A DNA stretch of 64,000 bases from a virus. The number at the start of each line of letters is the position of its first letter. Position 1 is the stretch's first letter. The stretch covers positions 107,369-171,368 of the IMG/VR virus record IMGVR_UViG_3300047557_001530. One strand, 5' to 3'. This document shows, piece by piece, positions 1-64,000 of this stretch. Under the pieces are notes generated by a model. The model did no database searches. It was not told the origin of the DNA and was given only the letters and a program-made list of their open reading frames with translations. Position numbers and translations under genes: made by a program.

Positions 1-2073
1 ATTGATCCTGCTGTTGTTGGTGATGATACAGGTCTTGTCAGAATTAAAGGTAATCTTGAAGTTCTTGGTACAACCACAACTATTAACTCAACAGTAACTA
101 CAATTGCAGATCCTTTCCTTGAACTTCGTAGAGGTAATTCTTTAACCGCTGCGGATGGTGGTATTCAAGTTAATTTAACTACAGACGGTTCGGGAAATGT
201 TACTTCATCTCAAACTATTCAATGGAATAATTCTTCATTGAGATGGGAAACTACCGATGGTACTACTGCAAAACCAATCGTTAATACAGTAGATAGTTTT
301 ACATTTGCGAGTTCTATTTCTTTTGATGCAAACGTAACATTAGGCAATGCTGTATCTGATACGATTACTGTAAACTCACAGTTTGTAAATGGAACTCAAT
401 TTAGATCTTCGCAATCAAATGGCAACACACTTGCAATTGCTGCATATGATTTAGATGGAACTACTTATACTAATTTAATTACATTAACTGCATCTAATAC
501 TCCAACATTAACATTAGTTTCTACTGGTGTTGGTAGTATTGATAACATGAATATTGGTGCTACTACTAGAGGCACTGGTGCTTTTACAACATTAAGTGCC
601 AACAATACCGTTAGCTTGTCTCCTGTTAATAATAATGTAACTATTTCTCCTACAGGCACAGGAGTTTTGACGTTATCTTCTGGTGCTGTAGGAACTCTTG
701 ACAACGTAAACATTGGTACTACCACAAGAGGTACTGGTGCATTTACTACTCTTAGTGCTAATGGTAATGTAATTCTAGGTGATGCTTCTGCGGATACTGT
801 AACTATTAATGGAACAACAACCATCAATGCCCCACTAACATTTACAGGTGCTACATCACACTTAACATTAACTGGAGAATTACGTGGTCCAGCCACGTTT
901 ATTATTGACCCAGCAACTGTTGGTGATGACACTGGAATAGTTCAAATTAAAGGAAATCTTGAAGTTCTTGGAACTACTACAACAATTAATTCTACAATCA
1001 CTACTATTGCAGATCCAATTGTTGAACTTAGAAGAGGAAACTCTTTAACCGCTGCTGATGGTGGCATTCAAGTTAACTTAACAACAACTGGTGGCGGAGT
1101 AGTATCAACATATCAAAGAATTCAGTGGAACAATACAAACACTCGTTGGGAAACTACTGATGGCACTACTGTAAAACCAATCGTCAACACAGTAGATAGC
1201 TTTACTTTTGCTAATACAATTAATTTTAACTCTAATGTAACTATTGGAGATGCTGTTTCTGATGTTATTACTATCAATTCTCAATTTGCAAATGGTTCAG
1301 AATTAAGAACAGGAACTTCTAGTGGCAATAATTATTCTCTTGCAGCATATGACGTAGATGGTGCCGCTTATGCAGATTTAATTACCTTAACTGCATCTAA
1401 TACACCAACTGTTAATATTATTTCTACTGGTGTTGGTACTATCGATAATATGAATATAGGTGCTACCACAAGAGGAACTGGGGCATTTACAACTTTAGAT
1501 GCGAATAGTACAGTTGTATTATCTCCAGCAAATGCTAATGTAACTATTTCGCCATCAGGAACTGGAACTGTTACAATTTCTCCAGCGGGTGGATTGACAA
1601 TTGCTCCAGCTACATCACTATCTATCTCTCCTACAGTGGTGGGAACTATCAACAATGTAAACATTGGTGCCACTACTAGAGGTACTGGTGCATTTACAAC
1701 TTTAGATGCTAATGGTAATGTAACATTAGGAGATGCTTCTGGTGATGCTATTAATATTAATGGTACTACTTTAGTAAATGCCCCTATGTCATTTACTGGG
1801 GCTGCTTCGCATCTTACTTTAACTGGAGAACTTCGTGGTCCAGCTTCATTTATCATTGATCCAGCTACAGTAGGAGATGATACAGGAACTGTTACAATTA
1901 GGGGTAGTTTAACAGTTAATGGTGTTAATACTGCAGATAGACTAAAAAATACTGCTGCTCCTGCAACTGCATCGTCTACAGGAACTGCTGGCGACATTAG
2001 ATATGCTAGTGGATTCCTGTATGTTTGTGTTGCTACAAATACCTGGCAGAGAGTGGCGATTGCTACTTGGTAA
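1..2073 (+). CDS. 3' part of a repetitive tail-fiber-like virion protein (5'-truncated by the window)
   Basis: Frame is open from base 1 (IDPAVVGDDTG...). Gly/Thr-rich units of about 300 aa recur (IDPA-VGDDTG at 1, 904, 1855). The C-terminal APATASSTGTAGDIRY...YVCVATNTW motif is typical of cyanophage fibers. Confidence 0.75.
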   Translation: MDPAVVGDDTGLVRIKGNLEVLGTTTTINSTVTTIADPFLELRRGNSLTAADGGIQVNLTTDGSGNVTSSQTIQWNNSSLRWETTDGTTAKPIVNTVDSFTFASSISFDANVTLGNAVSDTITVNSQFVNGTQFRSSQSNGNTLAIAAYDLDGTTYTNLITLTASNTPTLTLVSTGVGSIDNMNIGATTRGTGAFTTLSANNTVSLSPVNNNVTISPTGTGVLTLSSGAVGTLDNVNIGTTTRGTGAFTTLSANGNVILGDASADTVTINGTTTINAPLTFTGATSHLTLTGELRGPATFIIDPATVGDDTGIVQIKGNLEVLGTTTTINSTITTIADPIVELRRGNSLTAADGGIQVNLTTTGGGVVSTYQRIQWNNTNTRWETTDGTTVKPIVNTVDSFTFANTINFNSNVTIGDAVSDVITINSQFANGSELRTGTSSGNNYSLAAYDVDGAAYADLITLTASNTPTVNIISTGVGTIDNMNIGATTRGTGAFTTLDANSTVVLSPANANVTISPSGTGTVTISPAGGLTIAPATSLSISPTVVGTINNVNIGATTRGTGAFTTLDANGNVTLGDASGDAININGTTLVNAPMSFTGAASHLTLTGELRGPASFIIDPATVGDDTGTVTIRGSLTVNGVNTADRLKNTAAPATASSTGTAGDIRYASGFLYVCVATNTWQRVAIATW

Positions 2074-2100
2074 CAAAAGGACAGTTGATCGACTGACCCC

Positions 2101-2134
2101 TTGACAGGGGAGGGAACCCGTGCTATTATAAATA
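2101..2134 (+). promoter_or_regulatory. sigma70-type promoter overlapping a T4 late promoter, upstream of psbA
   Basis: TTGACA(2101)-17-TATTAT(2124), plus TATAAATA at 2127-2134. Confidence 0.8.
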
Positions 2135-2193
2135 TTGTTAGGAAATGGAAACATTTCTTAACATACTTTTTAAACCTTACTGTCTTAATAACT

Positions 2194-3273
2194 ATGACTG
2201 CTACTCTCGCTCAAAAGCGTGAAAGCAACACTTGGGAACAGTTCTGTGAGTGGGTGACTTCTACCAACAATCGTCTTTACGTTGGTTGGTTTGGAACTCT
2301 AATGATTCCTACCCTGCTCGCTGCTACTATCTGTTTCATCGTTGCCTTCATTGCTGCACCTCCCGTTGACATCGACGGTATTCGTGAACCTGTTGCTGGT
2401 TCACTTCTTTATGGAAATAACATCATCTCTGGTGCTGTTGTTCCTTCTAGCAATGCTATCGGACTTCACTTCTATCCTATTTGGGAAGCTGCTTCTCTCG
2501 ATGAGTGGCTATATAATGGTGGACCATTTCAACTGGTCGTCTTCCACTTTCTGATTGGTATCTATGCCTACATGGGTCGTGAATGGGAACTATCTTACCG
2601 ACTGGGTATGCGTCCTTGGATTTGTGTTGCCTACTCTGCACCCGTTGCTGCTGCTTCTGCAGTGTTCCTGGTCTATCCCTTTGGTCAAGGATCCTTCAGT
2701 GACGCAATGCCTCTTGGGATTTCGGGAACTTTCAACTACATGCTTGTTTTCCAGGCAGAACACAACATTCTTATGCATCCTTTCCACATGTTGGGAGTTG
2801 CTGGTGTCTTCGGTGGTTCTCTTTTCTCTGCTATGCACGGATCTCTTGTCACCTCTTCTCTCGTCCGTGAGACGACAGAAACTGAGTCTCAAAACTATGG
2901 ATATAAGTTTGGACAAGAAGAAGAAACCTATAACATCGTTGCCGCCCACGGTTACTTTGGAAGACTCATCTTCCAATATGCCTCATTCAATAACAGTCGT
3001 AGTCTACACTTTTTCCTTGCTGCTTGGCCTGTTGTTGGCATTTGGTTTGCTGCTCTGGGTGTTAGCACTATGGCATTCAACCTGAACGGCTTTAACTTCA
3101 ATCAGTCACTGGTTGATTCTCAGAATCGTGTGATTAACACTTGGGCCGATGTGCTTAACCGTGCCAACCTTGGCTTTGAGGTAATGCATGAGCGTAATGC
3201 TCACAACTTCCCTCTAGACCTTGCTGCTGCAAATACAACCCCTGTTGCACTCACTGCACCAGCTATCGGTTGA
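2194..3273 (+). CDS. psbA: Photosystem II D1 protein
   Basis: 359 aa with [24 protein letters not shown] and [14 protein letters not shown]. Start moved to ATG 2194. No intron. Confidence 0.99.
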
Positions 3274-3294
3274 CATGCCTTCTAGACGGTTTCA

Positions 3295-3319
3295 GGAGCC
3301 CTTAGGGGCTCCTTTTTTT
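3295..3319 (+). terminator. Intrinsic terminator after psbA
   Basis: GGAGCCC-TTAG-GGGCTCC followed by a T run. Confidence 0.9.
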
Positions 3320-3373
3320 ATGGGGTCAGCAGCTCAAGATACAATAAAAATTGTTTTGTAATCAAATTAACAC

Positions 3374-3402
3374 TTGACAAATCGCTAGGAATGCCCTACA
3401 AT
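3374..3402 (+). promoter_or_regulatory. sigma70-type early promoter
   Basis: TTGACA-17-TACAAT. Confidence 0.8.
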
Positions 3403-3425
3403 ACAGGAGTGAATTTTTATTAAAC

Positions 3426-4103
3426 ATGACAAAGTATAACGTGTGGATTAGTTGTGGGGAAAGTTCGTGGCACCGCACATATTTTAATGAGTTAGGTGCA
3501 GTTGAGTTAACTCCTGAACAAATTGAAAAGTATTTTACTTTTAGTGAGGATGGCGAAATTGATTTTGATCCTGATGTGTTAGCAGAAGCATCTGATAAAG
3601 ATTGGGATGATGAAGACAGAGATTTTCCTACTTGGGATACAATTACTGATGGTTGTATTTGCTGGGGTCCTGATGTAGACGATCAAAACATCGGTGTATG
3701 TTTAGCTGATGATGAAAGTGATGAAGAAAAGCAAATATGGGTTAAACCACTTTCCGCATTAACTTTCTATACCAGAGAAGAGATTGAAGAGAAAATGCCA
3801 GAAGAAAATGAAGAAACTGGAGCTATTTGTAGAATAAATTATGAACTCTGTGGTAAAGAAGGCGTTTGGATTCTTTATAATTCTTATGAGAGGGGTGGTT
3901 ATATTGGAGAATTTGAATTGCCAGATGATGTTGAATTTGATCCGTCAAAATTAGTTGTAAATATAGAAGAAGTTGCAGAAACTTGGACTATTGTAACTGG
4001 CATCGAATATGCTGGAGAAGACATTTATTGTGATGGAGATACAACTGGAAAAGGAATTGATTGGCATGTTTATTACAAAGACAATCTTTATAGTTTTAAA
4101 TAA
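3426..4103 (+). CDS. Acidic hypothetical protein
   Basis: 225-aa ORF with its own promoter and an upstream GGAG. No recognised motif. Confidence 0.75.
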   Translation: MTKYNVWISCGESSWHRTYFNELGAVELTPEQIEKYFTFSEDGEIDFDPDVLAEASDKDWDDEDRDFPTWDTITDGCICWGPDVDDQNIGVCLADDESDEEKQIWVKPLSALTFYTREEIEEKMPEENEETGAICRINYELCGKEGVWILYNSYERGGYIGEFELPDDVEFDPSKLVVNIEEVAETWTIVTGIEYAGEDIYCDGDTTGKGIDWHVYYKDNLYSFK

Positions 4104-4108
4104 TTAAT

Positions 4109-4369
4109 ATGAATATTAAAATTTACACAGTTAACGGTTGCGTTTATTGCGAAAAAATTAAAGAACTTATGAGGAGAGCCGATGTAGAATATAATACTAT
4201 TCTTGTTGGTAAAGATATTTCAAGAAATGAATTTAAAATGAAATATCCTTTTGCTTCTGGGTTTCCTTATACTATTATTGATGAAGAACCAGTTGGAGGT
4301 TTAGTAGAAACAGTAAAACTTTTTGTAGAAAAAGGTTTAGTATCATCAAAGAAAAATGCCGAACAATGA
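4109..4369 (+). CDS. nrdC: Glutaredoxin (T4 NrdC-like)
   Basis: IYT..GCVYC active site, FP cis-Pro loop, VGG motif. Confidence 0.9.
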   Translation: MNIKIYTVNGCVYCEKIKELMRRADVEYNTILVGKDISRNEFKMKYPFASGFPYTIIDEEPVGGLVETVKLFVEKGLVSSKKNAEQ

Positions 4370-4520
4370 TCAAACGCCCATAAATAAAGGTGTGGAGCTA
4401 ATGCTCAGGAGGGTTGCTAAAGAACCTAAAACATTTGGTTTAAAATTATTCAAACAATTTTCCCTCCGAAAAAAACAATTCTTTTTTAGATTTGAATTTA
4501 CGTGGAGGGACTTAAACTAA
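4356..4520 (+). CDS. Small cyanophage hypothetical protein (54 aa, not in the ORF track)
   Basis: MPNNDQTPINKGVELMLRR...; fills the gap between neighbouring genes. Confidence 0.65.
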   Translation: MPNNDQTPINKGVELMLRRVAKEPKTFGLKLFKQFSLRKKQFFFRFEFTWRDLN

Positions 4521-4543
4521 CCAAGTCACTCGGAGAATTAAAA

Positions 4544-4780
4544 ATGGAATCGCCTACAATCCTCTTTTTTATGGGCTGTTTTGTAGTTCTGTTTCTTATA
4601 GTTGGAATTATAGCTGGTTGGTTTATCAACGATATTGTTTATAATTTCTATAACAAAAATAATTCTCTTCAGCTTCATCCAGAAATGTATGATGACCAAG
4701 GAATTGTTATTAACGAAGAGCTACTCGCTGTAACCTTTATTGACGAAGAAGAGGAAGAAGAAGAGGATGATTATTATTGA
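4544..4780 (+). CDS. Small membrane protein with acidic tail
   Basis: GGAG RBS, N-terminal TM helix, HPEMYD motif common in cyanomyoviruses. Confidence 0.75.
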   Translation: MESPTILFFMGCFVVLFLIVGIIAGWFINDIVYNFYNKNNSLQLHPEMYDDQGIVINEELLAVTFIDEEEEEEEDDYY

Positions 4781-5630
4781 CATGAATCAGGTTATGATTA
4801 GTAACCTGATGGCACAACTTAAAAAAGATGAACTAAATGAAAACTTAGTTCGTCATATGGTTCTCAAAAGTTTAGTTGCTTATGAGAGACAATACAAAGA
4901 AGAATATGGTGAAGTTGTTTTAGCTTACGATAGTAAACATTACTGGCGTAAAGACTTCTTTCCCTACTACAAATACAATAGAAAAAAAGATCGTAAGAGT
5001 TCTGGATTAGATTGGCATTCAATCTTTGATGTTCTGAATAAAATTCGTGATGAAATTAAAGAATACTTTCCATACCGAGTAATGGAAGTATTGGGTGCAG
5101 AAGCTGATGATGTTATCTCTGTACTGTGCAGACACAAGAAACCGAAAGAGAAGATTCTAATTCTTTCTGGAGATAAAGATTTCATTCAACTACATAAGTA
5201 TCCTGGGGTATATCAATACAATCCCATCATGAAAAGTTATATCATTTCAGACAATCCATATGCTTTTATAAAAGAACATATCATTAAGGGAGATAAATCA
5301 GATGGTATCCCCAACTTTCTTTCTGATGATGATACTTTTGTCGCAGAAAAAAGACAAAAACCAATCAGTCAAAAGAAATTGAATGTATGGGTAGACCAAG
5401 ACCCAGCCATGTTCTGTAAAACTAAATCAGAAATTGATAATTACTATCGTAATAGAACACTTATTGATTTAGATTATGTTCCAGAAGATTTAGAACAAAA
5501 AATTCTGGTTGAATTTAATGAGCTAAATACAATTGACAAACAAATTCCTTTAGAATACTTTCAGAAAAATCAACTTAATGATCTGATAGAAGTATTCTAT
5601 TTTCGTAGTTCATCGCCATTTAAGAAATGA
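4767..5630 (+). CDS. rnh: T4-like RNase H / 5'-3' exonuclease
   Basis: IIDMNQ, EADD, SGDKDFIQL and GDKSDGIPN motifs. Confidence 0.93.
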   Translation: MIIIDMNQVMISNLMAQLKKDELNENLVRHMVLKSLVAYERQYKEEYGEVVLAYDSKHYWRKDFFPYYKYNRKKDRKSSGLDWHSIFDVLNKIRDEIKEYFPYRVMEVLGAEADDVISVLCRHKKPKEKILILSGDKDFIQLHKYPGVYQYNPIMKSYIISDNPYAFIKEHIIKGDKSDGIPNFLSDDDTFVAEKRQKPISQKKLNVWVDQDPAMFCKTKSEIDNYYRNRTLIDLDYVPEDLEQKILVEFNELNTIDKQIPLEYFQKNQLNDLIEVFYFRSSSPFKK

Positions 5631-6061
5631 GACTGTTAATTTCCGAAGTGCTCCAGAAAGTGAGCAATGCTAAGACCAAAGCAGAAAAGATTAAAATTCT
5701 TCATGAACATAATACTCCCGCTCTACGTTCTCTTCTCATCGCCAACTTCGATGAGAGCGTAGTTTCTATGCTTCCTGAAGGTGAAGTTCCATTCACACCA
5801 AATGATGCTCCAAAAGGAACAGAGCATACTGTTCTTGAACATGAGTACCGCAAACTTTATCTATTCTTTAAAGGTGGAACTTCTTCCATCAATCAAACCA
5901 CCAGAGAAAATCTTTTCATTCAACTTCTAGAAGGGCTACAAGAAGAAGAAGCCAACCTACTAGTACTTGTAAAAGATAAATCTCTAGGCAGAAAATATAA
6001 AATTACTCGTGCTTGTGTAGAAGAAGCATTCCCCCAAATTAAATGGGGAGGACGTAGTTAA
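5627..6061 (+). CDS. Conserved T4-like cyanophage hypothetical protein
   Basis: 144 aa, LPEGEVPF...RENLFIQLLEGL; ATGA-coupled to rnh. Confidence 0.8.
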   Translation: MRLLISEVLQKVSNAKTKAEKIKILHEHNTPALRSLLIANFDESVVSMLPEGEVPFTPNDAPKGTEHTVLEHEYRKLYLFFKGGTSSINQTTRENLFIQLLEGLQEEEANLLVLVKDKSLGRKYKITRACVEEAFPQIKWGGRS

Positions 6062-6315
6062 TGGTTATTCTTCATCAAAACTGTGAACCCGAACTAGCAA
6101 ATGATAGGTCTCTTCCCTATACTGCTTACCTCGTACATTATGAACTTGATGGAGCATTATGTTATGATCTAGTGATTCCTAGAAATAAAGTAGAAATATT
6201 TGATTACTATTGGGATCGATATAGAGAAGGTTTGAAATGGTTTAAACAATCCGAAGGGAGAGTAAATCCCAAACTCTGGGGAATAAAAAATAAAGAAGAA
6301 AAAAAGAAAAGATAA
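6061..6315 (+). CDS. Hypothetical protein
   Basis: 84-aa ORF in a tightly packed operon. Confidence 0.75.
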   Translation: MVILHQNCEPELANDRSLPYTAYLVHYELDGALCYDLVIPRNKVEIFDYYWDRYREGLKWFKQSEGRVNPKLWGIKNKEEKKKR

Positions 6316-6642
6316 ATGGGAAAGCATTATTTACTAAACCTTTACGGGTGCTCGTTGTCTCTTTTAGACAACGAGTTTTTTCTCTGTGATTTACTAGAGA
6401 ATGCTGCTGAAGCATGTGGTGCTCATGTGTTGCAAACAATGTCACATCAATTTGAACCCCAAGGCGTAACAGCAATTTGTTTACTTTCTGAAAGTCATAT
6501 CAGCATTCATACTTGGCCAGAAAAAGGAGAAGCTGCAGTAGATGTATTTACCTGCGGAGAATCTGAACCCAAGATTGCCTGCGATATTATTATTCAGCAA
6601 CTCATTGCTAAAGATTATACTTTAGATTTTATAGAAAGGTAA
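6316..6642 (+). CDS. speD: S-adenosylmethionine decarboxylase proenzyme (pyruvoyl-dependent)
   Basis: HQFEPQGVT, LSESHISIHTWPE (E-S self-cleavage site), DVFTCG. Confidence 0.92.
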   Translation: MGKHYLLNLYGCSLSLLDNEFFLCDLLENAAEACGAHVLQTMSHQFEPQGVTAICLLSESHISIHTWPEKGEAAVDVFTCGESEPKIACDIIIQQLIAKDYTLDFIER

Positions 6643-6676
6643 CAAATGTTACCGAATTATTCAAATATATAAAATA

Positions 6677-6717
6677 CGTTCATCCCTCTGGGACGGAAGT
6701 AAGCCGACTCGGAACGC
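6677..6717 (+). ncRNA. Glutamine riboswitch (glnA-motif-like) aptamer 1
   Basis: CGTTC-A-TCCC/GGGA-CGGAAGTA-AG(CCGA)CT-C-GGAACG three-way junction resembling the glnA RNA consensus. Confidence 0.75.
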
Positions 6718-6786
6718 ATCGTTCATTTACAAAATTCTACACAAAGTATCGAATTTTGTAAACGGAAAAGCCGACTGAAGGAACGC
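6718..6786 (+). ncRNA. Glutamine riboswitch (glnA-motif-like) aptamer 2
   Basis: ATCGTTCA-long P2 (TTTACAAAATTC/GAATTTTGTAAA)-CGGAAA-AG(CCGA)CT-GAAGGAACGC. Confidence 0.75.
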
Positions 6787-6816
6787 TCTTTAACATAACA
6801 CTTAAGGAGAACCCTA

Positions 6817-6975
6817 ATGTCACAAGCAACCTACAGAGGTTGTCAGTACAACACTGACGTACCTAAGCAAGAATATCAGCGTTGGTATTCGCAAACTCAC
6901 GCACCAGCACATCCACAGAATACATATCGTGGTGTTGCCTACCGTCCTTGCAACAACCAGGAGGTAGCAAAATGA
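6817..6975 (+). CDS. DUF4278-like small protein (52 aa, not in the ORF track)
   Basis: AAGGAGA RBS; MSQATYRGCQY...TYRGVAYRP contains two TYRGxxY motifs. Confidence 0.8.
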   Translation: MSQATYRGCQYNTDVPKQEYQRWYSQTHAPAHPQNTYRGVAYRPCNNQEVAK

Positions 6976-7055
6976 ACTGGCTAAATGTGATTCGCAAACA
7001 AATATTAAAACAAAATAAACTTAAACAAGCACAACTTGCAATGGCAATGAAATAA
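6972..7055 (+). CDS. 27-aa basic helical peptide
   Basis: GGAGG RBS and ATGA coupling; MNWLNVIRKQILKQNKLKQAQLAMAMK. Confidence 0.6.
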   Translation: MNWLNVIRKQILKQNKLKQAQLAMAMK

Positions 7056-7061
7056 TTTACT

Positions 7062-7096
7062 GAGGGGTTGACACCCCTCTTTTTTTGTGTTATGAT
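7062..7096 (+). terminator. Terminator hairpin with an embedded sigma70 promoter
   Basis: GAGGGG-TTGACA-CCCCTC plus T run; TTGACA(7068)-17-TATGAT(7091). Confidence 0.8.
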
Positions 7097-7119
7097 ACAG
7101 ACAAATCTGCTTTGATACT

Positions 7120-7422
7120 ATGGCATCATTAAAGCGGGCTACCAAGATGCTTACTAAAGCATTAGATAACCCAAATTATTCTTACGACCAATATGTTGAA
7201 ATTCTCAAGCGTCGTCATGAAATTAAGAAACTACGTAAAAACCTACAAGACTATGAGCGAGCAACCCGTGGATTTGGATACACAATTGATCCAGCGATCT
7301 TTGAACAATCAATCGGTGAAACTAGTGACAGTGACACCGAATGCGGAAGAGACGATGGCGTATGTAGCGAGAGTCAGCAATCCGAACAACCAGGACAACC
7401 CGAAGATCTCGGGGCTGCTTAA
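7120..7422 (+). CDS. Hypothetical protein overlapping thyX
   Basis: First ATG after the promoter; basic helical N-terminal half. Confidence 0.6.
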   Translation: MASLKRATKMLTKALDNPNYSYDQYVEILKRRHEIKKLRKNLQDYERATRGFGYTIDPAIFEQSIGETSDSDTECGRDDGVCSESQQSEQPGQPEDLGAA

Positions 7423-7945
7423 GTATTGTATTCAGCATGAACATTGGTCTGTATTTGAACAAGCATACATGACCCTAGAGATCAATACTACTCGGGGTCT
7501 GGCGGCACAAATACTACGACATAGATCCTTCACATTCCAGGAATTTTCTCAGCGATATGCTGATACCAATCTTCTGACAGAAGAGATTCCTGTTCCTGAT
7601 CTTCGACGGCAGGATACAAAAAATCGTCAGAATTCTATTGATGATCTTGATCCTGAATTAGTAATTGCATTCCAGCGTCGTACTAAGATGTTGTTTGCCG
7701 AGGCACAAGAACTATACACAGACATGCTTGGTGCTGGAGTTGCTAAAGAGTGTGCTCGGTTTGTACTTCCACTTGCTGTTCCCACAAGAATTTACATGAC
7801 AGGATCTGTACGTTCGTGGGTACACTATATAGAATTGAGGTCCGCTAACGGTACTCAAAAAGAGCATATGGAAATTGCTCAAATGTGTAAAGAAATTTTC
7901 GCTACACAATTCCCAACTGTCGCTGAAGCTTTGGAGTGGATCTGA
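7253..7945 (+). CDS. thyX: Flavin-dependent thymidylate synthase (start uncertain: ATG 7253 or GTG 7316)
   Basis: RHRSFTFQEFSQRY ThyX motif; HWSVFEQ; AKECARFVLP. Confidence 0.95.
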   Translation: MSEQPVDLDTQLIQRSLNNQSVKLVTVTPNAEETMAYVARVSNPNNQDNPKISGLLKYCIQHEHWSVFEQAYMTLEINTTRGLAAQILRHRSFTFQEFSQRYADTNLLTEEIPVPDLRRQDTKNRQNSIDDLDPELVIAFQRRTKMLFAEAQELYTDMLGAGVAKECARFVLPLAVPTRIYMTGSVRSWVHYIELRSANGTQKEHMEIAQMCKEIFATQFPTVAEALEWI

Positions 7946-8187
7946 TGCCTACTTATCCTGTAATTCATAAAGAAACTGGAGAGAAACAAGAACTCTACAT
8001 GTCTATGGTAGAGTATGATCAGTGGAAAAAAGACAATCCCGATTGGGATAAAGATTGGTCTGCTGGTGTCGCTGGTGTCGGAGAAGTCGGAGACTGGAAA
8101 GACAAGATGAGCAAAACTCACCCAGGTTGGGCTGATATTATGAAGAACAAGGTGGCTAAAGCCCCTGGTTCTCGTGTTCAATGGTAA
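7945..8187 (+). CDS. Conserved hypothetical protein
   Basis: MPTYPVIHKETGE..., typically found between thyX and phoH. Confidence 0.75.
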   Translation: MPTYPVIHKETGEKQELYMSMVEYDQWKKDNPDWDKDWSAGVAGVGEVGDWKDKMSKTHPGWADIMKNKVAKAPGSRVQW

Positions 8188-8207
8188 ACTAATCACTATA
8201 AACAACT

Positions 8208-8960
8208 ATGCCAAGAGCAAGAAAAAGAAATACTCCAGACCTTAATGGTATGAGTGCTAAGCAAATGAGAAGAAAGAAGCCAATCAATTCTGATTATCTT
8301 CTTGAGATCGAACCTCTCACAGAAAATCAAACTAAAATGTTTGAAGAGTATGGAACAGGTCAAAACATCTTTGCTTACGGTTGTGCTGGAACAGGCAAAA
8401 CATTCGTTGCCCTTTACCTTGCTCTTCGTGATGTTCTAGATGAAAAATCACCTTACGAAAAAATTTATATCGTTCGCTCTCTAGTTGCAACTAGAGAAAT
8501 TGGTTTCCTTCCTGGTACGCACGAAGACAAGTCATCACTTTATCAAATTCCCTATAAGAATATGGTGAAGTATATGTTTGAGATGCCAGACGATCCTTCG
8601 TTTGATATGTTGTATGACAATCTCAAACAGCAGGAAACAATCAGTTTCTGGAGCACTTCTTTCCTTCGTGGTTCTACTCTAGACAATTCAATTATTATTG
8701 TTGATGAATGTCAGAACCTTAACTTCCACGAACTTGATTCAATCATGACTCGTGTAGGACAAGATAGTAAGATTATGTTCTGTGGTGATGCTAGTCAGTC
8801 AGACTTGCAACGTACCAACGAGCGTACTGGTATCATTGATTTCCAACGCATTCTTCAGAACATGGAAGAGTTTTCTCTTATCGAATTCGGTATTGAAGAC
8901 ATCGTTCGTTCTGGTCTTGTGAAGTCTTATCTCATCGCTAAAATTAATTTGGGAATGTAA
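8208..8960 (+). CDS. phoH: PhoH-like ATPase
   Basis: GCAGTGKT, REIGFLPG, LRGSTL, IVDECQN, GDASQSD. Confidence 0.95.
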   Translation: MPRARKRNTPDLNGMSAKQMRRKKPINSDYLLEIEPLTENQTKMFEEYGTGQNIFAYGCAGTGKTFVALYLALRDVLDEKSPYEKIYIVRSLVATREIGFLPGTHEDKSSLYQIPYKNMVKYMFEMPDDPSFDMLYDNLKQQETISFWSTSFLRGSTLDNSIIIVDECQNLNFHELDSIMTRVGQDSKIMFCGDASQSDLQRTNERTGIIDFQRILQNMEEFSLIEFGIEDIVRSGLVKSYLIAKINLGM

Positions 8961-9647
8961 ATGAAAATTTTTAATCATGTTGGGCTGATTGAGCCTATTG
9001 AAATGAATACTGTTATGATTGAAGGTCGGAGGTATTATAATACTCCGACTGGGAAGAAGCACAAATCAGTCACCACCGTGATTAGCAACAACCCAAAAAA
9101 GAAAGAGATAATTGCTAAGTGGAGGGCGAGAGTTGGGGAGGAAAAAGCAAACCGAATCTCCTCTCGCTCCACTACTAGAGGCAATCGCTATCATAAATTG
9201 GTAGAGAATTATCTCAACAATGAACATGATCCAAATCTTTATAAAGAATATCCTTTGGTTTGGATTATGTTTGATTCCTCTCGTAAAATTCTTGATAATA
9301 TAAATAACATATACTTACAAGAGGCTGGCTTATATTCTGATTTCCTTGGAATCGCTGGTCGTGTAGATTGTATTGCTGAGTACAACGGTAAACTTTCTAT
9401 CATCGACTTCAAAACATCAGCCGAAGAAAAGAAAGAAGAATATCTTTACGATTATTATGTTCAGGAAACAGCATATGCTTGTATGCTACAGGAACTTTAT
9501 AATCTGAAAGTGGAACAGTTAGTTACAATTGTTGCTTGTGAAAATGGTGAAACACAAGTAAGTATTCAGCCTCCCAAAAAAGAATATCTTATTAAACTAC
9601 AACAGTACATTCGGGAATACGAAGAGAGGTATGAAAGAAATATTTGA
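8961..9647 (+). CDS. PD-(D/E)XK (Cas4/RecB-like) exonuclease
   Basis: SVTT, RGNRYH, E..LYS, AGRVDCI, IIDFKTS, Q..AY. Confidence 0.88.
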   Translation: MKIFNHVGLIEPIEMNTVMIEGRRYYNTPTGKKHKSVTTVISNNPKKKEIIAKWRARVGEEKANRISSRSTTRGNRYHKLVENYLNNEHDPNLYKEYPLVWIMFDSSRKILDNINNIYLQEAGLYSDFLGIAGRVDCIAEYNGKLSIIDFKTSAEEKKEEYLYDYYVQETAYACMLQELYNLKVEQLVTIVACENGETQVSIQPPKKEYLIKLQQYIREYEERYERNI

Positions 9648-9876
9648 AAACAATTTTATGACGCCTACCAAATTTGCTCAGGAGGTTGAAAAAATAGCTC
9701 ACGAAAATTCAATGAATTATATTGATGCTATTATTCACTACTGCGAACATAACGAAATCGAAATTGAATCAGTGCCCAAACTGATGTCAAAGCCACTAAA
9801 AGAAAAACTTAAATACGACGCTCAGAAGCTCAACTTCATGAAGAAAACTTCAAGAGCAAAACTCATGCTTGTATAA
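9631..9876 (+). CDS. gp33: Late-transcription coactivator gp33
   Basis: F..EVE, YIDAI, LKEKLKYDAQKLNF; syntenic position. Confidence 0.85.
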   Translation: MKEIFENNFMTPTKFAQEVEKIAHENSMNYIDAIIHYCEHNEIEIESVPKLMSKPLKEKLKYDAQKLNFMKKTSRAKLMLV

Positions 9877-9878
9877 CT

Positions 9879-10220
9879 ATGGGAAATTTTTTTAAATCCG
9901 AAATGGTTCGGGGTGATCTTCAAGAAATGGCAGAGCTTCAACAGTTCTGTATGAGATCTATGGTTGCTTTTCCTGTTCTTACAAAAGAAAAAAAGCTTCA
10001 ATACTTTGAAGTGATGGAGCAACTAATTGAAAAACAAAAAATCTTTCATGCCCGTGTGTGTTTGAGTGATGACCCAGAGGCACAGGAAATGGCAGAGAGT
10101 ATGAAGCAAGCTGCTATCATGCTTGGTGCCACTCCCAATCAGACCATGGGAGCTATGTTTGATGACCTTCTTGAAAAGGTCCGTGTCATGAAACAGCAAC
10201 TAGAGGCTCAGGGGGATTGA
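9879..10220 (+). CDS. DUF1825-like hypothetical protein
   Basis: FFKSEMV...EKQKIFHARVCLSDDPEA. Confidence 0.7.
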   Translation: MGNFFKSEMVRGDLQEMAELQQFCMRSMVAFPVLTKEKKLQYFEVMEQLIEKQKIFHARVCLSDDPEAQEMAESMKQAAIMLGATPNQTMGAMFDDLLEKVRVMKQQLEAQGD

Positions 10221-10245
10221 CGCTCCCTTGAGCCTGTGATATGAT
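10217..10245 (+). promoter_or_regulatory. sigma70-type promoter of gp32, with the -35 box in a hairpin loop
   Basis: TTGACG-17-TATGAT; flanking AGGCTCAGGGGGA/TCCCTTGAGCCT inverted repeat. Confidence 0.65.
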
Positions 10246-10299
10246 GTCTAGGTGATTCAGCGTCACACAAGCCAAATCCAATTTATCCGAGAAAATCCT

Positions 10300-11184
10300 A
10301 TGTCTTTTGCTGATCTTAAGCGTAAGTCCCAGAGTAACTTTGAGTTCCTTCAGAAAGAACTTGAAAAGTCCAGCACCCAATCTGGTGCCGACGATAGGCT
10401 CTGGAAGCCCGAACTTGACGCTTCTGGTAACGGGTATGCTGTTATCCGTTTCCTCCCCGCTCCCGAAGGTGAGAGCGTACCCTGGGCAAAGGTTTACAAC
10501 CACGCCTTCAAAGGTCCTGGTGGTTGGCTGATTGATGGTTGTCCCACCACCAATGGTGATAAGTGCCCCATCTGTGCTGCCAACACACGTCTGTGGAATA
10601 GTGGTCATGAATCCGACAAAGCCATCGCTCGTGATCGTAAGCGTAAGCTTTCCTACTACAGCAACATTTATGTTGTGAACGATCCCAAGAACCCCGACAA
10701 CAACGGCAAGGTTATGTTGTTCAAGTATGGTAAGAAGATCCACGACAAGATCCTCGCCGCCATGCAGCCCGAATTCCAAGATGAAACTCCTATCAACGTG
10801 TTTGATCTTTGGGAAGGTGCTAACTTCAAAATCAAGATCCGTACCATTGGTGGTTACTGGAACTATGATGCTTCTGAATTTGGTTCTCCTGCTGCTCTGA
10901 GTCAAGATGATGATGAACTGGAAGCAATCTGGAAGCAAGAGTATTCTCTTGAAGCATTTACTGCTCCCAGTGAATTCAAGAGCTATGAAGAGCTTGAAAA
11001 TCGCATGAGTGTTGTTCTGAATACTGCTCCTGAAGTTCGTCAGGCTCAGTATGAAGAGGAAGAAGAACCCGCTGCTGTTGCTACTGCTACGGTTGCTCGT
11101 GAACCTGATCTTCCTTCGTTCAAATCTAACGATGATGACGATGATGCTCTGAGCTACTTTGCTCGACTGGCTGAAGAAGATTGA
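10300..11184 (+). CDS. gp32: Single-stranded DNA-binding protein gp32
   Basis: DDRLWKP, GYAVIRFLP, KYGKKI, NYDASEF, acidic tail LSYFARLAEED. Confidence 0.95.
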   Translation: MSFADLKRKSQSNFEFLQKELEKSSTQSGADDRLWKPELDASGNGYAVIRFLPAPEGESVPWAKVYNHAFKGPGGWLIDGCPTTNGDKCPICAANTRLWNSGHESDKAIARDRKRKLSYYSNIYVVNDPKNPDNNGKVMLFKYGKKIHDKILAAMQPEFQDETPINVFDLWEGANFKIKIRTIGGYWNYDASEFGSPAALSQDDDELEAIWKQEYSLEAFTAPSEFKSYEELENRMSVVLNTAPEVRQAQYEEEEEPAAVATATVAREPDLPSFKSNDDDDDALSYFARLAEED

Positions 11185-11191
11185 TACAACG

Positions 11192-11215
11192 AAGGGGGCT
11201 TACGCCCCCTTTTTT
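11192..11215. terminator. Terminator between convergent gp32 and gp53
   Basis: AAGGGGGC-TTAC-GCCCCCTT followed by a T run. Confidence 0.85.
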
Positions 11216-11864
11216 ATACTCCAGTTTTTTTCAACTTATTGGATATGTAATCGCTAGATTGAGTATACATATTTGTTTTTCTAAAATCAGAAAGAAACGC
11301 ATCAAGATACTCTGGTCTTAGTAAATAGATTTCTCTTTTCTTTTCGTTTTCTTGACTTTCGTATTCAAACGCAGTTACAGGATACGACAGTTCACTTCCA
11401 GGAATACTTTTAATTTCATCTCCGTCCCAATACTTGAATGGTCTATTGTAAAATGTCTCGTCAACAATTATATTTTCTTTAAGAACTAAATCTCCATTGC
11501 TATTTCTGTATTCATATGTTTGATAATGATGTATTTCAGAATATGGATCTTCGTAAATTGATTCGCAATATTTTCTTAAAGCATATTCACTCATTGGCCA
11601 ATCAAATAATGGATTAATTATGTTGTTAGTTAAAACAATTATCCAATCAAAAAAAGGATCTCCATATGCTTTTTCTGCTAAGGTGTCTAATCTTTCGCCT
11701 TCAACTATAGAGTATTGTTTAAAGAAAGTTGCATAAGAAAATACATCAGGATTAACCTGATATCTTCTGAAGAAATTTTTAGCTACAACAAAGTCTGAAT
11801 TAGAAAATGGATAACTAATTGGCTTTGTATCGTATTCTATATTAGGAATATTTTTAAAGTACAT
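11214..11864 (-). CDS. gp53: Baseplate wedge subunit gp53
   Basis: YFKNIPNIEY, ERLDTLAEKAYGD, WIIVLTNNI..P..DWP, ENEKKREI. Confidence 0.88.
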   Translation of the reverse strand: MYFKNIPNIEYDTKPISYPFSNSDFVVAKNFFRRYQVNPDVFSYATFFKQYSIVEGERLDTLAEKAYGDPFFDWIIVLTNNIINPLFDWPMSEYALRKYCESIYEDPYSEIHHYQTYEYRNSNGDLVLKENIIVDETFYNRPFKYWDGDEIKSIPGSELSYPVTAFEYESQENEKKREIYLLRPEYLDAFLSDFRKTNMYTQSSDYISNKLKKTGV

Positions 11865-11865
11865 T

Positions 11866-12951
11866 TTAGAAAGTTGGTCCGTCTTCGTTGATTTCGCTTG
11901 CAAATAGGATCTTCATTTCTCTAAAAGTAATTTTTAGTTGTGTTGCTACAGGAGATCCATCACTATATGTAGCATAAGAACCATCTGGAGTATAATTTAT
12001 TGACACATCAGTAATCGCAGATAATTTATATTGAGGCAAGAAAGGATGAAGTCCTGATCCTTTCATAAATGTAACTTGGCATACGTCTGGTATAGTTAAT
12101 AAATTAGGAGAATTATTTTCAAATCCAAATATTGCTTGTCCCCCAAATGATGGTAGCATTGATTTTTTAAATCTATTACAAATTTTTCTAATGGTTTTTG
12201 CTTCTCCATCTGTTCTTGGAGTCATTTTAAATGATAAATCAAATCCTCTAAGATCTGGAGACTCATACATCATTTCTACGTTTGGATTTAACACAGTACC
12301 ACTGACTCCACCCATTACTTGATTTATATTAACATTAGCATTTAATGTTTCATTTATAGATTTTGTTATTTGATCAAACGCCATTGTTTTTATCATCCCA
12401 GGTACTGATTGAATTCCTGTAGGTATAGCACTTAGATTTGTTCCAGCTAAATTTAACAATCCTGCAGTTAATGTACCAAATCCAGCTCCTCCCCACTTGG
12501 CACTGTATTGAGCTTGAACATCCTCTGGCATGTATAAAATTATTGGAGGACTAGTTGTTTTCTTACCTATTCCTGATTGAGCATACAAATCATAACCTGA
12601 GTTTCCACTGTCTATATTTACACTCCCATCTCCTCCTTGCCCTCTTCCGAATGGGGGATCGTATTTAAAAAAAGTAAAAATTACATAGTCAGATTTATCA
12701 TCTAATAAGTCTGATGGATACCTTAAAGCTTGACTTTTATTTTCTCTGGGGGCTGTAAATTTTATAACATTATCTGATTTTGGTGGAGTATATCCAGAAG
12801 AAGAACTACTAGAATTTGGGTCATTTACTTTAGTTCCTTGGTTTATCAAAGCTTGATTTGCAGTAGAACCTGCGTTACCTCTATTCTTAAATCCATCACC
12901 ACTGTCATAGAATAAAGATCTTCCTTCGATGTAGTATTCTCCTTTTGCCAT
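11866..12951 (-). CDS. gp48: Baseplate tail-tube cap gp48
   Basis: LRYP, ILYMP, NPNVEMMY..PDLR.F...FKMTPR, INYTPDG, TFREM. Confidence 0.85.
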   Translation of the reverse strand: MAKGEYYIEGRSLFYDSGDGFKNRGNAGSTANQALINQGTKVNDPNSSSSSSGYTPPKSDNVIKFTAPRENKSQALRYPSDLLDDKSDYVIFTFFKYDPPFGRGQGGDGSVNIDSGNSGYDLYAQSGIGKKTTSPPIILYMPEDVQAQYSAKWGGAGFGTLTAGLLNLAGTNLSAIPTGIQSVPGMIKTMAFDQITKSINETLNANVNINQVMGGVSGTVLNPNVEMMYESPDLRGFDLSFKMTPRTDGEAKTIRKICNRFKKSMLPSFGGQAIFGFENNSPNLLTIPDVCQVTFMKGSGLHPFLPQYKLSAITDVSINYTPDGSYATYSDGSPVATQLKITFREMKILFASEINEDGPTF

Positions 12952-13820
12952 TACTTGACTCTCTCTATGTCTTTTTTATCAGAACCTTTTACAATACGAA
13001 TACCTTTTATTCTATCATTCCAATATTGCTCGATCTCTTCCCAAACATATTCTTTAGGATATTCAATTCTTCCGCCCCCCTTCATAAGAACAAATTCTTC
13101 AACTGGAAGAAATATAGCAGTTTCCCATTCTTGTTTGGCAAGATCTAAGAATAAACTTTTACACCTTTTATTTAAATATTTATGAATAATCTTTTGAGGA
13201 ATGTCTATTCTTCCTTCTTGTAATTTATTGATAACTATTTGTCTTCGTTTTGGTTTTAGGTAATGTAAATTTGCCCCATAAAATTCTGAGCCGTGAACAC
13301 TTAAAACATATACTAATGGATACTTATCGTAATATGGTAGGCTTTGAGTCTCTGCTTGGTATTCGTAAAAGTATAAGTGACCAGGAAAAACTCTTCTTCT
13401 TAAAACATTTTGATCCTGATACACCAGAGCATCAACAGACTCCATCTTTTGTTCGATGGTCATTCTATTGTTTTCTGTGGTATACTTATCCCCTATTGAT
13501 CTTAACGCAGACTTATACCATGTGATACTTTTTGCTTCTCCTCCAGTAAGTTCTTTTATTTGTTCAAAAATAGTTTTATAATTTTTCTTTAAAAATTCTT
13601 GATAACCTTTCGTAGCTTTAACTGCTTCAGCAAGTTCCCTCATATCTTTATATGAGGAATATCTTTTTATACCATACTTAGAAGCTAAAGCACGAATTTG
13701 ATCTCTAGTGTATGTGTCAGCAGAAAGACCTCCATCTAATTCGTGCCCTGTTAAATGACTCCATTTATCAACGTTGTCTTTTGCATTTGGTTTTGGCTTT
13801 AGATTATTCTTAGCTGCCAT
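12951..13820 (-). CDS. gp2: DNA end-protector gp2-like protein with an N-terminal extension
   Basis: LPYYDKYPLV, GANLHYL, IHKYL, AIFLPVEEF. Confidence 0.75.
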   Translation of the reverse strand: MAAKNNLKPKPNAKDNVDKWSHLTGHELDGGLSADTYTRDQIRALASKYGIKRYSSYKDMRELAEAVKATKGYQEFLKKNYKTIFEQIKELTGGEAKSITWYKSALRSIGDKYTTENNRMTIEQKMESVDALVYQDQNVLRRRVFPGHLYFYEYQAETQSLPYYDKYPLVYVLSVHGSEFYGANLHYLKPKRRQIVINKLQEGRIDIPQKIIHKYLNKRCKSLFLDLAKQEWETAIFLPVEEFVLMKGGGRIEYPKEYVWEEIEQYWNDRIKGIRIVKGSDKKDIERVK

Positions 13821-13821
13821 G

Positions 13822-14259
13822 CTATACTCCTAAATGGTCTTCCGTGAGGATTAAAAATTTCATTTGTCTATCTTCACAGAAATCTTCTGCTGCTTCCCAT
13901 TTAGCACGATTTTTTATGTATGTTAGAACTTCTCTTTTCCAAGCAGCGGTTTTTCTTTTTGGTTTTTCTGTAGGACCAGTAACTTGTTTCTTTGGCTTGA
14001 CTTCTATTAGATATTTACTAACCCTACCATCTTTGCTTTTCACTTTAATATAAAAATCTGGATAGTATCTATGCACTCTGCCATCCGTAGGGCAACGGTA
14101 AGGAATAATTATTTCTTCACTACCCCATTCTATAATACTATTGTTATTATCACAAAATACCATAAACTTTCTTTCCCACATGGAACGATAGATGATCCTT
14201 GTGGGGTTCCCCCTATATTTTTTGGGGTTAGTGGGTTTATAGATTCCAGAGTATGCCAT
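13822..14259 (-). CDS. gp4: Head-completion nuclease gp4
   Basis: PTNPKKY.G, YRSMWERKFM, WGSEE, HRYYPDF, IEVKP, LTEDHL; start moved to 14259. Confidence 0.92.
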   Translation of the reverse strand: MAYSGIYKPTNPKKYRGNPTRIIYRSMWERKFMVFCDNNNSIIEWGSEEIIIPYRCPTDGRVHRYYPDFYIKVKSKDGRVSKYLIEVKPKKQVTGPTEKPKRKTAAWKREVLTYIKNRAKWEAAEDFCEDRQMKFLILTEDHLGV

Positions 14260-14289
14260 AAATAAATATATCCCTCCGAGTATATTTAG
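14257..14289. promoter_or_regulatory. Divergent T4-type late promoters
   Basis: CATAAATA on + (14257) and CTAAATA on - (TATTTAG, 14283-14289) in the gp4/gp54 intergenic segment. Confidence 0.6.
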
Positions 14290-14290
14290 A

Positions 14291-14995
14291 GTGGCAGGAT
14301 CAATTACCAATTTCATAAATGCTATCGCTAAAAATGGTGGCATGTCCATGTCAAATGGATATGACATTGAGTTTGATCTTAGTGGAACGCAAATTCAAAG
14401 TGTTCTAAGTCAATACAGTATTACGTTGCCAAGTGCAAATGATTCTGGAAATCCTGGTGCTTTGATTAATATGTTTTGCGATGAAGCACAGTTACCAAAT
14501 AGTCAAGCTGCTACTGGACAAATTAATGGTAGATATTTGGGCGAGGGTGTCGTAAATTATCCTCACACAAAACTAGTAAGTGACTTTTCTTTGACATGGA
14601 TGTGTGATGCTAATATGGCACCATACAAATTTTTAATGGCGTGGTATAATTATATTTTTAATGGCGTAGAAAATTCTAATAGCATAGAACAACAGTCTCC
14701 AGATAGTCTCAAAGAATTTAAGCAAAACGCCAAACCAAAACTTCCAAATCGCTCAACAAGATTACACTATCCAAAAGATTATCAAGCTACTTTAAGAATA
14801 GCTAAGACAGAAAAAGGAAATAACGCACCCAATAGTAGGGTTCCATTAGTATATGTTATGGAACAATGCTATCCATATTCCGTAGATGCTGTTCCTCTTT
14901 CTTATGGAACATCACAATTAACTAGGGTTACTGCCAATTTTTATTATAGCAAGCATACAATTTTCTTTGCAGACGTTCGTTCATTTAAGGGATAA
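14291..14995 (+). CDS. Tail-tube-fold protein (gp54-like tube initiator)
   Basis: CDEAQLP, YP.SV.AVPLSY..S.LTRVT..F.Y; syntenic position; GTG start. Confidence 0.7.
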   Translation: MAGSITNFINAIAKNGGMSMSNGYDIEFDLSGTQIQSVLSQYSITLPSANDSGNPGALINMFCDEAQLPNSQAATGQINGRYLGEGVVNYPHTKLVSDFSLTWMCDANMAPYKFLMAWYNYIFNGVENSNSIEQQSPDSLKEFKQNAKPKLPNRSTRLHYPKDYQATLRIAKTEKGNNAPNSRVPLVYVMEQCYPYSVDAVPLSYGTSQLTRVTANFYYSKHTIFFADVRSFKG

Positions 14996-15022
14996 ATAAT
15001 TAAACGATTTGACTAGAATAAT

Positions 15023-15736
15023 ATGGCATTACCTAAAATTGGTTATCCTACATTTGAACTGCAACTTCCTTCCAACGGCAAAACAATTAAGTACAGACCT
15101 TTTATAGTAAAAGAAGAAAAGGTTTTACTATTAGCACTTGAATCTGAAGACGAAGCCCAGATTAAAGATGCGGTAAAAAATTTAATTAAAAATTGTGTCA
15201 TCACAAGAATCAAAGTTGATGAACTACCTGCTTTTGATTTAGAATATCTGTTCCTCAGAATCAGAGCAGCATCTGTTGGAGAAATTGTCACCATGAATGT
15301 TGTCTGCAAAGATGACAATGAAACTCAGGTTGAAGTTGCTATTAATTTAAATGAAGTTGAGGTCTTTAAGCCAGAAGGTCATGTGAATAAAATTATGATC
15401 GGTGATGATATGGGTATTGTTATGAAGTACCCAAGCATGGATAGATTTATTGATGCAGAATTTTTAAATAAAGATATTAAAACAGAAGAAGTATTTGAAT
15501 TTATTGCTGATTCAATTGATCAAGTCTTCACAAAAGAAGATGTCTGGGATTCTTCCACAACGTCAAGAAAAGAAATGGTTGAGTGGGTGGAGACACTAAC
15601 CAATAAACAGTTTGAAGACATTCAAAAATTTTATGAGACAATGCCAAAACTACAGCATAAATTTACTGTGAAAAATCCAAAGACTGGACTTGAATCTGAA
15701 TATGAAATCGAGGGTATGCAGAATTTTTTCGCATAG
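15023..15736 (+). CDS. gp26: Baseplate hub assembly protein gp26
   Basis: MALPK, YRPFIVKEEKVLL, DLEYLFLRIRAASVGE, ETMPKL, C-terminal FF. Confidence 0.9.
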   Translation: MALPKIGYPTFELQLPSNGKTIKYRPFIVKEEKVLLLALESEDEAQIKDAVKNLIKNCVITRIKVDELPAFDLEYLFLRIRAASVGEIVTMNVVCKDDNETQVEVAINLNEVEVFKPEGHVNKIMIGDDMGIVMKYPSMDRFIDAEFLNKDIKTEEVFEFIADSIDQVFTKEDVWDSSTTSRKEMVEWVETLTNKQFEDIQKFYETMPKLQHKFTVKNPKTGLESEYEIEGMQNFFA

Positions 15737-15915
15737 CACTCTTCCAAAATAGTTTGGAAGGGTATTTTAAAACCAATTTTGCCTTGATGCAGCATCATAA
15801 ATACTCTTTGACAGAGATTGAAAGTCTCATGCCTTGGGAACGTGAAGTATATGTTTCTTTGTTATTGCAACACATACAAGAACAAGAAGCTAAACGGGAA
15901 GCAGCTAACAGGTAA
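15721..15915 (+). CDS. gp51: gp51-like hub assembly catalyst; first in-frame ATG only at 15787, possibly reached by -1 frameshift
   Basis: -1 frame reads FRIALFQNSLEGYFKTNFALMQHHKYSLTEIESLMPWEREVY. Confidence 0.75.
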   Translation, partial: EFFRIALFQNSLEGYFKTNFALMQHHKYSLTEIESLMPWEREVYVSLLLQHIQEQEAKREAANR

Positions 15916-18900
15916 TGAAAAATTCTGCCGAAAATAAATTTAATTTATCAAAAAGAGTAAGGCTACTCGGCAAAATTGTTGGCTATAATACTGCGTTTAA
16001 TTTAGTTGGATCTAAAAAATTAGGGCAAGGTGCCTTTGGTACTGTATATTCTTCCAGAGGTGCTGCTGTTAAAGTTGCTCATGCTAAAGGTCAAAAGGAA
16101 CTTAAGCATGAAGTTTCAATGCTTGAGCAATTAAAAGGTCTTAAGATAGCCCCACAGTTATTGGGCTCTGGAAAAGGATACGCTGCAATACAACAGTTTA
16201 AAGGTAATACATTAAATGATTCTGGAAATTTAAAAAGAATAAAAGAAGATCCAGTATTTGCTGATTATATTTTTAGAAAAATTGTTGAAGCAATGGGTGC
16301 ATTGCACCGCAAAAATATTGCTCAAAAAGATTTACATGCAGGAAACATTTTTATTACTGATGACTACCAAGTAAAAATTCTTGATTATGGTCAGGCATCT
16401 AAAGGGTATCCTATAACATACTACGAAACATTTTTTGGTAGTAACTATGACCCTAAGCAAGGGGCGATAGGATTAATACATCATTTGTTTTTAAATACTC
16501 AATCGTATAAAACATATAAGAGAATATTAATTAATGCAATAAGAATTATATGCAAAAAGAAAGGAATTAGTTCTAAAATTGCATTGCAAAATTATGAAGC
16601 AATAGAAGGTAACGAAGAAAAGGAAACAGAATATTTTAATGTCTTAGAAAATTTAGCTCGTCACCCTGAGAATGATCAATCAGATGTAAGCAATTTTTAC
16701 AGTGCTCTTGATACAGCATTAAAAATTAATACAAAAAATCCTTTAAAGACAAAAAGAGTATCATCCAAAACTAGATTACTATCTACATCTTCTACGACAG
16801 CTAGAAAAATAAATCAAAAGTATTCATTGAAAGGAACTATTCCACAAGCATCTGAAGGTGGAGTATTCTCTGGACCAGAAAGTGGCTATCCAGTTATACT
16901 ACATGGCACCGAAGCTGTCGTTCCATTGGATGATCTTAACATACCTCCAGCAAGATATATTCAAGGGCAAGCTGGTGTTTGGGAGCTAGAATTTGAATCA
17001 GTTCTAGATCATGCTATTTACTTTGCTGGCAAGTCTCCATTCCCCAAAGGTGCTAAACAAGCAGAAATACTAGATTGGTTGCAGGATACTTTAGGTATTA
17101 CCTGGAAAGATATTTCTGAACATCGTGATAAAATTATGGATACGATACGTCAGCTAACCCCTGACGCATGGGAAGGAGGCAACTATCCATATTTACATAT
17201 CCCTAGAGTCGATCCTGATTTTGAAATTGAAACTTATGCAGATGCTGATGAAGAAGAGCCAGATGATCTTGATGATTTATTAAATGAAATACGAGATGAA
17301 GATGAAGACGAAGATGAGGCTGAAGGTTTAGATGAATTACTTGATTTAATAAGGGATACATCTGTTTCTGATACAGAAGAAAAAGAAACAGAGAAAAAGA
17401 TAGAACAAGCAAACGATATTGCTGAAGACATTCAGATTGATCCAGATGTTTTATCTGATCTTCCCCCAAGTTTGCAAGCATCTTTAGTTAAAGTAATTAA
17501 TAGAAAAACAGGTGCTACTATTAATGCTGGTGATAAAAAAGAAACAACATCTGCAATTACTAACACTAAAATATACAGATTTTTAACAAATAATTTATTA
17601 AAAATTGAAGGGCAATTAGATTCTATTAATGCTTCTATCAAAGAACAAAATATTTTACTGCAAACTAATTTAGATTTAAATCTAAAAACATTGCAATCGG
17701 TAGAAGAACAGGATGCATTGTTAGAAAGAAAACTTGATACCATATTAGATCTTTATACTAATCAAACTTCTTTAATTAAAAAATACGAAGAAGATTTAAA
17801 GAGACAAGCAACTGAAGCTAGGTTAGAACAACAAAGAGATTCTGCATTTACTACTGGATTCACTGACGTTGGTGGGCATACATTAGATTCAAATAGTTTA
17901 CTCGGCAGATTGGTTAAATTTTTTGGTAAAAAAATAGCTGTAAAATTGTGGAAATTTTTACCATTAGCTATTAGATCAAGGGCTAAACTTTTAGGCAAAG
18001 CATTACGTCCAGGTAAACTACTTGGTAAAGTAGCTCAAAGAATAGCGGCAAAGAAAGCAGCAGACAAAGCAACTCAAAAAGCAACACAAAAATTTGTTGC
18101 AAAAGGTTTTGAACATATAGCATTACCAGCATTAAAATCTGCTGACAATGTTGCTGCTAAAGGAGTACAAAAATCTGGCGGCAATTTATTGCAGAGAGCT
18201 TTGAGCAGTTCTGTAGTTCAAAAAGCATTGGTTAAAAAACTTGGTAAAGAAGGTGCAGAAAAACTTACAGTTAAGTTAGCAGCTAAATTAATTCCTGGTG
18301 TTGCTACGGCATATGGATTAGGAGAAGGTTTAGCTAGAATAATGATGGGTGATGTCAAGGGTGGATTCTTATCATTTGGTAGTGCAATACCTGTAGCTGG
18401 ATATGGATTCGCTGCGGTGGATGTCTTGCGAGACATTGATGTGGCTGCATACACGAAACATATTGAAGGACCAGCAATGTCTGGTAAACTTGGCGATGAA
18501 CAGTTTGCTGCGTTCATTGCAGAGGCATTGGGAGTTACTGAAAATCAGTATGAAACAGGAACATTGAGTGCTAAACCTGGAGTTGCTATGCTTCATGGTA
18601 CAGAATTGATTGTGGATAAAAATCAATCAGAACAAATGAATCCAATGGCTATTGTTGGGGGCAGTTTATTAGCAGCAACAACAAATTATATTAACAGCAT
18701 GGGTCCTCTCGCAGCATCTATAGCTCCTACATTTAAGCAAGTTGCTGCTCCAATTGCAGAAGAATATGGTATTCCTAAAACATTTACACAAACAAAAGTT
18801 GGTGGAGCTTTACCTAATTTAAGTCAAGAACTTAAGAGAATAAAAGATAAAAGAAAACAAACACCAGAAGAAGAGCTTGAAGGCATTGAAAAAGATTTAT

Positions 18901-20333
18901 TAGAGACACAGAATTCAGAATCATTTGCAGAAAAATTATTAAAGATATTGGATCCTCAAGGAAGATTCCAAGAGTTACTTAAAAATATAAACAATCGTCC
19001 TACTCCAACAGTCGATGGAGATTCTTTAATGGCTGAAGGTGGTTATGCCGTAGAAGCATCGGATGTTGGGGATAAATTTGGTGATAGAGGAGGAAAGCAT
19101 AAAGGAATTGATATTGCTAGTAGCAAATTTAAAATGGGAACACCTATATCAATAATTAAACCTGGAGTTGTTGAGGATATTGGAAAACTTTCTGATGGAA
19201 CTGGAGATCCTGGTGGATGGGGGAATTTTGTTGTTGTTAAACATGATGATGGATTATATTCTTTATATGGTCATTTGAGTGAAGTTAATGCAACAAAAGG
19301 ACAAAGATTAGAACCATCTGCGAATGGAGTTTTCCCTGTTATCGGTAAAATTGGTAGCACAGGAAGATCGTCTGGTGCTCATTTGCACTTAGAAGTTGGA
19401 ACTGGTTGGACAGGAGGAACTTTAAAAGGACATATAAATCCACTTCCTATTGTAAATCAATTGATGCGTGGGGGCGGAAATATTAGAAAAGTTGATAGAC
19501 CAACTGGAACACCAGTAAAAGTTGAAGGTCTTGGCAAACAAGGTGTTATGGCTAATAAGAATTTTGGTTCTACTTCTGGCGTAGGATCAAAAGGATATTT
19601 AATTGTTCCTGGTCATGCTGCTGGAGGAGGAGCACCTGGAGAAGCAGCTTTAGTTAAACAATTAGCACAAAATGCATACAGCAACTTAAAGCAAAAATAT
19701 CCTGATGCAAACATTAAATATGTTGATGTAAATTCTATGTTTGAAGATACTGAAGCTGGTTTTAATAAACAAAAGCAATGGTATAAAAAAATGGAGCAAG
19801 AAGGATGGGAAGTATTAGAAGTTCACATGGATGCATCAATGGAATCTGGACAAGGAAGTGGACGAGGAGTTATTGTTCCTAAAGGAGAATTAAACGCAGT
19901 AGAAAAACATTTTGCAGAAAACTTTGGAGCATTTCCTAGAGGGCATAGAGATCTAGCAGCACCAAATAGAGGAGCTAGTATTTTTGAATTAGGTAATATG
20001 TCTCCAGAGTTGCAAAGATCTGTTCAATCAGGACAAGTAACAAAACAACAGTTAGATGCATTAACTTCTCCTTTTGAAAGATCTATTGCTGCTGGGTTAA
20101 ATTTACAATCAATCACTCCTCCATCTGGTCAACGACAAAGATTTGAATCGATGCAAGGTAAAGACAAAGATGCAGGCACTAAGCATTTAATCGTTAATCA
20201 AGCGACAAGACCTGCGGTTGGTGGTCAAGGATCACAAAATATTACTTTTGTCCCTATGGGTTCTGGTAGATGGAGAACAGAAAATGAATACTCGGACACT
20301 ATCAGAAGTCTTATTATGTCTAGATTACGATAA
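15915..20333 (+). CDS. Tape-measure-like virion protein with an N-terminal protein-kinase domain, an M23 peptidase and an amidase_3-like domain
   Basis: Kinase: LGQGAFGTVY, AVKV, HE, KDLHAGN, DYG. M23: HKGID, YGHL, HLHLEV. Amidase: IVPGH..E, EVHMD, FELGNM. Located after gp26/gp51. Confidence 0.8.
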   Translation: MKNSAENKFNLSKRVRLLGKIVGYNTAFNLVGSKKLGQGAFGTVYSSRGAAVKVAHAKGQKELKHEVSMLEQLKGLKIAPQLLGSGKGYAAIQQFKGNTLNDSGNLKRIKEDPVFADYIFRKIVEAMGALHRKNIAQKDLHAGNIFITDDYQVKILDYGQASKGYPITYYETFFGSNYDPKQGAIGLIHHLFLNTQSYKTYKRILINAIRIICKKKGISSKIALQNYEAIEGNEEKETEYFNVLENLARHPENDQSDVSNFYSALDTALKINTKNPLKTKRVSSKTRLLSTSSTTARKINQKYSLKGTIPQASEGGVFSGPESGYPVILHGTEAVVPLDDLNIPPARYIQGQAGVWELEFESVLDHAIYFAGKSPFPKGAKQAEILDWLQDTLGITWKDISEHRDKIMDTIRQLTPDAWEGGNYPYLHIPRVDPDFEIETYADADEEEPDDLDDLLNEIRDEDEDEDEAEGLDELLDLIRDTSVSDTEEKETEKKIEQANDIAEDIQIDPDVLSDLPPSLQASLVKVINRKTGATINAGDKKETTSAITNTKIYRFLTNNLLKIEGQLDSINASIKEQNILLQTNLDLNLKTLQSVEEQDALLERKLDTILDLYTNQTSLIKKYEEDLKRQATEARLEQQRDSAFTTGFTDVGGHTLDSNSLLGRLVKFFGKKIAVKLWKFLPLAIRSRAKLLGKALRPGKLLGKVAQRIAAKKAADKATQKATQKFVAKGFEHIALPALKSADNVAAKGVQKSGGNLLQRALSSSVVQKALVKKLGKEGAEKLTVKLAAKLIPGVATAYGLGEGLARIMMGDVKGGFLSFGSAIPVAGYGFAAVDVLRDIDVAAYTKHIEGPAMSGKLGDEQFAAFIAEALGVTENQYETGTLSAKPGVAMLHGTELIVDKNQSEQMNPMAIVGGSLLAATTNYINSMGPLAASIAPTFKQVAAPIAEEYGIPKTFTQTKVGGALPNLSQELKRIKDKRKQTPEEELEGIEKDLLETQNSESFAEKLLKILDPQGRFQELLKNINNRPTPTVDGDSLMAEGGYAVEASDVGDKFGDRGGKHKGIDIASSKFKMGTPISIIKPGVVEDIGKLSDGTGDPGGWGNFVVVKHDDGLYSLYGHLSEVNATKGQRLEPSANGVFPVIGKIGSTGRSSGAHLHLEVGTGWTGGTLKGHINPLPIVNQLMRGGGNIRKVDRPTGTPVKVEGLGKQGVMANKNFGSTSGVGSKGYLIVPGHAAGGGAPGEAALVKQLAQNAYSNLKQKYPDANIKYVDVNSMFEDTEAGFNKQKQWYKKMEQEGWEVLEVHMDASMESGQGSGRGVIVPKGELNAVEKHFAENFGAFPRGHRDLAAPNRGASIFELGNMSPELQRSVQSGQVTKQQLDALTSPFERSIAAGLNLQSITPPSGQRQRFESMQGKDKDAGTKHLIVNQATRPAVGGQGSQNITFVPMGSGRWRTENEYSDTIRSLIMSRLR

Positions 20334-20355
20334 ATATTTCGTCAGGGTATTATAA

Positions 20356-22914
20356 ATGGCAGCTTTTACAGAAGGGTTTTCATATCATGGAAATAATATT
20401 GATGTAGTATCTAAAGTTATGGCCGCTCGTTCGATGGCGAAGGCTGAACGAGAGTATGCTGAAAAAACTTTAGCTGCCCAACAAAAAAATGTCCCCGATG
20501 ATGATAAATTAAAGCTTGAAGATTTTGGTATTAAGAAAGGATACTTCTTTCGCAAAGCATTAAAGCATGAATTTGGTGGCGATTATTATTTAAGAAAAAA
20601 AGAAAAAATTTCTGACATTGTTTCTAGGGTTAAGTTACTAAAAAATCCTAGAAAGAATTTTTTTGAACTATTTGAAAAAAGAAAACCAACTACTAAATTT
20701 TCTAGATTTAGAAGTCAATTTGATTATAATTTTGAAACTTCTGATCCAGCAGTGCAAGCAAAGTCTCCAAAAATACCAGGAACAGCTAAGAAAATACAAA
20801 AAGCTACTGCTGGAAGTGGTAAACGAATTAGTAGAGAACAATTACTTGATTCTATTTCTGGAGTAGTTAAATCAATTGAATCAGTAGCAGACTCTATTCA
20901 ATCATCTTCTTCTGAAGTTAAACGAAATATTATATCATCTAATATAGCTCAAACTAATATTGCAGAACAATTAAAATCTAGAAATGATACTTTGTCTGAT
21001 AAATTAGACAAAATTGCTGCTGCTATATCTCAACAAACACAACTTCAAAAACAAACTGTAGATAAAAGAGAAGATCAACAAAGAGAAACTCGATTAGAAT
21101 CTCAAAAAGATGTTGCAAGAACTATTACTCCAGATGATTTGACAACACCTGAAGATGAAAGTCTTCAAGATACAAATGTAGATAATGATATTACACCAAC
21201 TACATCGATTACTAACATACAAAATTTAGTTCCTGATGCATATTCTCAAAGAAATGCTTGGCGTGAAGAAATGATGTCGAGAGCAAACATGCCACAACTA
21301 GAAAGAGGTGGCATAGTTTCTGGTCCTGATAGTGGTTATCTTGCCAAACTTCACGGCGATGAAATGATTGTTCCTTTGGATAATAATTATACTCAAGGGC
21401 AACCTAGTGCTGTTGATGGTAAGACAAGAAAAAAACCACAGATGTTTGAGAAAGGAACATCTGGAGTTGGTGGTAGATTTGGTTTTGGTACAACAAGAAA
21501 TTTAGGAATTGGTAATACATTTGCTTCTAGCATAACAAATATGTCACAACCATTAGTGGATGCGATGTCTTTACCAATGATGGTTGCTGGTGGTAGTGTT
21601 GTTGCAGCAACAACAAATCTTATGAAAAATTTAGGTGGTTCTGGAGAAGAATTGAGACCAGAAATTGAAAAGTTTTCTCGTCCAATATCAGATGCCTTTG
21701 GTGTTCCTCCAACAGTTATGAATAAAGCAAAAGCAGGAACAGTTAAAGGAAAGAAAGAAGAAGATAAAGCTGAAGAAGTATCTGGAGAATCTAAAAAAAA
21801 TATTATTGCCAAAATGATGGATGGATTTGGAAAACTTCTTGAGAAAATGAGTAATAGTATTAATGAAACTCCGCCACAAAATCCACCTGGAGGAGGTGAT
21901 CTATCGCCAGTAAATTTACAAGGATTTAGTCAGCAAGAAATTTCTGATCTTGGTAAAATGGTATATGCAGAAGCGGGTGCAGATCCAGCTGGATCATCTC
22001 ATGTTTTAAATGCAATTCTTAATCGTTACAGACAAGTAAAACAAGGAAAGGCAACTCCTCAAGCATGGGGAGTTAAAGAAGGAGTAACGGCACAAAATAT
22101 GACAATTACTGATTTATTAATGGCGGAAAATCAATTTCAGCCAGTACGTGATGGTAGATTTGCTAAAGTTTCTGCCGAACAAGGAACTCAAGCCTTGAAT
22201 GCAGCTATTGGTGCAGGCGGATTAGATCCAAAACAAATATATGAAAAAGCAAAGGCTGCTGGCTTATCTGATGCAGAAGCTAAAATGTTAGCAACATCAG
22301 ATACTTTTTATAATCCTACTGTAAGTTCAAATAAACCTTTTAATGCTCCTGTTGTCAATACTGCCAACAAACATGCATTTATGGCGTCACCAAATACTGG
22401 ATTTTCTCCCGCAGATTTAAATGCATTAACTGCTGTACAAAGAACACAACCACCAACAACGCAGCCATCAACATCACTTGGTCAACAGATCACTGAAAAT
22501 TATGGTATGAATATTCATGATAAATTTTATTTCAAACTTGGTGGCGTTGAATATCATGCTTATAAGACTGCAAAAGGATTTGATTTCTATAAAGGAGGAA
22601 CAAAAATAACTGATCCAGAAGAAGAGAGAAAAGTTATTCAAGGTTTTGTGAATTTAAAATCTCAAGCAATACAACGATCTGAAAATGCAACATCTTTGGC
22701 ACCGCCATCAACAAGACAAGCAAAAATAGATCAAGCTCAGCAATTAAATAGAAGTACAGATTCAAGTGGTGCTTCAACCATTGCATATTTAAATCTACCT
22801 TCTGCTCAATCAAAACCATCGTTGAATACACCTCCACCAACTTCTAATACCACAACTATTGGTAGAGGTTACGATCCATTAAATCAATCTGGTCTTTATA
22901 TCCCAACAGCATAA
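20356..22914 (+). CDS. Second tape-measure-like virion protein with a SleB/Hydrolase_2-like domain
   Basis: Shares GG.VSGP.SGY...LHG.E.(I/V)VPL with the upstream gene; MVYAEAG...ILNR...NQFQP. Confidence 0.7.
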   Translation: MAAFTEGFSYHGNNIDVVSKVMAARSMAKAEREYAEKTLAAQQKNVPDDDKLKLEDFGIKKGYFFRKALKHEFGGDYYLRKKEKISDIVSRVKLLKNPRKNFFELFEKRKPTTKFSRFRSQFDYNFETSDPAVQAKSPKIPGTAKKIQKATAGSGKRISREQLLDSISGVVKSIESVADSIQSSSSEVKRNIISSNIAQTNIAEQLKSRNDTLSDKLDKIAAAISQQTQLQKQTVDKREDQQRETRLESQKDVARTITPDDLTTPEDESLQDTNVDNDITPTTSITNIQNLVPDAYSQRNAWREEMMSRANMPQLERGGIVSGPDSGYLAKLHGDEMIVPLDNNYTQGQPSAVDGKTRKKPQMFEKGTSGVGGRFGFGTTRNLGIGNTFASSITNMSQPLVDAMSLPMMVAGGSVVAATTNLMKNLGGSGEELRPEIEKFSRPISDAFGVPPTVMNKAKAGTVKGKKEEDKAEEVSGESKKNIIAKMMDGFGKLLEKMSNSINETPPQNPPGGGDLSPVNLQGFSQQEISDLGKMVYAEAGADPAGSSHVLNAILNRYRQVKQGKATPQAWGVKEGVTAQNMTITDLLMAENQFQPVRDGRFAKVSAEQGTQALNAAIGAGGLDPKQIYEKAKAAGLSDAEAKMLATSDTFYNPTVSSNKPFNAPVVNTANKHAFMASPNTGFSPADLNALTAVQRTQPPTTQPSTSLGQQITENYGMNIHDKFYFKLGGVEYHAYKTAKGFDFYKGGTKITDPEEERKVIQGFVNLKSQAIQRSENATSLAPPSTRQAKIDQAQQLNRSTDSSGASTIAYLNLPSAQSKPSLNTPPPTSNTTTIGRGYDPLNQSGLYIPTA

Positions 22915-22918
22915 AATT

Positions 22919-24349
22919 ATGACACAACAGTTACCATACGCATCTAGTTTTATTCTAAAAGCTGCTACCATTTATCAGGTAGGAACGGATAAGGCCATTG
23001 ACATTACCAATATGGTAATACGTTTTGATTATTTTGAAAACATTAATTACCCAACCATCTCAGGAACTCTTGGTCTTGTAGATAACGGATCAAACTTAAT
23101 TGCATCTTTACCTATACAAGGGTTTGAAAAAATTAAATTAGAATTAAAGACTGGAGAAGACAAAGAATATACCTATGAGTTTAGAGTTTATAAAGTTCAA
23201 AATCGTTTTGCTGGGGATAGATTTCAAACATATACTTTGGGGTTGATATCTCTAGAGGCTATGTTAAATGAGGGAGTGCGAGTTGCAAAAACTTTAAAAG
23301 GAAAACCAGATAAAATAGTCAAAGAATTATTAGAAACAAATTTAAAAACTTCTAAGCCTGTAAATGTTGATCCATGTTTGTATAATATTATATTCAATCC
23401 AGGAAAAAAATCTCCATTTTCTATTATTGAATCAATTAAAATGAAATCTGTACCCCAGGGATCTTCAACAAAATCATCTGGCAAATCATCATTACCTGGG
23501 AAAACGGGTGGTTCAGAAACAAGTGTCGTCTCTTCAACTTCAGCAACAAATAAAGGAGATTACTCAAAGGTTTCTGGGACTGCTGGATATTTTTTCTTTG
23601 AAAACAAAGATGGTTTTTATTTTAAATCTATTGATTCATTATGTTCTATTGATAAATTTAATGGCTCTAAACCAGTAGCAAAATACACACAAGAAAATGT
23701 TGATGTTGGTGGACCTCCTAACAGAAAAATTATTGACATTGATTTCGTAGAAGAGATTGATATGATGAGTAAGTTAAGAATGGGAGCCTTCTCTTCTCTT
23801 GTTTGTTATTATAATTTTAGCACTGGGTCTTATGAAGAATATGTTTATTCTTTATCAGATTCCTATCAAAACATGGGACACATGGGAACACAGCAAGGAT
23901 TGCCTTATGGTCAAGCAGAGTTATCAAAGTATCCTACTCGCATCATGAGTGTTTTATTAGATCACGAGACATGGTTTAGTGGAGAAGGTATAGCATCCCC
24001 TGAAGAAAAAGATGGTGCTGGTGGCAGCACTACAAATTTCCCAGACTTTCAAAAAAGTTACATCTCCCAATCTATTTCTCGTTTAAATACATTACAAAAT
24101 CAAAAAGTAAAAATTACTGTTACAGGTAATCCAGATTTAAAAGTTGGAGACAAGATTGAAATTGAAATACCAAATCAAATACCTACCGCACAAAGAAGAG
24201 AACAGAAATATGATGAGGAACATAGCGGAGTGTATTTAATCTCAGAAATTAACCATGGTTTTGATATTAAAAAAAGACAAATGAATACATTCATCACGTT
24301 AATTCGTGATTCATATGGCAAGAGAGACACCGCTTCTAAAGTAAAATAA
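22919..24349 (+). CDS. Baseplate hub protein (gp27/gpD-like)
   Basis: YFENI..PTISG, YFFFENKDGFYFKSID, GNPDLKVGD, SGVYLI..I.H, LIRDS. Confidence 0.75.
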   Translation: MTQQLPYASSFILKAATIYQVGTDKAIDITNMVIRFDYFENINYPTISGTLGLVDNGSNLIASLPIQGFEKIKLELKTGEDKEYTYEFRVYKVQNRFAGDRFQTYTLGLISLEAMLNEGVRVAKTLKGKPDKIVKELLETNLKTSKPVNVDPCLYNIIFNPGKKSPFSIIESIKMKSVPQGSSTKSSGKSSLPGKTGGSETSVVSSTSATNKGDYSKVSGTAGYFFFENKDGFYFKSIDSLCSIDKFNGSKPVAKYTQENVDVGGPPNRKIIDIDFVEEIDMMSKLRMGAFSSLVCYYNFSTGSYEEYVYSLSDSYQNMGHMGTQQGLPYGQAELSKYPTRIMSVLLDHETWFSGEGIASPEEKDGAGGSTTNFPDFQKSYISQSISRLNTLQNQKVKITVTGNPDLKVGDKIEIEIPNQIPTAQRREQKYDEEHSGVYLISEINHGFDIKKRQMNTFITLIRDSYGKRDTASKVK

Positions 24350-24370
24350 ATAGTTAATAAAATTGTTGAT

Positions 24371-27259
24371 ATGGATCCAGTATTATCATCATTGTTTCCT
24401 GTTCATCAAATTGGTTCTGACGGATTCAATTGGTGGATTGGGCAGATAGAATCTAATAAAGATGATGACCCCAAAAAGTCTGGAAGATTTCGTGTGCGTA
24501 TTGTTGGACAGCATTTAAAAGAATGTGATGCTGTTCCGACAAATGAATTGCCTTGGGCAAACGTAATGATGCCCGTGACAACACCATTCACAGATGGATT
24601 AACTACTGGTGCTTCGATTGGATTAGAACAAGGTAATTGGGTTGTTGGATTTTATCTAGACAACGATAAACAAAAGCCTATTATCATGGGTTCTGTTGGA
24701 CATACGAAGGGAGCAACTATCCTTAAAAATGTTGATCCAAATCCAGGTAGTAAGTGTAAATCTTTTACAACATATATTTCAAACCAAGCTAATCCTAAAA
24801 CAGATTGGCCTTCAGTAAGTCAAAAAGGAACCAATGAAGAAGGGGCAAATGTAATTGCAGCGGGAGAACCTGCTGCATCATACGGACATATTCCTGGGCA
24901 AGTTCCGCCAGTAATTGCTGCACTGCTTGGAAAAAGATCTGAAACAAATCCAACTGGTGCAAAGCACAAATATATTATTGCAGATCCTAAGTGTGGCAGT
25001 GAAGGTAATTTAAAGAGTGGTATCACTAGGATTATTGGAGACCTATTAAAAGCAAACCAGGATGCTGGTGGTAGACTGGGAGACTATCTAGTTAGTAAAG
25101 CTAACGGAAAGTTGTATGATTATGTTGGCATTGCTAGATATCATATCGGTAGAGTAGTTACTCTAGTTAATAGTTTTATTGCTAGAGTTAAAGGTGAAAT
25201 TGTACGTTTGTTGCGTGAAGGAATTCAAAAACTTATTGATGCGTTGATTTTATTTGATGATCCTACGGGAAAAATTATTGGCAATACAGGTCCATTAGCT
25301 GATCCAGAAAAAGCTTTCAAACCTATTAGAGAGAAAGGAAACAGATTAAAGAAGATCAAAGAAATTTTTGATAAAATTTTTGCTGAACTTGGATGTAGTA
25401 TCGAGGACGCAGCAGATCGAATTGCCCAGTGGTTATTTGATTTATTGTTTGGATTTTTGACAGATGTTTTCTATCAAGCATCATGTTTTGTGGAGACTCT
25501 TATTCAAGGAATTCTAAATCAAATACTTTCTGTGCTTGAAGGATTAATTAGCACAGTTTTAGGTCCTGTTCAACAACTACTATCTGTTTTAGCTAATCCA
25601 TTAAACATTATTGGAAGTGCTATAAACAAAGTTCTATCTCTTCTTGGCATCTCTTGCTCTGGTCCTGGTGCAAAGTGCGAAAAGATTCAGGAAGTATCTG
25701 TAACTTGTGAAGAAGATGATACTGATGACAAAGATTTTCTTGACAAACTAATTGCTGATATCGAGAATGGTCCACTTGATTTTAATCAAGGAGTCTGTGA
25801 TGAAGCAAAAGGATTGCCGCCAGAAGAACCTACTGTGGTTGCTTTTGTTGGTGGAGTCTTCTCCAATCCTCCTACCACTACCACCTCTACGCCTCCTGGA
25901 GGCCCCGACACTCCATCTTCATTCTTCCCTGAGGCATATGATCCAGACGACGTTGTGGAGGCAGCAGAGCCTCCTGGAGATCTCCCAGAGGTAGTTCCTA
26001 ATGTTCCAGAACAAGAATTTGAACCTCCTCTTCCAGAAAATATAGAGGATCCTTACTACGAAGTAGAAACAGATAAAAATGTTTATGTTGAAGGAGAAAC
26101 AATTACTTATACAATTACAACTATTAACGTTCCTAATGGTACTAATCTGTCGTACACTTTATCTGGACCAACCATAACTGAAACTGATATTGTTGAAGGA
26201 TTGGAAGGAACTTTTACTATTCAAAACAATACTGCGGTAGTTCAAATTAATATTGCTTCTGATAATGTAGTTGAAAATATTCCAGAAATTTTAGTCTTTG
26301 AAATTAATAATACTACTGCCAACGCTACTGTTATCATTGATTCTAATTATGTTTTAGTTCCTGGAATTAATGACGATGTAACATTAGTTCCAACATACAA
26401 TGTTGTGTCTGATAAAATTCAATACACAGAAGGAGAAGACATTTATTATACCATTACTACAGAAAATGTAGATGATAATACTGTTTTATCTTATACATTA
26501 TTTGGAAATGCTATTACCCCAGATGATGTTGTTGGGGAAAATTTATCAGGATCTTTTATTATTACAAACAATACTGCTAAAGTTGTAGTTGGATTACAAG
26601 AAGATATTGAACTAGAATCTAATGAAATTCTTACCTTTGTTATAAATGGTACAGGTGTTTTCACTGACGTTACAATTATTGGTGAAGAAATTACAGAGGA
26701 AGAAATAACAGATGAGCCAAAGATTAATAAACCTATAGCTGGTACTCCTATTACAGATTCTAATGGTTCTATTATCAGCATACCAATTATTAACAAAGGA
26801 GATCCATATCAAAAAGAACCAAAAGTAATTATCGGTGGTAAAGGTTATGGTGCTACTGCTATAGCACTATTAGATAATGAAGGATTTGTTTCTGAAATTA
26901 GAGTGACACGCACAGGTGTAAATTATAAAACAAATACCACCGAAGATGCTGGTCTTGTATGTGTAGTTGATTCATATACATTAATTGCACCTGGAGTTGG
27001 TTATACATCGCCACCAAAAGTTTATGTTGATGGTGATGAAACACTAGCAGAAGCATTAATTAATGATGATGGTTATGTATTTGGTGTTAGAGTATTAGAT
27101 AGAAGTAAAACCTATTCCAAATTGCCAAAAGTAGAAATTGTTGGTGGTGATGGAGCAGGAGCTAAAGTTATTGCTAATATAACTTGTCTAGATAAAGAAG
27201 ATCTTGAGCGTAGAGGATACACTAAGATCGGAACTGGTAAATATATTGATTGTCCATAA
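24371..27259 (+). CDS. gp5: gp5-like hub protein (N-terminal OB fold, no lysozyme domain seen)
   Basis: WWIGQIE, GRFRVRIVGQH, LPWA, WVVGFYLD...QKPIIMGS. Confidence 0.8.
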   Translation: MDPVLSSLFPVHQIGSDGFNWWIGQIESNKDDDPKKSGRFRVRIVGQHLKECDAVPTNELPWANVMMPVTTPFTDGLTTGASIGLEQGNWVVGFYLDNDKQKPIIMGSVGHTKGATILKNVDPNPGSKCKSFTTYISNQANPKTDWPSVSQKGTNEEGANVIAAGEPAASYGHIPGQVPPVIAALLGKRSETNPTGAKHKYIIADPKCGSEGNLKSGITRIIGDLLKANQDAGGRLGDYLVSKANGKLYDYVGIARYHIGRVVTLVNSFIARVKGEIVRLLREGIQKLIDALILFDDPTGKIIGNTGPLADPEKAFKPIREKGNRLKKIKEIFDKIFAELGCSIEDAADRIAQWLFDLLFGFLTDVFYQASCFVETLIQGILNQILSVLEGLISTVLGPVQQLLSVLANPLNIIGSAINKVLSLLGISCSGPGAKCEKIQEVSVTCEEDDTDDKDFLDKLIADIENGPLDFNQGVCDEAKGLPPEEPTVVAFVGGVFSNPPTTTTSTPPGGPDTPSSFFPEAYDPDDVVEAAEPPGDLPEVVPNVPEQEFEPPLPENIEDPYYEVETDKNVYVEGETITYTITTINVPNGTNLSYTLSGPTITETDIVEGLEGTFTIQNNTAVVQINIASDNVVENIPEILVFEINNTTANATVIIDSNYVLVPGINDDVTLVPTYNVVSDKIQYTEGEDIYYTITTENVDDNTVLSYTLFGNAITPDDVVGENLSGSFIITNNTAKVVVGLQEDIELESNEILTFVINGTGVFTDVTIIGEEITEEEITDEPKINKPIAGTPITDSNGSIISIPIINKGDPYQKEPKVIIGGKGYGATAIALLDNEGFVSEIRVTRTGVNYKTNTTEDAGLVCVVDSYTLIAPGVGYTSPPKVYVDGDETLAEALINDDGYVFGVRVLDRSKTYSKLPKVEIVGGDGAGAKVIANITCLDKEDLERRGYTKIGTGKYIDCP

Positions 27260-28344
27260 TGGCACCGAGAACTCCCTTACAAAAAACTTCTGCAGTACAA
27301 CAAAAACTGCAGCAAAAAGGACCAGCAAGACCTGCTGGTGCTGATGCATTAGAACCAGGACAAATAGCAACAGATGCATGTTATGTCATAGCACAGAAAC
27401 ATGGATGGACTTTAGCAACATATAAAAATGAAGATGGTTCTTCTGGTGCAGTAATGACTAACGGAGAAGCAGCGATTCATTTTGATGCTAACAACCGTAT
27501 TATTATTGCTACAGGAGATCCTTCTCAAGGTGGTTGTGGAGGACAAGTTGTTATCAATGCTTCTGAAAGATTAGAGACAAGTAAAACTCAAACCATTCAC
27601 ATCACTGGCACTCCAAATGAAGAGCGTGTTAAAGGTAGCGATGGTAAAGAAGAGGTTAAGAAGAGACCTGCATATTCTTTGATGGTTGAAGGAGACATTG
27701 CAATTGAAGCTGCTGGAGAAGTAAGCATTGGTGGTAGTAATGTAACAGTTGTATCTAAAAATGTTTTAACATTAAAAGGAACTGAGATTAATTTAGAAGC
27801 AGGTAATGGTGGAGGAAAAGTTAATATTCATGCTGCAGACATCAGTAAAAATATTGCTTTTGAAAAAAATGTTAACACTGGTGGGTCTCACTCAGAAGTT
27901 AAGGGAGAATTTACAGTAAACCAAAAGTCTAATCCTGGTGCAGTAACAGCGTTTAACACTTTGGGTTCTTATAATGTATTGATAAGGGGAGATTATAATA
28001 TTAGTACGTTGGGACAATATCAGGTAAACGCACTAGGCAATATTTTAATGTCGTCTACTAAAGGTGGCTTCGCTACTATAGGATCTGGTAAATATTTTTC
28101 GTGGGTTGGTGGCATTAAAGATGAAAATATTTTAGGAAAAAGTATTTCTACTTCTACCACACCACCAATAACAACTTATTCATTAAAACTAGGACCCAAC
28201 AAAATAGGACTGCAAATTAATTCTACTGGATCAATTAATATGCAAGCCATTGGATCAGATGCTACAATTACTGCACCTACAGGAATTAATCTTTTTGCTG
28301 GTAAGAAATTAACCGCAGTTGCTGCTGCTATTTTCTTAAATTGA
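27250..28344 (+). CDS. Beta-helix spike protein (gp5 C-terminus-like)
   Basis: Gly-rich short beta repeats ending IFLN; directly after the gp5 N-terminal gene. Confidence 0.6.
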   Translation: MSIMAPRTPLQKTSAVQQKLQQKGPARPAGADALEPGQIATDACYVIAQKHGWTLATYKNEDGSSGAVMTNGEAAIHFDANNRIIIATGDPSQGGCGGQVVINASERLETSKTQTIHITGTPNEERVKGSDGKEEVKKRPAYSLMVEGDIAIEAAGEVSIGGSNVTVVSKNVLTLKGTEINLEAGNGGGKVNIHAADISKNIAFEKNVNTGGSHSEVKGEFTVNQKSNPGAVTAFNTLGSYNVLIRGDYNISTLGQYQVNALGNILMSSTKGGFATIGSGKYFSWVGGIKDENILGKSISTSTTPPITTYSLKLGPNKIGLQINSTGSINMQAIGSDATITAPTGINLFAGKKLTAVAAAIFLN

Positions 28345-28411
28345 AATTGAAAATTCAATTACATGAAATCGGGAAAAAATTTCCCAGGTAAAAATCATTA
28401 AAAAAGTTGAG
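28343..28411. repeat. 69-bp A-tract element, copy 1
   Basis: About 54/69 identical to 30802-30870 by manual alignment. Confidence 0.7.
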
Positions 28412-28439
28412 TATAATTATCCTGAACCCTGACAGAGCG

Positions 28440-28507
28440 ATCCTACTCAGGTTCTGAGATTTTGTCAAGGGGGTTGACAGACCGACCATGGGGTGCTACC
28501 ATAAATA
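28440..28507. promoter_or_regulatory. Back-to-back sigma70 promoters plus a late promoter
   Basis: TGTCAA-GGGGG-TTGACA. On +: TTGACA(28474)-17-TACCAT and CATAAATA. On -: TTGACA-17-TAGGAT. Confidence 0.65.
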
Positions 28508-28528
28508 CATACACGGGTCGAGGAAACC

Positions 28529-28660
28529 ATGAAAGTTCCAAATTGGCAACACCACAGCAAGAAAGAACAGAAAAGGCACCTCAAGCCCCAGGCAATGAGA
28601 GATGCCAGAAAGCGTAGACAAGCGTTGAAGAATCGATTGACGGCAACTGGCCGAATATGA
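28529..28660 (+). CDS. Basic 43-aa peptide (not in the ORF track)
   Basis: GAGG RBS; MKVPNWQHHSKKEQKRHLKPQAMRDARKRRQALK. Confidence 0.7.
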   Translation: MKVPNWQHHSKKEQKRHLKPQAMRDARKRRQALKNRLTATGRI

Positions 28661-28688
28661 AGCGTTTATAGTCTCTTAATCGCTTCAT

Positions 28689-28760
28689 GGGGGTATAGCT
28701 TAATGGTTAGAGCGGCCTGCTTATAACGGGTTAGTCTGGGTTCAACTCCCAGTATCCCTA
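28689..28760 (+). tRNA. tRNA-Ile(TAT)
   Basis: Cloverleaf; GCCTG-CTTATAA-CGGGT; T arm CTGGG-TTCAACT-CCCAG. Confidence 0.85.
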
Positions 28761-28776
28761 TTGTTTGATAATTTTT

Positions 28777-38300: not shown

Positions 38301-41300
38301 AAATCCTATTGGTGGTTCAAACATTATTGAAGCACAAGAAGGTAATGCAACTTCTGGTTCTGAAAATAGAAGAATTCCAATTTCTGGTGATTCTGAATTC
38401 CCTCTAGAGCAAAAACTTTATGTAGAACTTCGTCGTCCATCGATTGCTCGTTCTGGAAACCATACGTTTGAATATCTTGGCTTCGGTCCTGGTAACTATT
38501 CAACTGGTTTCCCACTTCGTCAGGAAGTTGTTCTTTCAGATACTCAAGACTTCTATGCACAGTCTAAGCGTGAAGATGGTGGTATCGTATTCTACACGGG
38601 TCTAAACTCTAACGGCGATCTTTACATCGGTAATAGAAAGATTAATGCTATTACTGGCGAAGAAACATTCTTAGAGCAAGCAATTCTTGAGGAGTCGGAA
38701 GATGATAGTGGTGACAACCTAGGATCTCTTGTTACGACATTTGACGTACCAGTTACTTTCAATGATCGTATCGTTGTTGAAGGTGATGCCAACTTTAACA
38801 ATCCTGTCACAATTACGGTAGACGCAGATGAAGGTGTTGCGTTAAGAGTTACCAGCGTAGTTGATGATGAATTAGGAGATGATATTTCACTAAGCAATAA
38901 GCAGCATCAAAATAATAATGATGGTGACATTACACTTGGCAAAAATAGAATTAATTCTGCAATCTATGGTATCATTCCAAGACAAATTCTTGGTAATGAT
39001 GGTCAATCATATTCTATTAGAACTCATTATTCTGCATCAACTGGTCCTACCAATATTACTCCAGACCAAAATAAGAGATTCAATATTCTTCAAGAAGTTA
39101 GCTACAGCACAACCCAAAAACCAGAAAATGGCGATATCTTATTAAAAGGTAAAGAAGTTGGATTGTCTGGTTCTCTTGGTTGGATTTATGCAAACTATTT
39201 TACAGTAATTGGCAATTCTAATATTCAAAATATTGTTAGTGATGGAACTTCATTAACAATAAATTGGATTCCTACAGTAACAAACCAGCAATTAAATGTT
39301 GTTCCAGGATCTAAATTAAGAATTTCTAGTTTTAATACTAATGCTAATCTAAATGGTACTTGGACTGTTCTATCTTCTGGATTTAACGCTAGTGCAAACT
39401 TCTGTAAGATTGTAATTACAATTTTACCAGCAAATGGCACAATTTATAACATTCCATCAAACTCTACATTTGAAATTTCTAGAGCTAACTGGAAAGAATA
39501 TGGTGTAATTGGCAGTGAAACTCTCAGAACAAATACAGAAACATTTGGTAGCTATAAATTAGGTATTAATACTATTGCTAGAGCATCTGATAGTGCATAC
39601 ACTAGAGGATTTGTAGACTCCGCAAGCGAAAACAACATTGCTCCTAGAGCAAACTTAGATGTAGTTGGTGAAACATTTATTAGCGGCAAAAATGTAGCTA
39701 TCACAGTAACTGGTGGGGTACAAACTAAAACCGAAACATTCTCCAACAATGCGTTGTTGGTTGGTGGCGATAGTTTAACTCCTGCAAATGCTGCAACATT
39801 GAGAGTTGCTACTACAAATAATGGTAGAGTTGGCATTAATGCCACCAACACTCAGTTAGATCGCTCGTTGGTTGTAGTTGGTAATGGTAGAATTACTGGT
39901 GATTTTAGATTTGAAAGTGATATAGAAGTTAATGGTGGAGATATTACTACCACAAATACTACGTTTAATTTTGTAAATCAAAATACTCTCACTGCATTTA
40001 ACGCTGGTGCTAATGCTACTAGTGTTGCTCTGTTCAATACAACAACTGGCAATCAAACAATTGATGTAGGAACATCAGCACTTACGACTACATTTAATTT
40101 ACATACTGGGTCTACAAATTCAACTATCAATTTAGGAGTAGTTTCAAATACTCTAGCAACAAATCGTTCAAATATTACAATTGGTGGAGCTTTTAATAAT
40201 CCTCCTCAAAGTATTTTCCGTGTAAGAAATTACAGAACAATTTTTGATGGAAGATTAACAATTCGTGGTGGATTTATTGAAGTAGATGAAACAGTAAACA
40301 GCTTTACCATGTTCCCTGATGGGTTAACTGAACTTAAGATTGCTGGCTCTGCAGGAACAGTAGAAATCGGTGGTGTTGCTGGTAGAACTACAATTAGGCA
40401 CGGATTAAAAACTCTTGGATCTGCTATTTTTGAAGCTGATATTACTCAAAATGGTGGCTATAGAAATTCTAATGTTGGTGTTACAAGAAACATTTTTGGT
40501 ACTATCAATATTGTACAAGTCTCTAGATCTGGTAATATTGCTAGAATTGTTACTGAACAAAGTCATCAACTAACTACTGGCGATACTGTAGAAATTAAGT
40601 GTAGCATTGAGACATTCAATACTGCAACTCCTGTAGCAGTAACTGTTGTAAATTCCACCACATTTACTTATGCTAATACTGGCACTTTTGTAGCCACCAG
40701 CACTGCTGCTACAGGTAGAGTATTGAGATCTGTTGGTCAATCGCAGCCAACAGGTTCTCTATCTAATTTAAACATTGACTACTATGCAGTAATTTCAGAT
40801 TTTGCTGCTGTAATGAATGTTGATGCTGTATTGAACAACAAACTTCTAACAGCATCTCCTTATGTAACTGATAATGATCCAGTCAAGTTTACAGATGTTG
40901 GTAATTTAGCGGGTGTTAATTCAAATGATGTTTACTATGTAAAATCTTCTGATACATCAGGATTTACATTATCTTCAACAATAAATGGTCCTACACTTAC
41001 AATTTCTTTACAATCTGGTACTACCAGCCCAGGAACTGCTAGAATCGTACTAGCAGGAACTACAGTTGATACTGAAGGTGATGAATATTGGGGAAGTGTT
41101 GATTATCAAAACGAGGATGGCACTTATACTTTACCAATTAACAATCCTTCAAATATTGCTTCAAACCAATATCTATTAATTGGTACTGAAATTGTTCGTG
41201 TTGTATCTGACCCAACTCCAACAAGACCATTTACAGTAAATGTATTACGTGCTCAAGATGGAACTGCACAAGTTGCTCATGCTGATGGAGAAAGAATCGT

Positions 41301-42669
41301 TCTTCTCAACAAGCAAGAAAATGCTTCATATGTTTTCCCAAATCCAGTAAGTCCAACATCTACAACTGTAAATATTGGAGAGCTATCTGCATTCCTACGT
41401 GTAAATGATATCTTTAGATTAAATAAAGGAACTCAGTTTGATGAATTTGTAAGAATTAGTGCAATCAATACTTCAGATGCACAAACTTTCAGTATTACGA
41501 ATGGAGATATTGGAAATGAAATAACTCCAAAAAATCCATTAGAATTGTTCAAAGTTATTTCTACCAGTGGAAATACACATATCATAGGTGATGTTATCAT
41601 TGGATATAATACAAATTCTCCAGATGAAAATCAAACAAACACGATTGCGGTTGCTGATGCATTTGGTTTCAACTCCAGCACTTCTACAGGATCTTCTATT
41701 GCAACTTCTGGTGGTGGTAATTTAAAAGTTCACAACTCAATTGAACTAAGTGGCAACACTTCTACAACTACTCCAGGAAAACAATATTTTGTAATTACAA
41801 ATGGTAGTGCCCCTAGATTCTATGTTGAATCTGCAACAGGCAACACTAGACTATATAACGGTGCAAACCTAACTGTATTCAAAGATTCATTCTTTGCTGA
41901 TGGAACATTTGATAAGTCTAGAACTGATATTGCTTCAAATATAGCATTCCAAGTTATTGGATCTACTGGTGACACTAAGATTGCTGGTACGTTAAGAGCA
42001 GGTGATGACTTTACAGTTGGAACATTACAAAATCCTGCTAATGCAGAAACAATTAGTAATATATTTACAACTAGATTTAGTGTAGATGCTCAGACAGGAA
42101 CCACATTTATTGGAAGACACTTAACAATTAATGGTCTTTCTTCTGCAACTCCCGCTGAAAGTGTTGTGCCATTTGCTATCGATAACTTAGGAGTAAATGG
42201 AACAAATGAATTCCGTATTAAGCAAGATAGATCTATTGATTCTTTCGGTGAGGATAGATTCTACAATAAGAATGGTGGTAGAAAGACAATCTTTGTTTCT
42301 ACTCAAGGAAATACTGATGCAACTGCAGTAGAATTGAGACCAAATTTACAATATGCAGTAAGACCAGCTTCAACCTTAATCCTAAAACTTCCTTCACAAG
42401 CGGTAACTGGAGATACGATTAGAATTGTAGATGTTGGTGGAGCACTAAGCTTCTCGGTAAATCTTGTGGTCAGAGCACCATCTAACGTACAAATTCAAGG
42501 AAAACTTGGAGGAACAACTTTAGGTGGATTAGGTTCTGAGTACAGCAGTGGTGAATTAGTTGTAAATACTCCTAATGCTGCATTTGGTCTAATTTATATT
42601 GGGGATACGGATGGAGATGGTAATGGTGTTCCTGGAGAACAGCAAGGTTGGTTCCTAATGGAGATCTAA
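32332..42669 (+). CDS. Giant (3445 aa) virion structural / tail-fiber-associated protein
   Basis: LYVSP...D...NRGNS..RPFKTIQRA N-terminus and repeated C.RDIGY..DA...D...GGN units typical of cyanomyovirus structural proteins; late promoter. Confidence 0.8.
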   Translation: MALTRLDNLYSSKTGKYLYVSPDDFNATDELDNRGNSPLRPFKTIQRAFIEVARYSYLPNAEDRFDQFSIMLMPGNHYIDNRPGVAEVTNKEPRYFDGADLIEANRQEIIDRAFAQIAIDYNEVSWGTDWVVPGDVTENSLNRFFDAYRLIQKNRTEIIQTAYQGMLDANPGFVVPGTPGVDDIKCQRDIGYFIDAISLDVCLGGGNKYTRKFVQNYFNAAGNSWLSNTLEGEEQQSIDAFAAARDEMNAALTNQLTYKDLSITVDPVTNDNESVNSCANVRSLVFSLSQIVLDVIEDGNLNDLPGETSAPAIGDGQNICKRDIGYVVDAIISDLKTGGNSNIVQAARSYFDRNGLPISNGLIGEEAQSIVAFNAARDMMRKAVSNRLYSKDLTLLAGPSVANGSGLIQPLLPSGNEMACVDVQDTISSLILILTTVISDGNLSSLDEIEITGDIPIFNYNQALEEWNDNSILDLSNPDNVLYKFNATTGGAIVPRGCSLIGYDLRRTIVRPLYVPDPADGTQERTSIFNLTGGCYLWQFTIKDGDLSANSPLFDSTANVGKVYYQAGNTLQLAVPEYSHHKICIMEYADGEELDRYYTKVGRAFSRFQPTIDDGDFEALVQENRIVGPLSDTRRIESIKITDSTPAGTITVQITTKIDHGYFVDQYIAILNNGLSDQLNGTFKVTRTNVDGNPKVFEYTILGSISALGNSELESGATYTVANGLDANAVSQAEIDSVESASPYVFNCSIRSTWGMCGMWADGSKATGFKSMVVAQYTGVSLQKDDRAFIRYDRFTNTWNQASLTDAFATVPYHTKGDAYWKDDWRNFHIRASDDAFIQCVSVFAVGFFDHFLMESGGDMSITNSNSNFGNTSLHAVGFKGFAFNQDKGGYITDIIPPRVINTAASNELKIQYYTLDILASNDQDNHTRVYIGSDAATDPANRPAASVAGYRIGAKQDEKLYVKLDIGTAYSTLEPTGFTSYTASLETLNPSGIQINNRAQDAADRVEDNKEFIQSEAYEYIIAKYPELLTNTNITISKCKRDIGYFVDAVVSDLRLGGNINTVQAAEGYFVGGSLAYINSELIETIDALDYVKNLSIAAMRNFDYLRTTCLTTAGSPIVNVGDTTGLVIGMKVEEYTTNSFLNGKLIESPNLITSNISSGTYIKNIIDSNTIELGTFGSKLDQGASKNALQNSSNAWLYFTLEDGAWYDQHSVELTTDPSLIQATEYPECVDIATTITQYFDDIKLTLNQGPNTVVKIEPEIDYAGLTQRATIFTINTGGSSSNPHTWETGTPVKLIPRARAGTNPDKRLIRLPNGFETNTKYYVIAPGRKTEPYDYSGTTYFNGADQTKLMLAATKENAAAGIYIYSPETESIDPDVEIVVEQYVLDDVYDLHKYKCNFTGGDTQNIETDIAHIFDLPNAAVPPQKVFFRVAEDILDSELPQISGQGNINPQQYYYVRYVTSKKFTIHTTHADAISGNNEVSFVGGTGKNFYVFANKRRSPLLFDAEYSIDGNTSGLWYLQVQDESSGLTPRTDSILTRFHDITAYGPGTGKIRTLDSWYTRVQDARSKEDRVYRLRYVIPKYLETVRDPLNGFVLKIRTDDKRRLVPQRIVLAPVAGNTQNTAVFKNPVGFQETIGLTQNEYVNDLINPIDISVFEQSPEKRVSLYDPYASPKVVETESNIAFTIQSARKVTNNYLEIIAFDHTIINQSLKNETFTVVEISQPQGGSGAFNSALNAEIINWSGFSSGSAIVHSYKTVGNRYFLVLRIIEGSIQYSPVIATSFSQINNPFTITANLVAKANSVGDPEGKDKSDRKDYLYRVDGANVYTLVPGDFINDDTGKRYQIVSVEDVGNLEDTFYIFDINEVQERIAGQQDGIYYLTCVRGNISPFPTNPGVGDNFKNYKFSQPISQLYPQNYKNDPVWFKQLNPAYNDAPIAISAADNYVHGLVTINDSKRSETKEVVYDMIEQPALSRYDFVKSEELVSVTPNPIGGSNIIEAQEGNATSGSENRRIPISGDSEFPLEQKLYVELRRPSIARSGNHTFEYLGFGPGNYSTGFPLRQEVVLSDTQDFYAQSKREDGGIVFYTGLNSNGDLYIGNRKINAITGEETFLEQAILEESEDDSGDNLGSLVTTFDVPVTFNDRIVVEGDANFNNPVTITVDADEGVALRVTSVVDDELGDDISLSNKQHQNNNDGDITLGKNRINSAIYGIIPRQILGNDGQSYSIRTHYSASTGPTNITPDQNKRFNILQEVSYSTTQKPENGDILLKGKEVGLSGSLGWIYANYFTVIGNSNIQNIVSDGTSLTINWIPTVTNQQLNVVPGSKLRISSFNTNANLNGTWTVLSSGFNASANFCKIVITILPANGTIYNIPSNSTFEISRANWKEYGVIGSETLRTNTETFGSYKLGINTIARASDSAYTRGFVDSASENNIAPRANLDVVGETFISGKNVAITVTGGVQTKTETFSNNALLVGGDSLTPANAATLRVATTNNGRVGINATNTQLDRSLVVVGNGRITGDFRFESDIEVNGGDITTTNTTFNFVNQNTLTAFNAGANATSVALFNTTTGNQTIDVGTSALTTTFNLHTGSTNSTINLGVVSNTLATNRSNITIGGAFNNPPQSIFRVRNYRTIFDGRLTIRGGFIEVDETVNSFTMFPDGLTELKIAGSAGTVEIGGVAGRTTIRHGLKTLGSAIFEADITQNGGYRNSNVGVTRNIFGTINIVQVSRSGNIARIVTEQSHQLTTGDTVEIKCSIETFNTATPVAVTVVNSTTFTYANTGTFVATSTAATGRVLRSVGQSQPTGSLSNLNIDYYAVISDFAAVMNVDAVLNNKLLTASPYVTDNDPVKFTDVGNLAGVNSNDVYYVKSSDTSGFTLSSTINGPTLTISLQSGTTSPGTARIVLAGTTVDTEGDEYWGSVDYQNEDGTYTLPINNPSNIASNQYLLIGTEIVRVVSDPTPTRPFTVNVLRAQDGTAQVAHADGERIVLLNKQENASYVFPNPVSPTSTTVNIGELSAFLRVNDIFRLNKGTQFDEFVRISAINTSDAQTFSITNGDIGNEITPKNPLELFKVISTSGNTHIIGDVIIGYNTNSPDENQTNTIAVADAFGFNSSTSTGSSIATSGGGNLKVHNSIELSGNTSTTTPGKQYFVITNGSAPRFYVESATGNTRLYNGANLTVFKDSFFADGTFDKSRTDIASNIAFQVIGSTGDTKIAGTLRAGDDFTVGTLQNPANAETISNIFTTRFSVDAQTGTTFIGRHLTINGLSSATPAESVVPFAIDNLGVNGTNEFRIKQDRSIDSFGEDRFYNKNGGRKTIFVSTQGNTDATAVELRPNLQYAVRPASTLILKLPSQAVTGDTIRIVDVGGALSFSVNLVVRAPSNVQIQGKLGGTTLGGLGSEYSSGELVVNTPNAAFGLIYIGDTDGDGNGVPGEQQGWFLMEI

Positions 42670-42672
42670 TAA

Positions 42673-43782
42673 ATGGCATACGCAGATACTGTTAATTACA
42701 ACACAATAAAATCTATGAGAGGATATCCCATAGGAACTATAATTCCTTGGGCTGGAGAAATTGATACAATTCCTTATGGGTGGATTACTTGCGGGGGATC
42801 CACCCCAGCAATATCAAGATACCCTCTTTTGTATGAAGTTATTGGCAATACTTATGGAGGAACAGAAGGAAGTACGTTTAGAATTCCTAATTTAAATGAT
42901 GGATCTTCTGCGGTAATGGACATTTACCAAGGTCATTTTAATTATCTTCAAAATGCTGGAGATGCTCACAAACCACAAAATACTAACAGAACTTTAGATT
43001 CTTTTTGGTCTATAGTTGGAGCTGCAGATAATGGTAACAGACCAGGATCAACTCAAACAAATTGGCTATCTACAGTTGATGTTGTTGGTGAACAAGTATC
43101 TAGACCAGATGTTGTGGCTAGACATGGTGCATTTTCTATAAGTGAAGGTGATGTTTCATTTACTTTTTCTGTAAATGAAAGAAAATTGAGTGATAGACAC
43201 GTACCAAATCATTCTCACGATTATGAAGTAGATGGATCTCCATCTTATTCTCGCAGAAGCAATTTAGCAACAATTAACTCAAACTACTTTTTTGATGATG
43301 GTGTTTGTGCTCTTTCTGGAACAAGAACAGAAGTAACTAGATCTACAAATGATCCGCCGATTGACGGAACACAAATGGCTAATGTTGGTGCATCAAATAC
43401 AATTTCAACAACATTTAGAGCAGGTGGAGGTAATATTATTAACGACCAACCTACGTGGGATGGACAAAATAGGGCTACTGGATTTAGCAGTGGAGATGGA
43501 TTTAGTGGTGGTGATATGTGGTCAAACAGAAGTGGTACTAGATACTTTTGGAGTAGCTTGAGCCACGCAGAAAAATCTTTCTCTCAAATTAATGGACACT
43601 CCCATGGTTCTTTGGAATATAACTGGGTAAGTAAAATTAAAATAATTAATCCTGGTATTGTTTCTGATGTACGAACAAATACCGTTACAATTGATAATAC
43701 CCCAGGCATTAACTTTGGATCTATAAATATGAATAGTTCTACAGCTACTTTGACAATGAATTTTATTATTAAAGCTTTTTAA
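42673..43782 (+). CDS. Tail-collar-domain fiber protein
   Basis: PIGTIIPWAG..IPYGWITC.G...YPLLYEVIGNTYGG...FRIPNL; HSH motifs; FIIKA end. Confidence 0.85.
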   Translation: MAYADTVNYNTIKSMRGYPIGTIIPWAGEIDTIPYGWITCGGSTPAISRYPLLYEVIGNTYGGTEGSTFRIPNLNDGSSAVMDIYQGHFNYLQNAGDAHKPQNTNRTLDSFWSIVGAADNGNRPGSTQTNWLSTVDVVGEQVSRPDVVARHGAFSISEGDVSFTFSVNERKLSDRHVPNHSHDYEVDGSPSYSRRSNLATINSNYFFDDGVCALSGTRTEVTRSTNDPPIDGTQMANVGASNTISTTFRAGGGNIINDQPTWDGQNRATGFSSGDGFSGGDMWSNRSGTRYFWSSLSHAEKSFSQINGHSHGSLEYNWVSKIKIINPGIVSDVRTNTVTIDNTPGINFGSINMNSSTATLTMNFIIKAF

Positions 43783-43792
43783 GAATAAAGAC

Positions 43793-44725
43793 ATGGCATA
43801 CTATAGCTTTGAAAAAGGAAAATATGGAGGTCCTTGTGGGGCAATTTTTCCTTTTTTCAGAACATTATCTGGACTATCTGCACTTGGAGAAGATTATTTA
43901 AATTATATACCAGCAGGATACTTGAAGTGTAGAGGACAAATTTTATCTGCTAATGAATATCCCAATTTAGCAAGAATATTGGGAGTTGGAAATTCCTGCA
44001 TTTACAAAAAACCAAATAGTATTTTGCAAGAACCAGACGAAGATGGAACTGGTGGAACTTTTCAATTGCCAGACTTAGGTTCAAAATACATTACTGGTAG
44101 TAGCACTTCAGGCACATATCAAAATACCACTACAGTAAATCAAACGACGGGAGCTGAAATAGATAGAGCTGGCGTTGAAGTAGAAATAACATCTCAAGGA
44201 CCCTCTGTAGAATTTAATTACACTGGTGATTTTAGAGTTCCTGGAAGAACCATAAATCTTACTGGTCAGATGTCTATATCATCACCACCAACATCTACAG
44301 ATCAATCAACTGTTGCTATTGGACAAACATTAGCACATGGTCATAATTCTAGTTTTAGAATATCCAGAAGAATTAACTATCGTACTGATGCATTGAGACT
44401 TGCTAGATTTAGAAGAAGTAATGGTTTCTTTGGTTATTTGTGCCGTAGGGGAGCAAATGATACTAGATGTGTAGGTTCTGATCAATTCGGTCTTGCACAT
44501 AAAGTAGTTTCTGCTCTTGAGGAAGGAACAGACTCAGGAACAAATCATAGACATTTTGGTGTATTCCCTGTTAAAAATAGCGAAACTAAATCTGCTTCCA
44601 CTAGAGATGTATTGATATCCGCTGGACCTTTGACTACCACTGTAAATATTAATACAGCAAATACAGCAAAAATGGATGATATTGCACCAAAATTTATATT
44701 ATGTGAATATTTAATTAAATATTAA
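43793..44725 (+). CDS. Tail-collar-domain fiber protein
   Basis: IPAGYLKCRGQ...YPNLARILG...FQLPDL; HGH; YLIKY end. Confidence 0.82.
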   Translation: MAYYSFEKGKYGGPCGAIFPFFRTLSGLSALGEDYLNYIPAGYLKCRGQILSANEYPNLARILGVGNSCIYKKPNSILQEPDEDGTGGTFQLPDLGSKYITGSSTSGTYQNTTTVNQTTGAEIDRAGVEVEITSQGPSVEFNYTGDFRVPGRTINLTGQMSISSPPTSTDQSTVAIGQTLAHGHNSSFRISRRINYRTDALRLARFRRSNGFFGYLCRRGANDTRCVGSDQFGLAHKVVSALEEGTDSGTNHRHFGVFPVKNSETKSASTRDVLISAGPLTTTVNINTANTAKMDDIAPKFILCEYLIKY

Positions 44726-44740
44726 ATCAGAGAATAAAAA

Positions 44741-47700
44741 ATGGCAATTCAAATTAGTAGTTTAAGTCCAGTAAGTCCTGTAATACCTGCAGGTTCTACA
44801 GTAACTTTCGTTGTTACTGCAGCTGAAAGTGAGCCAGGGAGGCAGTTAGAATACGAATGGCAATTTTCTATTAATGGTGGATTGTCATATACGTCAAGTG
44901 GATTATTTAATAATACCAGTGATACTTTTACTACTAGTCCTTTATCACAAAATCAATCTGGAATTTATTTCAGGGTAAAAGTAACAAGTTTAACTGGTTC
45001 TAATGTAAATGAAATTGTTTATAGTGATGAAGTACCTGCAATTGGAGACAGAATAGTAACTGTAGTTGCAGCTCCATCAATTACCACAACTGCAGAATAT
45101 GAACCTTCGTATACTGTACCTGTAGCTTCAACTTTAAACCTTGTTGTTAGTGCAACAATGTTGAATGTTGACATTAGCAATCCAAGTAATTTGAGTGGAT
45201 TGAATATAGAATGGCAAGAAAGTTCAAACAATGGTGATAGCTGGACAACTATAACTCCAGGAACATTTGGTCAATTTACTTATGCTATTACAACCGAACT
45301 CATACAAGCATCTAGTAGTCCTGTTGCTTATGTTAAACAGTCTACATTAAGTTTACAAAATATTACGTTTGCTAGCAACAACTATCAATATAGGGCTAGA
45401 ATAACATATTCTGGTGCTAGCAATAGTCCAACTATCGTAGCACCAACTACAATACTTGTAAACCCAACAATATCAATTATTCAACAACCAGGATTAAATC
45501 CTAATGATACTAAAGTTCCAGTTCAATGCTATAAAACTTCTATATCAAATAGTGGAGAATTGCGTGTTAGTGTAGGAGCTTTTACTACATCTGGTCAAAC
45601 TATCGCTTATGCTTGGGAATTTTCTGTTATAGATTTTGATGGTAACGCTAGTGCATGGAATACTATTCAATATGGCATTGATAATTTTTGGTTTAGATAT
45701 AAAACTGGAACTGGAGGATCTACGGATGTTCTTGAACTTCAAAGAGTAATATACTTTGAAAGAATTGGATTTAGAGTAACAATTTCTGGAAGTGCTGGAG
45801 AAGTTCCTGTAACTTCTGATCCTCATTACATTTACATGAAAGACATTCAGGTTTTACCTGAAAGCTTACCAAATAAAGAATCTCTAGAAGATTTTTATGA
45901 TCCTGAAGTTGTACCAAATTCAGAAAGAGCTTTATACACACAATATCCAATTCAATCTGTATTGTATGAATCATTCTTAAATGTTGCAAGAAATACAGGA
46001 TTGAATGGCGAAATTACAATGACTTTCCAAAGACAAAATCCAGGTTCAACTACTTGGAGCGATGTCGGAATTTCTGCAACATATACTCCAATATATGATG
46101 TATACACAGCAACGCCAACTGATTCTATAGTTCCTCTAGAAATTACTTATACAACACCTCCATTAAGAATTAATTTAGACAATCAAGCAAGATACAGATT
46201 AAAAGTATTATCTACGGCTGTTTATACTTTAAGTAATAATGTAAAAACACTTACTCCGTTTTATACATCTTCTTCTACATTAACAATTTATAGAGCAATC
46301 TATATTACTTCTCAACCATCTGATATAACATCTTATAACAATCAACCAGCATCTTTCCTTGTCGGTGCTACTCCAACCAGTACAGCACCAATAACATATC
46401 AATGGCAAGATTCTACTTCATCAACTACTGGTTGGGCTAACATAGTTAATGGTGGAATATACAGTGGGGCAACTACAAATTTATTAACTTTATCTCAAGT
46501 AACTTCTGCACTCACTAGAAGATATTTTAGATGTATTGTAAACACAACAAATACTCTTTCTTCTGCAACATCTAACACAGCACAGGTAAATATTCTTCGT
46601 GATGTATTCTCTTCTGTTGGTTCCTTAAATGACTATAGTGTTGATGAATTTGACCCTATATCATGGACTGTAGAAGCTCAAAGTTTGAGCTTGGGGGCTA
46701 TTTCGTATCAATGGCAAAAGAGCACCAATTTCACCTCATCAAATCCTTCTGGTGCTACATGGACCAATATTGCAGGACAAACAACAAATACATATACAAT
46801 AGCAAGTGTAATTAAATCAGCAGATGAAGGATATTATAGATGTAGATTAACATCTGCTGGGGGAGAAGTTACGTTTACAAATGCAGCTTTATTAAGTATT
46901 AATAAAGTAGAAATTCGTATAATTCAAAATATACCAACAACATTAACATTCTTGGAAGCTGCTGAAAATGAAAGAACTTTTACTGTTCAAGCTGTCGCTT
47001 CTAGAGGTGCTGCTCCAACTTATCAATGGCAAATAAGACGAGTTGGTGATGCAGCATTTTCTGATTTAGGACTGGGTTATAATGGTCAACAACCAACAGG
47101 TTCAAGTTATACTCCAAGAGCTTTTGATGCTGTAATAGATACTGGGGCTAAAATTAGATGTGCAATTACTGCTGCCGAAGTTCCTGGCGTAGTATATTCA
47201 AATGAATGTACTATAAGTGTAAATAGAAGATTTTTCTATTTTGCTGATTCTGCTACCAAAAATGTGAACACAGGAGGAAATTTTGCTCTAGATTTATCTC
47301 CATCTTCTACTGGTGGAACACCTACATTCCAATGGCAGATAAGCACTAACAATGGATCTACATGGTCTAATATTTCAGGAGAAACATCTTCTACATTATT
47401 CATCTCAAATGTATCTTCTTCTTTAAATGGGTATCTTTACAGATGTCAAGTAACTCTTGCCAATTGTACTCAATATCAATATAGTAGAAACAATGTAGTT
47501 TTTATTGATGCAGCTTCATCTGTTGGTTTTACTCAATCGGTTCGTCTTAATGTTCTTGCTGCAGCAATTAAACCAAGATATTACAGTAAAGAAATAGTAA
47601 AAACTGGAGCTGCAATTGGAACTGTCATTTGTGTTCCGAAACCTGCTGGTTATGTTAATGACCCTGCAGCAACTGGCGATGACATAACCAATTGGAAAGT

Positions 47701-48775
47701 TTCTTTAACTGGCGACATAACCACAAATGGATCGACATCTTCTACAGTAACTAGTGGTTCCATTTATAGTGCAAATAAACCTTCGTGGGTTACTGACTCT
47801 AACTACAGATCACCAAAATGGCTAATTAACGATGATAGATTCCCTGGGTTTATTGAATTAAGAGGACAATGGGTATTAAAATCTGACTTCCCTATGTTGT
47901 ATAGAATTATAGGTGATACCTATGGTTCAACTTCTACTCTATTCAAATTACCTCTACCATATGGTAAAAAAATAATGGGAACGGGTAATGTAAACAATAA
48001 TGGAGGCAATGTATCTATTGTGCCATTATACACGCCTGCAGGAACTTTGGGTGGCGATAAGAATGAAGCTGGTTCTATTGGTGGTGTATGGAACTATATT
48101 AGATCTGCTCAACTTCCTCCTGGATCTCCAGGAAGCACTAACCAACCAGATGGAACTGCAGGAGAATCCAACGAAGAAACATTCTCTGTAGGAAATTTCA
48201 ACACAACAGGATTTACTGAATGCGAAGGTGTTGCAGATACTTCTTTCACAGGATCATTTACTTTTACTGTAGGTCCTCTTTTGACAGCAAATATAGTTTC
48301 TGTGCCACCACACTCTCACATCGGTATTGTTGCTGGATTTATAGAAGGTTATATTGCTGACTCTGGTGGTTGTGAAGGTCTTGGTGTAATTAATCCACCT
48401 TTCTACGGGGTTGATTCTGCTGGTGGAGAAATTCTCGACGGACCAGATGGAGTTCCTGCAGAAGAAAGAGGTTTACCACACTCTCATGGATTGAGCACTG
48501 CTCCAATAGCAGCGGGTAATAGTAGCTCTAATCACAATGATGGAATAGGTGACACTTCAGCATCTGCTTCTATTACAACAACGACTGCAATTCAAACGAC
48601 ACCTGGATCTAGTGCTTCGTCAGCAAACGTATTTCTAGAGCCAGCTCCAATCACATTAACCAATGCTTCACGACCAATTTTTAACTCTTCGTTAAGATTT
48701 TATTTGAGAAACAATGAAGAATTGCCAGTCAATTCCAACTATTATAGAATGAAGTATATGATTAAAGCGTACTAA
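44741..48775 (+). CDS. Ig-like-repeat fiber protein with a C-terminal tail-collar domain
   Basis: Repeated Y(Q/E)WQ.S...W..I.G......YRC units; GFIEL.G...FP.LY.IIG.TYG; HSH; YMIKAY. Confidence 0.8.
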   Translation: MAIQISSLSPVSPVIPAGSTVTFVVTAAESEPGRQLEYEWQFSINGGLSYTSSGLFNNTSDTFTTSPLSQNQSGIYFRVKVTSLTGSNVNEIVYSDEVPAIGDRIVTVVAAPSITTTAEYEPSYTVPVASTLNLVVSATMLNVDISNPSNLSGLNIEWQESSNNGDSWTTITPGTFGQFTYAITTELIQASSSPVAYVKQSTLSLQNITFASNNYQYRARITYSGASNSPTIVAPTTILVNPTISIIQQPGLNPNDTKVPVQCYKTSISNSGELRVSVGAFTTSGQTIAYAWEFSVIDFDGNASAWNTIQYGIDNFWFRYKTGTGGSTDVLELQRVIYFERIGFRVTISGSAGEVPVTSDPHYIYMKDIQVLPESLPNKESLEDFYDPEVVPNSERALYTQYPIQSVLYESFLNVARNTGLNGEITMTFQRQNPGSTTWSDVGISATYTPIYDVYTATPTDSIVPLEITYTTPPLRINLDNQARYRLKVLSTAVYTLSNNVKTLTPFYTSSSTLTIYRAIYITSQPSDITSYNNQPASFLVGATPTSTAPITYQWQDSTSSTTGWANIVNGGIYSGATTNLLTLSQVTSALTRRYFRCIVNTTNTLSSATSNTAQVNILRDVFSSVGSLNDYSVDEFDPISWTVEAQSLSLGAISYQWQKSTNFTSSNPSGATWTNIAGQTTNTYTIASVIKSADEGYYRCRLTSAGGEVTFTNAALLSINKVEIRIIQNIPTTLTFLEAAENERTFTVQAVASRGAAPTYQWQIRRVGDAAFSDLGLGYNGQQPTGSSYTPRAFDAVIDTGAKIRCAITAAEVPGVVYSNECTISVNRRFFYFADSATKNVNTGGNFALDLSPSSTGGTPTFQWQISTNNGSTWSNISGETSSTLFISNVSSSLNGYLYRCQVTLANCTQYQYSRNNVVFIDAASSVGFTQSVRLNVLAAAIKPRYYSKEIVKTGAAIGTVICVPKPAGYVNDPAATGDDITNWKVSLTGDITTNGSTSSTVTSGSIYSANKPSWVTDSNYRSPKWLINDDRFPGFIELRGQWVLKSDFPMLYRIIGDTYGSTSTLFKLPLPYGKKIMGTGNVNNNGGNVSIVPLYTPAGTLGGDKNEAGSIGGVWNYIRSAQLPPGSPGSTNQPDGTAGESNEETFSVGNFNTTGFTECEGVADTSFTGSFTFTVGPLLTANIVSVPPHSHIGIVAGFIEGYIADSGGCEGLGVINPPFYGVDSAGGEILDGPDGVPAEERGLPHSHGLSTAPIAAGNSSSNHNDGIGDTSASASITTTTAIQTTPGSSASSANVFLEPAPITLTNASRPIFNSSLRFYLRNNEELPVNSNYYRMKYMIKAY

Positions 48776-48796
48776 ATACAAAAAAAGGGATTAATC

Positions 48797-49855
48797 ATGG
48801 CGACTAGGCTATTAACTGTAACATTAGAAGGAAAATACTATCAAGGAAGTATTCCTGTTAGAAAAATTACTTATTCTAACAGCAGTGTTGATTTGACTGA
48901 AGAAGAATATCAAGAAATTTTTTCACAGATTCCTTCTTATTGGAATACCGAAAATGATAAATTGATTCGTTTCATTGTATTCGATGATAAGAGTTATTTT
49001 TGTGAGCGTGAAAAAAACGTATTCAATTATTCGACCAGAGAAAAAGAGCCAAAAATCTACAAATTTGACTATGCAACTGATGAAGAAGCCCATGCATTAT
49101 ACAATTTTTTCGTAGAAAAATATGCAAAAATAAAGATTTCTAGAACTGAAAATCTTTATGATTCTATTATGAATCAAATTAAAGATATGTCTTTTGTGAA
49201 ACTTTCTATGCTAGAGGCTAGAAATAAATTACTCCAGCAAACTGACTATTTAATGATGTCAGATTATCCACTTGACGAAGAAGATCGTCAAAATTGGTCT
49301 GTTTATAGACAAGAATTGCGTGATTTAACAAATCAAGAAGCTTGGATTAATAACAATATTATGGAAGTTGAAATGCCTGTAAGCCCAAGACCTCTAGATC
49401 AATTGGATGTACTAAGAAGCAGTGTAAGAGATCTATCATCAATTCCTTCAGACTTAACACAAGAATTAATTCAAAATGTATCTGAAAATTCTGTAGAAGA
49501 TATTATCAAAAATATTGCTCAAATTTCCGTTAAGTTTGAGCTACTTAAGAGCATTAGTAAATTAAGACTTCCAATCTTAGAATTTAATAATACAGAAGTC
49601 TTTGCTGCAGAACAAGATTATGAAACCTTCCTAAATGAAGTGAAGTATGATACAATACAAGAGTCTAGCTTGCCACAAAACTGGTGGGAAGCTGCGATAT
49701 CAAACATTGATGACAAAATTTCTCAAGTTAATGCTATGTTGAAAACATACAAGGTTGATTTTACGATCAATGATATTTTAAATTCTATTATCGAACAAAA
49801 TAAAGTATCTGAACAAGATATGGAAGTAAATAATATTCTTGAGGAGTTACTATGA
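48797..49855 (+). CDS. Tail-fiber assembly chaperone-like protein
   Basis: RNKLLQQTDY...DYPL...W..YRQELRDL. Confidence 0.7.
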   Translation: MATRLLTVTLEGKYYQGSIPVRKITYSNSSVDLTEEEYQEIFSQIPSYWNTENDKLIRFIVFDDKSYFCEREKNVFNYSTREKEPKIYKFDYATDEEAHALYNFFVEKYAKIKISRTENLYDSIMNQIKDMSFVKLSMLEARNKLLQQTDYLMMSDYPLDEEDRQNWSVYRQELRDLTNQEAWINNNIMEVEMPVSPRPLDQLDVLRSSVRDLSSIPSDLTQELIQNVSENSVEDIIKNIAQISVKFELLKSISKLRLPILEFNNTEVFAAEQDYETFLNEVKYDTIQESSLPQNWWEAAISNIDDKISQVNAMLKTYKVDFTINDILNSIIEQNKVSEQDMEVNNILEELL

Positions 49856-50202
49856 AGTACGGACAAAATATTTTCATCGAAGATGATATTTTATTTCAAT
49901 TAGCCAAAAATTCTGGTAAAATTGTAATGCACATAAAAGCAGTTGGTGCTATTGAATGCAATGATGAAGAAAAAGAACAGGAAGTATGGGATTTTTATTA
50001 TGATAAATGCGATTTAAATGTTTTAAACATTTTAATGCAATTTAAAGAAGCGTATTGCTATTTTGATACACCAGACCAAGCAATAAACGCATATGATGAG
50101 TGGTTCCCTTCCAAAAAATTACTATTAGATGAAGAATCGCACTTATTTGTGAAAGTAACCTTAATGTCACCTGATGGATCTTTAGCAGCAGAAAATGAAT
50201 GA
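49852..50202 (+). CDS. Hypothetical protein
   Basis: 116 aa, ATGA-coupled. Confidence 0.7.
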   Translation: MKYGQNIFIEDDILFQLAKNSGKIVMHIKAVGAIECNDEEKEQEVWDFYYDKCDLNVLNILMQFKEAYCYFDTPDQAINAYDEWFPSKKLLLDEESHLFVKVTLMSPDGSLAAENE

Positions 50203-51130
50203 ATTAAATGAGATATATTATTCAAAAGATGATTTTGAAAAAATTATAGAACTGTTTACAGAAAACAACGTTAAATTAGAATTTGAAAATCCAATTGTAT
50301 TTCTAAATGCAATACAAAAAATTTCAAAATATTGCATACAGAAAGAAATAGAGTTAGCATTTGAAAAATCAAAAATAGTATCATTAATCGAATTTGATAT
50401 TCAAAATCGACAAGCCATTTCTACAGGAGCTGGCTATCCATATTCTAGTGTAAGCATTGTAAATGACGAGAAGATTAAATTGCATTTGAAAATATTATGT
50501 GAAATGTTTTCGTTTTATCCAAAAAGCATTATTAACTTCTTTAGTTCTTACATGCTTATGAATTCCGTGAATACTAATCAGATAGAACAATATTATTATT
50601 GGGTCGAGTCTGAAATGTTATCAGATATTGAAAAGGATTCTTGGGAAGAAGTATTATCTATTTTTAATCTCTCAGAAAATACCATCAATTTTTTAGCAAA
50701 TCATTATGAATATCTTTGTATAGATTATGTTGGGTTTGATTCTAAAAATCAATTATCTAAAGTAGGATTTTCTACTGCATTGCCCCTATTATTAAACAAT
50801 AATCCATCTAATTATTACTTGGATTATAAAAACTTAGATAAGGTACTAGTATTAATAGAAAAATTTTTTGGTACAAAAAATAGCTTTATATCTTTACAGT
50901 ATTCTTGTCAAGAAGAAGACTATTTTTCTTTGGAAACGTTCATGCCTCCTTCTAAATCAAATGATTTCTTTGAAGAAATGCATGAATATGGCATCATATC
51001 AGATGATGAATACCAAAATTTCAAAGAAATGAATATACCTAAAGAGTATATAAATTCAGTAGTAAAATTTAGATGGTCCAATAAGGATAAATTTTGTATT
51101 AAATTTTATCTAGAAAAATATGAAGACTGA
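50195..51130 (+). CDS. Hypothetical protein (very AT-rich)
   Basis: 311-aa ORF ending the late operon. Confidence 0.7.
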   Translation: MNELNEIYYSKDDFEKIIELFTENNVKLEFENPIVFLNAIQKISKYCIQKEIELAFEKSKIVSLIEFDIQNRQAISTGAGYPYSSVSIVNDEKIKLHLKILCEMFSFYPKSIINFFSSYMLMNSVNTNQIEQYYYWVESEMLSDIEKDSWEEVLSIFNLSENTINFLANHYEYLCIDYVGFDSKNQLSKVGFSTALPLLLNNNPSNYYLDYKNLDKVLVLIEKFFGTKNSFISLQYSCQEEDYFSLETFMPPSKSNDFFEEMHEYGIISDDEYQNFKEMNIPKEYINSVVKFRWSNKDKFCIKFYLEKYED

Positions 51131-51131
51131 C

Positions 51132-51185
51132 CAGTTAGGAAACCGTCACATGGGACTTGACTGGCTCCTTTTTTTGTGTCATACT
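51132..51185 (+). promoter_or_regulatory. Early promoter with an upstream CAGTT-N4-AAC(C/T)G element
   Basis: TTGACT(51157)-17-CATACT. Confidence 0.55.
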
Positions 51186-51208
51186 ATCTGTATCGAAACG
51201 CCTTTGAC

Positions 51209-52435
51209 ATGCAACTCCGTCCCCACCAGCAACGAGCACTGACTGCCCTCCAGAAATACCAGTTTGGACAGATCATCGCTCCGACTGGTGCTGGCAAAAC
51301 TCTTATTATGATTTTCGATGCCATGCGTCGGATGCGTGAGTCTACCACGCCCCAGACCATCGTGATCTGTGCCCCTCGTATTCTTCTCGCAGAGCAATTA
51401 TCCAGTGAGTTTCTTGAGTTTATTGACGATGCTAATGTTCTACACGTTCATAGTGGAGAGACGCATCATAAAAATACCACCAACCCGCAGGTAATTGCTG
51501 CATGGGATGAGGTTGTTGATAACCACAAACTCATCTTTACCACTTACAACTCTCTTCGTCGTTTGAACGAATCTGAGATCCATATTGATGTAGCTTATTA
51601 TGATGAAGCACATAACGCAACTCGCACGGACTTTTTCGATTCTGTGGCATCTTGTAATGCTACTAACTATTATTACTTTACTGCTACTCCCAAGCATCGG
51701 CGTTCTTCGCTCGGTACTGGGATGAACAACAAGATTGTGTTTGGTCAGATCATCGCCAACGTTCCTGCACCAGAACTTGTGGATCAGGGAAGCATTCTGC
51801 GTCCTACCATTCAGATTCATGAAGTTGATTATGAGCGTCAGAAAGGTCTCACCGCTGCCGACAACGACGCCAGCACCCTGATCGACATGATCGACGGACT
51901 GGACTCTAGGAACGCCCAGAAGGTGCTTGTGGCTGCTCCTAGCAGCAAGATCCTCTGGCAAATGCTATCGAGCACCAGCGTCCTTTCAGACCTCGCTGAG
52001 CGTGGTTTTGATGTTCTTCACATCACCAGCAAGTTTGGTGCTTATGTCAACCAAACTAAAGTTGATCGTGAGACTTTCTTTGACACCTTCAATACCTGGG
52101 GGCAAGATCCTGAGCGTAAGTTTATCATCTTCCACTACAGCATTTTGTCTGAAGGTATCAACGTCCATGGTTTGACCCACACTATTCTGCTTCGCAATCT
52201 TCCTATTGTGGAAATGGCACAAACCATCGGTCGTGTTATTCGTCTTAACAAAGATGATGCAAAAGATATTGCTGCTGGTAAGATTGCGGCAGGTAACTTC
52301 GATATGTACCGAAAGTCCACAGGGTTTGTGACCGTCCCTGTGTTCAAGAACTACGGCAAGAAAACCCAGCGTCGTCTGGAAGAAGTCGTAGACACTATCT
52401 TTGTTCAAGGTCAACCCGCTATTGATGTTCGCTGA
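51209..52435 (+). CDS. Superfamily 2 (DEAH) helicase
   Basis: LRPHQ, PTGAGKT, DEAH, TATP, SEGINV, QTIGRVIR. Confidence 0.92.
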   Translation: MQLRPHQQRALTALQKYQFGQIIAPTGAGKTLIMIFDAMRRMRESTTPQTIVICAPRILLAEQLSSEFLEFIDDANVLHVHSGETHHKNTTNPQVIAAWDEVVDNHKLIFTTYNSLRRLNESEIHIDVAYYDEAHNATRTDFFDSVASCNATNYYYFTATPKHRRSSLGTGMNNKIVFGQIIANVPAPELVDQGSILRPTIQIHEVDYERQKGLTAADNDASTLIDMIDGLDSRNAQKVLVAAPSSKILWQMLSSTSVLSDLAERGFDVLHITSKFGAYVNQTKVDRETFFDTFNTWGQDPERKFIIFHYSILSEGINVHGLTHTILLRNLPIVEMAQTIGRVIRLNKDDAKDIAAGKIAAGNFDMYRKSTGFVTVPVFKNYGKKTQRRLEEVVDTIFVQGQPAIDVR

Positions 52436-52442
52436 TTAACAA

Positions 52443-52643
52443 ATGTATGAAACCCTCACAGAATTTGAACGAGCCCTTGCTCGTTTTGGAGATAAAGTCG
52501 CCCTCATTGCAGGGCTTGAAATTGCGGATAAAATGTCTCCAGAAGACGCTTATCAACAAATCAAAGAACTTTATAAAGAACTTAAGAAACTCCGTAAGAA
52601 AGAACGATCCGATTGGGATCAGCTTGACTACGACAACAAGTAG
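52443..52643 (+). CDS. Hypothetical protein
   Basis: 66 aa, FERALARFGDKV...AYQQIK. Confidence 0.7.
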   Translation: MYETLTEFERALARFGDKVALIAGLEIADKMSPEDAYQQIKELYKELKKLRKKERSDWDQLDYDNK

Positions 52644-52782
52644 AGTTTGTTCTCGTTGCGATACAGAAAAACCTTTGAATAAAGATCATTATCAAGTAGT
52701 AAAATCATTTAAATCAGGATTTTCTTACTATTGCAATGAATGTTCAATAGAAATGAAGAAAACTAAACCCGTCAATAAATAA
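52447..52782 (+). CDS. Small zinc-ribbon protein (true start probably near 52610)
   Basis: CSRC...YCNEC in the C-terminal half. Confidence 0.5.
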   Translation: MKPSQNLNEPLLVLEIKSPSLQGLKLRIKCLQKTLINKSKNFIKNLRNSVRKNDPIGISLTTTTSRVCSRCDTEKPLNKDHYQVVKSFKSGFSYYCNECSIEMKKTKPVNK

Positions 52783-52801
52783 CTTCAACTGGAGAATATC
52801 T

Positions 52802-53128
52802 ATGCTTTCTACTCAATATCGTCTTCGCCTGCAAGCGATTTGTGATAAAATTGTGAAAGGTGAAACAGTAGAATTACTTGATATGATTTGGGCAGAAAAG
52901 CTTGCCAATGCTAATAGGTCAGCTGGAACTATGCTTCGTCAAGCAAGAAGAAAAGCAGCAAATCCTGATATGCAGGAAGGAGATCTTGATGATTTTTTGA
53001 ATCAGCTTGATATTGGTGGCATTGGTCACGAATCTAAAGGCATTAGTCGGTTTAATTCTGTCGATGATATTGTTGATTTTTTCACAGAAGGTAAAGATAA
53101 ACCAGAAGATTGGCGTCAGAGAGATTAA
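52802..53128 (+). CDS. Conserved cyanophage hypothetical protein
   Basis: GGAG RBS; MLSTQYRLRL...DMIWAEKL...DWRQRD. Confidence 0.8.
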   Translation: MLSTQYRLRLQAICDKIVKGETVELLDMIWAEKLANANRSAGTMLRQARRKAANPDMQEGDLDDFLNQLDIGGIGHESKGISRFNSVDDIVDFFTEGKDKPEDWRQRD

Positions 53129-53130
53129 AA

Positions 53131-53391
53131 ATGAATTTATATTACTACTTTATATTTTCTATATTTGCTATCATAGGTTATATGATGATAGTTGATAAGA
53201 ATGTTGTAACATTTATTGACTTAATGTTTCGTTATGCTGGAGTTCAACTTAAGCGAGCATGGTGGATCATTAGGTTTCATCCCATCAATCCAATTCCTCG
53301 TTGGACTCTCAAGTGGAGAGTTGAGAGGATGACAAGAAAACTTGAAAAAGATCTTAAGATCGACACAAAGGGCTTGACAGACCCAGACTAA
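53131..53391 (+). CDS. Hypothetical membrane protein
   Basis: N-terminal hydrophobic helix. Confidence 0.65.
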   Translation: MNLYYYFIFSIFAIIGYMMIVDKNVVTFIDLMFRYAGVQLKRAWWIIRFHPINPIPRWTLKWRVERMTRKLEKDLKIDTKGLTDPD

Positions 53392-53402
53392 CCTGTTACG
53401 AT
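53374..53402 (+). promoter_or_regulatory. sigma70-type early promoter
   Basis: TTGACA-17-TACGAT. Confidence 0.7.
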
Positions 53403-53424
53403 AGACCCATCAACAAATTTCGCC

Positions 53425-53607
53425 ATGACTCGTTACGACAAACTTATGGACATCATCAAGGATCATCTGTATAGTTACTACATCAGTGGTCAGCAGGGTG
53501 ACGGTTGGGATGAAGCAGATGCTCACGAAACTTCTCATGCTATTCTTCAGGCAGTAGAAGAGTATCAATCTTCTCCATTGGCAAGAGCTTGGAGGGCATC
53601 AGATTAA
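53425..53607 (+). CDS. Hypothetical protein
   Basis: First ORF after the promoter. Confidence 0.65.
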   Translation: MTRYDKLMDIIKDHLYSYYISGQQGDGWDEADAHETSHAILQAVEEYQSSPLARAWRASD

Positions 53608-53756
53608 TGGCACATTTAAAAGTGATGAAACTCCTCAATTCATTGGCATCCGCTAAAAAAATTATGGATGAACTTGGGGAGTATGATGATTATGATGTGG
53701 TAGAGCTTCTTGAAATGAAATACGAGAAGCTCTATCGTCAAATGCCCAAAAACTAA
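53607..53756 (+). CDS. Hypothetical protein (49 aa)
   Basis: TAATG coupling and GGAGG RBS. Confidence 0.55.
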   Translation: MAHLKVMKLLNSLASAKKIMDELGEYDDYDVVELLEMKYEKLYRQMPKN

Positions 53757-53771
53757 TTTTCTTACTTTATT

Positions 53772-53999
53772 ATGGACATTCGTATTCACGACAAAACTGG
53801 TAATTATGTTTCTCTTGAAGATTGTGTTCAAGATATGCAAAGCACCATTATTGCACTTCAAGCAACAATTGTTCAGCTTGAATATGCCATGAAAACTCAA
53901 ACTCCCCAAGAACCAGAAGAAGCACCTAAATCTGATTACGACAAACTTAAAGAAGAAATCATCGAAGAAGTAAATCTTATTATCTCCGACCTGCTATGA
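53772..53999 (+). CDS. Hypothetical protein
   Basis: 75-aa ORF in operon. Confidence 0.6.
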   Translation: MDIRIHDKTGNYVSLEDCVQDMQSTIIALQATIVQLEYAMKTQTPQEPEEAPKSDYDKLKEEIIEEVNLIISDLL

Positions 54000-54379
54000 C
54001 ATTTTCAGAACCTGTTCTCGGCACTGCCACCAAGAAAATCAAACTTAATTGGTGGGAATACTGGATTGGTCACTGCTGGATGACTGGGTTGCAAAGTATT
54101 CGTGGAGCATTCCGAATCTGGGCAGATTTGATGGGCAGTAACTATAAAGATTATGCTTTGCTCAAAGATGATAACCCAGAACAAGAATGTTTAGAATGGT
54201 TTTGGGTATCTCTTGGCGAAGATAATACTTATCCCAGAGAGTTTCTTGAATATCTTCAGAAATTGGTAGATGATATTGAGACGGGTAAAGAAGAATTGAT
54301 CCCCATGGATGAATCTTTTTTTGATAGGCTGAGAGAACTTGTTGAGGATGTTGATTTAGACGAGGATGAACTACAATAA
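53996..54379 (+). CDS. Trp-rich hypothetical protein
   Basis: ATGA-coupled 127-aa ORF. Confidence 0.7.
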   Translation: MTFSEPVLGTATKKIKLNWWEYWIGHCWMTGLQSIRGAFRIWADLMGSNYKDYALLKDDNPEQECLEWFWVSLGEDNTYPREFLEYLQKLVDDIETGKEELIPMDESFFDRLRELVEDVDLDEDELQ

Positions 54380-54662
54380 CGAGAAACTCAACGAAATATA
54401 TAGAGATACTTGGCCTAATTTGGGGTGGGCAAAAATGGATAGATTCAAAGCAGGTGATACAGTAAAGTATCTCGGATGCACTATAGAGCAAGTAAGATGG
54501 GGGTCTAACGATGACCCAAACGGAATTCTGATTGTGGGCGACAAATACTATGTTGAGCATGTCCATGTACACTCTCAGCATACTAAACTGGAACTCCGAG
54601 GAGTCAAAGGTAAATTTAATTCAGTATGTTTTGAGGTGACACATGACACAAGAAAAAGATGA
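54366..54662 (+). CDS. Hypothetical protein
   Basis: EQVRWGSNDDP...HSQHTKL...FNSVCF. Confidence 0.7.
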   Translation: MNYNNEKLNEIYRDTWPNLGWAKMDRFKAGDTVKYLGCTIEQVRWGSNDDPNGILIVGDKYYVEHVHVHSQHTKLELRGVKGKFNSVCFEVTHDTRKR

Positions 54663-55050
54663 TGCTCCATGGTTGAACACTACTTATGATGGGTTTATGA
54701 CACACGAACAAATGCTTGAAGAAGCAGCAAAACGAGAAGAAGAAAACGAGCGACCATTCTATCGTTTCTTTGCTATCGAATACTTTGCCACTGGAGAGGG
54801 TATGTCTTACTGGTTGAAAGTATGTCGTAACCATGACCTATACAATAACATTGATTACGACCTTGAAAGGTTTGTCAAGTTTATTGGTGTGGGTGCTGAC
54901 CATTACATTCATGGTCTAACACAGCCTACACAAGAAGAGTTTATGACTCAGTATGCTAATCTGATTCCACCATATATTGTGAAGATGATTGAGCGTAGAG
55001 ACCAGCCAGGATTTGATTGGGAAACACACTTCTACTTTAACTATTCATGA
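54643..55050 (+). CDS. Hypothetical protein
   Basis: GAGGTG RBS, 135 aa. Confidence 0.7.
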   Translation: MTQEKDDAPWLNTTYDGFMTHEQMLEEAAKREEENERPFYRFFAIEYFATGEGMSYWLKVCRNHDLYNNIDYDLERFVKFIGVGADHYIHGLTQPTQEEFMTQYANLIPPYIVKMIERRDQPGFDWETHFYFNYS

Positions 55051-55244
55051 CTGACAAAGAACTTTACAACCCAGACGAGTTTCTGCTGGATAATATCAAA
55101 GCATACCACTATGAGGTGATGGATGAAGGTGAACATGTGTGGATGGCATTCTATTTTGAGAATGGTAGTACAGGGCACTTGAATATTTTCTTGAATGCTG
55201 GTAAGATTAACACACGTTATGAGGAATGGGTCAATGACGCTTGA
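55047..55244 (+). CDS. Hypothetical protein
   Basis: ATGA-coupled. Confidence 0.65.
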   Translation: MTDKELYNPDEFLLDNIKAYHYEVMDEGEHVWMAFYFENGSTGHLNIFLNAGKINTRYEEWVNDA

Positions 55245-55521
55245 AATCAACGCTGACCAGGAAGCATTCTCCATTAGCATGGAAGAACTGTTTAATGTTG
55301 TTACAAAAATTGTAGCACATCCACATACTGCTATTGTTTCTCATGACAAACAACGAGCAGCAAAAATCTTTCTTGCTCTTCAAGATTATGTGAGTAATCA
55401 CGTTCAAGGATGGGAAGATATTGGACACTATGTAATGTCTGAACCTGCCCTTGATTTTGATACATTTGTGGAGAATAACTTCAATGAAAAAAATCTGGAA
55501 CAAATTCGTAGCATGGGTTGA
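55234..55521 (+). CDS. Hypothetical protein
   Basis: Operon packing. Confidence 0.6.
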   Translation: MTLEINADQEAFSISMEELFNVVTKIVAHPHTAIVSHDKQRAAKIFLALQDYVSNHVQGWEDIGHYVMSEPALDFDTFVENNFNEKNLEQIRSMG

Positions 55522-55705
55522 AGATGCTTATTGGGCATGTAAAAATGTAGTTTATTTTCGTACAGATAGATACGAAGAAAGAATGGATTACTGTGCCTTT
55601 TGGGAAGAAATAAATTGTGGATGGTATCAAATGTACATTTATCCATATGATGATTGGTATAATCCTACCATATCACCTGAACGTAAACTGAGGTTAAATC
55701 AATGA
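55484..55705 (+). CDS. Trp/Tyr-rich hypothetical protein
   Basis: GGAG RBS. Confidence 0.6.
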   Translation: MKKIWNKFVAWVEDAYWACKNVVYFRTDRYEERMDYCAFWEEINCGWYQMYIYPYDDWYNPTISPERKLRLNQ

Positions 55706-55887
55706 AAGTACCGACTAAATCTGAACTCATTCACTTGAAAATTCAGGCAGCAATGAGGGAGAACTATTTTGAAGAAGATCAGATGAAATACCTCGGCATT
55801 CGTGAAAACGAGCATTGGTATCTTGTTGCTGGCAAACATGAGGTTCCAGTATCATGTATTGAAGATTTTGAAATGAACCACCAATGA
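55702..55887 (+). CDS. Hypothetical protein
   Basis: ATGA-coupled. Confidence 0.65.
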   Translation: MKVPTKSELIHLKIQAAMRENYFEEDQMKYLGIRENEHWYLVAGKHEVPVSCIEDFEMNHQ

Positions 55888-56090
55888 CCGAAAGAGCACA
55901 AAAATTAATGGACGCTATCTATCAAGAGCGTAACACATGGGCGGACACCGAGCAAAAACTCGTTGCCGCCATTATTCGTAAGACCATGGAACATGTCAGA
56001 ACCATGACAGCACAGAAGATGAACAACTTGACAGTGCTAGACAAAGGTGATATGATGACCCTATCTAAAGAAGTGGAGAATCTCCCATGA
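55884..56090 (+). CDS. MTERAQ-family small protein
   Basis: Paralogous to 62717 and 63356. Confidence 0.65.
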   Translation: MTERAQKLMDAIYQERNTWADTEQKLVAAIIRKTMEHVRTMTAQKMNNLTVLDKGDMMTLSKEVENLP

Positions 56091-56335
56091 AACTGTTTGA
56101 TTATTTCCATCAGTATGATTATGGTCATGAATGGTATTTGAATGTCTTTTGTGCTAGACTGTTCAATCTATTTCAATTTAATTTAGATTGGTCTGATTGG
56201 GGTTGTAGACCCATTTTTCTTTTGAATATTTTAGGGGAAAGTTTGTTTGGGTTTAATATTTCTGTATACAGGTTTTCATTTTCTTTTGATTTCCTTGCCT
56301 ATCGTCAACGTGATTTAAATTGGTATCGCCAATGA
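56087..56335 (+). CDS. Aromatic-rich hypothetical protein
   Basis: ATGA-coupled; resembles 61870. Confidence 0.6.
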   Translation: MKLFDYFHQYDYGHEWYLNVFCARLFNLFQFNLDWSDWGCRPIFLLNILGESLFGFNISVYRFSFSFDFLAYRQRDLNWYRQ

Positions 56336-56697
56336 ACTTTCCAACGTTCTTAAACAAATGGATCATCGGATTTAAACCGATTAAATACACACCATTCTGG
56401 TGGTGGTATCGTTTGATGTGTCATGAAGGATTTCGTTTTGATGATTATGGCATCTGGAAAGAGTTCTGGCATTCTCTTAATCATGGTTGGCAACATATGG
56501 AATATGTGTATAACTTTGAAAAGTTTTGGGGAGAAGGTTCTTATCCACCAGAACGTATTGTAGTATCAGAAGAAGCATACGATAATCTGATGGAACGTAT
56601 CATTGCTCCGCCAGATCCAGAAGTAATAGAAAAAATTACCAGAGTTTTAACACGTAAAGCACCATGGGATGAAGATTATGAGCAACCCACTACTTGA
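56332..56697 (+). CDS. Trp-rich hypothetical protein
   Basis: ATGA-coupled. Confidence 0.65.
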   Translation: MNFPTFLNKWIIGFKPIKYTPFWWWYRLMCHEGFRFDDYGIWKEFWHSLNHGWQHMEYVYNFEKFWGEGSYPPERIVVSEEAYDNLMERIIAPPDPEVIEKITRVLTRKAPWDEDYEQPTT

Positions 56698-57196
56698 TAA
56701 ATTTGATGAAATATATGGCAAATCTAAGGTAGAAACTGAGGAAGAAACTAAGGAAGAACCTGTAGATAAACGAAAAGAAATTCTTGAAGAAGCAGAAGAA
56801 GAATTTGATAGAATTATAGGTAGTCATACACCATTCACAACATCAAGTATCGGTATTACTGCTGTTAATACGCCAGCAAAAGGAACACTTTCTATTAACG
56901 GTGGAGGTGAACTAACAGTATTTGATGGCAGCAATGATGTTGTAATACCTACAGGAACTGTAAATAATGGTTGTTTACACATGGATGGTAGTTGGGTCAC
57001 GCCAAATACCATAACTTCTCATGTTGTCAAACACAAGATGTTTACTATAGATCCTCAAAATGAAATAGAAGAACAATTTTGTAGAGTTCTTCGTGATGTC
57101 ACAGACAAACGAGCAACTATAACAGGATTGACTGTTAATTCTGATGGTGGCGGCAGATTAAATTATTCTATTGAAATCATTGGGACATATCCGTAA
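56678..57196 (+). CDS. Hypothetical protein
   Basis: 172-aa ORF. Confidence 0.65.
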   Translation: MSNPLLDKFDEIYGKSKVETEEETKEEPVDKRKEILEEAEEEFDRIIGSHTPFTTSSIGITAVNTPAKGTLSINGGGELTVFDGSNDVVIPTGTVNNGCLHMDGSWVTPNTITSHVVKHKMFTIDPQNEIEEQFCRVLRDVTDKRATITGLTVNSDGGGRLNYSIEIIGTYP

Positions 57197-57209
57197 AACT
57201 TATCAGTGC

Positions 57210-57238
57210 TTGACAGACCACGATCACCCCGCTATTCT
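57210..57238 (+). promoter_or_regulatory. sigma70-type promoter of the RNA-repair operon
   Basis: TTGACA-17-TATTCT. Confidence 0.7.
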
Positions 57239-57258
57239 AATTGAAATTAATCAAGACC

Positions 57259-58428
57259 ATGAACTACGATTTTCCTGAGATTAATCATATCAATGATGTC
57301 ATTCCTCACATTGAGGATTGGCAAGAGTTCAAAGTAATGGAAAAGGATTGGTACACTGTTATCAATTACATGGTGGCGTTTGATGAAACGTTCTCGCTTG
57401 TTCGTGAGCGTAGTCACCATAACATGAAGATTCGCCGTGAATGTCGTGGATTGATCTTTAATACCGAAACTGGCAAACTTATTTCTCGCCCCTATCACAA
57501 GTTCTTTAACGTTGGTGAGCGTGAAGAAACTGCTATCAACAAAGTTAATCTGTATGAACCTCATGTAGTTCTGGAAAAGTTGGATGGTTCTATGATCCGT
57601 CCGATTCCTACAAAAGAAGGTTTCCGTCTTGCTACCAAAGCAGGTATTACTGATGTAGCAATGAATGCTGAGGTGTTTATTGCCGACAAGACTAACTATC
57701 GTGAGTTCATTCTTGAACTGATTGATGATCGTAAGACGCCAATCTTTGAGTGGTGTTCTCGTAAGAATCGTATCGTTGTAGATTATCCTGAAGATCGTCT
57801 TATTCTTACTGCTATTCGTGACAACGAAAATGGTAGTTATGTGCCCTATTATAAAATGGTGTCGGCAGCAGGTTATGCTAGCATTCCTGTTGTAAAAGCA
57901 CTTGCTGGTCTTGCTGTTCAAGATATTAACTTGTTTGTCAAGCAAGTTCGTGAATGGGATGATGGTGAAGGTATTGTGCTACGATTTGACAGTGGGCACA
58001 TGGTTAAGGTAAAAGCAGATGAATATGTGCTTCGTCACAAATCTAAAGAGCAGATCAGTCAGGAAAAAAACGTCCTCCAGACTATCCTGAGTGACTCTGT
58101 GGACGACGTTGTACCCCTGCTGACTCCTGACGACGCCACCCGCCTTAAAGCGTTCCAGAACGCCTTCTGGCTGTCTGTGGACGACCTTGCTAGTGAGATG
58201 GCAGATCTGTATAATGCTGGCAACACTATGTATCCAGAGAAGAAAGATTTCGCTACACAGTATGTTCAGCGTATGATTCTACCGATTCATGCTCCCATCA
58301 TGTATGCTATGAAGGGCGGCAAGGGTTCCCGTGCTACCATTATAGATATGATCAGCAAGTCGCTAACGACTCAAACTAAAATTGAACAAAATCGCTGGTT
58401 GTGGGGAGGTCTTAAATGGAATGTGTGA
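57259..58428 (+). CDS. rnlA: RNA ligase 1 (T4 Rnl1/gp63-like)
   Basis: ECRGLIF, RPYHKFFNVGE, EKLDGS, FEWCS..NRIVV.Y, EGIV, VKVK...Y. Confidence 0.92.
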   Translation: MNYDFPEINHINDVIPHIEDWQEFKVMEKDWYTVINYMVAFDETFSLVRERSHHNMKIRRECRGLIFNTETGKLISRPYHKFFNVGEREETAINKVNLYEPHVVLEKLDGSMIRPIPTKEGFRLATKAGITDVAMNAEVFIADKTNYREFILELIDDRKTPIFEWCSRKNRIVVDYPEDRLILTAIRDNENGSYVPYYKMVSAAGYASIPVVKALAGLAVQDINLFVKQVREWDDGEGIVLRFDSGHMVKVKADEYVLRHKSKEQISQEKNVLQTILSDSVDDVVPLLTPDDATRLKAFQNAFWLSVDDLASEMADLYNAGNTMYPEKKDFATQYVQRMILPIHAPIMYAMKGGKGSRATIIDMISKSLTTQTKIEQNRWLWGGLKWNV

Positions 58429-58925
58429 TGCTGTGTGGTATACCAACGTCAGGTAAATCTACCTTTGTTGAACGTCTTCTCAAGACAGATTATTGGAAAA
58501 ATTGTGTAGTGCTGTCCACAGATTACTACATTGATTACTATGCCAAGAAACTTGGGAAGACATACAACGAAGTGTTTGATGACTACATTGATGAAGCAAC
58601 TCAAAGCATGAACAAATGCTTGGCACATGCTATTGAGCATAACAAAAACATTATCTGGGACCAAACCAATCTTGGTGTGAAAGCACGAAGAAAAAAACTG
58701 AATAAACTGCCGTCACATTGTCACAGAGGAGCAATCTATTTTGAAATTCCTTTGGAAGAAGCAATGGAACGTAATGAACACCGTGAAGGTAAGTTCATTC
58801 CAAAAAGCATTCTTCATAGAATGTATCATCAATTTGAAATTCCCACTGTAACAGAAGGATTTGATTATGTCGAATGTGGAACTGAAGAAGTGCTTCGTCT
58901 TCGATCTCGATGGCACTATTTGTGA
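58416..58925 (+). CDS. Polynucleotide-kinase-like P-loop protein (AAA_33)
   Basis: CGIPTSGKST, LSTD, WDQTNL, ERN..R...IP. Confidence 0.85.
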   Translation: MECVMLCGIPTSGKSTFVERLLKTDYWKNCVVLSTDYYIDYYAKKLGKTYNEVFDDYIDEATQSMNKCLAHAIEHNKNIIWDQTNLGVKARRKKLNKLPSHCHRGAIYFEIPLEEAMERNEHREGKFIPKSILHRMYHQFEIPTVTEGFDYVECGTEEVLRLRSRWHYL

Positions 58926-59328
58926 TGTCCGTCACCGAAGACAATATGTAGCAACAAAACCCCGTAATTGGGATGCTTGGAATGCTGGTCTGGTAAATGA
59001 TACACCTAATGTAGCAATACAGAAGGTGTTTCAAGCACTTCGTAATGACCAAGATATTGAATTGATTATTGTTTCTGGTCGCTCAGATGACTATAAGGAA
59101 CAAACTATCAAGTGGTTGACCGACAACGAAATCTTTTACGATGAGATCTATATGAGAAAGTATAAGGATCATCGTGATGATGCTGTTGTGAAAGCAGAAA
59201 TTGCTGACGAAATTGAGAAGACACACAAAATTCTTGGTGTGTTTGATGATCGCCAGCGTGTTGTCAACATGTGGATTGAGCGTGGCATCTGGGTGTTTGA
59301 TGTGGGACAAGGCAAGGGACAGTTTTGA
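58867..59328 (+). CDS. HAD 3'-phosphatase (T4 PseT C-terminal domain-like)
   Basis: FDLDGT, VSGR, MR...DHRDDAVVK, FDDR..VV.MW...G. Confidence 0.88.
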   Translation: MSNVELKKCFVFDLDGTICDVRHRRQYVATKPRNWDAWNAGLVNDTPNVAIQKVFQALRNDQDIELIIVSGRSDDYKEQTIKWLTDNEIFYDEIYMRKYKDHRDDAVVKAEIADEIEKTHKILGVFDDRQRVVNMWIERGIWVFDVGQGKGQF

Positions 59329-59373
59329 AACTGACACAAGGGGGTTGACACCCTCTTTTTTATGGTCTATACT
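59320..59373 (+). promoter_or_regulatory. Palindrome, terminator and sigma70 promoter module
   Basis: CAGTT-TTGA-AACTG; AAGGGGG-TTGACA-CCCTCTT plus T run; TTGACA(59345)-17-TATACT. Confidence 0.75.
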
Positions 59374-59396
59374 GACTTCAGTTCAAACAAAAACAC

Positions 59397-59594
59397 ATGT
59401 CCAGTTCTTCTTCCTCTAGCGGTATCGGTTTTCCTGGTCTGCTGACTGTTCTGTTTGTTGGTCTGAAACTCACTGGTCATATCACTTGGCCATGGGTGTG
59501 GGTGCTGTCTCCGCTGTGGATTAGTGCCCTTATTGCTCTTACTTTTTTTGCTGTAGTGTTTATTCTTGCTATTGTTTCTGGTGTTTGGAAATGA
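59397..59594 (+). CDS. Small two-TM membrane protein
   Basis: SSSGIGF.GLLT.LF..LKLTG.I.WPW.WVLSPLWI, a motif common in phages. Confidence 0.8.
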   Translation: MSSSSSSSGIGFPGLLTVLFVGLKLTGHITWPWVWVLSPLWISALIALTFFAVVFILAIVSGVWK

Positions 59595-59773
59595 AACCAA
59601 AATATCATGTGATTCTTGAAATGGCAATCGAGCAAGGGGTTCAACGTGGTTGGCGTCTTGCTCACAAACATGTAGAAAATCCTGAAGAACATGTCATTCT
59701 AGACCGAATCAACGATGCTGTGATGTCTGCTATTACTGATTACTTTACTTTTGAAGATCATGACTTTATTTGA
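59591..59773 (+). CDS. Hypothetical protein
   Basis: ATGA-coupled; G...GW..AHKH.E.P. Confidence 0.7.
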   Translation: MKPKYHVILEMAIEQGVQRGWRLAHKHVENPEEHVILDRINDAVMSAITDYFTFEDHDFI

Positions 59774-60131
59774 TACTCTTGACCATTACATTAGCGAAGT
59801 CGAGGCAGATCTTGAAGGTTTGGCAATTGAGATTCGTGAAGAAACTAATTTTGAAGACAATGCCATTGAGTATTTGTCTGAGATGTATGACACAGTAAAA
59901 GAACATCGGGATAATTTGTTCAAAATCAAATCTGAACTTAAGCGTCTTCAACGTTACGATGATGAGATTTCAAAAGAAATGCCAGAAGATTACAAAGATT
60001 GGTGGCAAAACTCTAAAGAAGAGTGGCCATTAATTACTCGTCTTACTCTTGAAGGACGACGAGAAAGTATTGATCAACTTTATGATGACATTGACCACCT
60101 TCGTTATGAACTTGCTGGAGAAGATCTATGA
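59760..60131 (+). CDS. Hypothetical coiled-coil protein
   Basis: Operon packing. Confidence 0.65.
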   Translation: MTLFDTLDHYISEVEADLEGLAIEIREETNFEDNAIEYLSEMYDTVKEHRDNLFKIKSELKRLQRYDDEISKEMPEDYKDWWQNSKEEWPLITRLTLEGRRESIDQLYDDIDHLRYELAGEDL

Positions 60132-61171
60132 ACACCGTCCGTAAACTTGCTTCGATCAAACCGATTACCTACATCAAACCTATTGAAGGTGCTGATGCTA
60201 TTGAGTGTGCCATCGTTGATGGTGGTTGGCCTGTAGTTGTCAAGAAAGGCGAGTATCAGGTTGGTGATATTGCTATCTACCTTGAGATTGATAGTTGGGT
60301 TCCTCACGAACTCGCTCCATTCCTTAGTAAGGGTCAAGAACCCCGTGAGTATAATGGTGTGAAGGGTGAGCGTCTTCGTACTGTCAAACTTCGTGGTCAG
60401 GTAAGTCAGGGTCTTCTGCTACCGATTGAACTTACCTTCTGGCGTGACATTGGCACTGACCTTACCGAATCGCTTGGTATTCAGAAGTGGGAACCACCTA
60501 TCCCTGCTCAACTTCAAGGTACGATGAAGGGCAACTTTCCACACTTCATTCCTAAAACTGACCAGGAGCGTTGCCAAAACCTTCGTAAAGAAATCTTTGA
60601 AACTCACAAAGATAATACTTATGAAGTAACTCTCAAACTTGATGGTAGCAGCACCACCATTTATGTTAAAGATGGTGAGGTTGGCGTATGTTCTCGGAAC
60701 ATTGACTTGAAGGAAACTGAAGGTAATAGTTTCTGGAAAGCAGCACGAGAGCAGAATATCATTGAACCTCTTCTTGAACTCTCTAAAGAAAAAGGTGAAG
60801 AGTATGCCATTCAAGGTGAGTTGATTGGTGAGAGTATTCAGGGTAATCCTGAAAAACTCAAAGGTCAGCGTTTCTATCTGTTTGACATCTACAGCATCAC
60901 TGAAGGTCGTTATTTTGAACCATTTGAGCGTTATACCGTTCTCGACCAACTGAGGATGCTTGGTTCTGACATTGAGCACGTTCCCATCATTGACCAACAC
61001 GTTTTTCTCACCCAACAATACGAAACCATTGATGACCTTCTTAACTTTGCTGAAGGTCCATCGCTGAACCCACAAACCAAACGTGAAGGTATCGTATTCA
61101 AATCGTGGGATAGTGATTTCACTTTCAAAGCTATTGCCAACTCGTATCTCTTAAAGCATAAAGACCGATGA
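60128..61171 (+). CDS. RNA ligase, DRB0094/Rnl5-like family
   Basis: N-terminal OB fold (PIEGADAIE, EIDS, LRGQVSQGL), FIPKTDQER, KLDGSS, QGELIG, FDI, REGIVFK, FKAI. Confidence 0.9.
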   Translation: MNTVRKLASIKPITYIKPIEGADAIECAIVDGGWPVVVKKGEYQVGDIAIYLEIDSWVPHELAPFLSKGQEPREYNGVKGERLRTVKLRGQVSQGLLLPIELTFWRDIGTDLTESLGIQKWEPPIPAQLQGTMKGNFPHFIPKTDQERCQNLRKEIFETHKDNTYEVTLKLDGSSTTIYVKDGEVGVCSRNIDLKETEGNSFWKAAREQNIIEPLLELSKEKGEEYAIQGELIGESIQGNPEKLKGQRFYLFDIYSITEGRYFEPFERYTVLDQLRMLGSDIEHVPIIDQHVFLTQQYETIDDLLNFAEGPSLNPQTKREGIVFKSWDSDFTFKAIANSYLLKHKDR

Positions 61172-61449
61172 ATGAAGAAGAACTCCCAGTATCAAACGAA
61201 TTCATTACATTTGTAAGAATTCAACTTGACCACGAACAAAAGCAACAACTCAATCGTTTCCTGAACCTTCATTATCTTGGTGATGTGAATTGTAATGAGT
61301 ATGATGAGAACTTCAAACTTGTTGCCAAATACCCAGAGAAAGAAACAGAAGAGTTCAAAAATGCTATGTGGAGAGCAAATATGGTTCACGATTATCAAGT
61401 CAAAGTTGTGTATGATGTAAATGGTAAATGTAAATTGGAGTTGCTATGA
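61168..61449 (+). CDS. Hypothetical protein
   Basis: ATGA-coupled. Confidence 0.65.
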   Translation: MNEEELPVSNEFITFVRIQLDHEQKQQLNRFLNLHYLGDVNCNEYDENFKLVAKYPEKETEEFKNAMWRANMVHDYQVKVVYDVNGKCKLELL

Positions 61450-61718
61450 ACTACGAAACCGAAATCATAGATGGACGCAAAGCAGTTGTCCGTCACTTCT
61501 TCAAACCACACGAAATCCAAGTTGGTTCTCGTTGGGCACGGGCAGATGGTTCCAGAGGTTATGTGACCGTTGAGGAAATTAAAGTCTATCCTGCCTCAGA
61601 CCACGAAGAAAATCACTGGTATGAGATTTATTATTCTTGGGAAGAAAATGGTGTGAAGAAAACTTGGCAAAAAGAAACTTTTGCTTTCCAGTGTCGTTAT
61701 TGTTTGATTGTAGAATGA
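61446..61718 (+). CDS. Hypothetical protein
   Basis: GGAG RBS, ATGA-coupled. Confidence 0.7.
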   Translation: MNYETEIIDGRKAVVRHFFKPHEIQVGSRWARADGSRGYVTVEEIKVYPASDHEENHWYEIYYSWEENGVKKTWQKETFAFQCRYCLIVE

Positions 61719-61873
61719 ACTACCTCATCACCTATCATTACAAAAACGATTTGGAACAACGACACCAACAACACAAAACGATGCAGATGGCTATTGCAAC
61801 TGCTAATCTTTTGATTGCTCACGGAGATTATGTGATTGATAGTATTACTACTGAATATGGTGAAGAAGAATGA
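61715..61873 (+). CDS. Hypothetical protein
   Basis: ATGA-coupled. Confidence 0.55.
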   Translation: MNYLITYHYKNDLEQRHQQHKTMQMAIATANLLIAHGDYVIDSITTEYGEEE

Positions 61874-62130
61874 AACTCTTTCAATACGATAAAAAAGTTT
61901 GGGATAATGATGAAACTGACCGCACTTGGCAGTTCGGTGTCATCAACAATCGTTCATTACTGTGGGTGAATTATGAAAATCCCAGTAGTTTAGTCCATAG
62001 CAATGGTGGATTTCACATCATGCTCTCATTTCTTACTTCTTCTTCTCTTTTTGGAGTAGATTTTCAACTTGGTAAGGTTGGTTTGAGTTGTAACTTTTTT
62101 ACTGAATACTTTGATGGGTGGAATCACTGA
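61870..62130 (+). CDS. Hypothetical protein
   Basis: ATGA-coupled. Confidence 0.6.
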   Translation: MKLFQYDKKVWDNDETDRTWQFGVINNRSLLWVNYENPSSLVHSNGGFHIMLSFLTSSSLFGVDFQLGKVGLSCNFFTEYFDGWNH

Positions 62131-62330
62131 TGTTCAACTTCAAAGAGGACTGGGAAGAACCAACTCGTAAGGCAATTCAAAAAATGCTGACTTATAAAGG
62201 ATACATTCCATCACAAGACTTCAACGAGTATCAGTATCAAACCTATCTTCAAGTAGCACCATCACACGAACTGGAACTGGACATTATTAGTGTAGAAACG
62301 ATGCGTAAAGTAAATGATGAGGTATTATGA
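62130..62330 (+). CDS. Hypothetical protein
   Basis: TGATG coupling. Confidence 0.6.
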   Translation: MFNFKEDWEEPTRKAIQKMLTYKGYIPSQDFNEYQYQTYLQVAPSHELELDIISVETMRKVNDEVL

Positions 62331-62506
62331 AACTCTACAATCGTCCTATGAATTTCTTTGAGAAACTCCATTCTGGGTGGTGGTGGATAGGACAAATCTT
62401 TGATGAATGGTGTTATACTATGAGAAGTGAAGACGGAGAGTTCTTTAACTATCTTCAAAGTGATTATGTCCGTTATGAACAGGAAATGTATTATGACTAC
62501 GAATAA
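62327..62506 (+). CDS. Hypothetical protein (59 aa, not in the ORF track)
   Basis: GAGG RBS; MKLYNRPMNFFEK. Confidence 0.6.
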   Translation: MKLYNRPMNFFEKLHSGWWWIGQIFDEWCYTMRSEDGEFFNYLQSDYVRYEQEMYYDYE

Positions 62507-62720
62507 AGAACGAGCAGAAGAACTTCTAAAAGTTTTCTGGGAAAGTCAAGCACACAATCCTGCTTGGTTGCTCCAAGAAACTCTTCAACATCTTCGTAAG
62601 CAACTATCAGGAACCAATAAGATTGATTTTACTGATGAATTGGATGTAATGTTTAATGCTGGATGGGATGAATGTCTCAAAGAGATTGATGCTATTTGTG
62701 ATGAATTGGAGTTGCTATGA
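62493..62720 (+). CDS. Small protein related to the MTERAQ family
   Basis: KERAEELL...I.DELE.L. Confidence 0.6.
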   Translation: MTTNKERAEELLKVFWESQAHNPAWLLQETLQHLRKQLSGTNKIDFTDELDVMFNAGWDECLKEIDAICDELELL

Positions 62721-62938
62721 CTGAACGAGCACAACAATTAAGAGAAGTAGCACGACAAGCACTTTACAGAACTCCTAACGACCAAGAGTGTGAAGTTCCT
62801 ATTGCGGTTGCTGTTATTCGTGCTATTGTGAATGAACATCAATACTATCAGTTTTGTGAAGAAGCAGGTGTAGAAGATATGGTAGTTGATGCTCGGTTGC
62901 TTTATGAACTTGCTGATGAATTGGAGTCACTCAAATGA
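62717..62938 (+). CDS. MTERAQ-family small protein
   Basis: MTERAQ...AVIRA...ELADELE. Confidence 0.7.
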   Translation: MTERAQQLREVARQALYRTPNDQECEVPIAVAVIRAIVNEHQYYQFCEEAGVEDMVVDARLLYELADELESLK

Positions 62939-63153
62939 TTTTAGATGAAGAAGTCCTCAAACTTGCTAAATCTCACAAATTTGATGAATTTGTAGGGGAA
63001 AAAGATGATGAAACTGATGGAGTGTATTGGGAGTGTTGGGAGGAACAACTGATTGCCTTTGCCACAAAAATCTATCAAATGGGTTATGATGATGGTTGCT
63101 ACGAAACATCTTATTCTACTGGATACACTGGACTTTTTGGGGAACCACAATGA
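62935..63153 (+). CDS. MILxEE-family small acidic protein
   Basis: Paralog of 63538. Confidence 0.7.
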   Translation: MILDEEVLKLAKSHKFDEFVGEKDDETDGVYWECWEEQLIAFATKIYQMGYDDGCYETSYSTGYTGLFGEPQ

Positions 63154-63359
63154 TGACTAACACAGCACACCAAATCTGGGAAACATTCAAAGCAGAATTG
63201 ATTGTAGAACCTACAGATGATATGAAACAAGCATTAGCATCTTCTATTCGTGTGATTTCTTCTCTCATTCATAGAGATGGAGTGCTTGCAAATGAACCTT
63301 GGCTTACTCATACTGCTCAAGAACTGAATGAGATTGCTGATGATGTGGAGGCATTATGA
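63150..63359 (+). CDS. Small protein related to the MTERAQ family
   Basis: SSIRV...EIADDVEAL. Confidence 0.65.
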   Translation: MMTNTAHQIWETFKAELIVEPTDDMKQALASSIRVISSLIHRDGVLANEPWLTHTAQELNEIADDVEAL

Positions 63360-63538
63360 CTGAACGAGCACAAAAGATTATGAAAGCATACGAAGCAGAG
63401 GATACTTACAACTTTCCGAAGGATGGAGTTGCTGCTGCTATTCGTGCTTGTGCTGAACGACTTTGTACAGATTGGGGTGAACTACAGCACCCTGCCGATG
63501 TTCTTGAAGAAATTGCTAATGAATTGGAGGCACTCTAA
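63356..63538 (+). CDS. MTERAQ-family small protein
   Basis: MTERAQ...AAIRA...EIANELEAL. Confidence 0.7.
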   Translation: MTERAQKIMKAYEAEDTYNFPKDGVAAAIRACAERLCTDWGELQHPADVLEEIANELEAL

Positions 63539-63714
63539 TGATTTTAAATGAAGAAATCCTCAAACTTGTAAAAGAACATTTTGAAGAAGATTGGGATGAA
63601 AATGATGGTTGGGAGTATTCTGGAAACTTTGATGCCTTTGTGAAGTTTGCCCAAGAAATCTTTCAAATGGGTTATAATGAAGGTAGTTATGATATGTCCT
63701 ACTATGACGGTTGA
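63538..63714 (+). CDS. MILxEE-family small acidic protein (58 aa)
   Basis: MILNEEILKL...FA..I.QMGY..G.Y. Confidence 0.65.
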   Translation: MILNEEILKLVKEHFEEDWDENDGWEYSGNFDAFVKFAQEIFQMGYNEGSYDMSYYDG

Positions 63715-63719
63715 AAAAG

Positions 63720-63899
63720 ATGACTGAACAACCAACAGACACAGAAATCCTTGAATTTCTACTCAATCAGTTTCAAGGACATTCTCTCAAGATGAATGGT
63801 GAAAGTGATTGGGTTTTTATCAATACTGGATTTCCTATGAGTAGAGCAAAGGGTAGAACTGCCCGTGATGCTGTGATTGCTGCTATGAGGGCAAAATGA
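63720..63899 (+). CDS. Hypothetical protein
   Basis: PTDTEILEFL...RDAV.AAM. Confidence 0.6.
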   Translation: MTEQPTDTEILEFLLNQFQGHSLKMNGESDWVFINTGFPMSRAKGRTARDAVIAAMRAK

Positions 63900-64000
63900 C
63901 TTACGAAGAATTTTTAGATATTCCATTTAGTACTCTCAAAGATATTGAAACTATTTTTCTCTTGAAATACAAACATAATATGGATATTACCGAACAAGAA
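63896..64000 (+). CDS. Hypothetical protein (3'-truncated)
   Basis: ATGA-coupled and open to the window end. Confidence 0.45.
   Translation, partial: MTYEEFLDIPFSTLKDIETIFLLKYKHNMDITEQE

Follow-up and report, generated by a model that had tools for sequence, protein, structure and literature searches.

A protein kinase-like domain in an exchangeable N-terminal cassette of a tape-measure-like tail-hub protein from a T4-like cyanomyovirus

Introduction

Kinases were reported by mass spectrometry in the virions of the cyanophages S-CRM01, S-TIM5, S-CBWM1, and S-CREM2, and it was proposed that virion kinases of cyanophages pass into the host when infection begins, with the caution that abundant non-structural proteins may co-purify with virions (PMC10665884). 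The general idea of a delivered kinase is therefore not new. A kinase covalently joined to an ejection protein encoded at the tail-hub locus would, in addition, supply a built-in packaging and delivery route.

Such a fusion was suggested by an earlier note on the window analyzed here, the whole 64,000-nucleotide stretch of a T4-like cyanomyovirus (a virus of cyanobacteria; IMG/VR record IMGVR_UViG_3300047557_001530, positions 107,369–171,368). The note described a Ser/Thr protein kinase domain at the N-terminus of a tape-measure-like virion protein (P0001) and proposed that the kinase is either injected with the DNA or active in tail assembly. The question raised by this locus is which of these roles, if either, the fused domain has. 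The reading that we favor, with a probability of about 0.5, is that P0001 is a kinase tethered to a tail-lumen or tape-measure-like ejection protein and delivered to act on host or defense proteins. No description of a kinase–tape-measure fusion or of an ejected phage kinase was found in the literature.

Results

Gene structure and genomic context

P0001 is encoded by a single unbroken ORF on the plus strand (15915–20333; 1472 aa), in which the kinase, a hub-locus body, an M23 peptidase, and an amidase-like end follow one another, an architecture common to 23 homologue clusters. Stop and start codons overlap in the sequence TAATG, where the TAA of the gp51C-like ORF upstream runs into the ATG at 15915. 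No open frame continues immediately 5′ of this ATG, and 21 of the 23 homologues keep the N-terminus MKNSAENKF.LSKRVR with the equivalent Met as its first residue, so that the start codon, upstream of the kinase domain, is sound. A downstream start as the source of the main product was ruled out by the conserved N-terminus together with a dN/dS of 0.06; an extra internal start besides ATG 15915 is possible. An assembly chimera was likewise ruled out, because samples from JGI, ENA, NCBI, and Logan yielded 23 clusters with the fusion.

All neighboring genes described here lie on the plus strand. Upstream are genes for a tail-tube-family protein (PF23849; 14291–14995) and a gp26-like baseplate hub protein (PF12322; 15023–15736), both assigned by Pfam, followed by the small ORF resembling the gp51 C-terminus (15787–15915), which was assigned with the help of a weak Gp51_C match of the syntenic ORF in L018 and the stop codon of which overlaps the kinase-gene ATG. 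P0001 is followed by a second hub-locus protein, P0002 (20356–22914; 852 aa), with a weak SleB-like hydrolase match, and then by a phrog_350 tail protein (22919–24349), a gp5-like hub/spike protein (Gp5_OB, Pfam and phrog; 24371–27259), and a phrog_4540 baseplate hub protein (27250–28344). This order, from the tail-tube family through gp26, gp51C, P0001, P0002, phrog_350, and gp5-like to phrog_4540, was identical around the homologue P0015 on a 189-kb contig (L018). Translation of P0001 is probably coupled to that of gp26/gp51C. The exact T4 late promoter TATAAATA was not found near the kinase gene; ATAAATA cores resembling T4 late promoters lie 19–25 nt 5′ of neighboring structural gene starts and are not enriched overall.

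P0002 carries the GG.VSGP.SGY..LHG.E motif of P0001 (47% identity over 47 aa) and is without a kinase domain, in agreement with the earlier description of this neighbor. A PDB sequence search with P0002 returned no matches, and BLASTP gave nothing significant between S-CRM01 g61 and P0002 or between T4 gp27 and the phrog_350 protein.

Fold and conservation of the N-terminal domain

N-terminal helices (aa 13–30) and a protein-kinase-like domain (aa ~31–282) occupy 15915–16760 (+), as delimited by Pfam, an AlphaFold2 (AF2) model, fold matches, and dN/dS. Pfam Pkinase (PF00069) matched the whole of P0001 with an E-value of 9.5e-12 and 45.3 bits and aa 1–300 with 48.6 bits, both above the cut-off of 31.7. 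The AF2 model, built from a 23-sequence alignment, had a mean pLDDT of 83.5, with a folded part comprising aa 7–282. Among the best 500 Foldseek matches counted (the best 50 listed), the model retrieved protein kinases at a probability of 1.0, and its fold matches to Rio2, Rio1, PDK1, and CRAF reached a Z-score of ~14. VIA-align gave a Z-score of 14.1 with a root mean square deviation of 3.3 Å over 193–213 residues, and values of 3.3–3.9 Å over 173–213 residues across Rio2, PDK1, and CRAF. Structure prediction, the check proposed in the earlier note, thus yielded the expected fold. The fold search characterized the domain as an atypical member of the superfamily, equidistant from RIO and canonical kinases. 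In NCBIfam, the domain fell into no named equivalog, and its best matches, far below the cut-off, were kinase domains of class III/IV lanthionine synthetases.

The domain is under purifying selection, with a dN/dS of 0.06–0.19 (0.06 where dS was 0.375), and is the best-conserved part of P0001, with a mean identity of 65% versus 27–44% for most other regions. Its nearest viral structures in BFVD included, at ranks 1, 4, 8, 9, 13, and 24, the unnamed entry F5B400, which at 821 aa has the length of S-CRM01 g130, three S-CBWM1 kinases (APH-, RIO-, and ChoK-like), and kinases of S-H34 and S-TIM5. BLASTP related the domain to S-CRM01 g130 with an E-value of 3e-8, and the closest isolate relative in tblastn was the APH-like kinase of S-CBWM1 (31.5% identity; E 2e-6).

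An exchangeable N-terminal cassette

Directly after the kinase lies a Ser/Thr-rich basic linker (aa 283–312; 16761–16850, +) that is predicted to be disordered (pLDDT <50) and has a mean identity to P0001 of 41% among homologues. It is followed by motif 1 (GGVFSGPESGYPVILHGTEAVVPL; aa 313–340; 16851–16934, +), with which the swappable cassette ends and which is similar to a C-terminal motif in lambda gpH. Orthologues that are 70–84% identical to P0001 from aa ~341 onwards bear unrelated N-termini, and supported branches of the body tree force at least six gains or losses of the kinase. In other phages, the same kinase stands at the front of the second hub-locus protein (P0025, P0028, and P0027), so that the kinase is repeatedly associated with hub-locus lysin proteins. 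By alignment of these proteins, aa 1–~340 (kinase, linker, and motif 1) are one of several interchangeable N-terminal cassettes. The proposal that the kinase is an added module is thereby sharpened, and the comparison of orthologues suggested for it did uncover swapped N-terminal domains. The alternative modules (types A, B, and O) and aa 280–500 of P0001 gave only sub-threshold noise in Pfam, and no named isolate with the fusion was found among the looked-up cluster members, which included those of two kinase-bearing clusters.

The isolates with kinase-less orthologues encode no kinase elsewhere in their genomes, and the kinase is therefore accessory and dispensable for assembly. The role in tail assembly that the earlier note offered as its second option is accordingly unlikely, because close relatives make the same body protein without any kinase.

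A related reading is that the kinase acts late and only in the producing cell, phosphorylating P0001 itself at the Ser/Thr-rich linker, the hydrolases, or hub proteins so as to time assembly or keep lysins inactive, and is then cleaved off or inert. The location of the gene within a late structural cluster, the disordered Ser/Thr-rich linker directly after the kinase, the conserved motif at the cassette boundary as a candidate processing site, and the presence of ATP in the producing cell would all suit such a role. However, the 70–84% identical orthologues without a kinase there or elsewhere indicate that assembly does without it, fast cassette turnover would sooner be expected of an accessory function driven by conflict, and related free-standing kinases were reported in virions (PMC10665884). 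We therefore regard an action confined to the producing cell as rather unlikely.

Features of the carrier protein

The body of P0001 begins with an alpha/beta domain (RYIQGQ.G.WELEF; aa 345–435; 16947–17219, +), recognized from orthologue comparison and a structure model with a pLDDT of ~80–90. Wherever the junction motif could be located, orthologues with different N-terminal modules had this domain as well. It had no convincing match in the PDB (Foldseek E ≥2.8; best VIA Z 3.3, to winged-helix-like regulators), and a PDB sequence search with aa 300–440 returned no matches. The acidic stretch noted earlier at about 17230–17400, and suggested there as a candidate processing site, was found at about aa 431–500 (~17205–17414, +), with the linker itself delimited at aa ~436–500 (17220–17414, +). 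Next comes a coiled-coil, Lys/Ala-rich and Gly/Ala-rich hydrophobic body (aa 501–880; 17415–18554, +), which sequence comparison identified as the core in common with S-CAM1 YP_007672999 and phrog_11440, and then motif 2 (AMLHGTELIV; aa ~885–903) with a hydrophobic segment (18555–18794, +), also present in P0002.

Toward the C-terminus, the M23 peptidase domain (PF01551; aa 1061–1162; 19095–19400, +) was identified with a Pfam E-value of 6.7e-17 and 61.9 bits against a cut-off of 28.7; it contains the HxxxD and HxH metal motifs (HKGID and HLHLE) and matches M23 chains in the PDB. A weakly supported Amidase_3-like region (PF01520; aa ~1226–1400; 19590–20114, +) may form the C-terminal end. Pfam gave no Amidase_3 match within aa 1180–1472 of P0001 even at an E-value of 10; the domain was found in the homologue P0010 (Pfam E 6.3e-8) and in precomputed matches for P0003 and others, and P0001 can be aligned with P0010 at 22% identity (E 7e-10).

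The tape-measure-like character attributed to P0001 held in part. Synteny, composition, a gpH-like motif, and the hydrolase domains agree with it, but similarity to T4 gp29 was not detectable by BLASTP (E 0.7 for P0001; E 0.034 for P0002, in coiled coil only). The position of the gene, between tail-tube/hub-chaperone genes and hub/spike genes, fits a tape measure, likewise in L018, and the GG..LHG.E.V motif of P0001 resembles residues 750–770 of lambda gpH, a resemblance confined to a short motif. Two lengths can be set against tails, both as indirect comparisons: S-CRM01 has one 864-aa protein at the P0001 position and a reported tail of 140–170 nm, giving ~0.16–0.20 nm per residue, and S-CREM2 has proteins of 1565 and 1456 aa and a tail of 418 nm. 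At the equivalent locus of S-CREM2, two large "endolysins" were detected in virions with 73 and 71 peptides, and both were proposed by the authors to be encapsidated (PMC10665884). The adjacent P0001 and P0002 compete for the tape-measure role, and S-CREM2 ORF208/209 may be their counterparts.

P0001 might instead be a capsid-internal ejection protein encoded at the hub locus, comparable with T4 Alt, T7 gp16, or N4 vRNAP, in which case the kinase would still be delivered. In line with this, the only large solved phage proteins matched via the M23 domain were 9m7n ("Gp16") and 9k2v ("Internal protein"), encapsidation is what was proposed for the two S-CREM2 proteins, and P0001 is without gp29 similarity. 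A position inside the tail is nevertheless better suited to the tight linkage and probable translational coupling to gp26/gp51C upstream of the gp5-like spike, to the lambda-gpH-like motif, to a coiled-coil and hydrophobic body typical of tape measures, and to the ~0.16–0.20 nm per residue of the 864-aa S-CRM01 protein in a 140–170 nm tail. We consider a capsid-internal location to have little probability.

Active-site residues and substrate class

The motifs listed in the earlier note are all present in P0001, and in the order given there. They comprise the Gly-rich loop LGQGAFGTVY (aa 36–45; 16020–16049, +), the segment from the beta-3 Lys53 (AAVK; 16071–16073) to the helix-C Glu66 (LKHEV; 16110–16112), spanning 16071–16112 (+), and the segment from the catalytic loop QKDLHAGN (aa 137–144; 16323–16346) through DYG (aa 157–159; 16383–16391), spanning 16323–16391 (+). 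In the homologue alignment, G37, G39, G42, K53, E66, D139, N144, D157, and G159 were invariant across the 23 clusters at 48–99% identity, as was H141 of the catalytic loop. The canonical HRD triplet is absent from P0001, which reads QKD; most homologues have QRD or HRD, and QKD is a local variant. With a kinase fold and all catalytic residues kept, the domain appears to be catalytically competent and would act as an enzyme. A protein substrate is not certain, given the very short activation segment and the invariant His141 that, across the 23 clusters, stands where Ser/Thr kinases have their catalytic-loop Lys.

The change of the HRD His to Gln in P0001 and most homologues, the replacement of the loop Lys by His, and the very short activation segment could also mark a pseudokinase that serves as a structural plug or binding module without phosphotransfer. 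Pseudokinases typically lose at least one ATP/Mg-binding or catalytic residue, whereas the GxGxxG motif, K53, E66, D139, N144, and D157 are all invariant here and the dN/dS is 0.06, which makes an inactive domain improbable. Still less probable is a small-molecule or glycan kinase (APH, ChoK, Kdo, or WaaP type) modifying an envelope component or metabolite, as could be read from the DLH..N loop, which resembles those of APH- and ELK-type kinases, from weak ABC1, APH, Kdo-kinase, and RfaY matches, from the APH-like annotation of the closest isolate relative, and from the envelope-acting enzymes as fusion partner, since Pkinase scored best by a wide margin, the Gly loop is the canonical GxGxFGxV of protein kinases, the top 50 of a wide fold search were led by RIO and protein kinases with no APH/ChoK chain, and the periplasm is not known to contain ATP.

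Discussion

In the favored reading, that of a tethered and delivered kinase, P0001 would be a late-expressed, tail-hub-associated ejection protein akin to tail-lumen proteins or tape measures. Cutting the cell wall of the host would fall to the M23 peptidase, and possibly an amidase, at its C-terminus, and the coiled-coil, hydrophobic central part would sit in, or exit, the tail channel. The N-terminal 340 aa would be an exchangeable cargo cassette, here holding a kinase related to free-standing virion kinases. The covalent tether would load a few kinase copies per particle; at infection, P0001 would leave the particle along with the DNA or before it, allowing the kinase to phosphorylate host or defense proteins prior to any phage gene expression. 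A folded kinase of ~30 kDa in 3–6 copies would be too big for a tail-tube lumen of ~4 nm, and a delivered kinase would need to be unfolded, located at the hub or neck, or cleaved off. We infer the presence of P0001 in the virion, its tail-lumen position, its ejection into the cytoplasm, and its substrates. The injection of a pre-formed kinase, which was the first option of the earlier note, is made more plausible by the virion proteomics of related kinases (PMC10665884).

A bolder and more tentative version is that the N-terminus is a polymorphic effector slot and that an active kinase is threaded through the tail channel, refolds in the host cytoplasm before the DNA arrives, and delivers a first strike by phosphorylating defense or regulatory proteins of the host. 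If true, the slot would be the phage counterpart of evolved VgrG effectors in type VI secretion and the physical packaging route behind the kinases in cyanophage virion proteomes. The fusion is kept under strong purifying selection, and the same kinase is joined to different carriers at the hub locus. Pairs in which nearly identical carriers differ in having or lacking the kinase cassette, such as P0017/P0181 and P0015/P0175 with their type-A relatives, form natural comparisons for the benefit of a pre-loaded kinase, and the N-termini of hub-locus tail proteins are a place to seek further delivered effectors.

Among known systems, the cyanophage virion kinases (S-CRM01 g130, S-TIM5, S-CBWM1, and S-CREM2 ORF14) are the most directly comparable in having a like fold and genes carried by cyanomyoviruses. 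All of them are separate proteins with genes apart from the hub genes, whereas the P0001 kinase is fused to a hub-locus protein with cell-wall hydrolases, which would offer an obvious way into the particle. S-CRM01 g130 has a similar catalytic loop, D(L/M)H..N(I/V)F, and is encoded among replication genes; each of the S-CBWM1 kinases is a stand-alone protein of ~300 aa. T4 Alt (T4p200) is similar in concept, as a late-made, packaged, host-modifying enzyme acting before phage transcription; according to the T4 record, it is in the capsid and enters the host along with the infecting DNA. It differs in being an ADP-ribosyltransferase that resides in the head and has no tail or hub protein as fusion partner.

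Early phage Ser/Thr kinases, T7 gp0.7 among them, reprogram the host or counter defenses. They are expressed from early genes once the phage DNA is inside the cell and are free of structural fusion partners; the P0001 kinase, unlike gp0.7, is encoded in a late structural cluster. Evolved VgrG/PAAR proteins of type VI secretion and MuF phage-head toxins combine a structural carrier with a fast-exchanged terminal enzymatic module, usually a C-terminal toxin. P0001 likewise swaps a module, with at least six changes on the body tree, but differs in that the kinase is N-terminal and the alternative modules are without a recognizable enzyme domain. Finally, P0001 shares with tape-measure and ejection proteins (lambda gpH, T4 gp29, 9m7n, and 9k2v) its length, its coiled-coil and hydrophobic composition, and an M23 domain, with lambda gpH a GG...H..E.V-type motif, and with tape measures in general a location beside tail-tube, hub-chaperone, and spike genes; it is set apart by the absence of sequence similarity to T4 gp29, by its N-terminal kinase, for which no tape-measure precedent was found, and by the tandem arrangement of two such large proteins at one locus.

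Reading frame and probable late expression

The IMG/VR virus record is 171 kb in length with an estimated completeness of 88%, and the nearest isolates to this virus were the T4-like cyanomyoviruses S-H9-1, S-CAM1, and S-CAM3 (Kyanoviridae). The stop-free ORF at 15915-20333 (+) encodes the 1472-aa protein P0001; its ATG at 15915 shares a base with the TAA stop codon that ends a small ORF upstream (TAATG). Because the frame is closed immediately 5' of this ATG, and the same start Met and the N-terminal sequence MKNSAENKF.LSKRVR are conserved in 21 of 23 homologue clusters, the kinase is translated as the N-terminus of a large protein, as the earlier note had held. In a related contig, the small ORF syntenic to the upstream ORF showed a weak Pfam match to Gp51_C. 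The preceding gp26-like ORF ends with AAT TTT TTC GCA TAG, which contains the heptamer T_TTT_TTC (15724-15730); reading in the -1 frame meets no stop from 15706 onward and continues into the gp51C-like ORF (first ATG 15787; region 15706-15915), and a candidate programmed frameshift at this heptamer could fuse gp26 to gp51C.

The sequence ATAAATA, which corresponds to the T4 late promoter without its initial base, was on the + strand in 14 of its 15 copies in the window. Core sites at 14258-14268, 14992-14998, 20330-20336, 24346-24352, 32284-32290, and 52775-52781 lay 19-42 nt before structural-gene starts, with cores 19-25 nt 5' of the starts at 14291, 15023, 20356, 24371, and 52802. Despite no overall enrichment across the window (15 copies versus 25 expected from shuffles), this placement fits late, structural-type expression. 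That the domain is a late-acting regulatory kinase is a minority reading, to which we give limited weight. A 3445-aa ORF (32332-42669) also has an exact TATAAATA just before it, at 32283-32290.

The carrier protein and its locus

P0001 is encoded 3' of genes for a tail-tube-family protein (PF23849), gp26 (PF12322), and gp51C, and is followed by the second hub-locus protein P0002 (852 aa; window 20356-22914), a tail protein of phrog_350, an OB-fold spike resembling gp5, and a hub protein of phrog_4540. This order was repeated in a 189-kb contig bearing the homologue P0015. With P0001 encoded at this locus, a capsid-internal rather than tail location for the protein is improbable.

Beyond the kinase, P0001 comprises, in order, a Ser/Thr-rich basic linker (aa 283-312), motif 1 (GGVFSGPESGYPVILHGTEAVVPL, aa 313-340), a small conserved alpha/beta domain (aa 345-435; window 16947-17219; pLDDT ~80-90), an acidic segment (aa ~436-500), a hydrophobic body that is coiled-coil, Lys/Ala-rich and Gly/Ala-rich, the LHGTE motif once more (aa ~893), an M23 peptidase (aa 1061-1162; Pfam E 6.7e-17), and a C-terminal region that homologues have as Amidase_3 but that aligns only weakly in P0001. 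The alpha/beta domain (~90 aa, RYIQGQ.G.WELEF..D.AIYFAGK...) opens the common body of orthologues that carry a different N-terminal module, in every case where the junction motif could be located, and matched no PDB structure above Z 3.3. P0002 also has motif 1 equally far from its N-terminus (GG..SGP.SGY..LHG.E.VPL, aa ~315-340), shares the hydrophobic segment AGGS..AATTN with P0001, and showed a weak SleB-like Hydrolase_2 match (E 0.007).

The carrier had been described as tape-measure-like. Synteny, composition, and the resemblance of motif 1 to a stretch of gpH, the tape measure of lambda, at residues 750-770 are consistent with this description, but sequence comparison detected no similarity to T4 gp29 in P0001 or P0002, so that it stays a reading rather than membership by homology. 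S-CRM01 has a single protein (864 aa) at the hub locus; together with the tandem P0001/P0002 and the two proteins of S-CREM2, this prompts the suggestion that the tape measure may consist of two parts.

Fold and conservation of the kinase domain

Pfam Pkinase matched P0001 aa 33-176 with 45.3 bits (48.6 bits when aa 1-300 were used; cut-off, 31.7 bits), and PK_Tyr_Ser-Thr and ABC1 matched the same stretch more weakly. The AlphaFold2 model of the N-terminus, built with 23 homologues, had a mean pLDDT of 83.5, with aa 7-282 folded and aa 283-330 disordered. In a Foldseek search of this model against PDB, the best matches were protein kinases (500 counted, 50 shown), and VIA-align to CRAF, PDK1, and KIT gave Z 14.1 with an rmsd of 3.3 A across ~200 residues.

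Residues G37, G39, G42, K53, E66, D139, H141, N144, D157, G159, E171, D179, and G183 were invariant across homologues of 48-99% identity. The QKD triplet described in the earlier note is present in P0001 and is a local variant, most homologues having QRD and five HRD. The glycine loop is canonical GxGxFGxV; because only 14 residues separate DYG from the conserved Glu171, and His stands where Ser/Thr kinases typically carry the catalytic-loop Lys, the domain is atypical within the protein-kinase-like superfamily. The mean identity of homologues to P0001 was highest in the kinase (65%, versus 27-44% for most other regions), and kinase dN/dS was 0.062 against a relative at dS 0.375 and 0.10 and 0.19 in comparisons with more divergent relatives. 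Fold, conservation, and dN/dS together speak for a functional, translated domain that is probably catalytic, and a pseudokinase is very unlikely. A Foldseek-independent fold search placed Rio2 (Z 14.1), Rio1 (13.8), and Csk and PDK1 (both 13.4) in a tie, with no APH or ChoK chain in its top 50; a small-molecule kinase is slightly less likely still. These results confirmed the kinase fused onto a hub-locus protein.

Exchange of the kinase as an N-terminal cassette

A search with the body (P0001 aa 500-1030) matched 66 clusters, many of which lacked the kinase and carried unrelated N-termini ('MIPKKAIKK...', 'PPEGILDP...', and others) in which no recognisable domain was found. Pairwise alignments placed the breakpoint at P0001 residue ~341-352, directly after motif 1. 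From there to the end, the kinase-bearing P0017 and the kinase-less type A P0181 were 70% identical and P0015 and P0175 79% identical; P0014 and P0194 were 84-88% identical across alignable segments past the breakpoint. In a quick maximum-likelihood body tree, well-supported branches forced at least six gains or losses of the kinase. The suggestion that the domain is an added module was thus borne out by comparison of orthologues.

Since P0004, with a 95%-identical kinase, differed from P0001 by dN 0.023 in the kinase and 0.73 in the M23 region (0.73-0.91 when the downstream part is included; window 19095-20333 versus L026:3001-7503), the lysin C-terminus is mosaic like the N-terminus, with both carrier ends exchanged. 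Kinase-bearing P0010, P0012, and P0013 have an extra ~150 aa (aa ~340-495) between cassette and body start, so the N-terminal slot can accommodate several modules at once.

Kinases of the same family, including the N-terminal LSKRVR helix, also head the second hub-locus protein of other T4-like phages. P0025 (kinase and SleB-like hydrolase) is flanked by a 687-aa M23 protein and phrog_350/gp5-like genes; P0028 (kinase, M23, and lysozyme) is preceded by a 749-aa protein and separated from phrog_350 by a lysozyme2 protein and endonuclease V; and P0027 is preceded by an 847-aa first protein. A profile-free search run exhaustively over 1.8 billion representatives yielded only seven at E < 1e-30, and the contexts of those examined were hub-locus proteins of the same type.

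The kinase-less isolates S-H9-1, S-CAM1, and Sf-FR1 had no Pkinase match genome-wide, which argues against the proposed role in tail assembly, and the fused kinase is the only one in the window's phage. Since such isolates have no kinase elsewhere and this phage has only the fused copy, the kinase is accessory, dispensable for tail building, and a recurrent N-terminal partner of lysin-bearing hub-locus proteins.

Proposed delivery of the kinase

The earlier interpretation, which also proposed the injection of a pre-formed kinase, is partly supported. Alongside the parts list, conservation, and modular evolution observed for P0001, we infer its assembly site and ejection order. P0001 would be assembled in the tail hub or lumen, with its C-terminal hydrolases placed distally and the N-terminal kinase toward the head, a placement based on the lambda and T5 tape measures. 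Tail contraction would expel the protein: the M23 peptidase and possible amidase would reach peptidoglycan first, the hydrophobic middle would engage the membrane, and the kinase would arrive last, where ATP is present. The main physical objection to ejection is that several folded kinase domains are too large for a ~4 nm lumen. The kinase would thus be unfolded in the tail and refold after ejection, as T7 internal proteins are thought to do; otherwise, it would lie in the hub or neck or be removed.

Comparison with virion kinases of cyanophages

The nearest predicted viral structures to the kinase included F5B400, whose 821 aa equal the length of S-CRM01 g130, the APH-like, RIO-like, and ChoK-like kinases of S-CBWM1, and the kinases of S-H34 and S-TIM5. 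S-CRM01 g130 showed sequence similarity near the catalytic loop (E 3e-8), and the best tblastn match among isolates was the S-CBWM1 APH-like kinase (31.5%). Such kinases are reported, on mass-spectrometric evidence, from purified virions of S-CRM01, S-TIM5, and S-CBWM1, with a homologue in S-CREM2, and were proposed to enter the host on infection, with the authors' own caution that they may have co-purified (PMC10665884). S-CREM2, with a 418 nm tail, encodes two 'endolysins' (1565 and 1456 aa; 73 and 71 peptides detected) directly upstream of its central-spike genes (PMC10665884), which offers positional support for the proteins of the present locus as putative virion components.

The literature searched contained no description of a fusion between a kinase and a tape-measure or hub protein, and automatic JGI names register both domains (e.g., 'murein DD-endopeptidase MepM/.../serine/threonine protein kinase'). 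Kinases associated with virions are known, and so, separately, are ejection or tape-measure proteins with hydrolase domains; their covalent, recurrent, cassette-like combination appears to be undescribed. Whereas the cyanophage virion kinases are encoded by separate genes away from the hub, the kinase of P0001 is fused into the hub-locus protein itself.
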